Notes: generated by a model from the sequence alone, not told the origin. Shown: positions 1 through 64,000, counted from the first letter of the stretch. The stretch: 64,000 bases of DNA from an uncultured virus (IMG/VR IMGVR_UViG_3300020042_006808) (IMGVR_UViG_3300020042_006808), one strand, 5' to 3'. A program made the numbers and translations.

Positions 1-3000
1 ATGGCAGCAATTAACAAAAGAAGGTTTTTGGGGGGGTGCTATATTAGGATTAGCACAGTCTCTTCCTGCTATGATAGGAAGAAGCAATCCTATGGGTTGG
101 GTTCAAAGAACATCTCAAATGTATGCTCAAGTTTCAGATGGATTAATGGTAGAAATGGAGAATGACCCTGCCTTTGCTAATATATCTGAAAGTGAAAAAG
201 CTGCAATCATTGCTCCTATTGGATTAGTATCATCTGTTCTAGAGGCTTATGGGCTTAGAAACGTGTTGAAAAGTAAGGGTATAGTAACTAGCATAACTAT
301 GTCTGTCTTAGGTAAAGCAGGTAAAGGAGCTAGTTACACATCACTTAGAGAATTAGCAGAGAATGAAGTAAAAAGTAGAATTGCTAAAGGCGCATTAGTT
401 ATAACTGCAGCAGGACTTGCTGAAGCAGAGACAGGCGCTGCTCAAGAAATTTCAGAGACGGGATTTAAAGCCGTTTACAACATGATTAAGGGGGATGAAT
501 ATTTTAAAAACCCAAAAACTATAAATGAATTTGTTAAGAATGTAGCTATAGCAGGAGCTCAGGAGGCTGTTGGTGGTTTCGTATTAGGGGTGCCTAATGC
601 TGTTGGAGCTGCATATAGCAAGAAGGGATTTCTCAAGATGGATGATTCCACTTTTGAGACTTTTGAAAACATGGCCAACGATGGCAGTTTACAGAGCGCA
701 TATATAATTAGCCTTAAAGAAAAAATTGCTAGTGGAAAGATATCCCCATCTGACGCCAAGGAAGAACTACAGAACTACCGTACAGCGGTTGGGGTGTATC
801 GTCAAATCCCTGATGGGTTAACTCTTCAGCAAAAGAAGGAGGCGATGAACCTTTTGAAGGAGAGAAAAGATTTAGAACAATTCATTGATGGTAAAGACGC
901 AGCATTGGTGTCTCGTCAGAAGAATAGAATATCAGAAATTAATGATGAGCTTGTAAAGATATCTGAACAAGGAGACGTTCAGAGGATTGAATCAGAAACA
1001 AATGAAGCAGCAGCTCAAAGAAGAGCTAAGATAGCTGAGTTAACTAATGCGGTTGAAGAGGACGATACTGCGATAGAGCTTGATTTATCTACTAAACTAC
1101 CAACGGAAGAGAGACAAAGAATTGAAAAACAATTACAGGACTTAAAAGAAGAACAAGATGCCGTTCAAGAGCAAGCAGCAGGTCAAGTACCTGTTCAGCC
1201 AACAACCACAGTTGGCCAAGAAGTGGAGCAAGGAGTACCTCAAGCAGAACCTCAAGTCACTGCCCAAGAAGGTGTCCAAGAAGAAGTAACTACAAAAATA
1301 CCTGAAACAAAAACAACATCAGTTTTTGCTGATGAGTTAAGCGCTAAATATGGAGTAGAGCTAGAGCTTCAGGATAATGAAACTGATAATTCAATATCTG
1401 TTCCTAAGATAGTTGTACCTAAAGACCAAAGGAAAAAGGGTGTTGGTACCAAGGTCATGGAAGAGATTGTTGAATTTGCAGATAGAGCAGGAAAGAAGTT
1501 GATACTAACACCTTCTACATCTTTTGGAGGTTCTTCTGTAAAAAGATTAGTTGAATTTTATAAGTCACTTGGATTTGTTGAGAACAAAGGAAAAAACAAA
1601 GATTTCACAATACGTGATTCTATGTATAGAAATCCTACTCCTATTACAATTCCTCAAGTTACTGCTCAACCTCTGACTCAAGAAGAGCAGATGGCTAGTA
1701 TGGAGCAGATGTTCTCAGAGGAAGAGGCTCCTGCTGCAAATGCTAACCAAGGTGTCTCTGTAACCAACAAGTCTGCGATTGATAATATAAAAACAAAAAC
1801 AACTGATAAGCAAAGAGTCAAGGTCATTGAATCTGCTCAACGAGTTTTAAAGACATTAAAGTCTGTGCTTCCAAACTTTGACATCGTACTACATGATGAG
1901 GAGGGAAGCTTTAATACTGCAATGGATGAGATAGGTGGAACAAAAGGTTCTAGAGGTAATTTTTCTATATATAAAGATGGTTCGGGTAGAATTGATATTA
2001 ATTTAAGTAGAGCTAATAGCAGCACGGTAGCTCACGAAGTTGCTCACGCAATCATGGCCAAGGCGTTTAATGGTACGCCTGAACTATACAAGTCATTTAG
2101 AGACAGGATATCTAAGATTTTAAATGAAAGCTCCAACAAGATGTTGATGGAATTTTCTGAGAACTATAATGAAGATACTTCTTATGAAGAATACCTTGCA
2201 GAGTTAACCGCAGTTTTAGAGCAACAGGAAGCTACTTTATCAGTCAATACGTTTCAAAAAATTGCGGCCATTATAAATGATGTGGTTTCAAAATTGACCA
2301 ATGGAACATTTAAGCCTTTTCAAGATATTAAGGACACCAAGCAGTTGGTTGATTTCTTTAACAGCACATCTACCTCCATTCGTTTAGGAGAAGAGATAGA
2401 ACTGAATGGAGGAGGAGAGGTAGGTACATTTAACTTTGGTTCAAAAAGCAGGGTAGATGTAAAGGATGCTCCTAGTGTAGCAAATGATAGTAGGTCGTTT
2501 ATAAAAGACTTAGTTCAGGACGTTGACATAAAAGAGTTTAGCGGAAAAAAGTTTGTCACCAATATGTATGACTATACCAATGCAGGTATAACCGACTTGG
2601 GAAATGGGTTTACTATAAATATGCTTGGCGGCAAGAACTATGTTCCATACATGATGTCTCTACAGGACAAGAAGATAGGCGATGTTTCTAATCTAGCCGC
2701 ATTCAATAATAAGGCACAAGCGGAATCCTTTGCACGTAATGCAATACAAGGGCAAGCGTCATTATTTGCGCCACACTCAGGAACATTATCTGAATCTTGG
2801 CAATTTCAGCAGCATACGTTTGCAGAACTTGTGAACTTGATTGTAGATAAAAAAATAATGAGTGACTCTGAATTGATTGATGTTTTCAATAAAACAATTA
2901 GCTCTAACAAGGATAACAAAAAAGCTTTTGATGCATTTAAAACCAAGGCAGGTAAAGACATATCTAACTTTGATTCTTTTAAAAATAACCCTAAAAAAAT

Positions 3001-3930
3001 AGTAGAACTATTAGACATTAAAAACAACTATTCTCCAAATTTAAGGAAGGCTCTTAATCTTTTCTCTCCTTCAAGAGGTTCATCGCCTCCTTCTTTTGCT
3101 GAAGAGTTAACCCATCAGGTATTTGACGATATACACCAACTGCTGTTCTGTAGTTTTGTTCCTCTTGCTTGGCATCAGAAGGGGATATTCTACCACTAGC
3201 TACTTTCTCTTTAAGACTAGTTATATATGCACTTTGAAGGGTTTCGTCATTAGCCATATTCTCAAACATCTCAAATGTTTTATCATCCATTTTGAGAAAT
3301 CCTGCCTTACTATATGCAGCACTAACAGCATTAGGAATTCCTAGTGTATAACCTCCAACTGCTTCTTGAGCTCCTGCATAGAACATTTCAGCTACAGCTT
3401 TTTCTATAGTTGCAGGAGTTTGAAAATACTTATCACCTTTTATATACTCATTATATATGGTCTTGAACCCTGTCTCTACACCTTGTTGTAAAAACCCTGT
3501 CTCTGCTTCAGCAAGACCTGCGGCAGTAAGGACCAATGCCCCTCTAGCAATTTTACTTTTTACTTCATTCTCTGCTAATTCTCTAAGTGATGTATAACCT
3601 ACTCCCTTTCCTGCCTTACCTAACATAGCCATAGTAAGGTTAGTTATTATACCCTTACTTTGCAATACGTTTCTAAGACCGTATGCTTCTAAAACAGATG
3701 ATGCTATTCCAATAGGAGCAACGATTGCGGCCTTTTCAACTTCAGATATGTTGGCAAATACAGGGTCATTCTCCATCTCTTGCATTAATCCATCTGAAAT
3801 CTGAGAATACATTTGAGCTGTTCTCTGAGCCCACCCTGCAGGGTTTGAACTACCAACCATAGCAGGCAATGATTTTGCTAATCCTAATATTGCCCCACCC
3901 CAAAATCCTTCTTGTTTTAAATTAGTCCAT
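1..3930. repeat. Divergent inverted repeat: 1-872 versus 3056-3930
   Basis: The translated segments align colinearly. 809-872 and the reverse complement of 3056-3119 differ at one of 64 nt; the remainder carries many substitutions. Confidence 0.95.
2..3055 (+). CDS. Internal fragment of a giant virion/ejection 'polyvalent' protein (second, divergent allele) with a GNAT acetyltransferase domain and an HExxH zincin-like metallopeptidase motif; open at the window start and broken at about 3055
   Basis: The frame is open from nt 2 (WQQLTKEGFWGGAILGLAQSLPAM), upstream of the ORF-track Met at 71. Nt 1-872 are homologous to the C-terminal part of ORF 3054..5396(-). GNAT motif VPKDQRKKGVGTKVM...LVEFYKSLGF at about 1320-1635; HEVAH at 2033-2047 followed by EEYLAE. 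The ORF tail after 3055 is antisense of the other allele. Confidence 0.75.
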
Positions 3931-5396
3931 TCAATGCTAGTATTCTCATCACCTCTTCTTATTCTAAGACCTTTTCTTATGTATGGCATGATATTAGCTT
4001 TTACAAGCTTTTTACCAAAGTCATCCATTTCATCCTCCCATGTATCCAATTGCTCAGGAGTCAATGTCTTTTTCCAATCTTGAATAGATTGGTTTTCAGA
4101 TGGAGGTGCAACACCTATTTTAGATGCTCTTTCAATTGTACCTTTTCTTAAATTTTCAGGGTTAATTAAAAATTCAGCAGACCCAAGTTCCATAGTAGTA
4201 TCTACAAATACATTTGTTGTACCTGCCGCCATACTACTAATACCCTCTAAAATAGAATTACCTATACCCCCAAGCCAACCACCTTGACGTGATTTTGTTT
4301 CAACATATCTACCAACAGACCTCTCTAAAGAAGATGCCTTGTTTGTAAGCTTCTGTTCTTCACTAAGTAGAGTTGGGAGTTCATTAACTAAAGATAATCT
4401 TGTTTTTTCTACTGCATCAACTCTTTTAATAAACTCAGGATTATTCCATTGGGATTCAGGAGTTGAATTAAGTGAGTCTACTTCTTTTTCATAAGCCTGT
4501 TGTCTTAAAAGAAAATCTTTCTGATTTTGATTTACAGCAGTAGCCTCTTTATTTATTTTAGAAACTTCATCATCAACTTCCTTTTGATTGCTGAATATCT
4601 TAACTTGTTGGTCCTTTAAAGTCTTATCAAGAACGAACAACCCTTTCATAGGCGTGTTGTCTTGAATAAACTTTTGAAGTTTAAATGTTTCTTCTGAAGA
4701 TTTACTATCTAAAAAATTGTTTAATGATATTTGTATTTTTTTCCCGTCAGGAGCAGTTACGTCCATCCAATCTCCTGTAGCACCCGCTTCCTCAAACTTA
4801 AATCCTAGTCCTCCAAAACGGTATTCCATTTCGGGGACAACAAATTCTTCATTCTTATCAATAAGGTCTTTATTAATTTGTGCTAACTGCTCATTAAGAT
4901 ATTTGTTATTCTCTACCTTTGGCTTTTCTACTAGTTTATCAAATTCATTTGATGCGCTAAGTTCAGCTTGAGCTTTTCTAATAGGTGCTTCCTTTAATTC
5001 CTTTAGAAACTCAGGACTTGTTGCAGGCGTAACAGGAATTTGAGACTTACCTTTCTGAAGGTTGGCTACTAACTTACCAAAGCGTAATGCCTCTGGGTCA
5101 GGAGCTGATACGGACGAAACCGAAGAACCATCTCCCGAAGGTGATTCCGTAATATCGTTTTTTTTTTCTGCCTGTTTTACTATAGGGTCCTGAGTAGCTT
5201 GGGTTTCTTCACCTAATCCCATTAATACTTTATAATCGTTTATAGTTTTTTTGTATCCATTTTCCAAAGCTAGATTATAAGAAACATCAAGAGCCCTTGT
5301 ATTGGATGAAAGCAATTGTTTGAATTCATCAATTGACTTATTGTATCCGTTTTGTACAGCTAAATCGTAAGACGCTAAAATGGCTTTTTCGTTCAT
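3054..5396 (-). CDS. N-terminal 780 aa of the giant internal virion/ejection protein, truncated at the inverted junction
   Basis: Last gene of the late operon, after two internal-virion-like genes. It ends KERKD-stop exactly where the homologous + strand copy continues KERKDLEQF. It has an N-terminal tandem motif (SYDLAVQNGYNKSIDEFK / SYNLALENGYKKTINDYK). Confidence 0.7.
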   Translation of the reverse strand: MNEKAILASYDLAVQNGYNKSIDEFKQLLSSNTRALDVSYNLALENGYKKTINDYKVLMGLGEETQATQDPIVKQAEKKNDITESPSGDGSSVSSVSAPDPEALRFGKLVANLQKGKSQIPVTPATSPEFLKELKEAPIRKAQAELSASNEFDKLVEKPKVENNKYLNEQLAQINKDLIDKNEEFVVPEMEYRFGGLGFKFEEAGATGDWMDVTAPDGKKIQISLNNFLDSKSSEETFKLQKFIQDNTPMKGLFVLDKTLKDQQVKIFSNQKEVDDEVSKINKEATAVNQNQKDFLLRQQAYEKEVDSLNSTPESQWNNPEFIKRVDAVEKTRLSLVNELPTLLSEEQKLTNKASSLERSVGRYVETKSRQGGWLGGIGNSILEGISSMAAGTTNVFVDTTMELGSAEFLINPENLRKGTIERASKIGVAPPSENQSIQDWKKTLTPEQLDTWEDEMDDFGKKLVKANIMPYIRKGLRIRRGDENTSIEWTNLKQEGFWGGAILGLAKSLPAMVGSSNPAGWAQRTAQMYSQISDGLMQEMENDPVFANISEVEKAAIVAPIGIASSVLEAYGLRNVLQSKGIITNLTMAMLGKAGKGVGYTSLRELAENEVKSKIARGALVLTAAGLAEAETGFLQQGVETGFKTIYNEYIKGDKYFQTPATIEKAVAEMFYAGAQEAVGGYTLGIPNAVSAAYSKAGFLKMDDKTFEMFENMANDETLQSAYITSLKEKVASGRISPSDAKQEEQNYRTAVGVYRQIPDGLTLQQKKEAMNLLKERKD

Positions 5397-5410
5397 ACTA
5401 TATGTGATTA

Positions 5411-6526
5411 TTAATCATTAAATTCGCTAAAACCTGTTCCAGTAGGAGGTGTCCTTGGAGCGTCCCTTCTTTCAGTCTGACCAAGAGGCTTAACTTCTAT
5501 TTTTCTATTAACCATACCCAACAACTGCTCAGTCAGGAATTTCTCAGCCGCCTTATCTAGTTCTTCTGAAAATCTATACTCAGCTCTGCCTGTATTAGGG
5601 TCTGTTACTTTAAGAATTAAATTAGGATTTTTAGCCGCAGCAGCAGGGTCTGTTGTAGTTGTATAGCCCAACGTATCTCTAAGTAAAGACGCCTTATGTA
5701 ATGGATTACCTAATACAGCTTTTACAGAGCTATCTACAGATGAATAAAAATCAAAAAATATTTCTTTACCATCAGCACTAATATCCTTTCTTAATCTAAG
5801 GTCTTCTATAGATGTAAGACTACCAATCATTTTCAATGTAGGCGGGTCTATGTTTTCTTGAATTTCTGTACCCATAGCTTCAGATATAGATTTTAAGGCA
5901 TCCATGTATTTGAACTTATCAATTCTTCCATAGACTTCACCCTGTATGTACTGCATTCCTCTTGTACTACCACTCTTTAGACCAATTACTTTTTGACCAT
6001 CAATGTCCTGCTCTTCTTTTAAGCCAACATTAACTCTGCCTGTAGGTGAATCAATAAAGAATCCTGATTGTCTAAAGTTACCATACCCTTGAATTTCTTC
6101 TAAATTTTCTATTTCTAAAAGTGAAGACTTATCAGTTTTTGCCCTCTCCATTAGTTCACCATATTGGTCTTGAAATCCCTTCATGGAACTAAAAGCTTGT
6201 CTTGTTCCGTCAACTAGATTTTGACGTGCAATCATATAATCCTTAGGGTCTAATAAACCTCTTTTCAAAAGATTCTCTTGCATCAACATATACTTAGTTG
6301 CTTGGTCAGCAAATCTTAAAGCTTCTTCTCTAGCCCCTACGTGCTCCCCTTGAGGAGCATTTGATAATTCCTCAGCATATCTACGTGTTGCCTCATCAAT
6401 AGCTGCCTTCTTTTCTTCTCTTACAGCAACTTCCTGACGGAGCATATCCGTCATGTTCTTTCCTATCTCGGCCCAATTGACCTGAGACTCAGCACTACGT
6501 TCAGCGTATTTATAAAATGTTGCCAT
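5411..6526 (-). CDS. Putative internal virion (ejection) protein
   Basis: 371-aa helical-looking ORF between the tail genes and the giant gene; synteny typical of podoviral core proteins. Confidence 0.5.
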   Translation of the reverse strand: MATFYKYAERSAESQVNWAEIGKNMTDMLRQEVAVREEKKAAIDEATRRYAEELSNAPQGEHVGAREEALRFADQATKYMLMQENLLKRGLLDPKDYMIARQNLVDGTRQAFSSMKGFQDQYGELMERAKTDKSSLLEIENLEEIQGYGNFRQSGFFIDSPTGRVNVGLKEEQDIDGQKVIGLKSGSTRGMQYIQGEVYGRIDKFKYMDALKSISEAMGTEIQENIDPPTLKMIGSLTSIEDLRLRKDISADGKEIFFDFYSSVDSSVKAVLGNPLHKASLLRDTLGYTTTTDPAAAAKNPNLILKVTDPNTGRAEYRFSEELDKAAEKFLTEQLLGMVNRKIEVKPLGQTERRDAPRTPPTGTGFSEFND

Positions 6527-6538
6527 TGATTATTTTTT

Positions 6539-7450
6539 TTATCTTCCTATAAAAGGAGCTAAAGTTGGATTTTGAAATACATTTAATCCAAATTGAGAAG
6601 ACTTAGCAGTAGGGTCATATCCGGGCTTAAAAGCTTTAGCATTACTTGGTAAAGCAAAATTTATTTTTTTCAATGTATCAGCATTAACTCCGCTCATAAA
6701 TTCAGCAAATTGCTCAGGGGTCATTCGTGATGTTTTACTAAAATCATATCCATCCAACATTCCTACATTAGCTATGTTCTTTTGAATATCAGATTGACTT
6801 AGGTCTAATTTCTTACCCAAAGATTTATTGATGTCACCAAACGCTTTAGCTGAATCAGTCTTCTGAAATAAAGGAACGGCCTCAGCAAACTGACTTCCTA
6901 AACTAGTTACTCCCTCAAACCCTTGTTGAGTAGCTTGGGCCCCTAACTCTTGTGCATTAGCAGCAGCAAGCTGAGCACCTGCAACTTCTTCTAGGTCTAG
7001 TTGAACACCAATATCACGATTTCTTGCGTCCTCCTGAGCACTAAGCATTGCAAGCTGCTGAAGGTCTTGGTTCATAGCAGATGTAATCCCTGATTGTGCT
7101 TCGTTAGCTGCCAATAAAACACGTCCTGCAGTAGCAGGACCACCTCTTTCGCTTTCAACACCAGCTTGCATAGCTTCCTTTGCTGTAGCAGAAAAGCGGT
7201 CCTTTTGGTCTTCATATATGTCTTTGTTAATTCCTAACTTATCATACACATTAACCTCAAGTTTTTCACGAGCTTTTTCCATAGCCTTTGCGGCTTCTTT
7301 GTTAGCATCGTCCATATCATCTCGCATTTGTTTTGCTCTAGAAAAAGACATACCTGCTGTTATCGCTGAAGTGGTCGCACCAATTCCTGCTGCGATTATT
7401 GGCGCTGTTATTGCTGTTCCTGCAATTGCTGCTGATGTTATTACTGCCAT
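6539..7450 (-). CDS. Putative internal virion protein (Ala/Gly-rich hydrophobic N-terminus, coiled coil)
   Basis: MAVITSAAIAGTAITAPIIAAGIGA N-terminus followed by an Ala/Gln coiled coil; follows the GNAT gene, as T7 gp14-like genes do. Confidence 0.55.
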   Translation of the reverse strand: MAVITSAAIAGTAITAPIIAAGIGATTSAITAGMSFSRAKQMRDDMDDANKEAAKAMEKAREKLEVNVYDKLGINKDIYEDQKDRFSATAKEAMQAGVESERGGPATAGRVLLAANEAQSGITSAMNQDLQQLAMLSAQEDARNRDIGVQLDLEEVAGAQLAAANAQELGAQATQQGFEGVTSLGSQFAEAVPLFQKTDSAKAFGDINKSLGKKLDLSQSDIQKNIANVGMLDGYDFSKTSRMTPEQFAEFMSGVNADTLKKINFALPSNAKAFKPGYDPTAKSSQFGLNVFQNPTLAPFIGR

Positions 7451-7451
7451 A

Positions 7452-7862
7452 TTATAAGACTTTTATCATTTCACTTGTGTATGAGTCTCCTTTGATATAG
7501 CCAAGACCCACATAAGTATTTATTAAACTTTGATTTTTAATTAGTGCATAGACGTACTTACACCCAACTAATGCACAGATTTCAGTCAATCTCGACACCA
7601 ATAATTCAATGGCGTCTTTCCTTAGTTCTTTGTTGGTATAATACCTACTTGAAATTATCCAATCAACCCATCCAACCTTAGAGTTAGTAAGGTACATAAA
7701 TCCTGCGCAAATAGGAACATCACCGTCATAAACTATGATGCCACCTTTACCATTGTCAGGAAGGAAGTCCCTTTGAGGAGGAATCCATTTCCAGTCCTTC
7801 CACCACCCTACAAGAATGTCTTCGTAATCTGCTTCGCTTAACTCTCGTATTGTTAGTGTCAT
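7452..7862 (-). CDS. GNAT-fold acetyltransferase-like protein (T7 gp13-like position)
   Basis: MTLTIRELSEADY start, ICAGFMY strand and LINTYVGLGY end, all typical of the GNAT fold. Confidence 0.6.
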   Translation of the reverse strand: MTLTIRELSEADYEDILVGWWKDWKWIPPQRDFLPDNGKGGIIVYDGDVPICAGFMYLTNSKVGWVDWIISSRYYTNKELRKDAIELLVSRLTEICALVGCKYVYALIKNQSLINTYVGLGYIKGDSYTSEMIKVL

Positions 7863-7883
7863 GCTATAACAAAGATATTAATT

Positions 7884-8693
7884 TTAAGGGAAACTTTTCA
7901 TTACGTCAGCCTCCACAGTAAATAGCTCAATCTTATCTACCTCATCGTTCTCTAAGTTAAATACGCAGTAATGTCCTAGTACACCATGAGACTCAGCAAT
8001 TGAGTTTTTAATGTAAAGGAAATATGCATCTTGAACAGTGATAGGTGTAGTCCCTGATATAGTTGTATTAATAGTTAATTGGTTCACCCCATTTGGTAAG
8101 TCAACTGTAATTGCAGTTACTTGTCCAGCCAATAATGGAGCCCCTGAGAATGAAGGAGGTAGTAGAAAATAAAATAAGTCACCAATACTTATGATGCTTC
8201 CAATAGAAACGCTTAATGAAAACTTGATAACATTACCTCCAACAACTTGTGAGCTTCTTCCTATACCATTTACACTTCTCAGATTTAACTGACCAAGGGT
8301 ATTGTTTCTAACAAAAGCAAAGAAGGTTCCTTCCTTTTTCTCAAAAAAATTGGCGCTAATAAATCCTGATGCCTGTATATCAGTTTGTAGAGTTACTGCC
8401 CAAGGAGCATCGCCCTGAAGGTCTATCGTTTTAAATAACTTATTCTCCAATGGGGACACATTGAATACACTCTGTAAACTTGTTGGAGTAAAATCTTCTA
8501 AAGGAGTACCGTTCTTAATATTCCAAGGAGTATAGAACGTGTTTCTGCTTTGATTCACATTGTGCCTATACAAGTCACCACCTTTAAACGTGTAGAAATA
8601 ATTATTCATTCCTATCATCCAATCAGGATAGAAAGAATAGAAGGACACCCATCCGGGTGCCGCTTCGCTATATGTTAGTGTATAATTTGCCAT
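7884..8693 (-). CDS. Tail structural protein, probably the C-terminal part of the tail nozzle/stabilisation protein
   Basis: TLTYSE..GWVSFYSFYPDWM and KLFKTIDLQG...FEKKEG motifs resemble the C-terminal region of podoviral stabilisation proteins. Confidence 0.55.
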   Translation of the reverse strand: MANYTLTYSEAAPGWVSFYSFYPDWMIGMNNYFYTFKGGDLYRHNVNQSRNTFYTPWNIKNGTPLEDFTPTSLQSVFNVSPLENKLFKTIDLQGDAPWAVTLQTDIQASGFISANFFEKKEGTFFAFVRNNTLGQLNLRSVNGIGRSSQVVGGNVIKFSLSVSIGSIISIGDLFYFLLPPSFSGAPLLAGQVTAITVDLPNGVNQLTINTTISGTTPITVQDAYFLYIKNSIAESHGVLGHYCVFNLENDEVDKIELFTVEADVMKSFP

Positions 8694-8696
8694 AGT

Positions 8697-9905
8697 TTAA
8701 CAAGGTCCTCCATAAGTTGATATAAATCCTGATGCGTCTACTTGAAAAGAATCTCCACTAGTAGGAGCTGACACAGTCTTATACCAAGTGTTGTTCCCGT
8801 TTAAAGGAATAGTATACGATGCGTTTATATAAAGCGCAAGACCTTGAGAGAAAATATCATTCAAATCAGCAGCAAGTCCATTAATGTATACGGTCAAAGG
8901 TGTTCCAGTCCCTGCACAAGCAGCTGCAGAGCTTCCCCATCCATAAGTATTAGGACTTGTAGTCACATCAAAGTATACTATGAATTGACTATACAAGCAA
9001 TCACCAAATGCAATAATCACACCATTAGCATCTACTTGAAACCACTCATTGGTACCAGCATCATTAGTCTGATAGTAACCTGCATTAAGTTTAAACTGAC
9101 CATTAACGTCACTAAAAACTAAATCATACAAACCTAAAGTACCACCAGCTCCATTAACATGAGCCACATAGTATGTTTGGTTTATAGTGGCTGAGCAAGC
9201 CGCTGCGCTACTAACATTGATTGTACTTGATGAGAATGACGTAAGTGCAGCAGGGCATAATACAGACACATTAAATACCGTGCCTGAGCATGGCCCTATA
9301 AACGTAAGATTTAGAATAGATGGAGACGACACTATTTTTGGTATTACCATAATGCAATTTCCCGGTGCTGAGGCAGTAAGCTGCATTTGACCTGCAGCTA
9401 CAGATACGTTCTCTGTAGTCCCTAATGGAGCAAATGTTGTTCCATTATACTGAAACTCATTAAGGATATAAGGAGAACCTGCTACTATACCACAATCAAA
9501 AGTTGTGTCACCAACGTAAGTAGGCAATCCTGCAGTCCCTTGTCGCCAGCCAAATGAAGGTGAAGAAAGACCGTTATAGATGACGCTATTAAATAAAGCA
9601 CTAATCCCATCAGGTACTGACAGTGGTTCAAACTCAACAATTACAGCTCCTGTGGGAGCACCAAGGTTTACGTTTAAATAGTATACACCTTGGTTCCCAC
9701 TAGCACTTATACTTCCTCCACAAACAATTGAACAAGAAAGACAAGTCTGCTGGGGAACAAGTACACATGACACTTGTTCTCTGACTATTACACCGTCCGA
9801 GTAGAAACCATTGGCAGCACAGACCGTTAAAGCTGCGTTTGTAAACACAGCCGTAGCCGAACCTAGTGATGGACCATTTAAATAATATGTTGAACTTACA
9901 GCCAT
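8697..9905 (-). CDS. Cys/Ser/Thr-rich virion appendage (adhesin-like) protein with internal repeats
   Basis: Repeated SSAAAC...TxY and FQVDAxG...C units; lies within the tail gene block. Confidence 0.5.
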   Translation of the reverse strand: MAVSSTYYLNGPSLGSATAVFTNAALTVCAANGFYSDGVIVREQVSCVLVPQQTCLSCSIVCGGSISASGNQGVYYLNVNLGAPTGAVIVEFEPLSVPDGISALFNSVIYNGLSSPSFGWRQGTAGLPTYVGDTTFDCGIVAGSPYILNEFQYNGTTFAPLGTTENVSVAAGQMQLTASAPGNCIMVIPKIVSSPSILNLTFIGPCSGTVFNVSVLCPAALTSFSSSTINVSSAAACSATINQTYYVAHVNGAGGTLGLYDLVFSDVNGQFKLNAGYYQTNDAGTNEWFQVDANGVIIAFGDCLYSQFIVYFDVTTSPNTYGWGSSAAACAGTGTPLTVYINGLAADLNDIFSQGLALYINASYTIPLNGNNTWYKTVSAPTSGDSFQVDASGFISTYGGPC

Positions 9906-9931
9906 TATATTTTATTTTTCATTTTAATTTA

Positions 9932-12900
9932 CTAGCATCCACAGCAAGCATCTAGTGTAGTTGTACTAGAGTAACACAATGTCAAAGGTACAGAATCTCT
10001 AAAATCCCAAATAAGATATAGGTAATCCTGCAAAGCAGGTACCGTAAATTGAGCAAAGTTATTAATTCCACCTCCTTGATTTGGTGTCGCTACAGTAGAC
10101 AGTCCTAGCAAAGTAGATATGTTTGCAGGAGTGTTTGTGTACAACGTATTTGACATCAAGTATCTAAACTTGTCTGTAGCAGGATTGAATACAAACGTGT
10201 CTGTAGACAACTTGTTAGAAATAATACTCAGTGTGCTTGCTGCAGGAGGAAACGCTCCGGGGCCTACAACTCCTGTCAATGAGCTATATCTTGATACCAA
10301 TGGATTATTGGTAGAAGATAAGAATATAGTGCCAACAGACTGTAATGGAGAAGTATAAGTTCCTTTAACATATCTGTACTGCGTTTGAATAGTTTGCCCT
10401 GATTGAAAGTCATTTGTAACAACAACTTGAATAATTGTCAAATTATCAGTTACAGTACATTCCGCAAGAATTGAAAGAACTATGTCTCCTGTATAATTTA
10501 TTGTTATTGTAGCTGTTTCAACAGAAATATTTCCTTTAGGGAATGTAAGTGTACCGCTAGTAGTTACAACTCCTGTGGTAAAAATGTTGCCGTCATAGTC
10601 TACAGTGATTTCAAATGATGCACCAGCACTAATTGTTTCAACTGTATAATTAATATCAGAAGTTCCAATAACAGCGCCTAAATCTACGCAGTATTCAAAT
10701 GTTTTTGATACAGCTGGTAATGTGCTAAGAGTAAATGTTTGTAATATACCACAACCTAAGCACTCAGGATTTGATGGAATGTCTATATCATTTGTAGATA
10801 GCACATACTCGTTCATGTATGGGTCAAACCCACCTAGCTTCTGAGTGTCGTATGAAAGATTGAACTCATCTCTAAACCAAGTTCTCATTCCTAGTTCAGA
10901 AATAACAGTTAGTTGGTCACTACTAGATGAGTCTCCTACAATTTGAATAACAGCTCCTCTCTTTACATCAGTAAAGAATCTATTGAAACCCCAATGCACA
11001 TAGCTTTCAGGATTAAAGCTGATTCCATATCTTTCCGTTCTTGCAATTTGGTTTCCTAAAATTTCAGGAACAGAAGCTATTACACCGCCACCTGTAGAGT
11101 CTGAAATCAAGTTCTTGCTTGCAAGCACATATGAAACCTTATCTTCTTGAAGCACCAACACGTCAGTATTTCTACCATCCATTATGTAGATGTCTCCAAA
11201 GGATGGCTCTAATACTTTGTAGTTAAGCAAGCCAAGGTTAAACTCATTGAGCTTGTTCACGTTTGACTCTGCGCTATAGACACCACTATAAGTAATGTCA
11301 GCAAATCTATCTGCAGCCTTATAGTCCTGAGCGGAAACACTAGTCACTCTGTTACCAAAGTTAAAGGAGTTACCAACCAATGAGTCTCTAATCTTATAAC
11401 TCTCCGCACCGTTTCCAAATGCAAAGCAGTTAAAGAACTTAGTGTCAACTATTGCAGGAGTACCTGTACCAATGTTTTGGTTCTGAATATTTCCTTGATG
11501 GTTTCCATTCACAATAGCAAATGACATCTCGTTCTCAAAGAATACATCAGGCAAAGCATCCGATGGTTCGGTCTCAAAGATTATAACTTTATCAGAACGA
11601 AAGACAGTAATGTTTACCTCTACGTTTGAATCTCTTGCTCTTGGCTTTAGTCCTGCACCTTGACAAGCCTCAGTTCCTGTCACCATTAACTGAAGCTCAT
11701 TAGTCACAGGGTCTCTATAGAACTGATAGTAGTTTGTGCAAAGAGCTGAAACAATAGCTGGAGTAATAGCTGGTGTAGCTGAAATTGCTGAATAAAATAC
11801 ATTTTGAATAGGACAACCTCCTCCTCCAACAATCTGTATTCCATCATTCAAGTACTGCTCAATATTTTCTCCCACAAACCAATCATATATATTACTGTAT
11901 ACGTTTGGAGATATGAAAGTTCTTTCAAAAGTATTTCTTCTTTCCTCACATTGATTACCTGAGCCACCTCTGAATTGCTTTATTGACATTACAATTCTAC
12001 TTCCTGCAGGAACATTATAATCTATAAAAGTCCAAGAAGGATTTAAGGCATCAGTACCCGCTATGTTCATAGGGTAAAATAAAATAGGATAATCTCCCCC
12101 TTGCTTCTCCTTTACCGTTATTCTTCCGGGAGCAATAATTGCATTCTCATCTTGAATAACATTAAAGCTATTTGGATTTATCTTAGCATATACTCCTGCA
12201 GGCACAGGTATAAAAATCGTAGGGTCATTTTCGCTTGGTATCTCAATAAACCCCTCAGCCTGAGAAGACTTCTCAAGAACAGTAGCGTAAACACAACTAG
12301 TAGTAGGACCTTCTGAGTCCGCCTTAACAATAAATCTATCACCAACCTCTACCTTTCTAGAGTTTTCTCCTTCCAATAAGAAATAAGCACTATTGCTATT
12401 TGGGTCCTCAAAGAATATATTGCAATAAATTACCTCATAATTCTCTTGGTCAGGCTTCATGACAAACTTGTATCTAGTAGCCCAAGCAGGAGGCGCCTGT
12501 TGAGGTGGTATCGTAACCTGAATAGAGTTCTTGAAAGAGGATAATCCACAAGATACGTGCTGAGTATTGTTTGGACTAACTAAGGCTGTTGTAGCCCTGT
12601 TAAAATCATCCATATAGACAATACCAATCTCGTAGTCTCTATTACTATGAAGGCTTTGAGTATTAGCTATTTCTTGAAAAGTTGCCAGAGCAAATGTGAT
12701 ACTATAATATTCGTATACCTCCTGAGTTGGAGTTGCAATATTGTCGACATATTTCATTGCAGGAATCTGTAGACCAATCTCATTACTAGCAGGGGATGTT
12801 AGTATTCCAATACCTTGACCAACCGCACTAATTCCACTCGCTGTTTTAAACAATCCACTTAAAGTGGCGGGTAAATCACAATTAAATTGGTCTGTAAATG

Positions 12901-14365
12901 TTATTCCATTGCAATAAGTTGCAAGAGGTTGAATATTCCCAGCATCTCCTATAGCATTTTGAAACTCTACACTAGAACCCAAATCATATACTGAGGTATA
13001 ATCTCTAGGTAAAAAGAAAACAAAATTTAATTTTACGTTATCTGTAGTTTCAGTTGGAAATGGAGCATCTCCTGTAAATTGGGCATGGTCTATAGTCAAA
13101 TCTAAACTTATTGCAGAACCTGCAACCAATAACTTATCTACTAAATCAATATAGACTATTGAGTCAGGAACACTTACAGCACCATCAATAGAGTAATTCC
13201 CTGATTGAACGCTAGTGTCTGTGTCTGTTAAGCCAATATCTTCAGAAACCAATGTTGTAAAGTACTCAAACATTATTGGCACACCGTTTTCGTCTAATAA
13301 GTCATAGCCCTCTATATAGTTGCCATACATCAATCTGTTTCCCATAATAGTCTGAGCCTTTGCAAATCGAGGTACGTTATCGTATAGCCTCAATAGTTCT
13401 GACTCAGAGAGTATGGTAAAGATTTTACTATTTGTAAACGTATACTCCTCTAGGACATTGTCAACCAATCCCAAGTTTTCTTTATCAAGCTTCTCAATAA
13501 CTTTAATAACATTCCCATCTGACCTTTTAAATAGTAGGTCAATACCGATAACCAAAGGGCCACCTGTATTATAAGTAATGATAGCTGAATTGCATAGATT
13601 GGTCATGCCCTCATTCAAATAGCTCTCAACACTAAAGCCGAAAGACTTTGGTATGAACGCAGGCTGAGACCATTGAGAAGTAGCACTATACTCTCCATCA
13701 ATGTATTTGTATCTATAAGCAAAGCAAATAAATCTTGTCTCTAAGAAATTCTCTTGACCATTATTTACTATTGGTTGAACTTCAGGAGACTCTAGAGGTG
13801 GCTTCTTTATTACCAACAAAGACTCAGCACTTACTTGGTCTATGTTAGCAATAGGATTAGGATAAGTTCTTTGAATATTTATTCCTCTGGGAGCATTGTA
13901 GTCGTCTGTGAAGAACAAAAGTTTGTTGTCCAAAATATCCACTCCTGTGATAAGGTAGCTTGGATTAAAATTCAAAGTGGTATCAACACCACCCCCATCA
14001 TTAATAGAGATGACATGGTAAGTCAAAATATTAGTGCTGACATTAAAAGAAACAATCAAGTCTAACTTACCTGTAGCTCCAACTGGAAAGTTGGAGTCAT
14101 GCACAAACCAATAAAGTGTTTCAGTAACGCTATTTTCAATAGCCCCTATACATCTTGCAGAAGCACTAAGAGGAGTCCCATCAAGATAAGTTAAAGAAGT
14201 CAAGGGTAAATTCCCCTTTGTATTTTCAATAACACCAATCTCAGATTCTTCTGTAGAACCCATTCTGATGTTCATAGCATCAATGTATTCTCCGTCAGGA
14301 ATGACTCTTTCGTCATAGACTTTGTTCATCCTTCCCGTTGTGAAGTTTCTGCTAATCTTTACCAT
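9932..14365 (-). CDS. Tail nozzle / stabilisation protein (P22 gp10-like, tail tubular B-like)
   Basis: N-terminal NFTTGRMNKVYDERVIPDGEYIDAMNIR; FAYRYKYIDGEYSATSQWS; NRLMYGNYIEGY; LGGFDPYMNEYVLS; 1477 aa. Confidence 0.7.
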   Translation of the reverse strand: MVKISRNFTTGRMNKVYDERVIPDGEYIDAMNIRMGSTEESEIGVIENTKGNLPLTSLTYLDGTPLSASARCIGAIENSVTETLYWFVHDSNFPVGATGKLDLIVSFNVSTNILTYHVISINDGGGVDTTLNFNPSYLITGVDILDNKLLFFTDDYNAPRGINIQRTYPNPIANIDQVSAESLLVIKKPPLESPEVQPIVNNGQENFLETRFICFAYRYKYIDGEYSATSQWSQPAFIPKSFGFSVESYLNEGMTNLCNSAIITYNTGGPLVIGIDLLFKRSDGNVIKVIEKLDKENLGLVDNVLEEYTFTNSKIFTILSESELLRLYDNVPRFAKAQTIMGNRLMYGNYIEGYDLLDENGVPIMFEYFTTLVSEDIGLTDTDTSVQSGNYSIDGAVSVPDSIVYIDLVDKLLVAGSAISLDLTIDHAQFTGDAPFPTETTDNVKLNFVFFLPRDYTSVYDLGSSVEFQNAIGDAGNIQPLATYCNGITFTDQFNCDLPATLSGLFKTASGISAVGQGIGILTSPASNEIGLQIPAMKYVDNIATPTQEVYEYYSITFALATFQEIANTQSLHSNRDYEIGIVYMDDFNRATTALVSPNNTQHVSCGLSSFKNSIQVTIPPQQAPPAWATRYKFVMKPDQENYEVIYCNIFFEDPNSNSAYFLLEGENSRKVEVGDRFIVKADSEGPTTSCVYATVLEKSSQAEGFIEIPSENDPTIFIPVPAGVYAKINPNSFNVIQDENAIIAPGRITVKEKQGGDYPILFYPMNIAGTDALNPSWTFIDYNVPAGSRIVMSIKQFRGGSGNQCEERRNTFERTFISPNVYSNIYDWFVGENIEQYLNDGIQIVGGGGCPIQNVFYSAISATPAITPAIVSALCTNYYQFYRDPVTNELQLMVTGTEACQGAGLKPRARDSNVEVNITVFRSDKVIIFETEPSDALPDVFFENEMSFAIVNGNHQGNIQNQNIGTGTPAIVDTKFFNCFAFGNGAESYKIRDSLVGNSFNFGNRVTSVSAQDYKAADRFADITYSGVYSAESNVNKLNEFNLGLLNYKVLEPSFGDIYIMDGRNTDVLVLQEDKVSYVLASKNLISDSTGGGVIASVPEILGNQIARTERYGISFNPESYVHWGFNRFFTDVKRGAVIQIVGDSSSSDQLTVISELGMRTWFRDEFNLSYDTQKLGGFDPYMNEYVLSTNDIDIPSNPECLGCGILQTFTLSTLPAVSKTFEYCVDLGAVIGTSDINYTVETISAGASFEITVDYDGNIFTTGVVTTSGTLTFPKGNISVETATITINYTGDIVLSILAECTVTDNLTIIQVVVTNDFQSGQTIQTQYRYVKGTYTSPLQSVGTIFLSSTNNPLVSRYSSLTGVVGPGAFPPAASTLSIISNKLSTDTFVFNPATDKFRYLMSNTLYTNTPANISTLLGLSTVATPNQGGGINNFAQFTVPALQDYLYLIWDFRDSVPLTLCYSSTTTLDACCGC

Positions 14366-14366
14366 C

Positions 14367-15290
14367 TTATTTAATTATCTTGTCTAAACCTCTCATGTTC
14401 ATCAATAGTCTTCCGGGATGAATATTGCTGATTCTTATTTTAGCATTCCTCAATAAAGCAGACCTTTCTTTACGAGCACGAGTAACCACGTACTCCTGAA
14501 CCCCCAACTTGCTACTTAAAATCTCACACTGAATGTAAGCATAAATGTACTTTTCAAATAGTTTATTAACAGTAATCTTAGAATTATCTCCTTGCTCCAT
14601 ACCATCAGATACGTACTCAACAATACAAGATTGTCCAGCCATTGGAGAATCAAAATTAATTACTCCTGCTTTCCTATCAATATTGAAGGTAGGATTAAAG
14701 TTTGCGGTCTCTGTATTGAGACCAAAAGCTGCACCAATGGTCCCTTCAAAATACCACATACCATCATAGTTATATCCCTCATTTCCATCGAATTGACTAG
14801 CACCATTTAAATAAATGCTTTTCTTAATCTTTGTAATATTGTCAAAGTCTATTTGAGAAAACTGAGGACTCAATGCATTTCCATCTTGGTCAAATAAAAT
14901 CCGACCTGTATTATCTTGAAGATAAGCATTAGATGAAAGTGTTTGAATATTCTCAGACAATGGTCTTAACCATCCATCTTTATACAAGGAGATTCTAACC
15001 CAATTGACATAGTCAGATGGGAAGATGAATTTTAAATTGTCAGGCACAGTAAGCTGAAGAACTTTTATTTCTTTGAACGCATCGTAGTTAAGCTCTTGAA
15101 CAGCTCGCTTTGCGTGAAACAATATCTTATAGCGCTCCTCATTGTTGACCAATGAGTGGTTGCCTGAGTACATTAACAAGAAGTTGTTAACAACGTCTTG
15201 AAGACTGATATATTGATACGAGCCCCAATTAGCATTTTCAGGTGCCGCTCCATCGTTCTCGTAATATTGGTATTGTGATAAGTATGTCAT
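14367..15290 (-). CDS. Virion structural protein (head-tail connector/ring)
   Basis: 307-aa ORF tightly coupled between adaptor and nozzle genes. Confidence 0.5.
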   Translation of the reverse strand: MTYLSQYQYYENDGAAPENANWGSYQYISLQDVVNNFLLMYSGNHSLVNNEERYKILFHAKRAVQELNYDAFKEIKVLQLTVPDNLKFIFPSDYVNWVRISLYKDGWLRPLSENIQTLSSNAYLQDNTGRILFDQDGNALSPQFSQIDFDNITKIKKSIYLNGASQFDGNEGYNYDGMWYFEGTIGAAFGLNTETANFNPTFNIDRKAGVINFDSPMAGQSCIVEYVSDGMEQGDNSKITVNKLFEKYIYAYIQCEILSSKLGVQEYVVTRARKERSALLRNAKIRISNIHPGRLLMNMRGLDKIIK

Positions 15291-15300
15291 GTCTTATTTT

Positions 15301-16239
15301 TTATGGATTCTGCTCCTGTTGTTCTTTAGCCATGCTGAATTGAACCACCTCTGACTCTCTAATTGACACTCCACAATATTGAAGTATTCTTGAAACTAAT
15401 TTATATTCATCCTCAAATCGCAATTCAAAGTCTTGATAGTCCGCTTGTGACTGGTCGAATACAGGCTCTCCATTTGTCAGAGTAATATAGGTCCATTTTG
15501 GTGGCTCAGGAAATCTAAAGTAAATGCACTCAACTTGTCCCTTTTTTTGAATAGAAGATGGATACATTGTAATCACCTCTCCTTGAAAGGTGTAAGCAGG
15601 AAACTGAATTGTTGGAGCTGTAAGGTTAGAATTATTTAAAAGCATAATCTTCGCATTGTTAACCTTTTCAGTTTGAACAATTGTGGCTGAAGAAATTACA
15701 GCGTATGAATTTGCAGATGCCAAGAATATGTTTGACGACAATTGTATTGTGGTATTGCTTACTACCAACACAACTGTACTAACTAATCCTGTCGTAAGGT
15801 TAGTGACAATATCTCCCGGTACTATTCCCTTTGATAAAAATGCTCCTGCACTATCAACTAGGTTACTCGCAGATACAGACGTGTTTGTTCCTGTTGCCAG
15901 AACGACTGGCTTACATTGTATATCTAATATGTAGTAAGGATAATAACCTGTAGTAGTTGGGGTTGGTGATGAGAACTTGTTAGCTGAAATATTAGTAAGG
16001 TAATCAGTTCTTAAAAACCCCTCCATTGTTTCTGCTATCGGCTGCTCCACATCAGCGTAATCAGTGCCTGCCATTCGAGAGTTCTCGGCATTTATTGTTT
16101 TGTTATAGGCGTCAAAATACTCCTCAAAGATTTGCATTTGTGCATTTAGCGCAAACAAATTAAAATCTGAAGGGGAGATGTAGCCGTAGTTGTTCTTGTT
16201 CAAAACGGATAGTACCGTATTTCTAACAGAGTTTATCAT
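15301..16239 (-). CDS. Head-tail adaptor / tail tubular A-like ring protein with an inserted beta-domain
   Basis: INSVRNTVLSVLNKNNYGYISPSDFNLFALNAQ start and YFRFPEPPKW...DFEL end; position downstream of the capsid block. Confidence 0.55.
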   Translation of the reverse strand: MINSVRNTVLSVLNKNNYGYISPSDFNLFALNAQMQIFEEYFDAYNKTINAENSRMAGTDYADVEQPIAETMEGFLRTDYLTNISANKFSSPTPTTTGYYPYYILDIQCKPVVLATGTNTSVSASNLVDSAGAFLSKGIVPGDIVTNLTTGLVSTVVLVVSNTTIQLSSNIFLASANSYAVISSATIVQTEKVNNAKIMLLNNSNLTAPTIQFPAYTFQGEVITMYPSSIQKKGQVECIYFRFPEPPKWTYITLTNGEPVFDQSQADYQDFELRFEDEYKLVSRILQYCGVSIRESEVVQFSMAKEQQEQNP

Positions 16240-16265
16240 TTTTTTGCCTTTTTACAAATATAAAC

Positions 16266-16298
16266 AAAAAAAAGGAGGCATTACAACGCCCCCTTCTT
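16266..16298 (-). terminator. Rho-independent terminator
   Basis: On the minus strand: GAAGGGGGCG-loop-GCCTCCTT followed by a T tract, after ORF 16318..17058. Confidence 0.7.
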
Positions 16299-16317
16299 AA
16301 CCAATTAATCAACCATT

Positions 16318-17058
16318 TTAAGCTAAAATTGCTTCTAACATCTTCAATGAATCAATCCCTTCATCGCTTTGCAGGAATCCTCCTGCTATTTCGTAAGGGT
16401 CTTCCCCGTAAGGAATAGACATCATCTTCTTTTTGTTAGTTGAGGTGTTAAACCAAATCTCCTTGTCACCGTTTCTCAAGACCAAGAACTTGTTTTCAAA
16501 AAACATTCTAATCTTTGCTTGGTATTTTAACTCAGGGTCATTCAATATATTTAAAAACTCTTTAGGGTCAGTCTTAGCAAACACTAAGATGTCACGTTTC
16601 AATTCAGCAGTAGACACCATTGATGGGTCCTTGCCAAACATCACTCTAGTAAGAGTTTCAATTTGGTCCATAGTTAATTGACGAGCTTCTATTAACGCTT
16701 CTACTTCTAGGTTTAAGTCCTCAACTTGTTCAGCTGCTTCTTTTTCTTTATCTACCTCAGCAAATACAACACCATTAAATGGGTGATAGTGAAGAAATTG
16801 TTGAAGTACAGGATTTTGTTTTGGTACTCTCAAAAACCCATCTTCAAAAACAATGGATTCAATAATTGCATTTCCATCTTGCTCGTCTTCAAAAGGAGAC
16901 TTTTGATTGGTTGCATATCTTAATGCACGGTTCTGATTGTTCTTCTCATCAAACCACATCAGAGGAAATCTAGGATGATTTCTTGAAGCCAATGTATAAG
17001 ACAGTGGACTTCCTATTTTTAATTTGTAGACTTTGTCTACAGGGATATTCTTTGCCAT
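16318..17058 (-). CDS. Conserved phage protein of the capsid block (function unknown)
   Basis: 246-aa ORF downstream of the major capsid gene. Confidence 0.6.
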   Translation of the reverse strand: MAKNIPVDKVYKLKIGSPLSYTLASRNHPRFPLMWFDEKNNQNRALRYATNQKSPFEDEQDGNAIIESIVFEDGFLRVPKQNPVLQQFLHYHPFNGVVFAEVDKEKEAAEQVEDLNLEVEALIEARQLTMDQIETLTRVMFGKDPSMVSTAELKRDILVFAKTDPKEFLNILNDPELKYQAKIRMFFENKFLVLRNGDKEIWFNTSTNKKKMMSIPYGEDPYEIAGGFLQSDEGIDSLKMLEAILA

Positions 17059-17087
17059 TTTTTAATTAATTTAATTTGATTTAAAAT

Positions 17088-17112
17088 AAAGGGAGTCAAA
17101 ACAACTCCCTTA
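17088..17112 (-). terminator. Hairpin/terminator after 17124..17522
   Basis: AAGGGAGT-caaaaca-ACTCCCTT inverted repeat, followed by a T-rich run on the minus strand. Confidence 0.6.
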
Positions 17113-17123
17113 TTGATTTGCCT

Positions 17124-17522
17124 TTAATTGCAAGACTTGCCTGTTCTTTTAGACCTAGAAATTTTTTGTCTTGTACTAATAAATGGTTTATTATTTCCAC
17201 TAGAAGTAACTGCATCTTTTACATTTTGAATAGCCTTTCCTACAGCACTTTTACCTTTTCTCTTAGCCGCAACAGGAGCCTTAGCTGCAGGAGTAACAGG
17301 CTTAGGAGCAATGATTCCTGCTCTAGTTGTTACACTAACTGCTTTTGCTCCTTCTCCTAAAGTCTTAGTTTTAGTAGGATTCTTTGTGTCCGCCTGATTT
17401 CTAACAAGACCCATCTTATACCCAGGGGGAGCGACAGTCTGTCCTGATTTAGAATCAGAGCCAACCTTAGAGGTAGGCATTTTATCTTTTTTCTTTAAAC
17501 CCGGTCCTTTTGCAATAGCCAT
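17124..17522 (-). CDS. Small Lys/Ala-rich basic protein
   Basis: 132 aa, highly basic, PAAKAPVAAKRK; followed by its own hairpin. Confidence 0.6.
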   Translation of the reverse strand: MAIAKGPGLKKKDKMPTSKVGSDSKSGQTVAPPGYKMGLVRNQADTKNPTKTKTLGEGAKAVSVTTRAGIIAPKPVTPAAKAPVAAKRKGKSAVGKAIQNVKDAVTSSGNNKPFISTRQKISRSKRTGKSCN

Positions 17523-17544
17523 GATATCTTTTGTTTAAAGGTTA

Positions 17545-17571
17545 AAATAGGGGCCAATCGGCCCCTCTATT
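17545..17571 (-). terminator. Hairpin/terminator after 17577..17918
   Basis: AGGGGCC-aatc-GGCCCCT inverted repeat with a downstream T run on the minus strand. Confidence 0.65.
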
Positions 17572-17576
17572 TATTT

Positions 17577-17918
17577 TTACTTCTTTGCTTTAAGTTTTTG
17601 AACTAATTGATTAGCCCCAAACTTACTCTCACTAGTAGCTATGTTTCCTTTTGATGTAACCTTACCACTTGCATCCTTAATCATATAGTTATAAGTGTCT
17701 TTATCTGGATTCTTCATATTTGTAGTATCAATTGACATCTTATATCCTTTAGTAAGATTAACATCCATTAATGCTCTTTTACTAACAGGCTTCTTTACTG
17801 GTTCGTCAACAATTCTAGAGGCACTTACTGTAACCTGAGGTAGTGTTCTCGGTCCTTTAATCGGGTCTCCACCCCTTTTCTTTGGGACGGGGTCTCCTAC
17901 TTTTTTCTTAATAGCCAT
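17577..17918 (-). CDS. Small Lys-rich protein
   Basis: 113-aa basic ORF flanked by hairpins. Confidence 0.6.
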   Translation of the reverse strand: MAIKKKVGDPVPKKRGGDPIKGPRTLPQVTVSASRIVDEPVKKPVSKRALMDVNLTKGYKMSIDTTNMKNPDKDTYNYMIKDASGKVTSKGNIATSESKFGANQLVQKLKAKK

Positions 17919-17942
17919 TGTCTCTTTAGTTTAGATTTTTTT

Positions 17943-17974
17943 AAAAAGGAGAGTGTCATTAAAGACACCCTCCA
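17943..17974 (-). terminator. Terminator after the major capsid gene
   Basis: GGAGAGTGTC-attaaa-GACACCCTCC stem followed by TTTT on the minus strand. Confidence 0.7.
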
Positions 17975-17982
17975 TTTATTTA

Positions 17983-19401
17983 TCAACCAAATCTAAACAA
18001 TACGAAGTTGTTTGCACCAAGGGTACATACACAACGCTCAGATAGGAAGTTGACCTCCATTGCATCAAGGTCGCTAGTAGCGGCACCACCTGCAGAACCT
18101 GTAATCCAAGTCTTGTAACGTCTGTCTTCAGCTTCAGAAGCTCTGTAACGTACGTGCAAGAATGGACGCTTAGCGTTCTTACCCATGATTTGGTCATACA
18201 CTGAAGTAGAACCTGCAGGAACCAACAAACCGGTAATAGTACCTGTTGCAGTAGAAGCAGCAGTAGATAAACCACCACGCATAGTTGGGTCGTTTAAGTA
18301 CTTCCAATCAGACTTGTAGAAGTCATAACCTCTACGGAATCCAGTGAATCCAAGGTTCAACGCCATGTCAACATCATTGTCGAATAGACCATAAGATGCG
18401 CCACCTGCAGCACTACCTCCATTGTATCCGTTCAAGGTAGCCAACATATTATCAATGTCGAAGCTAAGACCACGGTTTACAAATACTACGTTCTCTTCGA
18501 TAGCACCTTGCTTGTCAAGACGAGAAACAATAGTGTCCCAATCAGGAAGAGTAGTTGGAGTTCCACCACCCCATACGTTTCCTCTTGCGTTTACAACGTA
18601 GAAGATACCTTCAGAGCCCATCATTCCGGCAGTATTAGCGCCTGAACCTGCAGCTGCAGGAACTGCTTCAATCATTGCAGTCTCAAGATAATCTTCAAAA
18701 CGAAGACGAGTCTCGTGCTCAGATTTCAAATACCACAAGTAACCTGTAGCACCGTTCTCGGTAGTAACTTCAATCCAACCGATTTGAGCCATGTCAGAAC
18801 CGTTAACCGCATACTTATCTTTGATGATAATAGGGTTGTTAGAGAAGATGCTATCTTCTGATTCCAAAGACCCAACCATTCCAGTAGTACCTTTTCTAAA
18901 TTCAGAACCGTAAATAAATACAGTACACTGAGTAGAAACTGCAAAAGCCTGTCCTGTTGACTCATAGTAAGCTACTGTGAAAGTAGTTGCAGAAGGAACA
19001 GCAGTAACGATTGCTTTGTTAAACACCCCTGAAGAGTTGTTTTGAATCATTACAGTCTGTCCAATACGGATAGCAATATAAGTAACACCTGTATCAGCAA
19101 CTGTGAAAGTAGCTGTGTTAGCAGCAGCAGCAGCTGCTGAAGTACAGTTGGTATACTTAATGTGTAGACGACCTTGTTCTGCCCACTTAACTTGGTCAGA
19201 ATTTGAAGGCATCTCAGCTCCAACCATTCTTAGGAAGGAAGCAATTGTTCTATTACCATAACGCTCAAATTCTTTCTCATAAGTATCAGGTAGATACTGG
19301 TTCAAGAAATCAAAGTTGGTAATATAGTTTGTTTGTAACGCCACTTGCTCAGCAGCTGGCTGCAAAGCGAAGGTGGGGTTGCTTAATAATGCACTTGCCA
19401 T
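17983..19401 (-). CDS. Major capsid protein
   Basis: 472 aa, after portal and scaffold, followed by a strong terminator; YLPDTYEKEFERYGNR and KWAEQGRLH motifs recalled from this phage group. Confidence 0.8.
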   Translation of the reverse strand: MASALLSNPTFALQPAAEQVALQTNYITNFDFLNQYLPDTYEKEFERYGNRTIASFLRMVGAEMPSNSDQVKWAEQGRLHIKYTNCTSAAAAAANTATFTVADTGVTYIAIRIGQTVMIQNNSSGVFNKAIVTAVPSATTFTVAYYESTGQAFAVSTQCTVFIYGSEFRKGTTGMVGSLESEDSIFSNNPIIIKDKYAVNGSDMAQIGWIEVTTENGATGYLWYLKSEHETRLRFEDYLETAMIEAVPAAAGSGANTAGMMGSEGIFYVVNARGNVWGGGTPTTLPDWDTIVSRLDKQGAIEENVVFVNRGLSFDIDNMLATLNGYNGGSAAGGASYGLFDNDVDMALNLGFTGFRRGYDFYKSDWKYLNDPTMRGGLSTAASTATGTITGLLVPAGSTSVYDQIMGKNAKRPFLHVRYRASEAEDRRYKTWITGSAGGAATSDLDAMEVNFLSERCVCTLGANNFVLFRFG

Positions 19402-19421
19402 TGTTTTTTAGTTTTTAGTTT

Positions 19422-20516
19422 TTACATTTTTTTTGCGCTGCGAATTCTCAGATTCTTTCCTGAGTCAGGGTTTATCGCTTTCACCTGCATTCCTCCTGTG
19501 AACTTGCCAACCTCTGGAGCTCTACGCTCCGTCATGTTAATGTTCTTTATTTTACGAGTAACATCATCAGTAGCATCTGACAATCCTTGCTCATAAAAGA
19601 ACTTGGCAAACTTTTCAGGGTTCATAGCCATGGCTAGTGACCTGTGGTATCCCGATGCGTCTTTAACCATTCCGCTTTCGTCCAAGAATTTGTTTATAAA
19701 ATTCTGTGGGGTAGACTGAATGTTTTTTAACTCATTGGCATCTCCCGGTGAAAACATGATTTTCTTATCGTTGATGTTGAACTCAAATCCCTTGAAATCT
19801 TTACTAAAGACCTCATCGGTTTTTTGGTCAAACCATCTACGCTTTCTATTAGTTTCCTCCTCTATAGTCTTCGCCTCTTTAACATATTGCTTATAGCTTT
19901 CGTAAATTTCTTTTTCTTCATTAGGAACAAATGCCGAACTTGACTCAAGTGGCACGTTATATTTTTCCTTCTGAGCGTTAAAGTATTTCTTGGCCTCAGC
20001 AATTATTTTTTTTCTAGCAATCTTAACTTTCTTAACGGTAGACTCATCATCTAAATCTTCATCAAATGAATAGTCATCCATTAAAGCTTCAATATCCTCA
20101 CTGTCTAATCCTTCTTGAGTAGACGTAAGGTAATCTTTAAGAAGTTGTTCGGGACTCATTACATCGAAGTCTTTCTTCAATTGCAAGAAATCCTCAAATC
20201 CACGTCCTGTTTCTTTTTTATATTTCAAATAAGCAGCTACATCATCAGGAAGAGGCTCTGCGTTATTACGCTCAGAAACCAAATCATCAAGAGAATTTAT
20301 CTGCTTGTTATATCTTTTACCAAGGTATGAAAGAACGTCCTCATCTTTTAAATTAAGTCCGACAGGCTCCGGCTCTTCAATAGAGTTTCCATTACCTGAT
20401 GAAAAGTTATCGTCATTACTTTCTAATGACTGCTCATGCTTTTCAATCAATTCATTTTCTAACTCTCTTACCCCTTTAGGCTCGATAGCATCTAGTGCCC
20501 TTACTTTAATTTCCAT
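19422..20516 (-). CDS. Capsid scaffolding protein
   Basis: Acidic, helical 364-aa ORF between portal and major capsid genes. Confidence 0.65.
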   Translation of the reverse strand: MEIKVRALDAIEPKGVRELENELIEKHEQSLESNDDNFSSGNGNSIEEPEPVGLNLKDEDVLSYLGKRYNKQINSLDDLVSERNNAEPLPDDVAAYLKYKKETGRGFEDFLQLKKDFDVMSPEQLLKDYLTSTQEGLDSEDIEALMDDYSFDEDLDDESTVKKVKIARKKIIAEAKKYFNAQKEKYNVPLESSSAFVPNEEKEIYESYKQYVKEAKTIEEETNRKRRWFDQKTDEVFSKDFKGFEFNINDKKIMFSPGDANELKNIQSTPQNFINKFLDESGMVKDASGYHRSLAMAMNPEKFAKFFYEQGLSDATDDVTRKIKNINMTERRAPEVGKFTGGMQVKAINPDSGKNLRIRSAKKM

Positions 20517-20562
20517 TTTATTAGATTTTATTTTTACAAACTTAATTAATTATTTTAACATT

Positions 20563-22998
20563 TTATCGAGGCTCAAATTCTGCCAAATCAAAGCCATCCA
20601 AACTGTCTTCGTTTGATTCAAAATTTAATGGAGGAAGATTATTTTTCCTTTGGTTAATTAATTTTGATTGCTCTGTGTTCTGCTGACTAATTCTTTTACC
20701 CTTGGCATCTTCTTTCATTTTATCTCGCTGATTAAAGTCCTGAATCTCCATGCCTCTTATCTGAAGGTTATAGTTAAACTCTTCTCTCATTAACTGAGAT
20801 TTTAGCACAGCCTCATTTTTACTCTTCTCAATATCAAATGCAACCTCAGCTTGCTTTATTTGCATTTTAGCTTGAGTCTCCATTTGTATAGTTTGCTTGG
20901 CAGTTTCTGCTGCCAACTGCTGAGACTGCATTTGTTGCTGAGCAATCATGGCCTGCTTCTGCATAGCCATTTTCTCTTCACGCTCTTGAGTTCTAGTTCT
21001 CTTTAGCTTTAACAATTGATTGGCAAGTTTCAAGTTACGAATCTCACGAATATCAATTGCGTCCTCAAGGTTAATATCTCCTTTAGACAAAGCCATTTGA
21101 ATATTAGCCTCAAGCTGAGCCCTCTGCTCTTCATCAGGAGAAATCTCAATGAATATGCCAAAGTCATAAATATACAAGTCCTTAATCTCATTAAGGATTG
21201 ATACGTTATACTTTCCTATTTGATTAGCAAACTCATCGGCAAAGTCAGAGTACTCTAGTATGTCAGCTACTCTGTATGTCAATGCTTCTGACATTGACCT
21301 AAACATATAGATAGACCCATCAAGGATGTGTCTTGTCGCTGTGTTTGAATTGAGTGCCGCCAACTTCTGTAGACCAACCAAAGAGTTCGGGTCAGGCATC
21401 GAACCATCTCTTGCCTCATTAAGTCCTGTTACAGACCTAATCATATCAATGTAATGGTTCATGTTAGTAATCAACATCTGCGTTTTAGCAGAGCCTGAGT
21501 TGGATGTAAGCTGCTGAATAGGAACTCTAGCATTATTAAATTCACCATCCTGTGTATAGCTACGCCCAATAACACTACCAGTTTGAAAGTATAGTCGTAA
21601 GGCATCCTCAGGATTATAGGCATTGCCTGTTCCCAAGTCAATTTCATTTAATCCATCGGCATCAATAAATACACCATCAGGAACTGTACGTGCAATAACC
21701 TGCTGTAGTTTTAAGTGGGTGACTTGAATCAAATCCGCAAAAGGAATCATCCTTCTACACAATGACTCAATAGACCCTTTATACATACGAGGAGCGCAGG
21801 CCACATAGTTTGGAAGAGCGTGTTGCGATGCTGAAGTTGGACGAACCATGTTCTCAGACATCCTCCATTGCAACAACATATTAGTACCCATTACCATGAT
21901 ACCTTCGTACCATACGTCAATGGTCTTCTCAATCTTCTCAAAGGTACCTTCCTCCATCATTTCTGCAGGAGGATTAAAGGTGTCATCTTTCTCAATTACT
22001 CTAGAGCCACCACCTTCAAAATTCTTTTTCTTATAGACAATCTTTTTAGTAGTCTTATAATTGAAGTACAACAACGTGCAGGTGTCCCTATAAAACATAC
22101 TGTTTTCATAGAACTGTGCCACATTATAGTAGTCATACCAAGACTGACTGTACTGCGTTATTTGCTGTAAGTCTTCGTTGGTGAGCGATTGGTCAATCTT
22201 CATTAGCTCACCAATAGGAAGAGTCTTTATTTCTCCCCAATAAAAACAATCCTTAAAGAATGGGTCTTCAGTATAACTGTAGACCACATTAGCTGGGTCT
22301 ACATAAGAAATCTTAACTCCTGCTCCTTGAAGAAACTCATGCTTAGCTATACCAATTCCAATTACAGTTAAATCATAGTCTATTCTTTTTCTGATGTCAT
22401 CGTAATGATTCTCATCAAAGATTGTGTTGATGGCTTCTTCCTCAGCAATCTCAATAGCAGGCTTATAGTTAAGCTGCATGAAAAGTGATAGCTCATCATC
22501 TGTTTGAGGTAGTTGGTCAGGCTCCATCATAAAAGGATTCGCCCCTGACTCCTCTTGAATAATTTCAAGTACAGGCTTTGCTATCATCTGACCTTCAATC
22601 AGGTCCTGATATTTACTCCTCTTTGCTTGAGACATAGCATCTTGAGCGTATGCCTTAACCTTGAATAAACGGTCAGACATACCATTGACAACTACATCAA
22701 TAAATTTCGGAATAATAGGAACAGGAGTCCAATCTAAATTTAGATAAGACAAGTCTCCATCAATTGCTAACTCATTTTTATATTTACCAATCGGCTGTTC
22801 GCCTCTTGCGTATAATCTTAATCTGCGAAAATCTTGCCATTGTCCATAGTACCTACATGAGTTCCCGTCCTTACGAAACCACTCATATTGTATAGCTTGA
22901 CCTATTTGTAAACCAAAGGTATCAGATGCCTTCTCAGCATCCGTAGCTATTTGACTAGGAAAAGACACTGAATTAATTTGGATTGTTATATTCTTCAT
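20563..22998 (-). CDS. Portal protein
   Basis: 811 aa, immediately downstream of terminase; LDWTPVPIIPKFIDVVVNG motif and C-terminal Gln-rich coiled coil (barrel). Confidence 0.8.
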   Translation of the reverse strand: MKNITIQINSVSFPSQIATDAEKASDTFGLQIGQAIQYEWFRKDGNSCRYYGQWQDFRRLRLYARGEQPIGKYKNELAIDGDLSYLNLDWTPVPIIPKFIDVVVNGMSDRLFKVKAYAQDAMSQAKRSKYQDLIEGQMIAKPVLEIIQEESGANPFMMEPDQLPQTDDELSLFMQLNYKPAIEIAEEEAINTIFDENHYDDIRKRIDYDLTVIGIGIAKHEFLQGAGVKISYVDPANVVYSYTEDPFFKDCFYWGEIKTLPIGELMKIDQSLTNEDLQQITQYSQSWYDYYNVAQFYENSMFYRDTCTLLYFNYKTTKKIVYKKKNFEGGGSRVIEKDDTFNPPAEMMEEGTFEKIEKTIDVWYEGIMVMGTNMLLQWRMSENMVRPTSASQHALPNYVACAPRMYKGSIESLCRRMIPFADLIQVTHLKLQQVIARTVPDGVFIDADGLNEIDLGTGNAYNPEDALRLYFQTGSVIGRSYTQDGEFNNARVPIQQLTSNSGSAKTQMLITNMNHYIDMIRSVTGLNEARDGSMPDPNSLVGLQKLAALNSNTATRHILDGSIYMFRSMSEALTYRVADILEYSDFADEFANQIGKYNVSILNEIKDLYIYDFGIFIEISPDEEQRAQLEANIQMALSKGDINLEDAIDIREIRNLKLANQLLKLKRTRTQEREEKMAMQKQAMIAQQQMQSQQLAAETAKQTIQMETQAKMQIKQAEVAFDIEKSKNEAVLKSQLMREEFNYNLQIRGMEIQDFNQRDKMKEDAKGKRISQQNTEQSKLINQRKNNLPPLNFESNEDSLDGFDLAEFEPR

Positions 22999-25900
22999 TT
23001 GTCCAATTGACTTATTACCCCTTCGTTCTTATATTTAGCGAAGTTAATAATTAATTTCGATTCTTTTTTTTCAGGAATGTAGAGGTGTTTTTGATTCGCC
23101 ATGATGGCCAGCCCTGAGCTAATACAAGCATCAAATTTAGTTCTATCGTTTATGTCAAACTTAGCCCAGTCTTCAAGCGTTCTTGTAAAAGGCATCGTGC
23201 CCATCAAATCAGCTTCTCTGTATTTCCCTTCTAAATCTAGACCTACAAATTTCTCAATGTAAGACTCGATTGCCGATGCGTGTGATTGCTTCACATCCTC
23301 AGATGAGTTGGGTATTCCGCCTAACTCTCGTTCAGTCTTTGTCAGTTTAGCAAACTGTTTGTCCGGTCTGTTAATTGAAAAACCTCTGTAGCCCCTGTTC
23401 TTTAAATGATACAGCAACCTTGGCTTATTGTTTTCTACCAAGATAGGCATCCCATAAAACACACAAGCCATCAGTACTTCTTCAAAAAATATCTCAGCAG
23501 TTTGAGGTCTTGCAATATACTCTAGAAAAAACTCATTTACAGGAGCATCGTCCATGTGAAACTTAGTCATTCCATGTAACGCTCCGTTAGAACCACGTCC
23601 GCCAACCACAGCAGATATGTCGTATGAATCACATCCAAATGACCCAAGATGTTCATTGCCGGGGTAGTTAATTCCATTACGTACGTGAACATTGTTTTGC
23701 ATATGTTTAGGTGGTGCCCAGCTCATAATAAATCTACCTCTTTGGTCGGGAGTCCAAATCACCTGAGTGTCTTTAATTCCATCTTTCCATGAGAAGGACC
23801 CTCTAGTAATATAGTGCTCCTTAATCATTGAGTCATTGTAATCAATCTGCTGATATATCTTAGTCAGATTAAATATGGATGACTTACTCTCGTCTCTAAA
23901 TGCGTGAGACTCTGTGCGTGGAAACTGACGATAAAATTCATTCAATGCATCTGCATCACTCTTCAATGAATCAACCTCAGCATCCCAATAGTCTATTGCA
24001 CCATTGTTAATTAGATTCCCGTCAACGCCTTTTATAGGGGCTGTGGGCTTCTTAAATACAGGGTGACCATAGATGTCAATGAAGCCTTCCATGTTCCACT
24101 CCATGGGAACAAATAGGGCGTACAGCCCGCTCTTGGTTTGACCGTTAGCGTTCCTGTATTTTACGTTTGAGTCTTCGTAAATGTCTTTATAGTTCTGTCC
24201 ACCTTTTGAAAGCGCATTGGATGTTGAACCCATCATACACTTGCCAATAATCTTACTACCTAATCGTAGACAGGTTTTGGTTACACGCCAATTCTCTTTG
24301 ATGTTTACAGGCTTTGTCCATTTTGCACTATTCATACTTATCGTGAAGTCTGAAAGAATTAACTTTCTTTCATCATCATTTTCAGCATCTACTTGTATGC
24401 CAACATAATCTCCTTTATCAAGATACTCGACTGATACTTTGTTTCGTCTTCCTCTAGAAATAGGCCTATAACCTTCAAACGATTTCTTTTTTGTTATTAA
24501 GGGTATTCTTGATAATTCTCCTGACAAACCTATTCTATAAACATCAGTATCATAATTAGATTTAGAATGCTTAACATTACTACAGCCTATCCCACAAGAA
24601 AGAGCAAGTATTCTAATTTGGTCTACCAAATCTTTTTTACTCATTCCAATTGAAATTACACCTTTTTTCTTATCAGAATATCCATCTGTTTCAATTAAAC
24701 CTGCTAGTAATTGAAGTCTTGATTCAATTGAAGACTTCATATATTGCTCAGGGATATGCTTGTTGTTATAAACACCTATGTCTCTTAACGATTTATTGAT
24801 ACCTTTAAATGCAAACTCGACAATTTTTAAAGAATCAGATTTTTTTAATTCAAAAGGAATTTTTTTTATTTGAGCAATCATGCCAAGATAATGAAGTAAT
24901 TCAGGCTCTTCCTCTTTGTTAACCAATATAGTAAATGCCTGCTTTCTTCCATCTCCTAACCATAAGCCAAGCAAATAAGGTGGCATACCTTCAAATTTAT
25001 CAGACATTTCAATTCCTTTAGAGACAGCTCTTGTTAGGTGTTGTCTAATAAAAGATGATTTACCTAAGTATTCTTTAGGGGTCATTATAACTTCTTCGTG
25101 TCTTTTGCTTTTCTTTTTTGCATTAAAAATGTACCTATTAAATACTAATCGGTGGTTTTCTGTTACAATATAATCTTGACCGTGCGGTTGCTTAACTAAA
25201 TATCTATCTGTTTGACCTGATACTTTTTTCATTACGGTTCTAATCTTTCCTCCTTCAACAATTACTTTATCTCCAACATTAATATCTTTGATAGGTTTAA
25301 ACTCAAATTTTTCAGTAAGAATTAAAGTGTCAGGAGCATAGCATTCGTCATGGGCCAAGAACAATAGCTTCTCACCATCGTATGAGTTGTCTTCAGTATT
25401 CTTCCAATCTATTGATGTATCAAGACCATCGACATCAGTATCGTCAGTCTCGTACATATTCTTCTTTGTAATCTTTGCTGCTGGAACCCTGTATGCCAAC
25501 TCAGTCTTTGGCTTGTCCATGCCATCCATGATGGGCTTAAAGAAGAACGGAAGACGGCTATTGATTGGAACGACCTTATCTGTAAACATCTTCTTCGCAT
25601 CAGCACCTGTCTTTGACAAGATGCCTATACGTGCATCACGGGCAAGAGTGCCTATGTTAACACATTCAGATGAAGACATAAATGAAAATCCTGAACGTCT
25701 AATCTTTAGATATATCATTCCGAAGCTTCTATTGTCTGCACGACAGGCTTCCCAAAATATCCAATAGATTCGATTCGCTTCTCTAAAGTCAGGATAGCCA
25801 ACGTCAATGCTGGACCACTGTAGGTACATATAATGAGAACCTGTGATGTAGGTCTTTACCCCATTGTTCATATACCAAAACCCCTGTTCTCTTCGGTCAA

Positions 25901-26258
25901 ACTCCTGCTCAATGTAATCTACCCATTGGTCTTTAAACTCCTTTGGCTTTTCATTCCATTGAAATATAGATTGAATCCTAAATAATTCTCTTGGCAATTC
26001 TTCTCTCTCCCAGTGCTGCTCAGATTTAGATTCGTGTCTTTGATGACACTTTTCAGGAGCAGGAGGAAGAGCTATTTTTAATCCTGATATTTCTACCACC
26101 TGCCCTATCTTACCGCTCTTAGATATTACAATAACATCGTATTGCTCATTATACCCGTACAGCCAAGACATCACTCTATTCTTATTAGAGATAACTGCAG
26201 GAGGAATGTAATCCTTTACTACCCTACACAGACTATTGTTTTGACCTTCGCTCTGCAA
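22995..26258 (-). CDS. terL: Terminase large subunit containing an intein
   Basis: Walker A-like LKIRRSGFS, Walker B FLAHDE, coupling motif MGSTSN, RNase H-like nuclease GCDSYD...FDACISSGLA. Confidence 0.9.
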   Translation of the reverse strand: MQSEGQNNSLCRVVKDYIPPAVISNKNRVMSWLYGYNEQYDVIVISKSGKIGQVVEISGLKIALPPAPEKCHQRHESKSEQHWEREELPRELFRIQSIFQWNEKPKEFKDQWVDYIEQEFDRREQGFWYMNNGVKTYITGSHYMYLQWSSIDVGYPDFREANRIYWIFWEACRADNRSFGMIYLKIRRSGFSFMSSSECVNIGTLARDARIGILSKTGADAKKMFTDKVVPINSRLPFFFKPIMDGMDKPKTELAYRVPAAKITKKNMYETDDTDVDGLDTSIDWKNTEDNSYDGEKLLFLAHDECYAPDTLILTEKFEFKPIKDINVGDKVIVEGGKIRTVMKKVSGQTDRYLVKQPHGQDYIVTENHRLVFNRYIFNAKKKSKRHEEVIMTPKEYLGKSSFIRQHLTRAVSKGIEMSDKFEGMPPYLLGLWLGDGRKQAFTILVNKEEEPELLHYLGMIAQIKKIPFELKKSDSLKIVEFAFKGINKSLRDIGVYNNKHIPEQYMKSSIESRLQLLAGLIETDGYSDKKKGVISIGMSKKDLVDQIRILALSCGIGCSNVKHSKSNYDTDVYRIGLSGELSRIPLITKKKSFEGYRPISRGRRNKVSVEYLDKGDYVGIQVDAENDDERKLILSDFTISMNSAKWTKPVNIKENWRVTKTCLRLGSKIIGKCMMGSTSNALSKGGQNYKDIYEDSNVKYRNANGQTKSGLYALFVPMEWNMEGFIDIYGHPVFKKPTAPIKGVDGNLINNGAIDYWDAEVDSLKSDADALNEFYRQFPRTESHAFRDESKSSIFNLTKIYQQIDYNDSMIKEHYITRGSFSWKDGIKDTQVIWTPDQRGRFIMSWAPPKHMQNNVHVRNGINYPGNEHLGSFGCDSYDISAVVGGRGSNGALHGMTKFHMDDAPVNEFFLEYIARPQTAEIFFEEVLMACVFYGMPILVENNKPRLLYHLKNRGYRGFSINRPDKQFAKLTKTERELGGIPNSSEDVKQSHASAIESYIEKFVGLDLEGKYREADLMGTMPFTRTLEDWAKFDINDRTKFDACISSGLAIMANQKHLYIPEKKESKLIINFAKYKNEGVISQLDK
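24330..25343 (-). mobile_element. 338-aa intein with a LAGLIDADG homing endonuclease
   Basis: Starts C(YAPDTLIL) right after the Walker B DE; block B VTENHRL; PYLLGLWLGDG and LLAGLIETDG; ends TISMN followed by extein Ser. Confidence 0.9.
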
Positions 26259-26514
26259 ACCCTTGTTTGGTATCTGTTCTACTTATGCCTTTATCAATTG
26301 AATCTAAGTTCTCCTTCTCCGATTCTATTCTGTTTAGAATCTCAAAGGCATCGAATATAGCTAACTTTTTTGTAGCAGCTGCATTCTTTAATCTATCAGC
26401 AGCAAGTTCACCCTCCTCATCCTTACTTTTTACAACGCACTCCTCAGCAACTTTGATTAACTCATCAACAGCCTTGTACCCTGCAGCAATAATTCTGAGC
26501 TTTATGTCTTTCAT
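26233..26514 (-). CDS. Putative terminase small subunit
   Basis: 93-aa helical ORF overlapping the start of terL. Confidence 0.45.
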   Translation of the reverse strand: MKDIKLRIIAAGYKAVDELIKVAEECVVKSKDEEGELAADRLKNAAATKKLAIFDAFEILNRIESEKENLDSIDKGISRTDTKQGFAERRSKQ

Positions 26515-27167
26515 TTCAAACTTTTTAACATCTCAATCATTTTGGGATGTGGATATATGTCAGTCTTATCCTTGCGAACAGAGTTGTGAGTAAATATACC
26601 CGGCTCACCTTTTAGTGCTCTTGCTGAAATATCCCAAATATCTTCGTTGTAATCTAATGGAATGCCATAACGCTTGTTCCATAACAACAACAACTCCCTA
26701 ACTGATTCTATCTGAGCGTCAGTATAGTCGTGGAAATAAGTAAATCCTTTGTATGGTTTGTCTAGTTTAATAATGCCATCAGTCATTTCTCTACCAACGT
26801 AGTTATAAAACTTTCCATTCACCTGCTTTAATGTTCCCCAATTGCATATCTCAATCCCTATACTATTTTTGTCCAACTGCTTGTAAGGAATCTTACTGTT
26901 AGTAAAAATACTTTTCTGTAGTCCTAGATGGTATGCCCAATACTTAGAGCTAAAGCCCTGAACAATCTGACCATCTACACATCCTTTTCCTATACCTGAT
27001 ATAGACACACAAGTAGCTACTCTTTCTGAGTTAGAGGACCACCAAGCAAATGTTCCAACACCATTTGGATTGCCTGCGGTATGATGCAAGTACACCTGAG
27101 TCTTTGGATGCTCTTCGCTTAGATATTGATTGAAGGGAAAATCTACCTGTATTATGTTCATATTCAT
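26511..27167 (-). CDS. N-acetylmuramoyl-L-alanine amidase (endolysin, Amidase_2 family)
   Basis: YLHHTAG, WAYHLG, SIGIEIC, YTDAQIESV and THNSV...KTD Zn-amidase motifs. Confidence 0.85.
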   Translation of the reverse strand: MNMNIIQVDFPFNQYLSEEHPKTQVYLHHTAGNPNGVGTFAWWSSNSERVATCVSISGIGKGCVDGQIVQGFSSKYWAYHLGLQKSIFTNSKIPYKQLDKNSIGIEICNWGTLKQVNGKFYNYVGREMTDGIIKLDKPYKGFTYFHDYTDAQIESVRELLLLWNKRYGIPLDYNEDIWDISARALKGEPGIFTHNSVRKDKTDIYPHPKMIEMLKSLK

Positions 27168-27637
27168 TTTAATTTTAAGAAAGCAACCTGAATTAATCTA
27201 GACGACTCGTCTTCTCCAAAGTTTTCGAATATGTTTCTAGAATGCAATAGGTTTGATTCAAAGGCAACCATCCGATTAAATTTAGAATACACCCTGATTA
27301 AGGGCTTCTTCTCTTCATCGTATATCGTTGTCCCGTCTTCACTTGGAGACAGCTCATTCAAATACAATATGCACGTTAAGTCTCCCATCATCTCATCGCT
27401 ATGGATAAAATTAGGCTCCTGCTGATTCAATGGGGACTTTCTTACGAAGTTAAGCTCTAGCGTATAATCAGGGAATAGTTCAGTAACAAATTTGGCAAAG
27501 TCATCGTTACCATCTCTAGGTTGTATGTTTCTGAATACGTGCTGCTTATCTGCCACATCTTGGAATCCGTGTAAGTGAATGTCTGATACATAATCTTTTG
27601 GATTGTTTAATACGTTGTCAAATGTTATTACGCTCAT
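27164..27637 (-). CDS. 2OG-Fe(II) oxygenase-like protein
   Basis: HSD...ILYLN...GT...FNRMVAF...HSR...RLIQVAF matches the HxD...H...R facial-triad pattern. Confidence 0.75.
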   Translation of the reverse strand: MSVITFDNVLNNPKDYVSDIHLHGFQDVADKQHVFRNIQPRDGNDDFAKFVTELFPDYTLELNFVRKSPLNQQEPNFIHSDEMMGDLTCILYLNELSPSEDGTTIYDEEKKPLIRVYSKFNRMVAFESNLLHSRNIFENFGEDESSRLIQVAFLKLK

Positions 27638-28197
27638 AATTTGATTGTTATTTGATGGTCATACATTCGATAAAGCTTTTCCTCATCCACAGTAAACTCG
27701 TATTCACTGTCAGGACTAAAGCAAACCAAGTCTCCTTCCTTGATTCCTTGCGTTGAGAGGTACTCATTCGGGTACTTCATAATGCCCATCAAGGGCTCTT
27801 CTGAGAAAGGTTTTTTGATGTAGCTTTCTGTGGCTGCTATTGGCTTAACAAAGCAGTAGCGGTCATAGGAGTACCACTTATCATCACGTTTGTACATGAA
27901 GAACTGCTCAGTTTCTATAAAAAATAAATCATCCTTAAAGAATGACTTTCCGCTTTTCTGTCTACCCTTCATGTCATTATAAAACTTAAAGACATTGTGG
28001 TGAACTAGAAGTATGTCGCCAATTTCTATTGGCCCCTTATATTGCAATGGAAGCTCAACGACTTGCGCAAAACGATTAGAGAACTTGTGGTCCTCTTCAG
28101 AGGTACTAACAATAAAATCAATTCCTCCTATCTCTTTGGTGTTGTCGTACCGCTTTCCATTCACAGGTTTTGCTATGAAATAGAACGGAGACCTCAT
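27634..28197 (-). CDS. GroES-like (co-chaperonin-fold) protein, probably two domains
   Basis: Two GroES-like halves (IEIGDILLVHH; IKEGDLVCF...EFTVDEEKLYRM). Confidence 0.5.
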   Translation of the reverse strand: MRSPFYFIAKPVNGKRYDNTKEIGGIDFIVSTSEEDHKFSNRFAQVVELPLQYKGPIEIGDILLVHHNVFKFYNDMKGRQKSGKSFFKDDLFFIETEQFFMYKRDDKWYSYDRYCFVKPIAATESYIKKPFSEEPLMGIMKYPNEYLSTQGIKEGDLVCFSPDSEYEFTVDEEKLYRMYDHQITIKL

Positions 28198-28424
28198 TAG
28201 ATATTGATGTTATATTCAATAGAAACGGGAATGGTAGAGTTAAACTCTTTCCAAAGTACTATCTCTAACTTGTCGTTTATAATGAAGATTTGAATAGAAT
28301 TTTTATCAGAGTTAACTCTGATTAAATGGATTTCGTTGCTATCACCTAGAACCTTCTGCCCTACGAGGTAGTGCATAGCACCACCTTTGTAGTCAGGCCC
28401 TATTGATATTTTACGAATTTCCAT
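28197..28424 (-). CDS. Conserved hypothetical phage protein
   Basis: 75-aa ORF translationally coupled on both sides. Confidence 0.6.
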   Translation of the reverse strand: MEIRKISIGPDYKGGAMHYLVGQKVLGDSNEIHLIRVNSDKNSIQIFIINDKLEIVLWKEFNSTIPVSIEYNINI

Positions 28425-28822
28425 TACAGTTCTTCTTCCTGCTCTTCAATAAATGGAATCCCTGTAGTCCAATCCTGAAGGAATAAGAATCCCTCTAGAC
28501 CTTTTGTATTGATAACTTCAATAGGCTTGAAATCAAATTCCTTCTCATTCAAGTCTTGAATGTTTTTGGTTAGGTTTTTAATCCCATCCTTAGTGAATTT
28601 GTATTCTCCCTTCTCATCTACTAATAAGATTCCCTTGTCATCAGTTGCTGCGTTATCCAATCGTAACTCATCACGCTGAGCGTTATAGGACTCATGGTGA
28701 GCCTTGAACTTCTCGTAGATTTTTACAAGCTTCTGCTGAACTTTTGTTTCTTTACCACCAATGACAGCGTTGATTGATGCCACTAGCACGTTGAGGTCCT
28801 TGTACTTTTTCTTGATTTCCAT
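28424..28822 (-). CDS. Hypothetical protein
   Basis: 132-aa ORF in the operon with an A-rich leader. Confidence 0.6.
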   Translation of the reverse strand: MEIKKKYKDLNVLVASINAVIGGKETKVQQKLVKIYEKFKAHHESYNAQRDELRLDNAATDDKGILLVDEKGEYKFTKDGIKNLTKNIQDLNEKEFDFKPIEVINTKGLEGFLFLQDWTTGIPFIEEQEEEL

Positions 28823-28858
28823 ATTTGATTTAATTTAAGTTTCGTAAAACTAAGCAAT

Positions 28859-29203
28859 CTATACTTCTTCTGCAATAGCCTCTTCAACAATAGGAGTAGG
28901 CTCAGGAGTAGGCTCAGGTGGCACAGGAGGTACATAGTCACCTGTGATGGTTAGGTTCAGCTGTGCTGCTACCCAGTCATAGGCGTACTCATTTGTCTGC
29001 CATGCTTGATACTCTTCTCCAGTCATAGTCAGATTCCCTTGAGTAAGCTGCTGACCAACTGCTAGGTCTACAGTCTCAGAGAGTAGCTGATAGTAAAATG
29101 TTCCTGAGGTACTTAGATTGTCATTAATGCAATATGCATTTAGAATCTTTGCCTCTAATACTTGTCCGTTGTCCCAGATGGATACGCTTTCAATAGTTTT
29201 CAT
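28859..29203 (-). CDS. Tail fibre-associated protein
   Basis: Overlaps the fibre stop codon; Pro/Glu-rich tail. Confidence 0.5.
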   Translation of the reverse strand: MKTIESVSIWDNGQVLEAKILNAYCINDNLSTSGTFYYQLLSETVDLAVGQQLTQGNLTMTGEEYQAWQTNEYAYDWVAAQLNLTITGDYVPPVPPEPTPEPTPIVEEAIAEEV

Positions 29204-32200
29204 GGTAATTTATTTTTTAGTTCTTCTATTTGTTTCTGTTGTTCCTTAATTGCTGCAATTAGTATAGGAGTTAGCTTAGAGTAGTCTACTTCCTGCATTT
29301 CTACTCCATCCTTTTCACCTGTCACAAGGTACGGTAGTATCTCCTGTATCTCATGTGCAATGAATCCATCCTGTACAGTCTTAGAACTTTTGTACTTAAA
29401 GTTAACAGGATTTAATTTCATTACTTTCTCTAGTGGATTATCAATAGGTCTTACCTGCTCTTTCAATCTGTAGTCAGAAGAAGTATTGTATGCAGTAGTT
29501 GACCCATCAGTTGAGATTGAACCAACAAACCCAGCATTGTAACTGAATCTTATAATAGAGCCAGTGACTCCACTTAGACCTACAACCATTGCTGTAGACG
29601 TTGTGCTCTTTATAAACTGAGCATTACCTACAAGATTTAGTGTATATCCTGCATCCGTTGTTGTTCCAATCAGCACATTTCCTCCTGATGTGATGCGCAT
29701 TCGTTCTGAGGCGTTAGTTGAAATCGCTAATGTTCCACTCGCAGGAGAATAAAACATTGGAGACGTGCCTAAACTAGGTGTTCCGTTATCGTTATATACT
29801 GCTAAACGTGCAACAAATGCTTGACCATTTACATCAAGTCTACTATTTGCATCAGGAGTAGTCGTGCCGATGCCTACACTACCCCCACTTGTAATACGCA
29901 TTCGTTCTCTTGCGTAAGTTAAATCAACGGTTGTATCCTCATGTGTGTAAAATCTTAAATCAGTTCCCCACGTGCTGGCTGAGTTATTACGTTGCCCACT
30001 AATTCCACTCCAGTGATTGCCACCTGTTGTAAACCATACCCCAATAGATTCGTCACCATTATTTGTGTTTTCTATTTTTACCCCTTTCATAGTGCTGGTA
30101 CTAATAGCATTTCCAGAAACTATGTTAGCGCCAGCGTCATGAACGTTAAATTTAAACTGAGGACTTGTTGTGTTTACACCTACATTGCCAGTGGAAGTCC
30201 AATTCAAAACCTCTGTAAAAGCAGTTGACCCACTTGCTGAATAGCCTAAACCATAGACATCACCAGTAGATACACCTGTTCCTGATACAACACCTAAAAC
30301 ACCATAGTTAAAGTTTTGACTATTTTGTAAAAGAATATTATTTCTTTTTCCAGTTGCATTAGAAAAAAATCTACTAACTGTTAAATTAGAAGTTTCAACA
30401 TCAAACCTAAAAGTTGGCGTACTACCAATCCCTACATTACCATTTCCTAAAATTTGTAAGGCAGGTGAGTTTGTTCCTGTTCTAAAGTCCGCAATTACAT
30501 AAGAAGCTGTAGTACCTCCGGTTTGAACCCATAAAGCAGCCGTTGTGCTTGATTGCTGAATTTCTAGTTTCCCGTTTGTCGGACTAGTTGTGCCGATGCC
30601 TACGTTGCCTGTTCCTAAAATATTTAATACATCATCGACAGAATGTAATCCTAATGATAGTCTATTACTTGTGGAGCCTGAACCATTATATTGGAAATAA
30701 AACTGACCCATGTTTCTTGCACTATCTGCCTGACCAACTGACATCATAATATGGTCACCAGCGTTCATTCCACTATTTAATAAACGAACTCCACGTTGGA
30801 AAGTACCTGTTCCTGATGCTACTAAATTAAGAAGTGGTAAATTCCCAGAGTTAGAACCTGTTACCTGAAATCTTGAACCATTATCCGTTGTTGTGCCGAC
30901 AAGTAGGTTGCCGCCGCTGGTTAGGGTCATTGCTTGGGTGAAGGTAATAGCGTTACCAGCGGTACCTGATGGGGCATTTCTCCAGCTATGAACTCCGTTT
31001 TCTTGGAAATAGCCTAATGCCCAATCTGAGGTTATGTACTTAAAGCCAACAGAATCTATAAATGTATTAGTAGTGAAATAGTTTGCAGCATCACCGCTCT
31101 CTCCAAACAATGCTCCTGTTGTTCCAAATTGAAATGCTTTATAAGCACTATTCCACGCACTAGGTGTAACTCCTAAGCCAACGTTGCCGCCTGAGGTAAT
31201 GCGCATTCGTTCGATTGAATTAGTGCCAAAAATTAAAGGAATTGCTTGAGTTGTAACAAATCCAATTGAGGTACTATCGGCTCCAATATAACCGTATCTA
31301 ACAGATTTAGCATTGTTCCAAAATTCCATTTGTCCAACACTATCTAAAGCTCTACCTCGTAAAACTAAATTAATTGCATTACTATTATTTGCAATTATAT
31401 CTGTTGTATCACTAAACCTTCCTGTTCCGTTAACATCTAGCTTATAGCCAGCGTCTGTGGTCGTTCCAATCAGCACGTTGCCGCCTGAGGTGATGGTCAT
31501 TCTAGTCCCAGCTCCTGTACCTGTATAAAACAAAAGTAAATCGGTTTCGCTGCTACTTGTTTGCGGTATAAAAGTCCAGTTTTTATTACTTAAACTAGAG
31601 TTATTTATATACAAAGCACCGTTACCGCTTGGCATAGCTGCGGTTATTTCTGTTGCTCTTAATGTACTTGAAAAGGTAGCTGCGCCTGTGGAGGCTAGGG
31701 TTAAACCAAATCCATTTGCTTTGTTTCTTATAGTTAAACTTCTACTCGAAGGATAATCAATAAATCCGTTAAAAGCTGATGGGCTTAAAAACAAATCTAT
31801 TGTCTCAGCATTAGCACTATTTTTTATACTAAGATCAGTACTTGAAAGAGTGGAACTAAAGGTAGCACTTGTGCCGCTTATTGGCCTATCAAATACAATT
31901 GAGCCTGTTCCTGTATTATCACTAAATCTTAGATTTGTACTATTTAAATAAATATCCCATTGATTAGTCCCTGAAGAACCATAAACTCTTAAACCACTCC
32001 CGCCTGTACTACTAAAGGTCGTTATACCACTAAACCGCCCAGTTCCGTTAACGTCTAGCTTATAGCCAGCGTCTGTTGTTGTGCCGACAAGTAGGTTGCC
32101 TCCGCTTGTTAGGGTCATTGCTTGGGTAAAGGTTATAGCGTTACCTGCCGTTCCTGATGGGGCGTTTCTCCAGCTATGAACTCCGTTTTCTTGGAAATAG

Positions 32201-35200
32201 CCTAATGCCCAATCTGAGGTTATGTACTTAAAGCCAACAGAATCTACAAATGTATTGGTAGTAAAATAGTTTGCAGCATCACCGCTTTCCCCAAACAATG
32301 CTCCTGTTGTTCCAAATTGAAATGCCTTATAAGCACTATTCCACGCACTCGGTGTAACTCCTAAGCCAAGGTTGCCTGACGAGTCAAGACGCATCTTTTC
32401 AGTTATGTAACCACTTCCTGTTGGTTTTGTATAAAATGCTAAAGAACCTTTTACACTATTTGGACTCCCACTATGCACCTCATTTATTGAGCCAATAGCA
32501 GCAAGATTAATAAAAGCACTTGCATCTTGAAAACCTATTAATGATAAGTTTCCATTAGTAGTATTTGTATTTTGAATATTAATAATACCCGGATTGTAGT
32601 TTGAACCTACACTTGTTGCAGCTAAACTATCAGCAACAGAAAACTTAACAAATAAAGTTGTTTGACCAATACCAATTTGTGAACCGTTATCATAAGCAAC
32701 ACTATTACCAATTGTGCTTGCCGCTGTAAACTTAGGCAAGTAGTTAGTTGTCCCTGTTCCCGTGACAGGGTTAGTAATTACAGACTGATACTGAGGGATA
32801 TTTAAAGTATTACTACTAAAGGTAGCTGCACCTGAAGTGCCCGTGGTTGTTAAAGTTATAGTCCCTTGCTTATTATTAAACGTAGTCCAATCTGTAGAAG
32901 ATAAATATCCATTAACAGAAGTAGTAGCTACAGGAATAGAAATAGCAGGAGTTGTACCACCGCTTGAAACAATCGGACTTGTACCTGTAACACTTGTCAC
33001 ATAAGTCCCTGATGCTTGATACTGAGGGATATTTAATGTAGCACCTACTAATGTAGCCGCTCCACTTGTGCCTGTAGTAGTTAGGGTGATTGCATCTTGC
33101 TTACCATTAAACGTACTCCAATCAGTACTACTCAAAGCACCTCTAGCACTAGCTGATGCTGTGGGCACGTTTAAGGTTATTGCAGGAGTAGTAGTGCTAG
33201 TAGCTACACTAGCTGATAAATTAGTCCCAGTTGCTCCTAAAGTAAATGAAACACTTGTAACTGTTCCAACAAATGAATCAGTATAGTTGGGGATATTTAA
33301 AGTATTGCCAACTAAAGTAGATGCACCTGAAGTACCTGTCGTAGTAAGGGTAATTGCCCCCTGCTTTGAATTGAACGTAGTCCAATCAGTACTAGATAAC
33401 AAGCCATTTTGAGCCCCAGTAGCAGTGGCAATAGCAAGAGTGATAGTGCCACTCGTAGTAATAGGTGTTGAACCGATAGTTACTCCACTAGTTACTGATG
33501 ATAATCCTACAGATGTAACCGTGCCTACAAATTGGTCAGTATAAGTAGGAATATTAAAAGCCCCTGTTGTATTATCGTATGTTGAAGCACCTGAACTGCC
33601 AGTAGTAGTTAAACTTATTGCGGTTCTTGCTCTTGTGTTTGTGAAATATAAATTAGTCGCCCCTTCAGGAATGTTATCAGTAGTTAAACTAACAGCACCC
33701 GTAAATCCATTAACAGAACTTACAGAGTCAGTATTGTCTACCTTCTCCCATGTCGTTCCTGCAAAGATAGCCCAATCACCTACTTGCCAGTCTGTAATAC
33801 CATCAAGGTTTGTTGTTCCTGCAACACTAACAATATAGTAATGCCCATTTGTGCCCACACTACTTACCAATGCAGGCGTGTTAGTATTTGCATTCCATGT
33901 ACCTTGGAATATAGTTCCTCCAATAAGGCCATTGATTTGATTTTGTACCTTACCAAATCCTGTTAATATGCTATCTGCCGCAACCACCGTTCCACCTGTA
34001 ACATTTAGTCCTGTCAATACCTTGCTTATTACAGCGGCATTGTCAAGAGTTACAGCTGCAGCTCCGGGCCCTAATGCAGTAGCCTCACCTGTTAGTGATG
34101 TAATATAATTACCCGCAACCTGTTTATTATCAAATGTTGTCCAATCAGCAGCACTCAAAGCGCCTCTATTTACAGCACTAGCTGTAGGTACATTTAAAGT
34201 TATTACAGGTGTTGTGGTGCTATTTGCAACCGTAGATGATAAGTCAGTGCCAATCGTTCCTAAAGTCAATGCAGCAACGCTTGTAACCGTACCAACAAAT
34301 TGGTCGGTATAAGTAGGAATATTTAATGTGTTGCCAATTAATGTAGAAGCACCACTTGAGCCTGTAGTTGTAAGCGTTAACGCTCCTTGTTTGTTATTAA
34401 ATGTGTTCCAATCTATTGAAGAAAGGTATCCATCAGCAGCAGCTCCTGATTGAGAAATGCTAAATGCTCCTGTCGTATTGTTATATGACAATGGAGCCGT
34501 AGCACTAAGTGAACCTAGTACTATGTATGCGCTTGAATCAACACTGCCATCAGCTTTTAAAAACTGACCTGATGTTCCACCATTTTTAATTAAAGAAGTA
34601 GCAGTAAGACTATATACGCCTAAGTTAACAGACCCTGTTGCTCCTGTGTAAGGTACAAATCCTGTTAGTCCCGGAAACGTTTGTAGCGCTCCTGTTCCGT
34701 CAACATATTGAAGTGCATTCCCTGACCCCGTAATAGCTATCGTGCCATTTGAAGTCAATGGAGAGTTAGAAACGCTAAAAGCAGCAGGCATACTTACCCC
34801 AACCGAGGTTAGCCCTGTATCAATGTCAGACCAGCTGGCAGTAATCGTTCCGCCGTCCTGCTGATTAAGCGTTAATGTCTTTGTTGCTGTGCCCGTAACT
34901 GCAGCACTTACAATTGAATCATTGTATGCCGTGTTCCAATTAGCTGAGTTGTCAGTGATATATGAAATAGTTCCGCCAACAGACTTAACTAATCCCGTTC
35001 CTCCTAATAATGCTTGCTTACTATTAAATGTCAACCAATCAACACTTGATAAGTATCCGTCTAAAGTACTGCTTGACTGCTGTATGGTAATGTTAGGAGT
35101 AGCACCGCCTGTTGAAAATAATGGGCTACTTGCCGTAACAGATGAAACACCTGTTGCAATTGTCCAAGACCTATCAGCTGATAAATTAAAAGTAATGCCA

Positions 35201-36063
35201 TTAATGGTAAGAGTCCGTGTCTGTGGTACCCCATTAAGCCCTGATAACGTGTAGTTAGGAACATTGATTGTAGACCCAACAAGAGTTGATGGGCCACTGC
35301 TACCAGTTGTTGTTAAGATTATGGCAGTTTGCTTACCATCAAATGTTATCCAATCTGCAGAAGATAAGTATCCACTCTGAGAAGCGTTTGCTTGTTGAAT
35401 GCTAAATACGCCTGTTGCTGAGTTGTACAACAACGGTGAGGTAGCACTGTAAACGGGTAGATTTATCCATCTAACGCCAGTTACATTTGAAGACAATACT
35501 TGATTGTTGGTACCAACAGAGTTTAACCCATCTTTTACTGTTCCAAGCAAAGTAAGGCTTGTAGAAATAGTAGCAGTTAATAATGCCGCATTGTTAGCAG
35601 TTATATTGCCTGTTAGTATGATGTTGTTTACAGCCGTATTCCCAGCTGTTAATACCTGTTGTAGGTTAGGGATAACGGTTGGGATAGTGTACCACTCTAC
35701 TTGAGTACCTGTACTTGTTAGTACCTGACCTGCTGTTCCAATAGAATTTAATCTATCGAATAACCCCCCTGTAATTTTAGTTTGACCTGTTAAATTACTG
35801 TTTAAAATATTGGCCGTAGCCGATACAGTAAGATTAGTGGTGTTTACGGTTCCTGTAAGATTAATATTCTGAGTTGCAGTATTGCCAAAATTCAATACCC
35901 CCTGTAGCGTGTTTCCCGGAATATTTGGGATAAACAAGTTCAATAAATCACCTAACGTAAAGTTATATGTTAAATCCTCAGGGTCTCCACCCACACTTGT
36001 GCCTACTAATTTATCAGCTAACTTAGGTACAGGGACAACATCGTATATACTAATCTTTGACAT
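29200..36063 (-). CDS. Long tail fibre with a C-terminal intramolecular chaperone (peptidase S74) domain
   Basis: 2287 aa, Thr/Gly/Ser-rich; LSSxDWxTFNxKQ repeats; ERMRITSGGNVGIGTT linkers; TSSDYRLKE...GFIAHEIQE...VDYSKLTPILIAAIKE autocleavage domain. Confidence 0.9.
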   Translation of the reverse strand: MSKISIYDVVPVPKLADKLVGTSVGGDPEDLTYNFTLGDLLNLFIPNIPGNTLQGVLNFGNTATQNINLTGTVNTTNLTVSATANILNSNLTGQTKITGGLFDRLNSIGTAGQVLTSTGTQVEWYTIPTVIPNLQQVLTAGNTAVNNIILTGNITANNAALLTATISTSLTLLGTVKDGLNSVGTNNQVLSSNVTGVRWINLPVYSATSPLLYNSATGVFSIQQANASQSGYLSSADWITFDGKQTAIILTTTGSSGPSTLVGSTINVPNYTLSGLNGVPQTRTLTINGITFNLSADRSWTIATGVSSVTASSPLFSTGGATPNITIQQSSSTLDGYLSSVDWLTFNSKQALLGGTGLVKSVGGTISYITDNSANWNTAYNDSIVSAAVTGTATKTLTLNQQDGGTITASWSDIDTGLTSVGVSMPAAFSVSNSPLTSNGTIAITGSGNALQYVDGTGALQTFPGLTGFVPYTGATGSVNLGVYSLTATSLIKNGGTSGQFLKADGSVDSSAYIVLGSLSATAPLSYNNTTGAFSISQSGAAADGYLSSIDWNTFNNKQGALTLTTTGSSGASTLIGNTLNIPTYTDQFVGTVTSVAALTLGTIGTDLSSTVANSTTTPVITLNVPTASAVNRGALSAADWTTFDNKQVAGNYITSLTGEATALGPGAAAVTLDNAAVISKVLTGLNVTGGTVVAADSILTGFGKVQNQINGLIGGTIFQGTWNANTNTPALVSSVGTNGHYYIVSVAGTTNLDGITDWQVGDWAIFAGTTWEKVDNTDSVSSVNGFTGAVSLTTDNIPEGATNLYFTNTRARTAISLTTTGSSGASTYDNTTGAFNIPTYTDQFVGTVTSVGLSSVTSGVTIGSTPITTSGTITLAIATATGAQNGLLSSTDWTTFNSKQGAITLTTTGTSGASTLVGNTLNIPNYTDSFVGTVTSVSFTLGATGTNLSASVATSTTTPAITLNVPTASASARGALSSTDWSTFNGKQDAITLTTTGTSGAATLVGATLNIPQYQASGTYVTSVTGTSPIVSSGGTTPAISIPVATTSVNGYLSSTDWTTFNNKQGTITLTTTGTSGAATFSSNTLNIPQYQSVITNPVTGTGTTNYLPKFTAASTIGNSVAYDNGSQIGIGQTTLFVKFSVADSLAATSVGSNYNPGIINIQNTNTTNGNLSLIGFQDASAFINLAAIGSINEVHSGSPNSVKGSLAFYTKPTGSGYITEKMRLDSSGNLGLGVTPSAWNSAYKAFQFGTTGALFGESGDAANYFTTNTFVDSVGFKYITSDWALGYFQENGVHSWRNAPSGTAGNAITFTQAMTLTSGGNLLVGTTTDAGYKLDVNGTGRFSGITTFSSTGGSGLRVYGSSGTNQWDIYLNSTNLRFSDNTGTGSIVFDRPISGTSATFSSTLSSTDLSIKNSANAETIDLFLSPSAFNGFIDYPSSRSLTIRNKANGFGLTLASTGAATFSSTLRATEITAAMPSGNGALYINNSSLSNKNWTFIPQTSSSETDLLLFYTGTGAGTRMTITSGGNVLIGTTTDAGYKLDVNGTGRFSDTTDIIANNSNAINLVLRGRALDSVGQMEFWNNAKSVRYGYIGADSTSIGFVTTQAIPLIFGTNSIERMRITSGGNVGLGVTPSAWNSAYKAFQFGTTGALFGESGDAANYFTTNTFIDSVGFKYITSDWALGYFQENGVHSWRNAPSGTAGNAITFTQAMTLTSGGNLLVGTTTDNGSRFQVTGSNSGNLPLLNLVASGTGTFQRGVRLLNSGMNAGDHIMMSVGQADSARNMGQFYFQYNGSGSTSNRLSLGLHSVDDVLNILGTGNVGIGTTSPTNGKLEIQQSSTTAALWVQTGGTTASYVIADFRTGTNSPALQILGNGNVGIGSTPTFRFDVETSNLTVSRFFSNATGKRNNILLQNSQNFNYGVLGVVSGTGVSTGDVYGLGYSASGSTAFTEVLNWTSTGNVGVNTTSPQFKFNVHDAGANIVSGNAISTSTMKGVKIENTNNGDESIGVWFTTGGNHWSGISGQRNNSASTWGTDLRFYTHEDTTVDLTYARERMRITSGGSVGIGTTTPDANSRLDVNGQAFVARLAVYNDNGTPSLGTSPMFYSPASGTLAISTNASERMRITSGGNVLIGTTTDAGYTLNLVGNAQFIKSTTSTAMVVGLSGVTGSIIRFSYNAGFVGSISTDGSTTAYNTSSDYRLKEQVRPIDNPLEKVMKLNPVNFKYKSSKTVQDGFIAHEIQEILPYLVTGEKDGVEMQEVDYSKLTPILIAAIKEQQKQIEELKNKLP
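30884..32376. repeat. About 300-bp near-identical direct duplication inside the tail fibre (about 30884-31188 and 32073-32376)
   Basis: The peptide GLGVTPSAWNSAYKAFQFG...SGGNLLVGTTTD occurs twice with mostly synonymous differences. Confidence 0.95.
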
Positions 36064-36075
36064 CCACTATTAAAT

Positions 36076-36342
36076 TTAATGAACTATCTTCAATATATCT
36101 CCTGTTCTGTAAAGTTTCCCTATTGCCAATCCTCCAGCAACAGCAGTAGCATTGTCTGCAAAAATCGGAACGCTTCCTATTACAATAGTTGAAGCGCTAA
36201 AATTTGCGGAAAATAAATTTAATAGCTGCTGTAACGTAAAATTATAAGTCACATCAGCGGGAACACCGTCAATGCTTGTGCCTATAAGTTTGTCTGTTAA
36301 TTTTGGTAATGCAACGACAACGTATGAATTAATTTTACTCAT
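36076..36342 (-). CDS. Short paralog of the tail fibre N-terminal anchor
   Basis: MSKINSYVVVALPKLTDKLIGTS...TYNFTLQQLLNLF versus fibre MSKISIYDVVPVPKLADKLVGTS...TYNFTLGDLLNLF. Confidence 0.75.
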   Translation of the reverse strand: MSKINSYVVVALPKLTDKLIGTSIDGVPADVTYNFTLQQLLNLFSANFSASTIVIGSVPIFADNATAVAGGLAIGKLYRTGDILKIVH

Positions 36343-36595
36343 CTTTTTCTTGTTTTTTTTGACTTACCTCTCCGGTTTGCATATTTATTACTGAATCAGC
36401 ACCGTACTTTTCAATGAGAATCTTCTCGTTGTTAGTGAAAGTTTCAACAATACTGTTTGCGTGTTTAATTAATCCTTGCTTTTGCAACTCAAGTTCTCCA
36501 AGGCCAATCTTAATCTTGGTGTACTCTGCTGAGCCATTCTTGATGAAATCTAGTTCTTCGCTAGTCAATGTTACTACGGATTCATGATTTTTCAT
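36335..36595 (-). CDS. Small coiled-coil protein (likely start MKNHES at 36595)
   Basis: A-rich leader AATCAAATCAA before the ATG at 36595 and a promoter box at 36620-36627. Confidence 0.55.
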   Translation of the reverse strand: MKNHESVVTLTSEELDFIKNGSAEYTKIKIGLGELELQKQGLIKHANSIVETFTNNEKILIEKYGADSVINMQTGEVSQKKQEKDE

Positions 36596-37113
36596 TTGAT
36601 TTGATTTTTTAGTGTTCGACAAATATAGCTAATAATTGAATATGGATTTGGTAATAATCTCCTGAACTTATAAGCCACAGCTAAAAGAAATAGAAGTAGC
36701 AGCAGCCAAAAATATACAGAATTATTTGATTTCTTTTCTAATGACTTATCAAATTCTTCAGTAAATGTTTCTTTCTCCAATTCTATAGTCTTATCAAAAG
36801 ATTCTACGACAGTAGTCTTGGTGCTATCAACAATTGATTTATCTGATTTTTTTATCTTCAATGAGACGTTCTCATACTTAACTCCATCAACGATAATGGG
36901 CTTTGACACATCAACAGGGTCAATCTGAATTTCAAAAAATTTCTCTTTAATTATTACAAAGTTTTGCTGAACCGAAATGCTTTCCTTCTTTTCTTTGTAG
37001 GTGCTATCAATTTTTGTTTCAGTAATGTCCTTAGAGATAATTACCTTTTTGGTTGAGCATGAGTAAAAAAAAACGATAAGAAGTATTACGAATAAATTCT
37101 TTGACGTTTTCAT
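36592..37113 (-). CDS. Lipoprotein with a C-terminal transmembrane helix (unimolecular spanin-like)
   Basis: Signal peptide with lipobox FYSC; C-terminal VYFWLLLLLFLLAVAY helix; directly downstream of the holin. Confidence 0.6.
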   Translation of the reverse strand: MKTSKNLFVILLIVFFYSCSTKKVIISKDITETKIDSTYKEKKESISVQQNFVIIKEKFFEIQIDPVDVSKPIIVDGVKYENVSLKIKKSDKSIVDSTKTTVVESFDKTIELEKETFTEEFDKSLEKKSNNSVYFWLLLLLFLLAVAYKFRRLLPNPYSIISYICRTLKNQIK

Positions 37114-37541
37114 TTTATCTCATCTATGTCTGATTTAACCTCCTTGGCTCTGCTCAATAGTTTTTTAATCATTACCCACAAATCAATCTTAAATGCAGAC
37201 TCAATATTTTCTTTAATTGAGACTAGCTCAACAAAAATTAATAAGATTGCACAAATCTTTGTAAACATATACTCAATTCCAAATGAGCGTATGATAAATT
37301 CATTGAGCAAAAACTTGTCAATTAAAAAAAGAAATAGAATACAGATTTCATAAAGCAATAGTTTACTCACAATATTCGACAGCTTTCTACTTTTTATACT
37401 TTGAAATCCTTCTAACTTAATTGACTTAAAAATTCCTGTAAAGGTATCTAGAATAATTGCGGCACCTACGGATATTAATAGCCCGTATATGGGGGCGAAC
37501 AATAGGACAATAGATGCCAATATGTATTGCAGGTATTTCAT
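37110..37541 (-). CDS. Holin
   Basis: Three hydrophobic segments; ILDTFTGIFKS, IKSRKLS and ELVSIKENI motifs of holin-4-like proteins. Confidence 0.75.
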   Translation of the reverse strand: MKYLQYILASIVLLFAPIYGLLISVGAAIILDTFTGIFKSIKLEGFQSIKSRKLSNIVSKLLLYEICILFLFLIDKFLLNEFIIRSFGIEYMFTKICAILLIFVELVSIKENIESAFKIDLWVMIKKLLSRAKEVKSDIDEIK

Positions 37542-37675
37542 CGTCCTTGGCCCTTATATGACTTCTTGTACAACTTGCTTGACTTATTGTTGCTAGTTTT
37601 AGTCTTGGCAGCTACACCTCTACTATTAGACTTCTGAACGTATGTGTTTGCAATTGAAATCTTAGCCTTTGCCAT
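37538..37675 (-). CDS. 45-aa basic peptide (below the ORF-track cutoff)
   Basis: MAKAKISIANTYVQKSNSRGVAAKTKTSNNKSSKLYKKSYKGQGR; coupled to neighbours on both sides. Confidence 0.65.
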   Translation of the reverse strand: MAKAKISIANTYVQKSNSRGVAAKTKTSNNKSSKLYKKSYKGQGR

Positions 37676-37676
37676 C

Positions 37677-38168
37677 TTACCAAAGAGCTACTAGTTGAAC
37701 AGCAGAAGTACCACTAGCAGGTGACCAAACCTTAATTACCTGAACAGGCAATACTTCTCCTGCTTGAGCACCATAGAATAGAATCTCATCACCACCAATA
37801 GTAGTAACTTTTACGTTACCTGCTACTCCAACATATAAGAAACATCCTGCGTTGCCTATAGTAGTCTGAGGACTTGCTGCATAAACAACATATACCTTTG
37901 CAGTAAAAGTAAAAATATCTGCATTTAAAGTAAGCTGGGTCTCACTATCAACTGAAACCACAGTTGCAGCAAATCCATCTGAGGTGTTGTAAACAATATC
38001 TCCTGTCTTAACATTGTTGGTTTCAAATAAAGCAGTCGAGTCAACTAATTTTAATGCCACGACTGACGTACTTGTTCCTGATTCTATTTCTTGAGGAAAA
38101 GGAATATTAGAATTATCGCTTCTTATAGTCAATAATGCTCTTGAAAATGTTGTTTTAAAAACTGACAT
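37677..38168 (-). CDS. Virion beta-rich structural protein
   Basis: LYVGVAGNVKVTT...LPVQVIKVW...LVALW C-terminus; shares a domain with 15301..16239. Confidence 0.55.
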   Translation of the reverse strand: MSVFKTTFSRALLTIRSDNSNIPFPQEIESGTSTSVVALKLVDSTALFETNNVKTGDIVYNTSDGFAATVVSVDSETQLTLNADIFTFTAKVYVVYAASPQTTIGNAGCFLYVGVAGNVKVTTIGGDEILFYGAQAGEVLPVQVIKVWSPASGTSAVQLVALW

Positions 38169-38171
38169 ATT

Positions 38172-38333
38172 TTATTTGTTTTCTGAATATGGAAACACTC
38201 TATTTAATGCGTCTCTGCGTGCACCGCATCCACAATCTTTGCCTGTGGCAGCGCTAACCGCATCAACTACTCTTTTAATCCCTGTAGCCTTGGTTACTTT
38301 TTCAATCGTATCGCCTAGTCCTTTGCTCTTCAT
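38172..38333 (-). CDS. 53-aa protein with a CGC motif
   Basis: MKSKGLGDTIEKVTKATGIKRVVDAVSAATGKDCGCGARRDALNRVFPYSENK; promoter box at 38343-38350. Confidence 0.7.
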   Translation of the reverse strand: MKSKGLGDTIEKVTKATGIKRVVDAVSAATGKDCGCGARRDALNRVFPYSENK

Positions 38334-38351
38334 AGATTTATACAAATATAA

Positions 38352-38690
38352 TTAAACTTTTGATACTCTATTTCCCATGCCAACTCTAGACTTCTCTGAC
38401 TTCTTTGCAGATAATTTTGCTGGGCTAATCTCACTCTTAGTCTTTGGTGTCTTTGAAGACACTCGTGTAGTTGGTCTGCAGTATTCGTTCTTACCACCAG
38501 CCCCGCAAGCTTTACCGCTCTTAGTGTCTTGCCAATTCTCCTTGTCCCAACGCTTTAAACTAGAGCCCTTCTCGGACTTAATAATATTTCCAGAAGACTT
38601 ACGACACTTGGCTATAGCCTGAGAGGCCCTAGCTGAAGGGAACACATCGTACGATGCCTTTACCTTTTTGTAACAAGCGTCTTTAGGCAT
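38352..38690 (-). CDS. Small basic Cys-containing conserved phage protein
   Basis: MPKDACYKKVK...FPSARASQAIAKCRK...YCRPTTRVSSKTPKT. Confidence 0.7.
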   Translation of the reverse strand: MPKDACYKKVKASYDVFPSARASQAIAKCRKSSGNIIKSEKGSSLKRWDKENWQDTKSGKACGAGGKNEYCRPTTRVSSKTPKTKSEISPAKLSAKKSEKSRVGMGNRVSKV

Positions 38691-38691
38691 C

Positions 38692-38817
38692 TTACTTCTT
38701 TTTAATAACGATAGAATTATTCTTGGTCTTACCTGTGTTTCCTTTAAGAAACTTCATAGGTCCATCTAATGACTTCTTAGATTCGTACTTAGCTGCTTCC
38801 TTGATACCGTGTTTCAT
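38692..38817 (-). CDS. 41-aa basic peptide
   Basis: MKHGIKEAAKYESKKSLDGPMKFLKGNTGKTKNNSIVIKKK fills the gap exactly. Confidence 0.55.
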   Translation of the reverse strand: MKHGIKEAAKYESKKSLDGPMKFLKGNTGKTKNNSIVIKKK

Positions 38818-39074
38818 TTTCTTTTAGCTGTATTAGTTGCTGGATTATATTTAAACTCTTTGACAGATACGCCTGTTTTTTGAGATGCCCTATCTTTTGC
38901 TCTTTCTTCAGCAGTCATAGCGTTTCTTGCAATTCCTGCTTGAGTGTATGTCTTCCCATCAGATTTAAGATGGCCTCTTTTTTTTAATATTGCTATCGCC
39001 AAACCTTCATCTCCTACCTGAGAAGTAAGCCTCTCAAGTAGTTTGCCTCGACCCATAAACTTCTGAGTTGACAT
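38814..39074 (-). CDS. Small basic protein
   Basis: 86-aa ORF in the operon. Confidence 0.65.
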   Translation of the reverse strand: MSTQKFMGRGKLLERLTSQVGDEGLAIAILKKRGHLKSDGKTYTQAGIARNAMTAEERAKDRASQKTGVSVKEFKYNPATNTAKRK

Positions 39075-39090
39075 TTTATTTTTGGTTTAA

Positions 39091-39390
39091 TTATCTATTT
39101 CTTCTTTTATTTGACCTTATAGCGCCTGCTAATGCAGTTACTCCAGTCGCTGTTGAAATAGCTTCTCCAATAGCAGAGCTTATTTTTGCAGCTCTATCAA
39201 TTCTTTTATCAACTAATGTCCCTGCACGAGATGCTTCAATATTACTTTTCCATCTGGCCTGCTTCTTCTCTTCCATATACTCTTTTTTTGTAAGAGTTCT
39301 TTTTTGTCCTAGCTTGTCATCCTCCCGCTTAAAATTAGGGGTAGGTGCTAATGGAATATCAGGTCTGATTTTATTTTTACGAGGCTTCAT
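39091..39390 (-). CDS. Small basic protein (start MKPRKNK)
   Basis: ATG at 39390 lies just after the stop of the upstream 41-aa gene. Confidence 0.55.
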   Translation of the reverse strand: MKPRKNKIRPDIPLAPTPNFKREDDKLGQKRTLTKKEYMEEKKQARWKSNIEASRAGTLVDKRIDRAAKISSAIGEAISTATGVTALAGAIRSNKRRNR

Positions 39391-39391
39391 G

Positions 39392-39517
39392 TTATTTTTT
39401 CTTTTTAGTAAGAACTCCCTTAGCAATCAATATGTCCTTTTTTGTTACTTCCCCATCGCCACTAACATCAGGGAATCCTTTCTTCTTGATAGCAGCCTTC
39501 TTAATGATATTTTTCAT
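39392..39517 (-). CDS. 41-aa peptide with an EF-hand/dockerin-like loop
   Basis: MKNIIKKAAIKKKGFPDVSGDGEVTKKDILIAKGVLTKKKK (DxxGDGxVxxxD). Confidence 0.6.
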   Translation of the reverse strand: MKNIIKKAAIKKKGFPDVSGDGEVTKKDILIAKGVLTKKKK

Positions 39518-39521
39518 AGTC

Positions 39522-39812
39522 TTAGTATTTGCCTCTACGTCCTTTTGGATTGCTTGTGGTTGAGCCACCCGGCCCCGCCCATAAATTTTTACACGACCAA
39601 TATCTTGGCGTTAACTTATCAGTTGCCGTGTCACAACTGTGTCTTGCTTTAAAACTCTTACGAGCAGCAGAGCTATAGTTGTTACCATAGCCCTTTGCAC
39701 CAAAGTGGAGGAGCTTCTCCTCCCCCCCGGAACAACCTTTAACCATCTTCTTCTTTCCCGCTTTATCGGAAGGAACAGGACGGTTACACTGCATCTTTGA
39801 CTTGTCAGCCAT
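39522..39812 (-). CDS. Small basic conserved phage protein
   Basis: KLLHFGAKGY...ARKSFKARHSC...TPRYWSCKNLW. Confidence 0.7.
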   Translation of the reverse strand: MADKSKMQCNRPVPSDKAGKKKMVKGCSGGEEKLLHFGAKGYGNNYSSAARKSFKARHSCDTATDKLTPRYWSCKNLWAGPGGSTTSNPKGRRGKY

Positions 39813-39817
39813 TTGTT

Positions 39818-39988
39818 TTATTTGCTTCTATATGCTCTAGTAGAATTACCTTGTCTTCCGGCATCTATTTTTACTTCTTCTACAGCTGCTTCTACAGCTA
39901 TAACAACAGGCACTTCTTTGATTACAGGAGCTTTTATAACTTCTTCCCGCTCAATAAGTCCTGACTTTACTTCTTTAACATTTGCCAT
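39818..39988 (-). CDS. 56-aa hypothetical protein (start MANVKEVK)
   Basis: ATG at 39988 just after the stop of the upstream gene. Confidence 0.55.
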   Translation of the reverse strand: MANVKEVKSGLIEREEVIKAPVIKEVPVVIAVEAAVEEVKIDAGRQGNSTRAYRSK

Positions 39989-39992
39989 AATT

Positions 39993-40280
39993 TTATTTTT
40001 TATCTGCTTTTCTATCTGCACGTTTCTTAATTGTTGAAATGATTTTACCTTCAACCTTAGCAAAATTAGCTTTGGCTTTATCAACTTTAGAGACAGCCTT
40101 CTCTACTTTAGCAGCTCCTTTAGCTGCGTTCTCCTTCTTCTTGAAATACTCCTTAGGAGAATCAGTGCTTGCAATTGAAAATTTGCTTACTACTTTACCA
40201 ACCTTATCTTTGGCTTTCTCAACTTTCTTTTCGGCTCAATTATACTTTCGATTAAACGCGCCCTTTACCATTAATGCCAT
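39993..40280 (-). pseudogene. 95-codon Lys/Ala-rich gene interrupted by an in-frame TGA at codon 15
   Basis: MALMVKGAFNRKYN*AEKKVEKAKDKVGKVV...KRADRKADKK; TGA at 40236-40238; fills the intergenic gap exactly. Confidence 0.7.
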
Positions 40281-40282
40281 GA

Positions 40283-40470
40283 TTACTTTGCTTTCTTAAC
40301 AATACTAGCTACGCCACCTGCTTTGATTGCAGACTTAGCGCCTTTAGAAGGAACACCACCTGACATAGCCAAAGGCTTAGACTTCATTGGGTTCTTAATT
40401 GATGGACCCCCTCCACCTGCTGGTGGCTGCAATCTTGAAGATGCGGGAAGATTTGGAACTGATTTTTTCA
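40283..40470 (-). CDS. Small basic Gly/Pro-rich protein (likely start MKKSVPNL, end coordinate approximate)
   Basis: A-rich leader AAAACAAAAACGAAA before the ATG. Confidence 0.55.
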
Positions 40471-40493
40471 TTTTCGTTTTTGTTTTAAAGTTA

Positions 40494-40745
40494 TTAATAA
40501 TCTTTGTATTTCTGTTTAAATGTTGCCAGCCCACCAAGTCTACCTAGTCCTGATATTCTAGTAGCACCACCAACTCTTCGCTCTCTGTTTCTAGCAAGGC
40601 TATCTTTAAGTCTCTGCTCACCTTTTTGCATAGCAGCAATATCCTTGGCTTGCTTGTTCTTAAAAGTAATGGAATCCAACTCACTTCGGAGACTTTTTAC
40701 CTCCTCATCTGTGGTTTTTTCCTCAGGTTTCTTTTTATCCGCCAT
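40494..40745 (-). CDS. Small basic protein, first gene of the late small-gene cluster
   Basis: 83-aa ORF downstream of the promoter box at 40773-40780. Confidence 0.6.
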   Translation of the reverse strand: MADKKKPEEKTTDEEVKSLRSELDSITFKNKQAKDIAAMQKGEQRLKDSLARNRERRVGGATRISGLGRLGGLATFKQKYKDY

Positions 40746-40759
40746 AATTATAATTTATT

Positions 40760-40780
40760 TACCTTTGCTTTACAAATGTA
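40760..40780. promoter_or_regulatory. Overlapping face-to-face Bacteroidota -7 boxes
   Basis: TACCTTTG (+, 40760-40767) and TACATTTG (-, 40773-40780) both match TAnnTTTG. Confidence 0.65.
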
Positions 40781-40794
40781 ATAAAATAAAATTA

Positions 40795-41259
40795 ATGAAA
40801 TCAAGCCCTTCAGACTACTTAAAATTTTGGCGTGTAATAAGATATTACGTAAAAGCCAAGCACCAAATAAGTCAGGCAGACCTTGACATTATCCTGTTCT
40901 TATACTCCGAGGGATATTTTGGTAAAGAAAAGTTTGAGCAATATGTGCAGCTAGTTAGCTGGAATAAGGAACGCTTTGACGACCTACTAAGAAATAAGTG
41001 GCTTGAACGCTTCAGAAGAAGAGGTACTGATGGTCGAGCCCTGTACTCTTTAAGCGACAAGGCAAAAAATTTAGTAAGAGACATCTATAGGAAACTTGAG
41101 GGAGAAGAGATTCCAACGAGCCTCTCCTTTAACCCCATGTTTTTAAAGAATGTCTGCTACAATGATAAAGTATATCGAAATATGATTCTTGAAATGAATG
41201 CCTACAACAAAGTAAACAAGTATCATACGCCAATAAAAGAAGATGACAACGATGGTTAA
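40795..41259 (+). CDS. Winged-helix (MarR-like) DNA-binding protein; true start probably 40795
   Basis: ISQADLDIILFLY...FDDLLRNKWLERF...ALYSLSDKAKNLV; the only + strand gene in the late arm; A-rich leader. Confidence 0.65.
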   Translation: MKSSPSDYLKFWRVIRYYVKAKHQISQADLDIILFLYSEGYFGKEKFEQYVQLVSWNKERFDDLLRNKWLERFRRRGTDGRALYSLSDKAKNLVRDIYRKLEGEEIPTSLSFNPMFLKNVCYNDKVYRNMILEMNAYNKVNKYHTPIKEDDNDG

Positions 41260-41513
41260 ATCACCACCACCACGTCGCGCTCAGAAATAATCGTATACTG
41301 CTCCTCGTTGATTAGCATAGTGAAACTATGAGCCTTGTCATAGTACAGCTCATCGCCCTCATCAATTACGTCAACGTCAGTGCCTGTAGCAATCACCTCA
41401 GCTCTTTTGTATCGCAACTGATTAGTATCTTCACCCGATAGTATCAGACCACTCTGAGTCTTAATCTCTTCTTGTATGTCTTTAACGACAATATACTTTC
41501 CTATTGGTCTCAT
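41256..41513 (-). CDS. groES: Co-chaperonin GroES
   Basis: MRPIGKYIVVK...KTQSGLIL...AEVIATG...EGDELYY...YTIISERDVVVVI. Confidence 0.9.
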   Translation of the reverse strand: MRPIGKYIVVKDIQEEIKTQSGLILSGEDTNQLRYKRAEVIATGTDVDVIDEGDELYYDKAHSFTMLINEEQYTIISERDVVVVI

Positions 41514-41517
41514 ATTT

Positions 41518-42024
41518 TTATTTCCAATGATTGTTCTCTTTCTCCCACCAAAATGTTAGGTCATGAGTCTCATTATTGTAGTACTCACCCACGTAGTCAG
41601 ACTTATAAACTGAGCCTATGTTCTCAAACATAGACACAGAGTAAATGTCTATCAGACCTCTTTGTCTTAAATGATTCTCCAAGAAAGTATAGTTGCTCCC
41701 CCTGATGACACCAGCCTCTACCATCAAGACCCTCTTGTCGCCAATTTTATCTTGATAGATATCTAGAATACTATTTAGCTCATCGACATAAGTCTTGTCC
41801 CAATTTTGGTCAGGATATGGGACGTCTACCCCAAAACCATCACAAATCTCACCATCAGCACTCAATAGGTGCCTCAGAGTCTGACCAATTACAGATGAGT
41901 AGTCTGTAGACACCGTTACTACAATTGTATTAGATGCATTGAACCCATCTCTGATAAGCTCTGCAGCAATGTCCTCTATCAACAACTGCTCGTCATTGAA
42001 AGATACATTAAGTAGCTCTCTCAT
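41518..42024 (-). CDS. Divergent type I phosphoribosyltransferase-fold protein
   Basis: KRVLMVEAGVIRGSNY resembles the PRPP-binding loop (normally VLIVDD...SG.T); C-terminal SDYVGEY...FWWE. Confidence 0.55.
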   Translation of the reverse strand: MRELLNVSFNDEQLLIEDIAAELIRDGFNASNTIVVTVSTDYSSVIGQTLRHLLSADGEICDGFGVDVPYPDQNWDKTYVDELNSILDIYQDKIGDKRVLMVEAGVIRGSNYTFLENHLRQRGLIDIYSVSMFENIGSVYKSDYVGEYYNNETHDLTFWWEKENNHWK

Positions 42025-42272
42025 AATAGTTTTACAAATAATGGAGTCTTTTCACCAACGTATGCCCCTAGAATATTGTAATCATAAAACTCAGAAGCCT
42101 CATCATAACTCATCCCGTCTTCCATTAGTATTCTTATGATTTTGTCAACGTCATAAACAAGTCTACCACTAGCATCGTCAAGGCCAATTATAGCATCATC
42201 ATAGCCGTCAGCTATGAGAAATTCTTCATCAGGCCACAACTCAATCATTTGCTCAATCTTAGTTCTGCTCAT
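42021..42272 (-). CDS. Conserved small acidic phage protein (likely start MSRTKIEQ)
   Basis: ADGYDDAIIG...VYDVDKIIRILM...EASEFYDYNILGAYVGEKTP. Confidence 0.65.
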   Translation of the reverse strand: MSRTKIEQMIELWPDEEFLIADGYDDAIIGLDDASGRLVYDVDKIIRILMEDGMSYDEASEFYDYNILGAYVGEKTPLFVKLL

Positions 42273-43875
42273 AGCTTCGTGCCATTGTAATGATGGCGTT
42301 AGTGGATAGAATTGTGACGGCAACACTGACTGCGTTCTGCAATGCAGACCTAGTTACCTTAAATGGGTCAATAACACCCATCTCAATCAGGTCGCCCATC
42401 TGACCTGTCTTTAAATTGTAGCCATGCCCTACAGGAGTACCGTCCTTATACACGTCACTAGGCTTTAACCCTGCATTTGCAAGGATTTGTTGGAATGGAG
42501 CCATCAATGCGTTGCGTACAATAGCCATCGCTGCAGTATACTCCTTAGAAATTGACTCAGGGTCAACTAAATCAGCACTCTCATCAAGCAATGCCTTGCC
42601 TGCACCGGGCAATATACCCTCCTCAAGGGCACTTCTTACCGCACATACAGCGTCATCGACCCTATCATACAGCTCCTTCTGCTCCAAGTCAGTCTGACCA
42701 CCCACAAATATGACACCAATGCCCCCTGTAAGGGACGCAATACGCTCCAACATGAAGTCCTTGTCTGCTTTTCGGGTCGCCTGCTCATGTGATTGCCACA
42801 ACTGAGCCACTCTCGCATCAATTGACCCTTGGTCAACTTTTGCTGAGCTACGAATAATTATGGTTTTGTCCTTTGACACGATGACTTTTGACGCATGGCC
42901 CAAGTCACCATAGTTAATATGACTCAAATCATCACCCGTCTTCTCACTAAAGTAGGTTGCACCTACACTAATCGCAATATCCTGCATCAGCTCGTGCTGC
43001 TTGTAGCCAAAATTAGGCGGTGCCACAGCACAAACCTTTAAATTACCCTTCATGCTGTTAGCAGCAAGCGTGTTTACCACGTTCACATTGCACGGTGAGA
43101 TAATCAATAGCTTCTTACCCTCTGAAATAATTGGCTTCAGCACGTTCTCAATCTGCAAAATGTTTGCAATCTCCATGTCAGCCACTAATATCATCACATC
43201 ATCGAAGATGCACTCGTCCTTCTTCAAGTCATTAATGAACAGATTGCTCAAATAGCCCCTGTCAATCTTTAATCCCTTCGTAGTCTGAGAATATGTCTCG
43301 CTAGTTTGGCTTCGCTCAACAGTAACTACACCACTCTTACCAACCTCCTTGTAAAGCTCAGAGATAATCTTCCCAATCTCTCGGTCATTATTAGCACTGA
43401 TAGCAGCCACATCCAATAACATTGACGTGCTGACCTTCTTAGCTTTCTTACGAAGCTTCTCCACCACCTTATTGCTGATGTCCACCATGTGTCGCAACAC
43501 CTCTGTTCTGTTCATGTTATCAGTGATGTGCTCAAGCCCTCCAAGTACCAACCCTTCAGTCAATACAATTGCAGTAGTAGTACCGTCACCAGCCGTTGTA
43601 GCAGTCTTGTCTGCCGCTTCCTTCATCATCCTAACCGCAAGGTTCTCAACTGGGTCAATCAAGTCAATTGACTTGGCCACAGTTACACCGTCCTTGGTTA
43701 CCGTAATTCCATGTGTGTGATTTGCACTCTCGATTAATACCGTATTGCCCGAAGGGCCAAGAGTTGACTTTACAGCCTTCGACATCTTAATGATGCCATT
43801 GATTAGTTTGGTTCTACCCTCAGTGCCAAACTTTAAGTCCTTGGGTGAATAACCCAGTCCTGATGTCTCTACCAT
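42259..43875 (-). CDS. groEL: Phage-encoded chaperonin GroEL
   Basis: STLGPSG, VTKDGVTVAKSI, AGDGTTTA, ISANND, DDAVCAVRSALEEGILPGAG, GVIDPFKVTRSALQNAVSVA; no GGM tail. Confidence 0.95.
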   Translation of the reverse strand: MVETSGLGYSPKDLKFGTEGRTKLINGIIKMSKAVKSTLGPSGNTVLIESANHTHGITVTKDGVTVAKSIDLIDPVENLAVRMMKEAADKTATTAGDGTTTAIVLTEGLVLGGLEHITDNMNRTEVLRHMVDISNKVVEKLRKKAKKVSTSMLLDVAAISANNDREIGKIISELYKEVGKSGVVTVERSQTSETYSQTTKGLKIDRGYLSNLFINDLKKDECIFDDVMILVADMEIANILQIENVLKPIISEGKKLLIISPCNVNVVNTLAANSMKGNLKVCAVAPPNFGYKQHELMQDIAISVGATYFSEKTGDDLSHINYGDLGHASKVIVSKDKTIIIRSSAKVDQGSIDARVAQLWQSHEQATRKADKDFMLERIASLTGGIGVIFVGGQTDLEQKELYDRVDDAVCAVRSALEEGILPGAGKALLDESADLVDPESISKEYTAAMAIVRNALMAPFQQILANAGLKPSDVYKDGTPVGHGYNLKTGQMGDLIEMGVIDPFKVTRSALQNAVSVAVTILSTNAIITMARSYEQN

Positions 43876-43934
43876 GTGATTGAATTTGATTTAGTCTTTT
43901 AATTACCCTATGCCTCACCAAGGTGTGGCATGAG

Positions 43935-43942
43935 CAAATATA
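43935..43942 (-). promoter_or_regulatory. Bacteroidota -7 promoter box of groEL (one of at least eight in the late arm)
   Basis: TATATTTG on the minus strand. The same TAnnTTTG box occurs at 7870, 16255, 20537, 36620, 38343, 40773 and 44657, each just upstream of a gene start. Confidence 0.7.
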
Positions 43943-43968
43943 AGCATGAATGACAATTTTACAAACTC

Positions 43969-44222
43969 ATGTCGATTTTATGCGGATAATTACAGAGTAA
44001 TGTCGATTAATAACCTGAACATCAGACTCTTGTCGGAAATGTCAATTTATTTTCCCTACTTCTTCTATATATATATCCCTCCTTTATATTTTTTTTCCCC
44101 TTATATTTTCTCTTAAAAATCGACATTTTCGACATTAAATAAATAAAGTATTAATAATCAATAAGTTAAGAAAAAAAAATCGACATGAAAATCGACATAA
44201 AACCATGTCAATAATGTCGGTT
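43969..44222. repeat. Origin-like element A: AAAATCGACAT repeats, AT-rich core, IHF-type site
   Basis: AAAATCGACAT at 44116, 44176 and 44188, inverted at 43969; (TA)n core near 44066; AATCAATAAGTTA at 44156-44168 matches WATCAANNNNTTR. Confidence 0.6.
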
Positions 44223-44346
44223 TTAAAAGAATCAATACCTTTTGGTCAGATTGTTCATAGGTAGCAGCATCCAATGAGACATTGGATATTGGAAAAAACT
44301 AATTTCGTTTCAAGTATTCCGTGGCCTGCCATGGAATAATGGCAAC

Positions 44347-44377
44347 AAAAAAAGGGACCTAATCTAGACCCCCCTTT
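44347..44377 (-). terminator. Probable terminator after 44402..44635
   Basis: AAAGGG...CCCTTT stem followed by a T tract on the minus strand. Confidence 0.45.
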
Positions 44378-44401
44378 CAAATCAAACACCCGAAACACTA
44401 T

Positions 44402-44635
44402 CTAATATTCTCCCATCATGTCGCTTCTCATGTCTCCCATGGAAACACCTTCAGCAATGATGTCAATTTTTTCCATACGCTTCATGGCCTTCTTTGCTAT
44501 AGCAGCCTGAGCAATGCCAGACATACTATCAGGTCTGTTGTTAATCAACCTACCACCTTGGACATCTAGCCCATTGCCCATCATCATCTTACTCGCATAT
44601 ACGGAGTTACTCAATTTTAATCCTTTCATAATCAT
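44402..44635 (-). CDS. Met-rich small protein
   Basis: 77 aa with its own promoter box (44657-44664) and terminator. Confidence 0.6.
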   Translation of the reverse strand: MIMKGLKLSNSVYASKMMMGNGLDVQGGRLINNRPDSMSGIAQAAIAKKAMKRMEKIDIIAEGVSMGDMRSDMMGEY

Positions 44636-44929
44636 TTTTTTTTAGTTGCAACTTCCCAAAGATAATAACTTTTAGATTAATAAAACTTCCACAAATGGGA
44701 ACTTATAGGTTGTCACAAAAATATATAAACCCGTGACAAATTGGAACGCTTTGCTCGGATTAATTCCGAATTACATTATATGCCAAAACATATACCGCAC
44801 AATAGATTTGGCAAATTATACGTGAGCGCATATAATTGACCGAGAGTCAAATTTTACACTAGATAATTAGAGTGTGGGGGCTATATAGCAGTTTGACGCA
44901 GCGAGCCGTCAGCAGAAAGTCATTTTATT

Positions 44930-45200
44930 TCAAGGGGGTGGGGGTCTGATTTGGTTGCCCCTTGTCCGATTTTTTGGCTTTTCCATGGGCAGGGTAGCCC
45001 ATGGGGTAGCCCCGTGGCTATGGGTAGCCCCATGCCCCATGCGTTCGCCCCACGCTTCGCCCGTGCCGTGCCCTTGTCACCAGTACAATTGCCTTGCCTC
45101 CACATGAATGCAAGTAATGAATGCACAAAGGGGACACTAGAGCCGTCAAGGTTCAACTGGAGCAACTGGAAAACAGGGGACAGGGGACACTAGAGCCCTC
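44930..45200. repeat. GC-rich non-coding island with short direct repeats at the strand switch
   Basis: GGGTAGCCC three times (44992, 45004, 45022); GGGGACACTAGAGCC twice (45130, 45183). Confidence 0.8.
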
Positions 45201-45310
45201 TTTATCCCCTCTCTTTCCTTGTCACGCTCAAACTTAGTACACGATTAGTTCGTGTGCTAACTACTTGACCCGAAAATATTTGCATATATTTTTAAAAAAA
45301 AATATCAAAA

Positions 45311-45344
45311 CACTTGCATAGTATTTAAAGATGAACTACTATTG
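45311..45344 (+). promoter_or_regulatory. Early promoter 1
   Basis: CACTTGCATA...TACTATTG; the same upstream 10-mer and spacing recur at 48531-48564. Confidence 0.6.
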
Positions 45345-45385
45345 TACATCATTTAATCTAAACATCTACCAAACACCTACTAACC

Positions 45386-45634
45386 ATGCTAAACTACACT
45401 AAACTAATGTCTCTGAATCCTACGATTTACAAGACATTTACTAATTCACTTGACCAATTGATTCTATTGGTAGAACACCCATTGAGAGGGGACGAAAGTC
45501 CAGTAATAGTTGTATGCGAAGAATTAGCATTGGCTGATTACTCTGACTTCTATTAGTTAGGAGAGATTGACGAAGTTGGAGGAGATTATGAAATGGGATT
45601 TATTGCAAATGAGTTATTTCACGGACTAAAATAA
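45386..45634 (+). pseudogene. First early gene, 82 codons with an in-frame TAG at codon 57
   Basis: MLNYTKLMSLNPTIYK...DYSDFY*LGEIDEVGGDYEMGFIANELFHGLK; TAG at 45554-45556. Confidence 0.6.
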
Positions 45635-45647
45635 AAACACAAACACC

Positions 45648-45866
45648 ATGGAAAATTTTCTAGCAACCACATTAATTATTGAGAAGCATTTTAAAGCCAC
45701 CAAACCTGCTTGGGAGTGCATCTACATCGCAATGGAGTTAGAGCCGTACTACAAAAATTTGCTTCTACTTGAGGCATTGGCTCCGACACAAGTGGCCGAT
45801 ACAATCCTGCACGACTACAACGGCCTACGAAGTGATGATGACTACTTCGTTCCAAGACTAGGTTAA
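45648..45866 (+). CDS. Early hypothetical protein
   Basis: 72 aa with A-rich leader; its stop codon lies in hammerhead 1 stem I. Confidence 0.65.
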   Translation: MENFLATTLIIEKHFKATKPAWECIYIAMELEPYYKNLLLLEALAPTQVADTILHDYNGLRSDDDYFVPRLG

Positions 45867-45910
45867 CTGAAGAGGATTTAATATCCGAAACCGCTTAGGC
45901 GGTCTTAACC
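45861..45910 (+). ncRNA. Hammerhead ribozyme, type I (HHR1)
   Basis: GGTTAA CTGAAGA GGAT-ttaat-ATCC GAAA CCGC-ttag-GCGG TC TTAACC: complete CUGANGA/GAAA/UH core with all three stems Watson-Crick. Confidence 0.92.
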
Positions 45911-45924
45911 AAAACCAAATAACT

Positions 45925-46131
45925 ATGCTAAGTTTATCAGACAAATTAAAACACTCTCTAGCCTCTGATATGGCTAAAATTGATGCGGTAGATTTACCCC
46001 ACGAAACTTATGAGCAACATTATTCGACCCTTATGAAGTGGAGGGATTTTGATTTGCTTAACTACTGGGTGCATAATCAAGGAATTTTTGATGCAGGTGA
46101 AATTTTAATAAACAAAATAAAACACTTATAA
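45925..46131 (+). CDS. Early hypothetical protein
   Basis: 68-aa ORF with A-rich leader. Confidence 0.6.
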   Translation: MLSLSDKLKHSLASDMAKIDAVDLPHETYEQHYSTLMKWRDFDLLNYWVHNQGIFDAGEILINKIKHL

Positions 46132-46156
46132 ATTAACCCCAAAACACTCAAAAATT

Positions 46157-46690
46157 ATGAAAGTAAAATTCAGTTCTAACTCCGACCTAGCCCGTGCTTG
46201 GGCTAACCAAAGCCAACCCGAGGGCAAAGGCAACTCCATGTTCTTTGTCAATGAGAACGTATACTCCTACGGCTACCACTATGTGGCTGGTACTATTCTA
46301 GAAGCCAAGGATGGCCAAAAGGTAGCCATTGTCAATGGCACGTCTTATAGCGTGTCTACTGCCAAACACGTGGGTGAGGTCATGTCGGCTTCAATTAAGC
46401 TATACCACACCTTTAAAATCCCATTTGGCAGTTCCTTTGGATTCAGTTCCTTCAGCGTAGACAAGTTGCCATTCATCTTGAAAGTGATGACCAAGGAGGT
46501 GGAGAAGTTGTCAGAGAAGCAACTACGGGCACGTACGTCAACGCATAACTTCTACATGGCCTTGCACAAGGTGGACGACATTAAAGAGTTAAGCAGACTC
46601 TTTGACCTTCCCGTTCCCAATACATCAAGTTTTAAATACTTTGGCGAGGCTTCTAAAAATGCATACAGAAAGGAGCAAAACCATGGATAA
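46157..46690 (+). CDS. Early hypothetical protein
   Basis: 177 aa; WANQSQ...VYSYGYHY...YSVSTAKH. Confidence 0.7.
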   Translation: MKVKFSSNSDLARAWANQSQPEGKGNSMFFVNENVYSYGYHYVAGTILEAKDGQKVAIVNGTSYSVSTAKHVGEVMSASIKLYHTFKIPFGSSFGFSSFSVDKLPFILKVMTKEVEKLSEKQLRARTSTHNFYMALHKVDDIKELSRLFDLPVPNTSSFKYFGEASKNAYRKEQNHG

Positions 46691-46796
46691 GAAAATGTGG
46701 ATTGATGGCCTTGGCTGGGTGATTGAGGTTACCATAAACAGGCTGAATGAATACGGCATAAACGAGCCGTACGTGGAATACAGGCAGGTTAACTGA
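46683..46796 (+). CDS. 37-aa early peptide (MDKKMWIDGLGW...)
   Basis: Overlaps the upstream stop; its TGA is part of the CUGA core of hammerhead 2. Confidence 0.5.
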   Translation: MDKKMWIDGLGWVIEVTINRLNEYGINEPYVEYRQVN

Positions 46797-46836
46797 TGAC
46801 GGCTAGTTGCTAGAAAGCCCGTGAGGGCTCTTAACC
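46787..46836 (+). ncRNA. Hammerhead ribozyme, type I (HHR2)
   Basis: GGTTAA CTGATGA cGGC-tagtt-GCTa GAAA GCCC-gtga-GGGC TC TTAACC; same stem I as HHR1, different but fully paired stem III, weak stem II. Confidence 0.85.
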
Positions 46837-46851
46837 AAAAACAATTTAATC

Positions 46852-47031
46852 ATGGAATACAACTTATTTCTATTTATTAAACTACACGAAGTGTATATCA
46901 AATCTAAATTAGAATACGACCTACTATTTGGAGAAGTATTGAGCCTATACGAAGATTGGAAAGTATGGGATTCCGATTTTGGGAGATTCTATAACACCTA
47001 CGAATCAATTGAGGAATTTTTAAAAGGTTAA
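46852..47031 (+). CDS. 59-aa early protein
   Basis: MEYNLFLFIKLHEVYIKSKLEYDLLFGEVLSLYEDWKVWDSDFGRFYNTYESIEEFLKG. Confidence 0.6.
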   Translation: MEYNLFLFIKLHEVYIKSKLEYDLLFGEVLSLYEDWKVWDSDFGRFYNTYESIEEFLKG

Positions 47032-47054
47032 CTAAACTAAAACACACACAAACT

Positions 47055-47267
47055 ATGGGAAGATTCATAACCGCCCGATTCAAAAGCAATTGTGCTGAGA
47101 CTGGCAAAACAATCAAACAAGGCGAGTCCATCTACTACGATGGCAAGGCCTACTGCATGGATTCTAAGGCCTACAGAGACCGCAAGGATGCCAACCAAAC
47201 CTTTGCTCACATCAAGGCAAATGAGGACGCTTACTATGACAATTTTTGTACCCAAAACAACATCTAA
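47055..47267 (+). CDS. Early small Cys-containing protein
   Basis: ARFKSNCAETGKTIKQGESIYYDGKAYC. Confidence 0.65.
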   Translation: MGRFITARFKSNCAETGKTIKQGESIYYDGKAYCMDSKAYRDRKDANQTFAHIKANEDAYYDNFCTQNNI

Positions 47268-47271
47268 AGCC

Positions 47272-48523
47272 ATGAAAATTCTAATTAAAATCATCTACAC
47301 GCTCCTAGCCTTTGCACCCATTTTCATTTTGGGATATATGTTAGGCGAAATTTAGAACTAAACATCCTTCGCCTTGGGCGTGGTATTCGATTACGAAAGG
47401 GTGCAAACAATTTAATCAACTTAAAAATCAAATCAAATCATGAAAAAAGATGAATTAATTTCGACCCTTATCGCCTTTGGAATCATGGCGGTAGTCATTT
47501 ACATTGGCCATCTGTATGGCCTAGAACTTGAGAAAATTATATTTTAATCAAAAAAACTATGAAAACACTACTACTTGCCCTATGTATATGGGGCTGCAAT
47601 GACAAAATTAAAATTCAGAACGCAGGTGATGTGGAAGGTCGCAAGACTTACCATGTAAAAGTCGGCAAGATAACCTATGAGTATATGTATGCTGAAGAGA
47701 TTGCTAATGGCCTGAAGACAGGCGATTGGTTGTATAATGAGGACTTAAAACTAAACAAATAAAATATGACAAAGTATATTGCATTAGTTAACTGGCAATC
47801 AAAAAAACTAGGCCAACTACAGAGCAACATGGTAATCGAAGCAAAGAATGAAGAGGATGCATTAGATATTCTAATAGGTAAAATAAAGAAACATAAAAGA
47901 TATTTAAAACATTTAGAAAATTGGCTAAGATGGATGGATAAAAATCAAGGTAGAGTTAAGGTAATAGACACAAAAATAATATAACTATGTTTTACCAAAT
48001 CAATTTCGAAAAAAGGCGTGTCATTGTACAAGATGTAATTGACCGCCTAACTAGGCTAGATGCCAACCAAGGTGCAAAGTATTTGCAAGGTCTTGAGAAC
48101 CTGCATAGCAAGTTCAATGTCAATTCAGATACGGATGCCTTGGGCATTCGTTATTATTCAACCAATAAACACCTAACAAAATGACAGACCTATTTGAGTC
48201 AATCGAAACACTACCTGAGCGAGTTCAAAAAATCCTCTGGGAGTATGCTTGGGAGGAAAAGAGTTACGAGGCGTGTGAGAGAATGTTAATCGACCTAGAG
48301 GCCGAGGGGTACACCTTTGAGTTTGGTCTTGATGCCGAGCCGTTCAACCTAACTAAAATAGATTGAGGCCATGGAAAAGAAAACTTATTACAGCGTGTGG
48401 ATAAGCAAGGAATTGATTTGGGAGGGCATAGCGTCCTCCTCATTCGAAGCCATTGACAGGGCGTACTCAAAGTACGCTCATCCAGTAAATCGAAATGAAT
48501 TGTACGCAAAAGTAAAAAAATAA
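47272..48523 (+). CDS. Run of tiny early ORFs (47272-47355 TM, 47440-47547 TM, 47559-47762, 47766-47984, 47987-48184, 48181-48366, 48371-48523)
   Basis: Head-to-tail ORFs with A-rich leaders; two are single hydrophobic helices. Confidence 0.55.
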
Positions 48524-48530
48524 GGCATTG

Positions 48531-48564
48531 CACTTGCATAAGTCTATTTCTCGTATTAAGTTAG
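48531..48564 (+). promoter_or_regulatory. Early promoter 2
   Basis: CACTTGCATA...TAAGTTAG, with the same spacing as 45311-45344. Confidence 0.6.
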
Positions 48565-48615
48565 CATATCATTAGTTCAACAACAAATTGGGAGTACTCT
48601 CTAGGGGGTACTCCC

Positions 48616-48666
48616 TCAGTACATGGGTGTGTGCCCATGCCGATGATTCCTAAAGGATGAAACTGA
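48616..48666 (+). ncRNA. Hammerhead ribozyme, type III, U4C core variant (HHR3)
   Basis: TCAG TA CATGGGT-gtgt-GCCCATG CCGATGA tTCC-taaa-GGAt GAAA CTGA. Confidence 0.78.
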
Positions 48667-48688
48667 AACCCAAAAAACAATTTACAAC

Positions 48689-49742
48689 ATGAAAAAAGAA
48701 ATCATTTTCGACCACGATGCCAAGTCCCTAGCGGGGGCACTTGGTGTTGAACCTCATGCATTTGCGAGCCAACTAGCAGCCGTGATGGCTATCTACGATG
48801 CCGTTAATGAGACTAAAGTCAGCAAACTAAGTGCTTTAGTACACTCATGCATCGACTACAAGATTATTTTATTAATGGCGACAACCCAACTTGTTGGTGT
48901 TGTTGAGCAGTTCAACAACTCAAATGACATTGATGAGTTGTTTGGCACTCTCTCACAAAACTAGCCATGAGTCGGTTCATGTCAATTGCATGGGAGTTGG
49001 CCAAATTCTTTTTTGTGTCAGTACCCTTGGCCATTGTGGTTTACATTGTGTTGCACATTGGCTTTGTATTTTACATCATTTATAAACAAATAAAATCCTT
49101 ATGAAAGCATTCGAAATTAACACCACGGCATGGGATGAGGAGAACTTTATCCTATTCACAAACTTGACCGATAGTCAAATAAAAAAAATAATCGAGCCAA
49201 TCGTATTTTACGAGCGGGAGGGCGGTGACGAGTACACCAATGACTCACTAGTTGACGCACTCATAGATGCCTATCCAGATAATCAAATTTATTCTTACAC
49301 AACACCTAAACGAATTGAAATATGAAAATCACAATTGAGGTAGATGTGCCTGAAGACATGGACTTGGAGCATACCTTAGAGTGTGTCACAGACGCTCTCT
49401 TTTTTTCTGACTGCGTAACATCAAAGGAAGAGAATTTTGTAATTGAATTAATTCAAGAACTTCAAAAACAATTAAACAAAAGTTAATCAAATTAAAACTA
49501 TGGAAAATTTCAAAGATTGGCAAGACTCTGGTCGTTGCTACACCAGAAAACACTTTCTATCCCTTTTCCCGACAGCTGAATTGCTAGGAGCTTGTGATGA
49601 GGTGATGCTATACGATGGTGATTACTACATTCAAGGCTTGTTTGGTGGCTCGTACTACTTTAGCAACACGAATCGGAGTAAGCACATTGAGGAGGTGGAG
49701 AAAAATTTATTTTTGGAAAAAGTCATGCAAAAGATAGACTAG
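48689..49742 (+). CDS. Run of small early ORFs (48689-48964, 48967-49092 TM, 49101-49325, 49322-49485, 49500-49742)
   Basis: Head-to-tail ORFs with A-rich leaders. Confidence 0.55.
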
Positions 49743-49786
49743 TATTAAACATTTTATTATCTTTACAATTCATTAAATAAAATAAA

Positions 49787-50089
49787 ATGAAACAAGACGT
49801 TTTTAATCAATACGTGGACAGGGTCATTGACCTCTTTGGGATAACCAAGGAGGCTTTCTTTTCCAAAACAAAGAAGCGAGAGGTAGTCGATGCTAGGCAA
49901 TTGATTTACTACCTGTGTGCCAAGAGGCCGATGCAAATAACTTACATCGAAAGGTACATGAATGATGCAGGGTACGAAATCAAGCACTCGTCAATCATCC
50001 ATGGCATATCTGCTGTAGAGAAAAGAATAGCAGAAGACAAGGACTATGTGTCCGTAATTAAAGAAGTAGAAAGAGCAGTTTTTATCTAG
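49787..50089 (+). CDS. DnaA C-terminal (domain IV)-like HTH protein
   Basis: FGITKEAFFSKTKKREVVDARQLIYYLC...HSSIIHGISAVE matches the DnaA domain IV pattern. Confidence 0.8.
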   Translation: MKQDVFNQYVDRVIDLFGITKEAFFSKTKKREVVDARQLIYYLCAKRPMQITYIERYMNDAGYEIKHSSIIHGISAVEKRIAEDKDYVSVIKEVERAVFI

Positions 50090-50097
50090 GAATCAAT

Positions 50098-50358
50098 ATG
50101 TATAGTTCAGAAGAGTTTTACGATGAGATATTTGAGTTCACCTACGATGACTCAGACTACGTCTGGAAGGGCGACTACAGGGTCGAGTCCTATGATGAGG
50201 ATGGAGACTACGACACTCCTCCTAGTGGCGAAACAAAGGTTAAGCTAATTCATACTACCGAGTTGCTTAAAACAAATGATGAGGGCGAGTACGAGAACAT
50301 TGTACTTGACCATGATTTGAAGTACGTTATTACAGAACACATTAAAGAATCACTTTAA
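50098..50358 (+). CDS. Very acidic small protein
   Basis: 86 aa, strongly Asp/Glu/Tyr-rich. Confidence 0.6.
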   Translation: MYSSEEFYDEIFEFTYDDSDYVWKGDYRVESYDEDGDYDTPPSGETKVKLIHTTELLKTNDEGEYENIVLDHDLKYVITEHIKESL

Positions 50359-50371
50359 CACCCCAAACAAA

Positions 50372-50995
50372 ATGGAAAAGAAAAAATCAGTATTCGACAG
50401 GCTAAGTGCCATCAACGTCAACGACCACGTTGAAAAGAAAAGTAACCTTACCTACCTATCATGGGCATGGGCATGGTCAGTAACAAAGAAGGAGTGCCCT
50501 GATGCGACTTACAAAATTTTGCCTACAGATTACGATGAGGCACTTGGGTTCATGTGTCAGACAGAGGTGACCATCGAGGGCGAGACGCTAGGTATGTGGC
50601 TTCCTGTCATGGACGGAGCGAACAGGTCTATGAAGAAGACTGAGTACACTGGTAAGTACGGAAAGATAGTTGATGGAGCTACTACGTTCGACATCAACAA
50701 GACCATCATGCGTTGCTTGGTAAAGAACCTAGCCATGTTTGGCTTGGGTATCTACATCTATGCAGGTGAGGACGTTCCTGAGGCAGAGACATCAACACCT
50801 ACACCTGCTCCTGCAAAGGCCAAGGTTAGCACAGGGCTAATTGATTTGGAGGTTGGTGATGAGAATTGGAACGGAGTTATTAAGTATGCCAAGGACAACA
50901 AAGATTTGGGCATCAGTAAGATTGGTCAGCAGTTGAGCAGGAAGTACAACATGAGCAATGAAGTGAAACAAGCAATCGTTAACCTTATAAAGTAA
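50372..50995 (+). CDS. Sak3/DUF1071-like ssDNA-annealing recombinase
   Basis: VEKKSNLTYLSWAWAW...MWLPVMD...DINKTIMRCLVKNLAMFGLGIYIYAGED. Confidence 0.85.
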   Translation: MEKKKSVFDRLSAINVNDHVEKKSNLTYLSWAWAWSVTKKECPDATYKILPTDYDEALGFMCQTEVTIEGETLGMWLPVMDGANRSMKKTEYTGKYGKIVDGATTFDINKTIMRCLVKNLAMFGLGIYIYAGEDVPEAETSTPTPAPAKAKVSTGLIDLEVGDENWNGVIKYAKDNKDLGISKIGQQLSRKYNMSNEVKQAIVNLIK

Positions 50996-51765
50996 TGAAA
51001 AACCTATTGGAGACTATTGACCTTACAGCGGAGCCAAATATCTTGGCTCTGCTTAATGACGACAAGGAGTACTACAGCGGTATTGGAAAGAACTATCTGT
51101 CCAACTCGGACATAGGCACGTTACTTAATAATCCAAAGGATTTCGGTAAGCCTAGAGAAGACAACAAGGCTTTCATGGATGGCAGATACTTTCACCAATT
51201 GATTTTGGAGCCTGAGAAAGCAGAGAATACTCCATTCGTGGACGTGAGTACACGGAACACCAAGGAGTACAAGAACTACTGCGAGACAAACAATCTCCCG
51301 TTCTGTATGCTAAAGAAGGAGCAGGAGGAGGTTCAGCATCTAGTTAATATCATCAAGGGTAATATCACGTTCTACGATGAGATTTTTCGAGAAGGCAATC
51401 AGTACGAGGTTCCTGCTGTTGGAATGATTCAGGGCATGATGTGGAAGGGTAAGGCAGACATTGTTGGTTGGGACTTCTTGATTGACCTAAAGACCACTGG
51501 TGACATTCAGAAATTTAAATGGTCAGCCAAGGCATACAACTACGATTCTCAGTGCTATATTTATCAGTATCTATTTGGAAAGCCTTTGGTGTTCTACGTA
51601 ATTGATAAGGTCACAGGTGTGTTGGGTGTTTTTAAGCCCACCATGGACTTTATTGACTCAGGTGAGGCCAAGGTATCCAAGGCCATAGAAGTCTTCTCTA
51701 AGTACTTCGGAAACACTCCTACGGACAACATCGAGAACTACTTCATAGACGAGTTCTTAATGTAA
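50995..51765 (+). CDS. PD-(D/E)xK exonuclease (RecE/ExoVIII, DUF3799-like)
   Basis: LSNSDI, GRYFHQLILEP, KGKADIV...IDLKTT, YNYDSQCYIY; coupled to the recombinase. Confidence 0.8.
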   Translation: MKNLLETIDLTAEPNILALLNDDKEYYSGIGKNYLSNSDIGTLLNNPKDFGKPREDNKAFMDGRYFHQLILEPEKAENTPFVDVSTRNTKEYKNYCETNNLPFCMLKKEQEEVQHLVNIIKGNITFYDEIFREGNQYEVPAVGMIQGMMWKGKADIVGWDFLIDLKTTGDIQKFKWSAKAYNYDSQCYIYQYLFGKPLVFYVIDKVTGVLGVFKPTMDFIDSGEAKVSKAIEVFSKYFGNTPTDNIENYFIDEFLM

Positions 51766-51814
51766 GGTTAGGTTAATAAAATTAAGTGATGACAGCTCGG
51801 AAAGACGGGCACAT

Positions 51815-51935
51815 AGTCAGGTGGCGGAATTGGTAGACGCACTCAATATAGGGCATAACAATCAGGGTCGTGGGAGGTTGAGCTGCTCCTATGGCTGAAG
51901 GCTCACAAATGCAGGTTCGAATCCTGTCCTGACTA
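51815..51935 (+). ncRNA. tRNA-like RNA (Leu-type D arm and T arm) with a 70-nt non-canonical middle; no anticodon can be assigned
   Basis: Acceptor AGTCAGG/CCTGACT-A, D arm TGGCGGAATTGGTAGACGC, T arm GCAGG-TTCGAAT-CCTGT. Confidence 0.8.
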
Positions 51936-51991
51936 CTAGTGCCTATAAAGACACTTACTTCTGGGAGGAGTTATATAACCCACACTAATTT

Positions 51992-52789
51992 ATGTTTGAT
52001 TTAAAAAATGAACCAATGGTGAAAAACAGTAACCAAGTTCACACAACAACAGATTACTTCCTATTCAAGCCAATAGAAGGTAATAGGAAAAAAAATCTGC
52101 TACATCTTAACAGATTAAAAAGGTCAATTATTGAGAATTATTTGTTTACAATTATTATTGTAAATGAAAAATATGAGATAATTGATGGGAATCACAGGTT
52201 TAGTATCATTCAAGAACTAAAATTGCCATTAAACTACATCATCTGTCATGGTTATGGTCTTTCGGAAGTTCATATACTTAATCAAAATGCAAAGACTTGG
52301 AACGCTGATGATTACTTAGAGGGATATTGCGGATTAGGATATGAAGACTACATTAAGTATTCTGAATTTAAAAAAAGATATGGCATTGGTCATCTTGAAT
52401 GTATGACTATATTGGGAGGCTATACAATCAACATGGGAGTCGATAGAACGAAGATATTTTTTAGGGGAGAGTTTAAGATTAAAGACTATCAAAAAGGTTG
52501 TGATGTTGCTGATAAGATTGAAATTATTGGCAAATACTATGCAAACTACAGAAGAAGAAGTTTTGTTTATGCTATACTTGGACTCTTAAAAAATAAAAAC
52601 TTTGAATACACTGAGTTTATACAAAAACTAAAAATACAACCTACAGCACTTGAAGACTGTACAAATACAAGCCAATATATTGGGTTGATTGAGGAAATTT
52701 ACAACTATCGAAGACGTATAAAAGTAAATTTGAGGTATTCATTTTTTGATAGTACCTATACTGATATTGACACCGATACTGACTCTTAA
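51992..52789 (+). CDS. ParB/Srx N-terminal domain protein
   Basis: GNR...LKRSI...IIVNEKYEIIDGNHRF...LNQNAKTW. Confidence 0.75.
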   Translation: MFDLKNEPMVKNSNQVHTTTDYFLFKPIEGNRKKNLLHLNRLKRSIIENYLFTIIIVNEKYEIIDGNHRFSIIQELKLPLNYIICHGYGLSEVHILNQNAKTWNADDYLEGYCGLGYEDYIKYSEFKKRYGIGHLECMTILGGYTINMGVDRTKIFFRGEFKIKDYQKGCDVADKIEIIGKYYANYRRRSFVYAILGLLKNKNFEYTEFIQKLKIQPTALEDCTNTSQYIGLIEEIYNYRRRIKVNLRYSFFDSTYTDIDTDTDS

Positions 52790-52852
52790 CTTAGTCCTAA
52801 AAGTTAATGGTTAGATAAAATAGATTAGGACAATAAATAAATTAAAAACACA

Positions 52853-53146
52853 ATGGCAAACGAAGAAAAAATCTTTGCAGACGGTTTCTCCTTCAAGAGA
52901 AACGAAAAGGCTCCTGAATTTGTAGTAGGGAGACTATCTTTAAAAGTTGATGATGCAGTTTTATTCCTAAAGGCGCATCAGAAGAACGGCTGGGTCAACC
53001 TTAACGTGAAGACCGCTCGTAGCGGTAACCATTACGTTGAGCTAGACACCTACGAGGCTCCTACAGGAGGAAAGCCAACAGAAGTACAGGCAAAGCCTGA
53101 ACCTGTGGTATATGAGCCTGTAGACGATGGTGAGCTACCATTCTAA
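52853..53146 (+). CDS. Single-stranded DNA-binding-like protein
   Basis: Short beta-rich core with an acidic C-terminal tip DDGELPF. Confidence 0.6.
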   Translation: MANEEKIFADGFSFKRNEKAPEFVVGRLSLKVDDAVLFLKAHQKNGWVNLNVKTARSGNHYVELDTYEAPTGGKPTEVQAKPEPVVYEPVDDGELPF

Positions 53147-53156
53147 TGGAGTTAAA

Positions 53157-53185
53157 TAGGGGGAGACAATCTCTCCCTTTTTTTT
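53157..53185 (+). terminator. Rho-independent terminator
   Basis: GGGGGAGA-caa-TCTCTCCC followed by a T tract. Confidence 0.75.
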
Positions 53186-53197
53186 GGCCTTTGTTCC

Positions 53198-53345
53198 TGA
53201 CGAAAATGTCAAAAAAATTTCTCCTATTCTCTGTATATATAATTTCTATTCTTTTATTTTTTTTTTAATTAAAATTTAAGAAGAAAATCGACATTATTGA
53301 CAGTAGTTTGATAATCAGTACTTTAAACGACATAAAATCGACACC
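53198..53345. repeat. Origin-like element B, same architecture as element A
   Basis: TGACGAAAATGTCAA, TATATA core, AAAATCGACAT (53284), IHF-like AATCAGTACTTTA (53313), AAAATCGACAC (53334). Confidence 0.6.
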
Positions 53346-53357
53346 CATTTAACATTT

Positions 53358-55766
53358 ATGACACAAGACATAACCATCTTTAAAAGTATCAAAGATACTG
53401 ACACTCCGTTCTTCAGGGACGTGAGGGTAATCCTTAACAGAATCAAGGAAGGCTCAGAAACAACTAGGGATTTGGTCAAGCGAATTCGCTCGGAGAAAAA
53501 TAAACCTGAGCGGCAAGAACTCAAGAAGTTATTACCAGCAATATGCTTCAGTGGTACATTCAACAAAAGAACAGACGCATCCCTGATACAGCACTCAGGT
53601 TTGATATGCCTAGACTTTGATGGATACAGCAAACAGAAGGAGCTACTACAGGACAAGGAGAACCTGACCAAGAACAAGTACGTGTTCTCGGTGTTTATCT
53701 CTCCCTCTGGAAATGGTCTAAAGGTATTGGTAAAGATTCCTGCCGATGCAGAGAACCATACCAACTACTTCAACAGCCTAGAGAAATACTTTAACAGCCC
53801 GTACTTCGACAAGACTAGCAAGAACATCTCTCGTGTATGCTACGAGTCTTACGACCCGCTCCTGCACATCAACGAGAACAGCAGTATATGGGACTTGATT
53901 GAGGAGCCTGAGTACACAGAGGTAAGCAAGACAAGAGACCAGCCTACTATCCCAATCACGGACGAGAATAAGATTGTGGACATACTTATTAAGTGGTGGA
54001 CAAAGAAGTACCCTATGAGTGAGGGACAGCGCAATCAGAACTGCTACGTTCTATCCATGGCCTTCAATGACTTTGGCATCAACAAGGGACTGGCATCCTA
54101 TGTATTGAATCAGTACGCCTCTGAGGACTTCTCAACCAGTGAGATTTCTACAACGATTGACTCAGCATACAAGCACACCGCAAACTTTGGTACCAAGTAC
54201 TATGAGGACGAGGAGCGGATAAATAACATCAGAGCCAAACTCAGACGTGGTGTATCAAAAAAAGAGATTCGCATCCAACTGCAAGACTCCCACTTGGACA
54301 GCGATATAATCGAATCTGTACTCAATAAGGTAGAAGAAGAGAACTCAAAGCAAACCTTTTGGGACAGAAACGATAAGGGAGTAGTAAAGATAATTCACAT
54401 TCAGTTCAAGCAGTTCCTTGAGGACAATGGGTTCTATAAGTTCTGCCCTGAGGGAGGAAAGAACTATGTGTTTGTAAAGGTCACCAACAACTTGATTGAC
54501 CACACATCTGACAAAGAGATTAAGGACTTCGTATTGAGTCACCTGCTGGAGCTGGATGATATTGGCGTATACAATTACTTTGCAGACCAAACTAGATTCT
54601 TTAAGGAGGAGTTCCTCTCTTTACTTTCTACGATTGATATTTACTTCATTGGAGATTCTAAAGATGAATCATACCTATACTATAAGAACTGTGCTATAAG
54701 AATTACAAAGGATGGAGTTTCACTATTGGACTACATTGACCTTGGCGGTTACGTTTGGAAAGACCACGTGATTGACAGGACCTTTGTAAAGTGTAGCGTG
54801 TCTGAGTCGTTTGATTTCAAAAAGTTTGTCAGCAACATAAATGGTGGTGACGAAGGAAGGATTCAATCAATGGAGAGTACGATAGGCTTCTTGCTTCATG
54901 GATATAAGAACCTTGGCTTCTGTCCTGCGGTGATATTAAACGATGAGGTAATTAGCGACAACCCTGAGGGAGGCACAGGAAAGGGATTGATTATGAACGC
55001 CCTGAGCAAGATGAAAAAGCTAGTGGTGATAGATGGTAAGTCATTTGCGTTTGAGCGTAGCTTCGCCTATCAGCTGGTGTCAGCAGACACTCAGATACTT
55101 TGCTTCGATGATGTGAGAAAGCACTTTGACTTTGAGAGGCTATTCAGTGTCATTACTGAGGGATTGACCTTAGAGAAGAAGAACAAGGATGCCATTAAGA
55201 TTCCGTTCGCTAAGTCTCCAAAGATTGCCCTGACAACTAACTATGCCATCAAGGGGGCCGGCAACTCATTCGCAAGACGTAAGTGGGAGCTAGAGTTACA
55301 CCAATACTACAGCAAGGAGTTTACGCCACAGGATGAGTTCGGTAGACTTATGTTTGGGGACTGGAACGATGACGACTGGTGTGAGTTTGACAACTACATG
55401 ATTGGATGTTTAAAGTCTTACCTGAGAACAGGATTAGTGAAAAGCAAATTCGTTAACTTGAAAATACGTCAGCTGTCAGCAGAGTCATCCCATGAGTTTA
55501 TCGAGTGGTGTGGATTGGTTGACCGTGCAGAGCGTAACGTGATGCTACAGGTTGACACTAGGCTGTACAAGAACGAGCTGTACTCTAACTTCGTGGAGGA
55601 GTACCCTGACTATGGACCGAGAGGAAGGATGAGTATCAGCAGGACTAAGTTCTACAAGTGGCTAATTGCTTATGCAATTTACAAGGAAGGGACGATGCCT
55701 GAGGAAGACAGAGACCAACAGGGGAGATGGATAATTATTAAAAGCAAAAAAGAAGATGAAGACTAA
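53358..55766 (+). CDS. Primase-helicase (BT4734/VirE-N-like primase, PriCT-like domain, P-loop helicase)
   Basis: LPAICFSGTF, SGLICLDFD, FISPSGNGLK, SRVCYESYDP; GQRN; GGTGKGL Walker A, CFDD Walker B, TTNY motif C. Confidence 0.85.
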   Translation: MTQDITIFKSIKDTDTPFFRDVRVILNRIKEGSETTRDLVKRIRSEKNKPERQELKKLLPAICFSGTFNKRTDASLIQHSGLICLDFDGYSKQKELLQDKENLTKNKYVFSVFISPSGNGLKVLVKIPADAENHTNYFNSLEKYFNSPYFDKTSKNISRVCYESYDPLLHINENSSIWDLIEEPEYTEVSKTRDQPTIPITDENKIVDILIKWWTKKYPMSEGQRNQNCYVLSMAFNDFGINKGLASYVLNQYASEDFSTSEISTTIDSAYKHTANFGTKYYEDEERINNIRAKLRRGVSKKEIRIQLQDSHLDSDIIESVLNKVEEENSKQTFWDRNDKGVVKIIHIQFKQFLEDNGFYKFCPEGGKNYVFVKVTNNLIDHTSDKEIKDFVLSHLLELDDIGVYNYFADQTRFFKEEFLSLLSTIDIYFIGDSKDESYLYYKNCAIRITKDGVSLLDYIDLGGYVWKDHVIDRTFVKCSVSESFDFKKFVSNINGGDEGRIQSMESTIGFLLHGYKNLGFCPAVILNDEVISDNPEGGTGKGLIMNALSKMKKLVVIDGKSFAFERSFAYQLVSADTQILCFDDVRKHFDFERLFSVITEGLTLEKKNKDAIKIPFAKSPKIALTTNYAIKGAGNSFARRKWELELHQYYSKEFTPQDEFGRLMFGDWNDDDWCEFDNYMIGCLKSYLRTGLVKSKFVNLKIRQLSAESSHEFIEWCGLVDRAERNVMLQVDTRLYKNELYSNFVEEYPDYGPRGRMSISRTKFYKWLIAYAIYKEGTMPEEDRDQQGRWIIIKSKKEDED

Positions 55767-55919
55767 TGTAATCATTTGGAACTACGTGTTCCATTTCAAT
55801 GAGTATACCAACAAGTGGTACGCAGTACATAGGGACAATTACTTAGACTATTGGAGCGATAATAAGGACGGCTTCCTTAGTGACGAGAGCCTAGATGAAT
55901 TGATTAAGAAGATAAAAAA

Positions 55920-57383
55920 ATGACTCAAGTTGTGGCAAGAATACCTGCATATAGTAACGATTCAATGTTGCACTATTGTGAAACTCTTCTGTCAATACTT
56001 TCTCAGAGCTACGACACTAAGGTTGGCAGAGGCAAGAAGGCAGATGTGATTAAGGAATTCAAGCATAAGCAAGACCAAGATGTCATTGATAGGTTAATCA
56101 ATAGCATAGAACACTATGAAAAATTAAATCAAATGGAAAATAAAGAAGGAGTAACCTTCAGGGACTATCAGACAGACATAATCGAGACTGGCTCCAAGAT
56201 ATTGATGGAGCATGGGTTCCTGTACCTTGCCATGGAGGTGCGTACAGGAAAGACCCTGACGAGTCTAGGTATTTGTGATAGGATACACGCAGAACGTGTG
56301 CTATTCATTACCAAGAAGAAAGCAATCAGCACAATTGAGGCAGACTATAAGCTACTCAGTCCATCATTTACAATTACAGTAATCAATTACGAGAGTCTAC
56401 ACTTGGTGATGGACAACGAGAAGTGGGACCTTATTGTCTGCGATGAAGCACACAGCATGGGTGCTTTCCCAAAGCCCAGCAACAGAGCAGACTTGGTAGC
56501 TGATTTAATTCTAGCTAATAATCCAAAAGTAATATTGATGTCAGGAACACCAACACCTGAGAGCTACTCACAGATGTATCATCAGGTGTGGGCTATACGA
56601 AACAGTCCGTTCTTTGAGTACGCAAATTTCTACAGATTTTGCGACAAGTATGTGAACGTAAAGCAGAGGATGATTAATGGGAGACTGATGAATGACTACA
56701 GCCATGGACTAGAGGCCATCATCGAGGAGATGAAACCATATACAATTAAGTACACGCAATCAGAAGCTGGATTTAAGTCTAAAGTAAAAGAAGAAATCCT
56801 TTATGTTACTATGAAAGACTCAACCTACAGCATGATTAAGAGACTCAAGCGAGACCTAGTAATCGAGGGCAAGGAGGAGACCATACTTGCAGACACTCCT
56901 GTGAAGTTGATGATGAAGGTGCATCAGTTATGCAGTGGAACAGTTAAGTTTGAGAGTGGCAACAGCATGGTGATTGATACCACCAAGGCAGAGTTTATTA
57001 AACAAAAATTTCAAGGAAGTAAGATAGGAATATTCTATAAATTTAAGGAAGAGTACAACGCCTTGAAGCAAGTCTTTGGAGATGAGTTGACTAACGAGCT
57101 AAGTGTCTTTGATGACACCAAAAAAAACATAGCTCTGCAGATTGTATCTGGAAGAGAGGGTATATCTTTACGAGACGCTGCCTTCTTAGTCTACTACAAC
57201 ATTGACTTCAGTGCTACGAGTTATTGGCAGAGCAAGGACAGGATGACAACCAAGGACAGGCTAGAGAATCAAGTCTACTGGGTGTTCTCAGAAGAAGGTA
57301 TTGAACAGGACATATACAAAGCAGTATCAAACAAGAAGGACTACACGCTTAATCACTTTAAAAAGAACTTATTTGACTTATGA
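55920..57383 (+). CDS. SF2 (SNF2-like) helicase
   Basis: FRDYQ, EVRTGKT, INYESL, CDEAH, MSGTP, SGREGISL. Confidence 0.85.
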   Translation: MTQVVARIPAYSNDSMLHYCETLLSILSQSYDTKVGRGKKADVIKEFKHKQDQDVIDRLINSIEHYEKLNQMENKEGVTFRDYQTDIIETGSKILMEHGFLYLAMEVRTGKTLTSLGICDRIHAERVLFITKKKAISTIEADYKLLSPSFTITVINYESLHLVMDNEKWDLIVCDEAHSMGAFPKPSNRADLVADLILANNPKVILMSGTPTPESYSQMYHQVWAIRNSPFFEYANFYRFCDKYVNVKQRMINGRLMNDYSHGLEAIIEEMKPYTIKYTQSEAGFKSKVKEEILYVTMKDSTYSMIKRLKRDLVIEGKEETILADTPVKLMMKVHQLCSGTVKFESGNSMVIDTTKAEFIKQKFQGSKIGIFYKFKEEYNALKQVFGDELTNELSVFDDTKKNIALQIVSGREGISLRDAAFLVYYNIDFSATSYWQSKDRMTTKDRLENQVYWVFSEEGIEQDIYKAVSNKKDYTLNHFKKNLFDL

Positions 57384-58279
57384 AACAGACAGCAGTAGAT
57401 TGGGCATTTAACCAACTTGATAAACAGGTTTATAAAGTTGACTATGAAACGAGAAGGATTAGTATCTCAATATCATTTGAAGATATGATGACAATTAAAC
57501 GAGAAGCTAAAGAGATGGAGAAGGAGCAGATGCTTAATTTTTATATGTGGATGAGGATGAATGAAAAAGCAGAAGAATATTTAGATTATACAGATGATGA
57601 TATGTTTGAAGAATATTTAAAACAAGAAAAAGATGCCTGATATTACAATGTGCCCGGGGACAGATTGTCCCCAGAAAGAAAAATGCTATAGGTTTACAGC
57701 AAAACCTGATGAGTATTGGCAATCATACTTCATAGACTCACCAATCAAGGATGGTAAGTGTGAGATGTATTGGGGAGAAAACGCTGAAAGTGTTTGGAAT
57801 CAACTAAAAGATATAATGAAAGATGAAAGCGAAACTAACATTTGATTTACCAGAGGAGAGCCACGAGTGGAAGAACGCCATCGATGGTTCGTCAATGCGC
57901 TCAACCCTATGGGAGTACGACCAATGGCTACGCAGCAAGATAAAGTATGAGGACCTGAACGATGAGCAGTATCAGGTGTACCAAGGGTGTCGAGACAAAA
58001 TGAGAACATTACTGATTGAGAACAACATAGATATAGACAGCTAACATGGAATTTTACCTAAGAGAACAAGCCAAAAGACTATTCTATAGCAGGGATATTC
58101 CTGTTAATTCAATAGGAGTATTCCAATCTCACGTTGGTGAGTGGTTGTATTGGTCATGCGATGAGCACGTGTATGACACAGGTTTTGCCGACACAGAGGC
58201 AGAAGCCTTACAAAAAGCTAAGGCACGCATCACATTAATTGATACAATAAAAAATAATGAAATACTCAGGGAGCTTTAA
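57380..58279 (+). CDS. Four small hypothetical ORFs (57380-57640, 57633-57845, 57823-58044, 58046-58279)
   Basis: Overlapping or coupled ORFs; 57633-57845 has the Cys motif MPDITMCPGTDCPQKEKCYRF. Confidence 0.6.
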
Positions 58280-58619
58280 GCACGACCTAAAGTTCGGGGA
58301 ACTAGCAGAAGATTGGGCTCAGAAATTATTCACAGGAGAATTTAAAGTTGAAGTAAAGCTGGACTCAATGGCTCATACTACAGGGAATGTCTTCATCGAG
58401 TACTCTTCTAGAGGTAAACCATCAGGGATAGCAGTAACAGATGCCGATTACTACTTGTACATAATAGCCGAGTTCAACCACGCTATCATATTAAACGTAG
58501 AGAATCTAAAGGAAAGGCTCAGGTATTACCACAAGCACAAGATGTACATAAGAAAAGGAGGGGACGATGATACCTCAGTTGGCTTCTTAGTCCCTATACA
58601 AGAACTGTTAACGGTATGA
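58257..58619 (+). CDS. PD-(D/E)xK-like nuclease
   Basis: FKHDLKFGELAE...KVEVKLD...TGNVFIEY...GKPSGI. Confidence 0.6.
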   Translation: MKYSGSFKHDLKFGELAEDWAQKLFTGEFKVEVKLDSMAHTTGNVFIEYSSRGKPSGIAVTDADYYLYIIAEFNHAIILNVENLKERLRYYHKHKMYIRKGGDDDTSVGFLVPIQELLTV

Positions 58620-58876
58620 CCGAGCAACAGATACAATCAAAGCTAATCAAAGAACTAGAGGGTAAGGGATACTATGTTATCAAGTTGATTAGCACCAACA
58701 AGAACGGAATACCAGACCTAATCGCTATACCAAGAGACTCAGGTGTTGAGTTCTACGAAGTGAAAAGACCCAATGGTAAGGTGTCAAAGCTACAGGAGTA
58801 CAGATTAAAAGAGCTACGTGCTCACGGAATTAAAGTTGAAATATATAAAGGAATCGAATCAAATGATATTACATAA
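58616..58876 (+). CDS. VRR-NUC nuclease (Holliday junction resolvase-like)
   Basis: MTEQQIQ...GIPDL...FYEVKRPNGKVSKLQ. Confidence 0.85.
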   Translation: MTEQQIQSKLIKELEGKGYYVIKLISTNKNGIPDLIAIPRDSGVEFYEVKRPNGKVSKLQEYRLKELRAHGIKVEIYKGIESNDIT

Positions 58877-59384
58877 GCACACCAAGATGGAGACTCTGTC
58901 TCAGATAGTAAACAGAGAATTTGAAGCAAACATATTTAATTATTCAAAAAAACAAAACAACGTAAACGCAAGGAAAGTGTTTTGTAAAATACTAAGTGAC
59001 ATTGGATTCTCATGGGAAGATATCTGTGGCTTTATGAAAAAAAGTTATGGGGTTTATATGTACTACATGAGGGACGTGGAAAACCTTTTGAAGCACAACC
59101 CTAAAGTGAAAGAAAAATACATTGAGTGTAAAGATTTATTCTTCTTAACAATAAAAGAAGTTGTACAGGAACTATATGAGTATGTTCCTAGCAGAAGTTC
59201 AAAGATGGACTACTCTGTTTGGGACAGAAATAGTTTAGAGAAAGTTGAAGACAAGTACGACAGAGTAAGAAAGATTATCGAACTTGTTGACATCAACACT
59301 CCATTAGGTGAAGAGAATTTAGTATTTAAAAAACTAGTCCACGTGTTTGAAACTATGTCAGACAATGGAAATAAAACGAGATAG
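58863..59384 (+). CDS. Second DnaA domain IV-like HTH protein (start uncertain)
   Basis: NVNARKVFCKILSDIGFSWEDICGFMKK. Confidence 0.45.
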   Translation: MILHKHTKMETLSQIVNREFEANIFNYSKKQNNVNARKVFCKILSDIGFSWEDICGFMKKSYGVYMYYMRDVENLLKHNPKVKEKYIECKDLFFLTIKEVVQELYEYVPSRSSKMDYSVWDRNSLEKVEDKYDRVRKIIELVDINTPLGEENLVFKKLVHVFETMSDNGNKTR

Positions 59385-59559
59385 AGAAAATGCTAGGGCA
59401 AATAGAATTGCCTCACGGGTTGGGTTAAACCACTGCCTGTTGGCTAGTATTTATGAGAATGTAGTAGACAGGGACTTCAAGAAAGCGGAGGTAGAGCTGA
59501 AAGAACTTATCTACGATTTAAGACTAATGTTAAAATCAATTGAGGAAGATGATTTTTGA
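59365..59559 (+). CDS. Small hypothetical protein
   Basis: Coupled ORF starting MEIKRDRE. Confidence 0.5.
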   Translation: MEIKRDRENARANRIASRVGLNHCLLASIYENVVDRDFKKAEVELKELIYDLRLMLKSIEEDDF

Positions 59560-59947
59560 AACGGACACAGATATTTTAAGGGAAAAGAAAGCAATTGATT
59601 TGTTCGTAAGTATTTTTGGAGGGTCATATAAAAAGCTGGACCCTCAGGACGTTGACTACAAGTTGTCCGATAATAGAGGACAACTGATTGCATACGTTGA
59701 AGTGGTCGCAAGGATTAGGAGCATGAAGACATCATACCCTCTGCCAATAACTTTGAGCAAGCTAAACAAGCTCATAGAGAAGCGACTCAATCCTGTGATT
59801 GTGTGGGCCTGTGACGATGGCATCATCTACGCTGAAGCAACCAAGCTAGAGGGAGCAATAAAGTGGGGAGTTGCTCCTCCCCTTAATGATGAGATGATGG
59901 TCTACTACGATAAGCAGAAGACTATGAAGTACGTGAGGTACGTTTAA
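59549..59947 (+). CDS. Restriction-endonuclease-fold-like protein
   Basis: FETDTDILREKKAI...VDY...AYVEV; last gene of the + arm. Confidence 0.5.
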   Translation: MIFETDTDILREKKAIDLFVSIFGGSYKKLDPQDVDYKLSDNRGQLIAYVEVVARIRSMKTSYPLPITLSKLNKLIEKRLNPVIVWACDDGIIYAEATKLEGAIKWGVAPPLNDEMMVYYDKQKTMKYVRYV

Positions 59948-62900
59948 TTTTTCTTTTTATATCCGTACTCCTTGTCTTCTCTCTGTCTAGTTATTCTAGT
60001 AAGTTTTTTTCTAACAGCATCTTCTGCCTTATACTTTTCATCCCATTCAGAGCCACGTCCAAATCTCTTTATGTAAAGACTTTTGTTATATCTCTCCATC
60101 TCAGTTTCATTGTCATATCTTACTTCATTATCTGAGTCGTACAACAATATTTTTTTCTGCTCTTCTTTTCTTTTATTATAATTAGTTACCGAATCTTTCT
60201 GTTCGTCAGTGCCATTTATTTGAATTATTTTTCTTCTGATAACTTTCAACTGTTCCTCATCAATTGTTATATCTTTAACTGCTCGAAGGTCTTCTAGATT
60301 TTCTCTTTTTTCCATTAAAGAAGCAGGAGATTCAGCAGCTTCAGTAGCTTTAGTTTTGACTTTTGCATTTTTTAAGTCTGCATAGATTGATTTGTTTACA
60401 GCCCTCCTGATGTCTTTATATAAAGGAATAAATGATAAGTTACCTAGAATCTCTAAAGGTATTCTCTGTGTTACTACTCTTTTCTCCCGCTCTATAGCAT
60501 CGGCTTCTTTCTTGGTAGTACCTCCTGATAGTACAGCTTGTATTGAGCCTGACAATAAGTTTTCACCTACAAGTTTTCCTGTTTGAAGAGCAGGTCCAAA
60601 AGAACCTCCTAGTCTAAATAAGAAGTCATCTAAGGTTGACTTATCTTCTTTACTTCTTGGAATGATTGAGTACGCTATTGCGTCTTCATATTGGTCATAC
60701 TCTCCCTCTCTAAGGAATTCAAGGTACTCTTCATTAAAGTATTCAAGACCCAAGTTAGTAACCATTTTTACTGTGTTACCAAAGTCTCTGCCAAAGAACA
60801 AGGACCCAACTGTACCTGTGATTGCCTGACCTACACTTTGAAGGAATGATTTTTCCTCCTCTTCTTCCTCATCCTCTATTCCAAACAATGGAGCAGCCAA
60901 TCCTATTATGCCATCTGCAAGTGCCCTGCTTAGCATACTATACACAGTCATACGTGTTGCAACTGCTGCCAACAACATAGCTCCTTTAGTCCTACTCATA
61001 GGTCCATCTCCAACCATAGCGTGAATTCCAGTCCTAGCACTCATGAATTCAAATATCAAGAACCTAGTCATGTAATTATTAAAGTTGTTATAAGCCTTAG
61101 TCATTGGAGTTTGATTTGGCCTAGAAACACCTTTAAGAATACCCATGAATGAGTTGTCTGTAGCTCCTGCCTGAACAGATGTTTGGTCTGCCGTTGCTCT
61201 TGCTTTATCAATGGCATCTTTGTTTTCTTTTAAATACGCCTCGTTGTTCTCTCCGATTAATTTGAAGTCAACATCTTTACCTGATGCTTTTTTAAATTCA
61301 TTTGCAAATGAGCCAAACCAAAGGGCTCTCATTACAACTTTATCAGGAGTTGAAATCATGTTGTCTGCTAAAACCTCAACTGCATTGGTATATTTTTTGC
61401 CACCAAGATTCCATAGCTGTTGAATCCTATTAACGATAGGACTCTTAACTCTTGAACCACCCCCAACTCTTTGTCTCATGGCGCTAGTGTCCATGAAGTT
61501 GCCTGATAGACTATCCTCTGGGAATATTCTATTTGTCTGCGTACTAGAAATGTTCTCCAATACCAATGGCCCCAGTGGGGACATAATAATGTTAGCGTAC
61601 GTAGTCCCCTTGAAGAATGACTGTGGCTCAGCAAGTATAGCAAACGATATGTTCGATGTTAATTCAGCAGCAAATCTTCCTGTGCCAGCAAGAACAGAAC
61701 GGTAACCCATTCTACTTATGTAGTTTACAAATTCATCTGTTGCCGTATTATCCATGATATTATTGATAAGCAGATTATCTACAGCCTCATTGTATGCTTT
61801 TCTAAGAGCATTTGTTACCTGTCTTTGAAGCTTGGTTACATTTTTTCTTTCATCTAAAGTTTTTTCAAGTTGATTTAATGCTATCCTTGCAGTCTTTATG
61901 GGTCCTGTAAGATTGTAGTCCAACAATACATACTTGGCACCACGACTTGCTGATGAGAATATATCGAAGTTTATTGGCTTAGCCCCCTTAGTTCTTTTTT
62001 CTAATGACTTAGCTTTAGTTGATGGATTCATATTTGCATTTGCAGCATTTGTAATGTCTGTTGCAGATTGAATGTCTGCATTTTTATCATCCCCTAAGAC
62101 AATAAGGTGTAAATAGTTGTCTAACCCATCAAATACTTGACCTCTAATAATGTTGGAAGTAAATTCTGCTTTACTTCTAAGGCTTTCATTTATCTTTCTA
62201 ATATCATTAATGGCATCCTTCTCAGCTTGATTGAAAGAATCATATAGCTTCTCAATACTTATCTGACCATCTCTTTGAAACATAGCACGTATATATTTCA
62301 AATTCTCCAATTCTATTTTACCATATATCTTGGCCTTTTCTTTTTTGATGTGCTCTATAGTTTTATCTAAGTACTCAATAGCAGGATTAACTTGCTCATT
62401 GCTTTGATTTGACTCATATTCAAGTTGTCTCATATAAGTCATCATCTTCATCTTAGATAAAGATATGGACTCTTGGTTAAAAGAAAATGACTGAGCAAGC
62501 TTTTGTTCTGCTTTATTTAATATTGAATTAATTCTTTTTAGTTCTGCTTTGTACTTGGCTTCTGCCTGAGCTGTCTTTAGAAGTAATGCATTAAAAACAT
62601 CCTTGCCTTTAAAGTTTCCTAGCGCTTGGTCAATATTAAAAAGAGGAATTCTCTTTATTGCTTCAAGCAATGCGCCTTCGTTGGTAAACAAATTTTTAAT
62701 TTTTCCAATTGCGTTAGATATTATTGGCGGAGTGGCCTTAGAAGAAGAATCATCAAGAACTGCCTCGTCCCTTATGCCATCTATCTTTAGAGATACTTGA
62801 TAAGCATAACTAGGAAGATAGTTGTTATTAATATTATTGATAACCTTCAATAGATTTCTTAAATCATTTAGGCCCAGCTTCATTAAGTTCTCTGCAGAAA

Positions 62901-64000
62901 CATTTTTAAGAAGCTCAGCAAATTTTTGAGCAAACTGTCTTTCTTCTACAGATGGAAGCTCATTAATACCTTTTATCTCAGCAGCTTTAATGCCTTTGAT
63001 TGCTTCTTCTTTCTTCTCCTTTATTTCTTCCTCAGATAGCTTTTGTTTTTCATCCTGAGGGACAATCTCTTTCTTATACTTTCGCATAAGGTCAGCATCT
63101 TCCTCAGTTATTTCTCCCTCCTTAACCATCTTTTTTATGGTAGCAGCATAATCTAACTCACCTTCAACAAAAACTTTATTGTCTGAATTTTCTAAGATAT
63201 CAGCTAATTCATAAGCCTTTGATTGCTCTTCATCTACTGCTCGAAGGATAGCTTCAGTATCACTTTTGACCACATCATATTGCTCTAGCTTTAGCACCTG
63301 CTGATTAGCACCAAGCATCTCAACTAGCTCAGCATACCTTTCTAGGTATGAATCAGGTATTAGCGATGGATTAATTGACAGCAACTTATTTAAAGACCCA
63401 CGCAACGTAGTAGCAATACCAATCTTAGATGCTATATTTTTCTTAGCCTTAGTTATCTTTCCCTTTAATCCATCAATTGTATCACGATATTCAGCGTCTG
63501 CAAATACCTTGGCCATGTAGTCAATAAAGTCTTTTACTGACTGCTCATTGAACGCATTTAGTTTAGCCAATCTAGTTGTAACACTAGTCACTTGTCTCGC
63601 TGTAAGCTTTCCTGATGCGTCTAATGCTTTAATCTCTTTTGCTAGGTCAGATGTTATTTTTCTCCACGCTTTTATCGCATCCTTTGCTCCTTCGGCTAAG
63701 TCTTTTATTCTTTTGTTCAGTACCTCCTTTTCAGTCATGGTTATCTTAGTGATATCATTAATGATACCAATAAGTCTACCTGCTCTTGGGGCTGACTTCT
63801 CTTTAACACCGCCCATCTTACGAACTTCACGTACTAACTTTTCCTTTTGTACGTCAGTAGCATCTATATATGTTTTTGAGTTCTTTAGCTTGCTTATGAC
63901 CTCAGCCAGTGGCATTCCTTTTACAATTAGATTCTCTAGTTTTTTCATTAAAGAATCATAACCACTAATAGTTTCTTCAGATAATGTTATTCTTCCTGCG
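59944..64000 (-). CDS. C-terminal part (more than 1350 aa) of the giant internal virion protein; open at the window end
   Basis: The frame is open from 63999 (AGRITLSEETISGYDSLM...); large helical protein; converges on the early arm. Confidence 0.7.
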   Translation of the reverse strand, partial: AGRITLSEETISGYDSLMKKLENLIVKGMPLAEVISKLKNSKTYIDATDVQKEKLVREVRKMGGVKEKSAPRAGRLIGIINDITKITMTEKEVLNKRIKDLAEGAKDAIKAWRKITSDLAKEIKALDASGKLTARQVTSVTTRLAKLNAFNEQSVKDFIDYMAKVFADAEYRDTIDGLKGKITKAKKNIASKIGIATTLRGSLNKLLSINPSLIPDSYLERYAELVEMLGANQQVLKLEQYDVVKSDTEAILRAVDEEQSKAYELADILENSDNKVFVEGELDYAATIKKMVKEGEITEEDADLMRKYKKEIVPQDEKQKLSEEEIKEKKEEAIKGIKAAEIKGINELPSVEERQFAQKFAELLKNVSAENLMKLGLNDLRNLLKVINNINNNYLPSYAYQVSLKIDGIRDEAVLDDSSSKATPPIISNAIGKIKNLFTNEGALLEAIKRIPLFNIDQALGNFKGKDVFNALLLKTAQAEAKYKAELKRINSILNKAEQKLAQSFSFNQESISLSKMKMMTYMRQLEYESNQSNEQVNPAIEYLDKTIEHIKKEKAKIYGKIELENLKYIRAMFQRDGQISIEKLYDSFNQAEKDAINDIRKINESLRSKAEFTSNIIRGQVFDGLDNYLHLIVLGDDKNADIQSATDITNAANANMNPSTKAKSLEKRTKGAKPINFDIFSSASRGAKYVLLDYNLTGPIKTARIALNQLEKTLDERKNVTKLQRQVTNALRKAYNEAVDNLLINNIMDNTATDEFVNYISRMGYRSVLAGTGRFAAELTSNISFAILAEPQSFFKGTTYANIIMSPLGPLVLENISSTQTNRIFPEDSLSGNFMDTSAMRQRVGGGSRVKSPIVNRIQQLWNLGGKKYTNAVEVLADNMISTPDKVVMRALWFGSFANEFKKASGKDVDFKLIGENNEAYLKENKDAIDKARATADQTSVQAGATDNSFMGILKGVSRPNQTPMTKAYNNFNNYMTRFLIFEFMSARTGIHAMVGDGPMSRTKGAMLLAAVATRMTVYSMLSRALADGIIGLAAPLFGIEDEEEEEEKSFLQSVGQAITGTVGSLFFGRDFGNTVKMVTNLGLEYFNEEYLEFLREGEYDQYEDAIAYSIIPRSKEDKSTLDDFLFRLGGSFGPALQTGKLVGENLLSGSIQAVLSGGTTKKEADAIEREKRVVTQRIPLEILGNLSFIPLYKDIRRAVNKSIYADLKNAKVKTKATEAAESPASLMEKRENLEDLRAVKDITIDEEQLKVIRRKIIQINGTDEQKDSVTNYNKRKEEQKKILLYDSDNEVRYDNETEMERYNKSLYIKRFGRGSEWDEKYKAEDAVRKKLTRITRQREDKEYGYKKKN

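Follow-up and report, generated by a model that had tools for sequence, protein, structure and literature searches.

Three predicted hammerhead ribozymes of two phage subfamilies at gene junctions of a putative early operon in an uncultured phage

The early transcript of phage T7 is cut by RNase III of the host at double-stranded stems, leaving 5'-phosphate and 3'-OH ends. As in the arrangement proposed below, an early polycistron is punctuated at gene junctions and folded 3' ends are left, but T7 uses a protein enzyme of its host, whereas here the RNA would cut itself and yield 5'-OH and cyclic phosphate ends. In viroids, satellite RNAs and retrozymes two hammerheads of the same polarity bound a unit whose ends refit into one ribozyme; such units replicate in the form of RNA, and their folding as long rods keeps the two ends close. 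Tandem hammerheads of prophage RNAs have been observed to cleave in vitro, and a role in transcript processing, the cutting of long phage transcripts into shorter mRNAs, was proposed for them (Perreault et al. 2011, PLoS Comput Biol, PMC3088659). The arrays described there share with ours several hammerheads of one polarity within a few kb, small genes of unknown function and a location in phage DNA. They come from Clostridium scindens, Azorhizobium caulinodans and Agrobacterium tumefaciens and were assayed, whereas the copies here, type I with an invariant stem I and type III with a hairpin on the 5' side, belong to a freshwater phage that looks lytic and are known from sequence alone. According to the same work, the HHphage ribozyme of haloviruses HF1 and HF2 lies 13 nt upstream of the start codon of an early helicase. 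Like our copies it stands at a short fixed distance before an early gene start, and a mapped HF1/HF2 transcript 5' end lies near the cut; unlike them it is a core-insertion variant of another subfamily, present as a single copy in an archaeal virus (PMC3088659). A review calls the function of bacterial and phage hammerheads an open question (PMC6155905).

The window analysed here is a stretch of 64,000 nt from an uncultured virus (IMGVR_UViG_3300020042_006808), which encodes portal, large terminase, tail fibre, holin and amidase. On the coding strand, 19 small ORFs lie closely packed in front of the genes for recombination and replication, and this array hosts three hammerhead-like elements (HHR1, HHR2 and HHR3) within 2.8 kb of the + strand (Table 1). 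Only four gaps of the array exceed 50 nt, and they contain the three elements and one other folded element (47356-47415). As the ribozymes occupy 3 of the 18 junctions, they do not form a general one-gene-one-message system here. The early timing of the array we infer only from its gene content. A preliminary description had proposed that the three elements process the early polycistron; that hammerhead-family elements stand at gene junctions on the coding strand holds, but ribozyme processing of phage polycistronic RNA is, as an idea and in its layout, already published and not new (Perreault et al. 2011, PMC3088659).

Table 1. Coordinates of the predicted ribozymes and neighbouring features in the window.
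Feature	Position	Strand	Remarks
ORF, 72 aa	45648..45866	+	stop TAA 45864-45866 within HHR1 stem I; homolog in L135 at 3698-3916
HHR1	45861..45910	+	canonical type I hammerhead; predicted cut C45904/U45905
Fragment between type I cut sites	45905..46830	+	926 nt; 20-nt A-rich leader, three ORFs, HHR2 body at 3' end
ORF, 68 aa	45925-46131	+	in 926-nt fragment
ORF, 177 aa	46157-46690	+	in 926-nt fragment; no named family; matches PHROG 7247 'unknown function'
ORF, 37 aa	46683-46796	+	in 926-nt fragment
HHR2	46787..46836	+	type I, same subfamily as HHR1; predicted cut C46830/U46831
11-bp hairpin	48590..48615	+	fold -18.3 kcal/mol; ends one base before HHR3
HHR3	48616..48666	+	type III; predicted cut A48621/C48622; in 165-nt gap before ORF 48689-48964
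ORF, 91 aa	48689..48964	+	follows HHR3 leader; ATG 23 nt past 3' end of R2 match 48617-48665
RNA-library contigs (X23, X24)	45635-45827, 45940-46162, 47272-47363, 47559-47618, 47663-47828, 48134-48372

Judged by its sequence, HHR1 is the sole fully canonical copy among the three of this phage. Direct reading and an independent descriptor scan both found it as a type I element on the coding strand, where it had been placed before, with a 6-bp stem I (GGUUAA/UUAACC), the core CUGAAGA and stem lengths of 6/4/5. Stem II (GGAU/AUCC) starts at 10.1-11.1 with the G-C pair that most hammerheads have there, carries the loop UUAAU and is followed by GAAA, stem III (ACCGC/GCGGU) is closed by the loop UUAG, and the element is flanked by the conserved A at 45860 and AA at 45911-45912. 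Its minimum-energy fold is the hammerhead fold. With C17 at 45904, a 5'-OH end at 45905 is predicted. HHR2 has the exact core CUGAUGA, a stem I identical to that of HHR1 and the stem III AGCCC/GGGCU with the loop GUGA. Its stem II pairs at three of four positions: C46800.A46812 at 10.1/11.1 is mismatched, and G.U, G-C and C-G come next. The loop UAGUU is atypical for the subfamily. The minimum-energy fold of HHR2 is not the hammerhead, as a rival CUAG/CUAG pairing occupies G12. HHR1 and HHR2 had been said to share stem I while differing in stems II and III that are still paired; the shared stem I and the compensating changes in stem III stand, but because of the C.A mismatch the statement is only partly right for stem II.

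In HHR3 stem III is UCAGU/ACUGA, stem I is the hairpin 48622-48639, and stem II starts with U48647.U48658 at 10.1-11.1. The core CCGAUGA is an inexact match with C48641 where U4 is expected, and the descriptor scan recovers this copy only with U4 left free (stem lengths 7/3/5). Thus, of the three core matches on the coding strand reported earlier, two type I and one type III, types and places are correct, but the HHR3 core is non-consensus (U4C). HHR1 and HHR2 conform to the core C3 U4 G5 A6 N7 G8 A9, from which HHR3 deviates at U4. All three copies have G12 A13 A14, the A15.1-U16.1 pair and an H17 that is not G (C45904, C46830 and A48621, respectively). The hairpin in front of HHR3 sits 67 nt downstream of the stop of the upstream ORF. 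HHR1 and HHR2 do overlap the upstream stop as claimed, with TAA in stem I of HHR1 and TGA (46794-46796) within CUGA of HHR2. The leaders following their predicted cuts measure 20 and 21 nt up to the ATG and share TTAACCAAAA, which occurs in the window at 45905 and 46831 only, again in agreement with the earlier reading. The length of the fragment between both cuts and its three ORFs were also confirmed. For the 177-aa ORF no Pfam family was found, and the 18 homologs found for it are all nameless or 'hypothetical protein'.

Could such elements arise by chance in AT-rich intergenic DNA? In 200 dinucleotide shuffles of the window the descriptor scan gave 0.055 matches per window in its strict form, 0.09 with one stem II mismatch and 0.235 with U4 also free, so that relaxed descriptors do find some matches in shuffled DNA. 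However, among the 47 relaxed matches none reaches the stem lengths of HHR1 or HHR3 and one reaches those of HHR2 (6/3/5). Covariance models were built from 16 type I copies, all in other contigs (R1), and from nine external type III copies including the HHR3 ortholog of the related contig L135 (R2). R1 scores HHR1 with 69.5 bits (E 6e-17) and HHR2 with 54.5 bits (E 1e-12), the next-best score in the 64 kb being 15.4 bits, and R2 scores HHR3 with 66.2 bits (E 1e-19). Orthologs with compensating changes are found in L135, L262 and L264. Taken together, a chance resemblance to the hammerhead consensus is refuted as far as sequence analysis reaches, and we give it practically no credence, even if Rfam gathering scores are not reached. 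At these scores Rfam gave zero matches in the whole window, so that the check with its hammerhead models that had been suggested for the three copies came out negative, and an E-value scan of 4.5 kb returned noise only. HHR1 matches only RF03152 (14.3 bits, gathering score 56.3), HHR2 matches no Rfam hammerhead, HHR3 matches RF00008 (type III) over its full length (28.8 bits, gathering score 48.5), and RF00163 (type I) has no match at E up to 10. The catalytic core and the three-helix junction of RF00163, RF00008 and RF03152 are nevertheless common to our copies: HHR3 aligns end to end with RF00008, and HHR1 with the ribozyme part of RF03152 (RAGATH-1 hammerhead), whose 25 extra 5' positions are absent from the copies in the window. 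Two further matches of 15.4 bits were rejected, one of R1 at 32370-32412, which retains stem I and CUGANGA only, and one of R2 at 16539-16591 on the minus strand, which lies inside a gene and is without the core GA.

HHR1 and HHR2 belong to a type I subfamily with one stem I and flanks throughout (A-GGUUAA...UUAACC-AA), which a pattern scan located at no fewer than 134 IMG/VR loci. Its features are the invariant stem I with flanking A, a 4-bp stem II with the loop U-N-A-N-U, a variable stem III and a cut after UC. HHR1 has all of them, and HHR2 departs from them in two, G10.1-C11.1 and the A at the third position of loop II; no other of the 115 distinct type I copies listed is an outlier at 10.1/11.1, where HHR2 has C.A. 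A is found at -7 in 99% and at +7 in 97% of the copies, and loop II has U, A and U in 100%, 93% and 88%. Stem I and the flanking A are identical in about 140 listed copies from about 70 phage contigs, HHR1 and HHR2 included. The stem I shared by HHR1 and HHR2 is thus invariant across the whole family and is no sign of selection peculiar to this phage. The catalytic core is near-invariant while stems II and III covary freely: in the alignment of the 115 distinct listed copies 99.6% of the cells are paired and 321 cells changed on both sides, which was unmatched in 500 shuffles, and slid controls paired 22-44% of cells. For the type III copies (n = 13) 99.4% of the cells are paired and 11 of 14 pairs changed on both sides. 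The fitting of the two alignments to the models biases them towards pairing; in slid controls the share remained under 49%. A type III pattern scan (CCATGCNGATGA...GAAAC) gave mostly chance or coding matches, and the six that fold as type III all have U4.

The arrangement of the family is equally regular. The type I copies cluster on one strand only, with up to seven per locus and a median spacing of 478 nt. Counted over 151 listed copies, the stop of the upstream ORF (40 codons or more) begins at -10 to +1 of C3 in 114, with three reading-frame registers in use, and the cut precedes the next ATG (ORF of 30 codons or more) by 19-24 nt in 109, so that the 'standardised leader' claimed for this phage extends to the family. 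A strong hairpin stands directly 5' of 10 of the 13 type III copies (HHR3 counted), and an ATG follows 22-29 nt past the ribozyme in nine. The window adds no new kind of system. The family to which it belongs is large, very regular and missed at Rfam thresholds: in ten family loci scanned Rfam reported a single type III copy and not one of type I. In the open-access full texts searched, no type I subfamily having this stem I is described. Three regularities, the stop inside stem I, the spacing of 19-24 nt from cut to start and the hairpin at the very point where type III topology would give the upstream RNA no folded end, lead to the prediction that cleavage makes the leader available to ribosomes and caps the message upstream of the cut. 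The models R1 and R2 could be used to annotate the family in phage metagenomes. In bacterial genomes the type I pattern was found in five stretches, all of them MAGs (Pedobacter, Niabella, a beta-proteobacterium, Aliivibrio and a Streptomycetaceae bin), and these are so few, and so likely to be mis-binned, that they do not point to a host.

From these data we consider it rather probable that the three elements are genuine hammerheads of two phage subfamilies by which a polycistronic early message cleaves itself. Each ribozyme would fold and cut itself while the polycistronic RNA is made. A type I copy would stay attached to the upstream piece, whose 3' end would then be folded and carry a 2',3'-cyclic phosphate, and as the upstream stop would be retained about 40 nt before the cut, ribosomes could terminate normally. 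Once the short AU-rich stem I came apart, the downstream piece would be free; it would begin with a 5'-OH, and some 20 nt of single-stranded, A-rich leader would precede its AUG. A type III copy would remain on the downstream piece, and the upstream piece would have the separate 5' hairpin as its folded 3' end. In this way neighbouring genes would become uncoupled in stability and translation. HHR2 and HHR3 are probably weak or partly decayed cutters, because they carry changes known or expected to slow cleavage. The U4C change of HHR3 is a known natural variant that 'considerably' lowers hammerhead activity in vitro (Perreault et al. 2011, PMC3088659), and U10.1-U11.1 is a natural variant as well, described as the best-tolerated mismatch (section 8 of the same paper).

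The position of the stops can also be read differently, namely that a ribosome terminating in stem I or the core keeps the ribozyme unfolded, and that cutting and release of the downstream leader follow upstream translation. The footprint of a ribosome extends about a dozen bases beyond the stop codon, and both the stops of HHR1 and HHR2 and the 114 listed copies mentioned above would fit such a coupling. However, plain genome compaction yields the same layout, the three registers in use imply that no single geometry of stop and ribozyme is kept, and type III copies stand far from the upstream stop, as HHR3 does. We therefore regard cleavage gated by translation as distinctly improbable. The spacing of 19-24 nt could likewise be the minimum room for a ribosome beside any folded RNA in a compact genome, cleavage being irrelevant for it.

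A comparison with relatives bears on the question whether the ribozymes are selected at all. The HHR2 ortholog of L135 (4512-4563) is canonical and its HHR3 ortholog (5909-5961) has CUGAUGA. L135 is without HHR1 and the 68-aa ORF, the 59-aa ORF after HHR2 and the segment 47268-47981, so that gene gain and loss lie at ribozyme junctions. Conservation at gene junctions in relatives is thus seen for the HHR2 and HHR3 junctions, two of the three, but not for the HHR1 cassette. The gains and losses also fit passive junction elements, and the ribozymes might be mere passengers, sequences moving with swappable cassettes or serving as recombination joints, whose cleavage is incidental or decaying here. 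That two of the three copies in the window are weakened while their L135 orthologs are canonical agrees with such a view, and so does the ORF 46852-47031, whose last bases (GGTTAAC) form the 5' half of stem I but are not followed by a ribozyme. On the other hand, the near-invariant core and the compensating changes seen in stems II and III throughout the family show that selection on the ribozyme fold continues, beyond any on a DNA joint. Compared with its L135 ortholog, HHR2 differs at five of eight stem II positions and keeps three of four pairs, and L264 shares the C4 of HHR3 with stems that are different yet paired; L262 also carries an ortholog with compensating changes. We therefore hold the passenger explanation to be unlikely and maintain self-cleavage of the message as the preferred reading. 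For the folded element at 47356-47415 neither Rfam nor ARAGORN gave a match, and two IMG/VR pattern scans gave only one relative contig. A blastn search of 44000-50000 against GenBank phages gave one 54-nt match and no relatives.

The chemistry of the cleavage ends suits ligation, and stem I and its flanking A are identical in HHR1, HHR2 and their listed relatives, so that any product end fits any ribozyme body. The 5'-OH end left by HHR1 might thus dock on the HHR2 body of the 926-nt fragment, and the ribozyme or an RtcB-type ligase might close a circle or join non-adjacent pieces. We see very little prospect for such a cut-and-rejoin reaction, as only six AU-rich base pairs would have to join ends across 926 nt, the flanking bases are A opposite A, HHR2 as the body needed for joining is a defective copy, and the 32 ORFs scanned contain no RtcB or RNA ligase family. 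Circular or spliced products were sought in the arrays of Perreault et al. 2011 (PMC3088659) and none were detected there. The circle of 926 nt suggested in the preliminary description is hence not supported: outside the 6 bp of stem I no pairing is open to the two ends of the fragment. Unlike viroid-type units, the fragment would be a protein-coding message piece of a DNA phage with an end helix of at most 6 bp. More generally, and with little probability in our view, the invariant A-GGUUAA/UUAACC-AA clamp may be a universal docking interface, at which any 5'-OH end is re-ligated by any body, or the target of a host factor. If true, RNA-level circles or re-joined, shuffled messages would result, or a host RNA ligase or the ribosome would read the clamp; the C.A of HHR2 and the U4C, found once more in a contig without relation to this one, would in that case be tuned and not broken.

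Some minor observations concern the surroundings of the array. Small shares of the region are covered by contigs of the RNA libraries X23 and X24; these contigs stop short of all cut sites, cannot display RNA ends and are silent on cleavage and expression either way. The only promoter box of Bacteroidota type (TAnnTTTG) upstream of the array is at 44803, and the gap in front of HHR3 has none; with about 1.6 expected by chance over the span this is no evidence. A search of the other junctions for extra cut sites, as repeats of the target half of the ribozyme (TTAACC, GGTTAAC), gave unremarkable counts of 22 and 16 per strand.

Scanning both strands of the window with a descriptor, we found exactly the three hammerhead ribozymes HHR1, HHR2 and HHR3 and no fourth one, all at the positions and on the plus strand given in the preliminary description. 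Of the three core matches claimed there, HHR1 and HHR2 are exact and HHR3 was only found with core position 4 (C48641) left free; its stem II begins with U.U. HHR1 combines stem I (GGUUAA/UUAACC) and the core CUGAAGA with stem II (GGAU/AUCC, loop UUAAU, then GAAA) and stem III (ACCGC/GCGGU), and its cut is predicted after C45904. The differing stems II and III of HHR2 had been described as still paired, which is true for stem III (AGCCC/GGGCU, all pairs formed, with a sequence unlike that of HHR1) but only in part for stem II, whose first position is a C46800.A46812 mismatch and whose remaining pairs are G.U, G-C and C-G. We could also confirm that both type I ribozymes overlap the upstream stop codon (TAA 45864-45866 in HHR1, TGA 46794-46796 in HHR2), that their leaders are 20 and 21 nt long, that the common leader UUAACCAAAA is present at both cut sites and nowhere else in the window, and that the fragment between the two cuts has 926 nt and three ORFs.

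Hammerhead ribozymes of the window and the hairpin preceding HHR3
Feature	Position	Strand	Description
HHR1	45861-45910	+	textbook type I
HHR2	46787-46836	+	type I, stem I identical to HHR1, exact core
Hairpin preceding HHR3	48590-48615	+	window's member of the type III hairpin set
HHR3	48616-48666	+	type III, core CCGAUGA

The Rfam check suggested earlier gave no match for the whole window at gathering scores. In narrow scans HHR1 reached 14.3 bits with RF03152 (gathering 56.3), HHR3 28.8 bits with RF00008 (gathering 48.5), and HHR2 matched no hammerhead family. A loose descriptor found 0.055 to 0.235 matches per dinucleotide-shuffled window. Of 47 matches in shuffled windows, one reached the stem lengths of HHR2 and none those of HHR1 or HHR3. 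Searching IMG/VR with a pattern of stem I and core resulted in at least 134 loci, with 80 loci from 72 contigs (counted by contig names) among the matches listed. The covariance model R1, built from 16 type I copies of these loci with the window excluded, scored HHR1 with 69.5 bits and HHR2 with 54.5 bits, the runner-up in 64 kb reaching only 15.4. HHR3 scored 66.2 bits with model R2, which was built from nine external type III copies including the HHR3 ortholog of L135, a locus from a close relative of the window's phage. At the level of sequence, these models from other DNA are the decisive evidence against chance.

To describe the type I family we aligned 115 distinct copies, in which 99.6% of cells are paired and 321 cells show changes on both sides; as the alignment was fitted to the model, pairing is favoured in these values, but none of 500 shuffles was as high and slid controls were paired in 22-44% of cells. 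Covariation is free in stems II and III and absent from stem I, where the search pattern itself had fixed GGUUAA/UUAACC. The flanks outside the pattern are nearly invariant as well (A before stem I in 99%, AA after it in 97% and 84%), and the 5-nt loop II is mostly U-N-A-N-U (U 100%, A 93%, U 88%). Invariant stem I, flanks and loop II presumably form a tertiary-contact module of the ribozyme together. Other stem I sequences occur in a few neighbouring copies, GAUUAA in seven and GGUCUA in two.

The position of the family was analyzed in 151 unique copies, 149 external ones among the matches listed and the two of the window. The upstream stop (ORF of at least 40 codons) begins at -10 to +1 of C3 in 114 copies and deeper within the ribozyme in seven, with no such ORF in the remaining 30. 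The distance from the cut to the ATG of the next ORF (at least 30 codons) is 19-24 nt in 109 of the 151. Leaders consist of 59% A and mostly have no Shine-Dalgarno sequence. Type I copies are clustered on a single strand per cluster and lie a median of 478 nt apart; among the matches listed, 30 of 73 loci with matches carry two to seven of them. The family is essentially phage-borne, as the pattern appeared in only five stretches of 185,579 species genomes, every one in MAGs. Larger arrays are present at locus L080 with seven copies in 3.1 kb (376-3449, minus strand) and, with seven or more, on the single contig behind L042, L043 and L044.

The type III set comprises 13 copies from nine loci, with 99.4% of cells paired and two-sided changes in 11 of the 14 pairs. 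In the context counts, for which the window's copy replaced one low-scoring match of the 13, a strong hairpin (-15 to -28 kcal/mol) ends 1-2 nt 5' of the ribozyme in 10 copies and the next ATG follows 22-29 nt 3' of it in nine.

Most probably the polycistronic RNA would cleave itself. The upstream piece would keep a type I ribozyme as its folded 3' end and would still contain the stop codon, about 40 nt before the cut. Stem I (6 bp, AU-rich) would then come apart and free a downstream piece beginning with a 5'-OH, in which some 20 A-rich bases ahead of the AUG would be single-stranded; without cutting, stem I would stay paired just 13-18 nt from the AUG. A type III ribozyme would instead remain on the downstream piece, and there a separate hairpin is found upstream, so that the two layouts would have one outcome in common: the upstream RNA is capped and the leader, about 20-29 nt long, is free. 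The distances would equally follow from a plain spacing constraint beside any folded RNA. Cleavage gated by the ribosome is possible. The RtcB-type circularisation proposed for the 926-nt fragment is unsupported, because its ends are unpaired beyond stem I, neither RtcB nor another ligase family was found among the 32 ORFs scanned, and Perreault et al. (PMC3088659) were unable to detect circles in their own arrays.

Hammerheads clustered beside small phage genes have been published before, together with their cleavage in vitro and the hypothesis of RNA processing (PMC3088659; review PMC6155905), and this arrangement is common to the window and the arrays of Perreault et al. 2011. The subfamily description with invariant stem I and position rules may be new: a full-text literature search found no paper on such a type I subfamily, and the Rfam thresholds overlooked it, reporting no type I copy in ten family loci scanned.

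Genes on the minus strand of the window code for portal, large terminase, tail fibre, holin, amidase and a GroEL-like chaperonin, and those on the plus strand 3' of the small-ORF array for a Sak-type annealing protein, exonuclease, ParB-like protein, primase/helicase and SNF2 helicase; from this gene content the term 'early operon' is plausible for the array. Its 19 tightly packed ORFs (45648-50089) leave just four gaps above 50 nt, which contain HHR1, HHR2, HHR3 and a further folded element. L135 shares 86% identity in the 177-aa protein (46157-46690) and carries a canonical type I copy (stem II GUCC/GGAC) immediately 3' of its gene, as well as a canonical type III copy with a CUGAUGA core and the stem I hairpin of HHR3. 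The expected conservation in relatives was thus seen in L135 for the HHR2 and HHR3 junctions but not for HHR1, which is missing along with the 68-aa ORF (45925-46131), the 59-aa ORF after HHR2 and 47268-47981. These cassette differences agree with ribozymes being passengers or recombination-joint elements, which we nevertheless consider unlikely, as the covariation points to selection on the ribozyme fold.

Not all copies appear equally intact. The C.A of HHR2 is the sole unpaired 10.1/11.1 among the 115 distinct type I copies; its stem II differs from the ortholog at five of eight positions, with three pairs retained, and in its lowest-energy fold a CUAG/CUAG pairing occupies G12, whereas those of HHR1 and HHR3 are hammerheads. 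According to Perreault et al. 2011 (PMC3088659), U10.1-U11.1 occurs naturally and is the best tolerated of the mismatches, and U4C considerably reduces in vitro activity and still allows viroid infectivity. The C4 core is also present in L264, another IMG/VR locus, whose stems II and III differ in sequence and pair throughout, and thereby in two of four known copies with the HHR3-type stem I hairpin (three other contigs found). Contigs from two DNA runs matched the HHR2 and HHR3 letters exactly, the records over HHR2 (949 and 637 nt) showing no difference and those over HHR3 (335 nt) a sole one at 48769; one of these runs could be the sample from which the window derives. Judged from sequence, HHR1 is very probably active and we conclude that HHR2 and HHR3 would be weak or partly decayed.

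The 59-aa ORF (46852-47031) terminates in GGTTAAC (47026-47032, plus strand), which corresponds to the 5' half of stem I and C3 but is not followed by a ribozyme, and L135, having no such ORF, joins the ribozyme straight to the leader of the next gene; a cassette gained or lost at a ribozyme junction may have left this end as a scar. Contigs of the freshwater DNA runs X1 and X7 are joined differently at gene boundaries within 45861-47983 (45861>47370 separated by 18 other letters, 46889>47271, 47325>47461, 47552>47983, 47761>47983), one loose end showing HHR1 with a different, still complementary stem III. Given their short sides (18-39 letters) and a likeness setting of 90, these joints hint only weakly at cassette variation between strains.

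A three-way-junction-like element (47356-47415, plus strand) lies in the 84-nt gap before ORF 47440-47547 and combines a 7-bp outer stem with two hairpins, one of CGCC/GGCG and one with the loop UUCGAU. A similar element at L135 3917-3985, with an outer stem differing in sequence and paired in both copies, occupies the junction holding HHR1 and the 68-aa ORF in the window, so that it may represent an alternative RNA for such junctions. The copies number only two, their fold z-scores are weak (-0.6 and -2.1), and neither Rfam nor tRNA searches gave a match. The 10-mer AAACAATTTA is present at 46839-46848, 47405-47414 and 48675-48684 (plus strand), in the leaders directly after HHR2, this element and HHR3. 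These are its three copies in the window, against 0.70 expected, and three were reached in 4 of 100 shuffles. The 10-mer looks specific to this phage's lineage, since in the wider type I family only two leaders out of 147 contain the shorter ACAATTT.

The chaperonin gene (42259-43875, minus strand; full-length GroEL-type, Pfam Cpn60_TCP1 E 2.6e-57, PHROG 5725) adjoins the divergent region where the small-ORF array begins. The BT4734-like N-terminal domain of the primase/helicase (53358-55766, plus strand), the absence of Shine-Dalgarno sequences at starts and two pattern matches in Bacteroidota MAGs hint at a Bacteroidota host.
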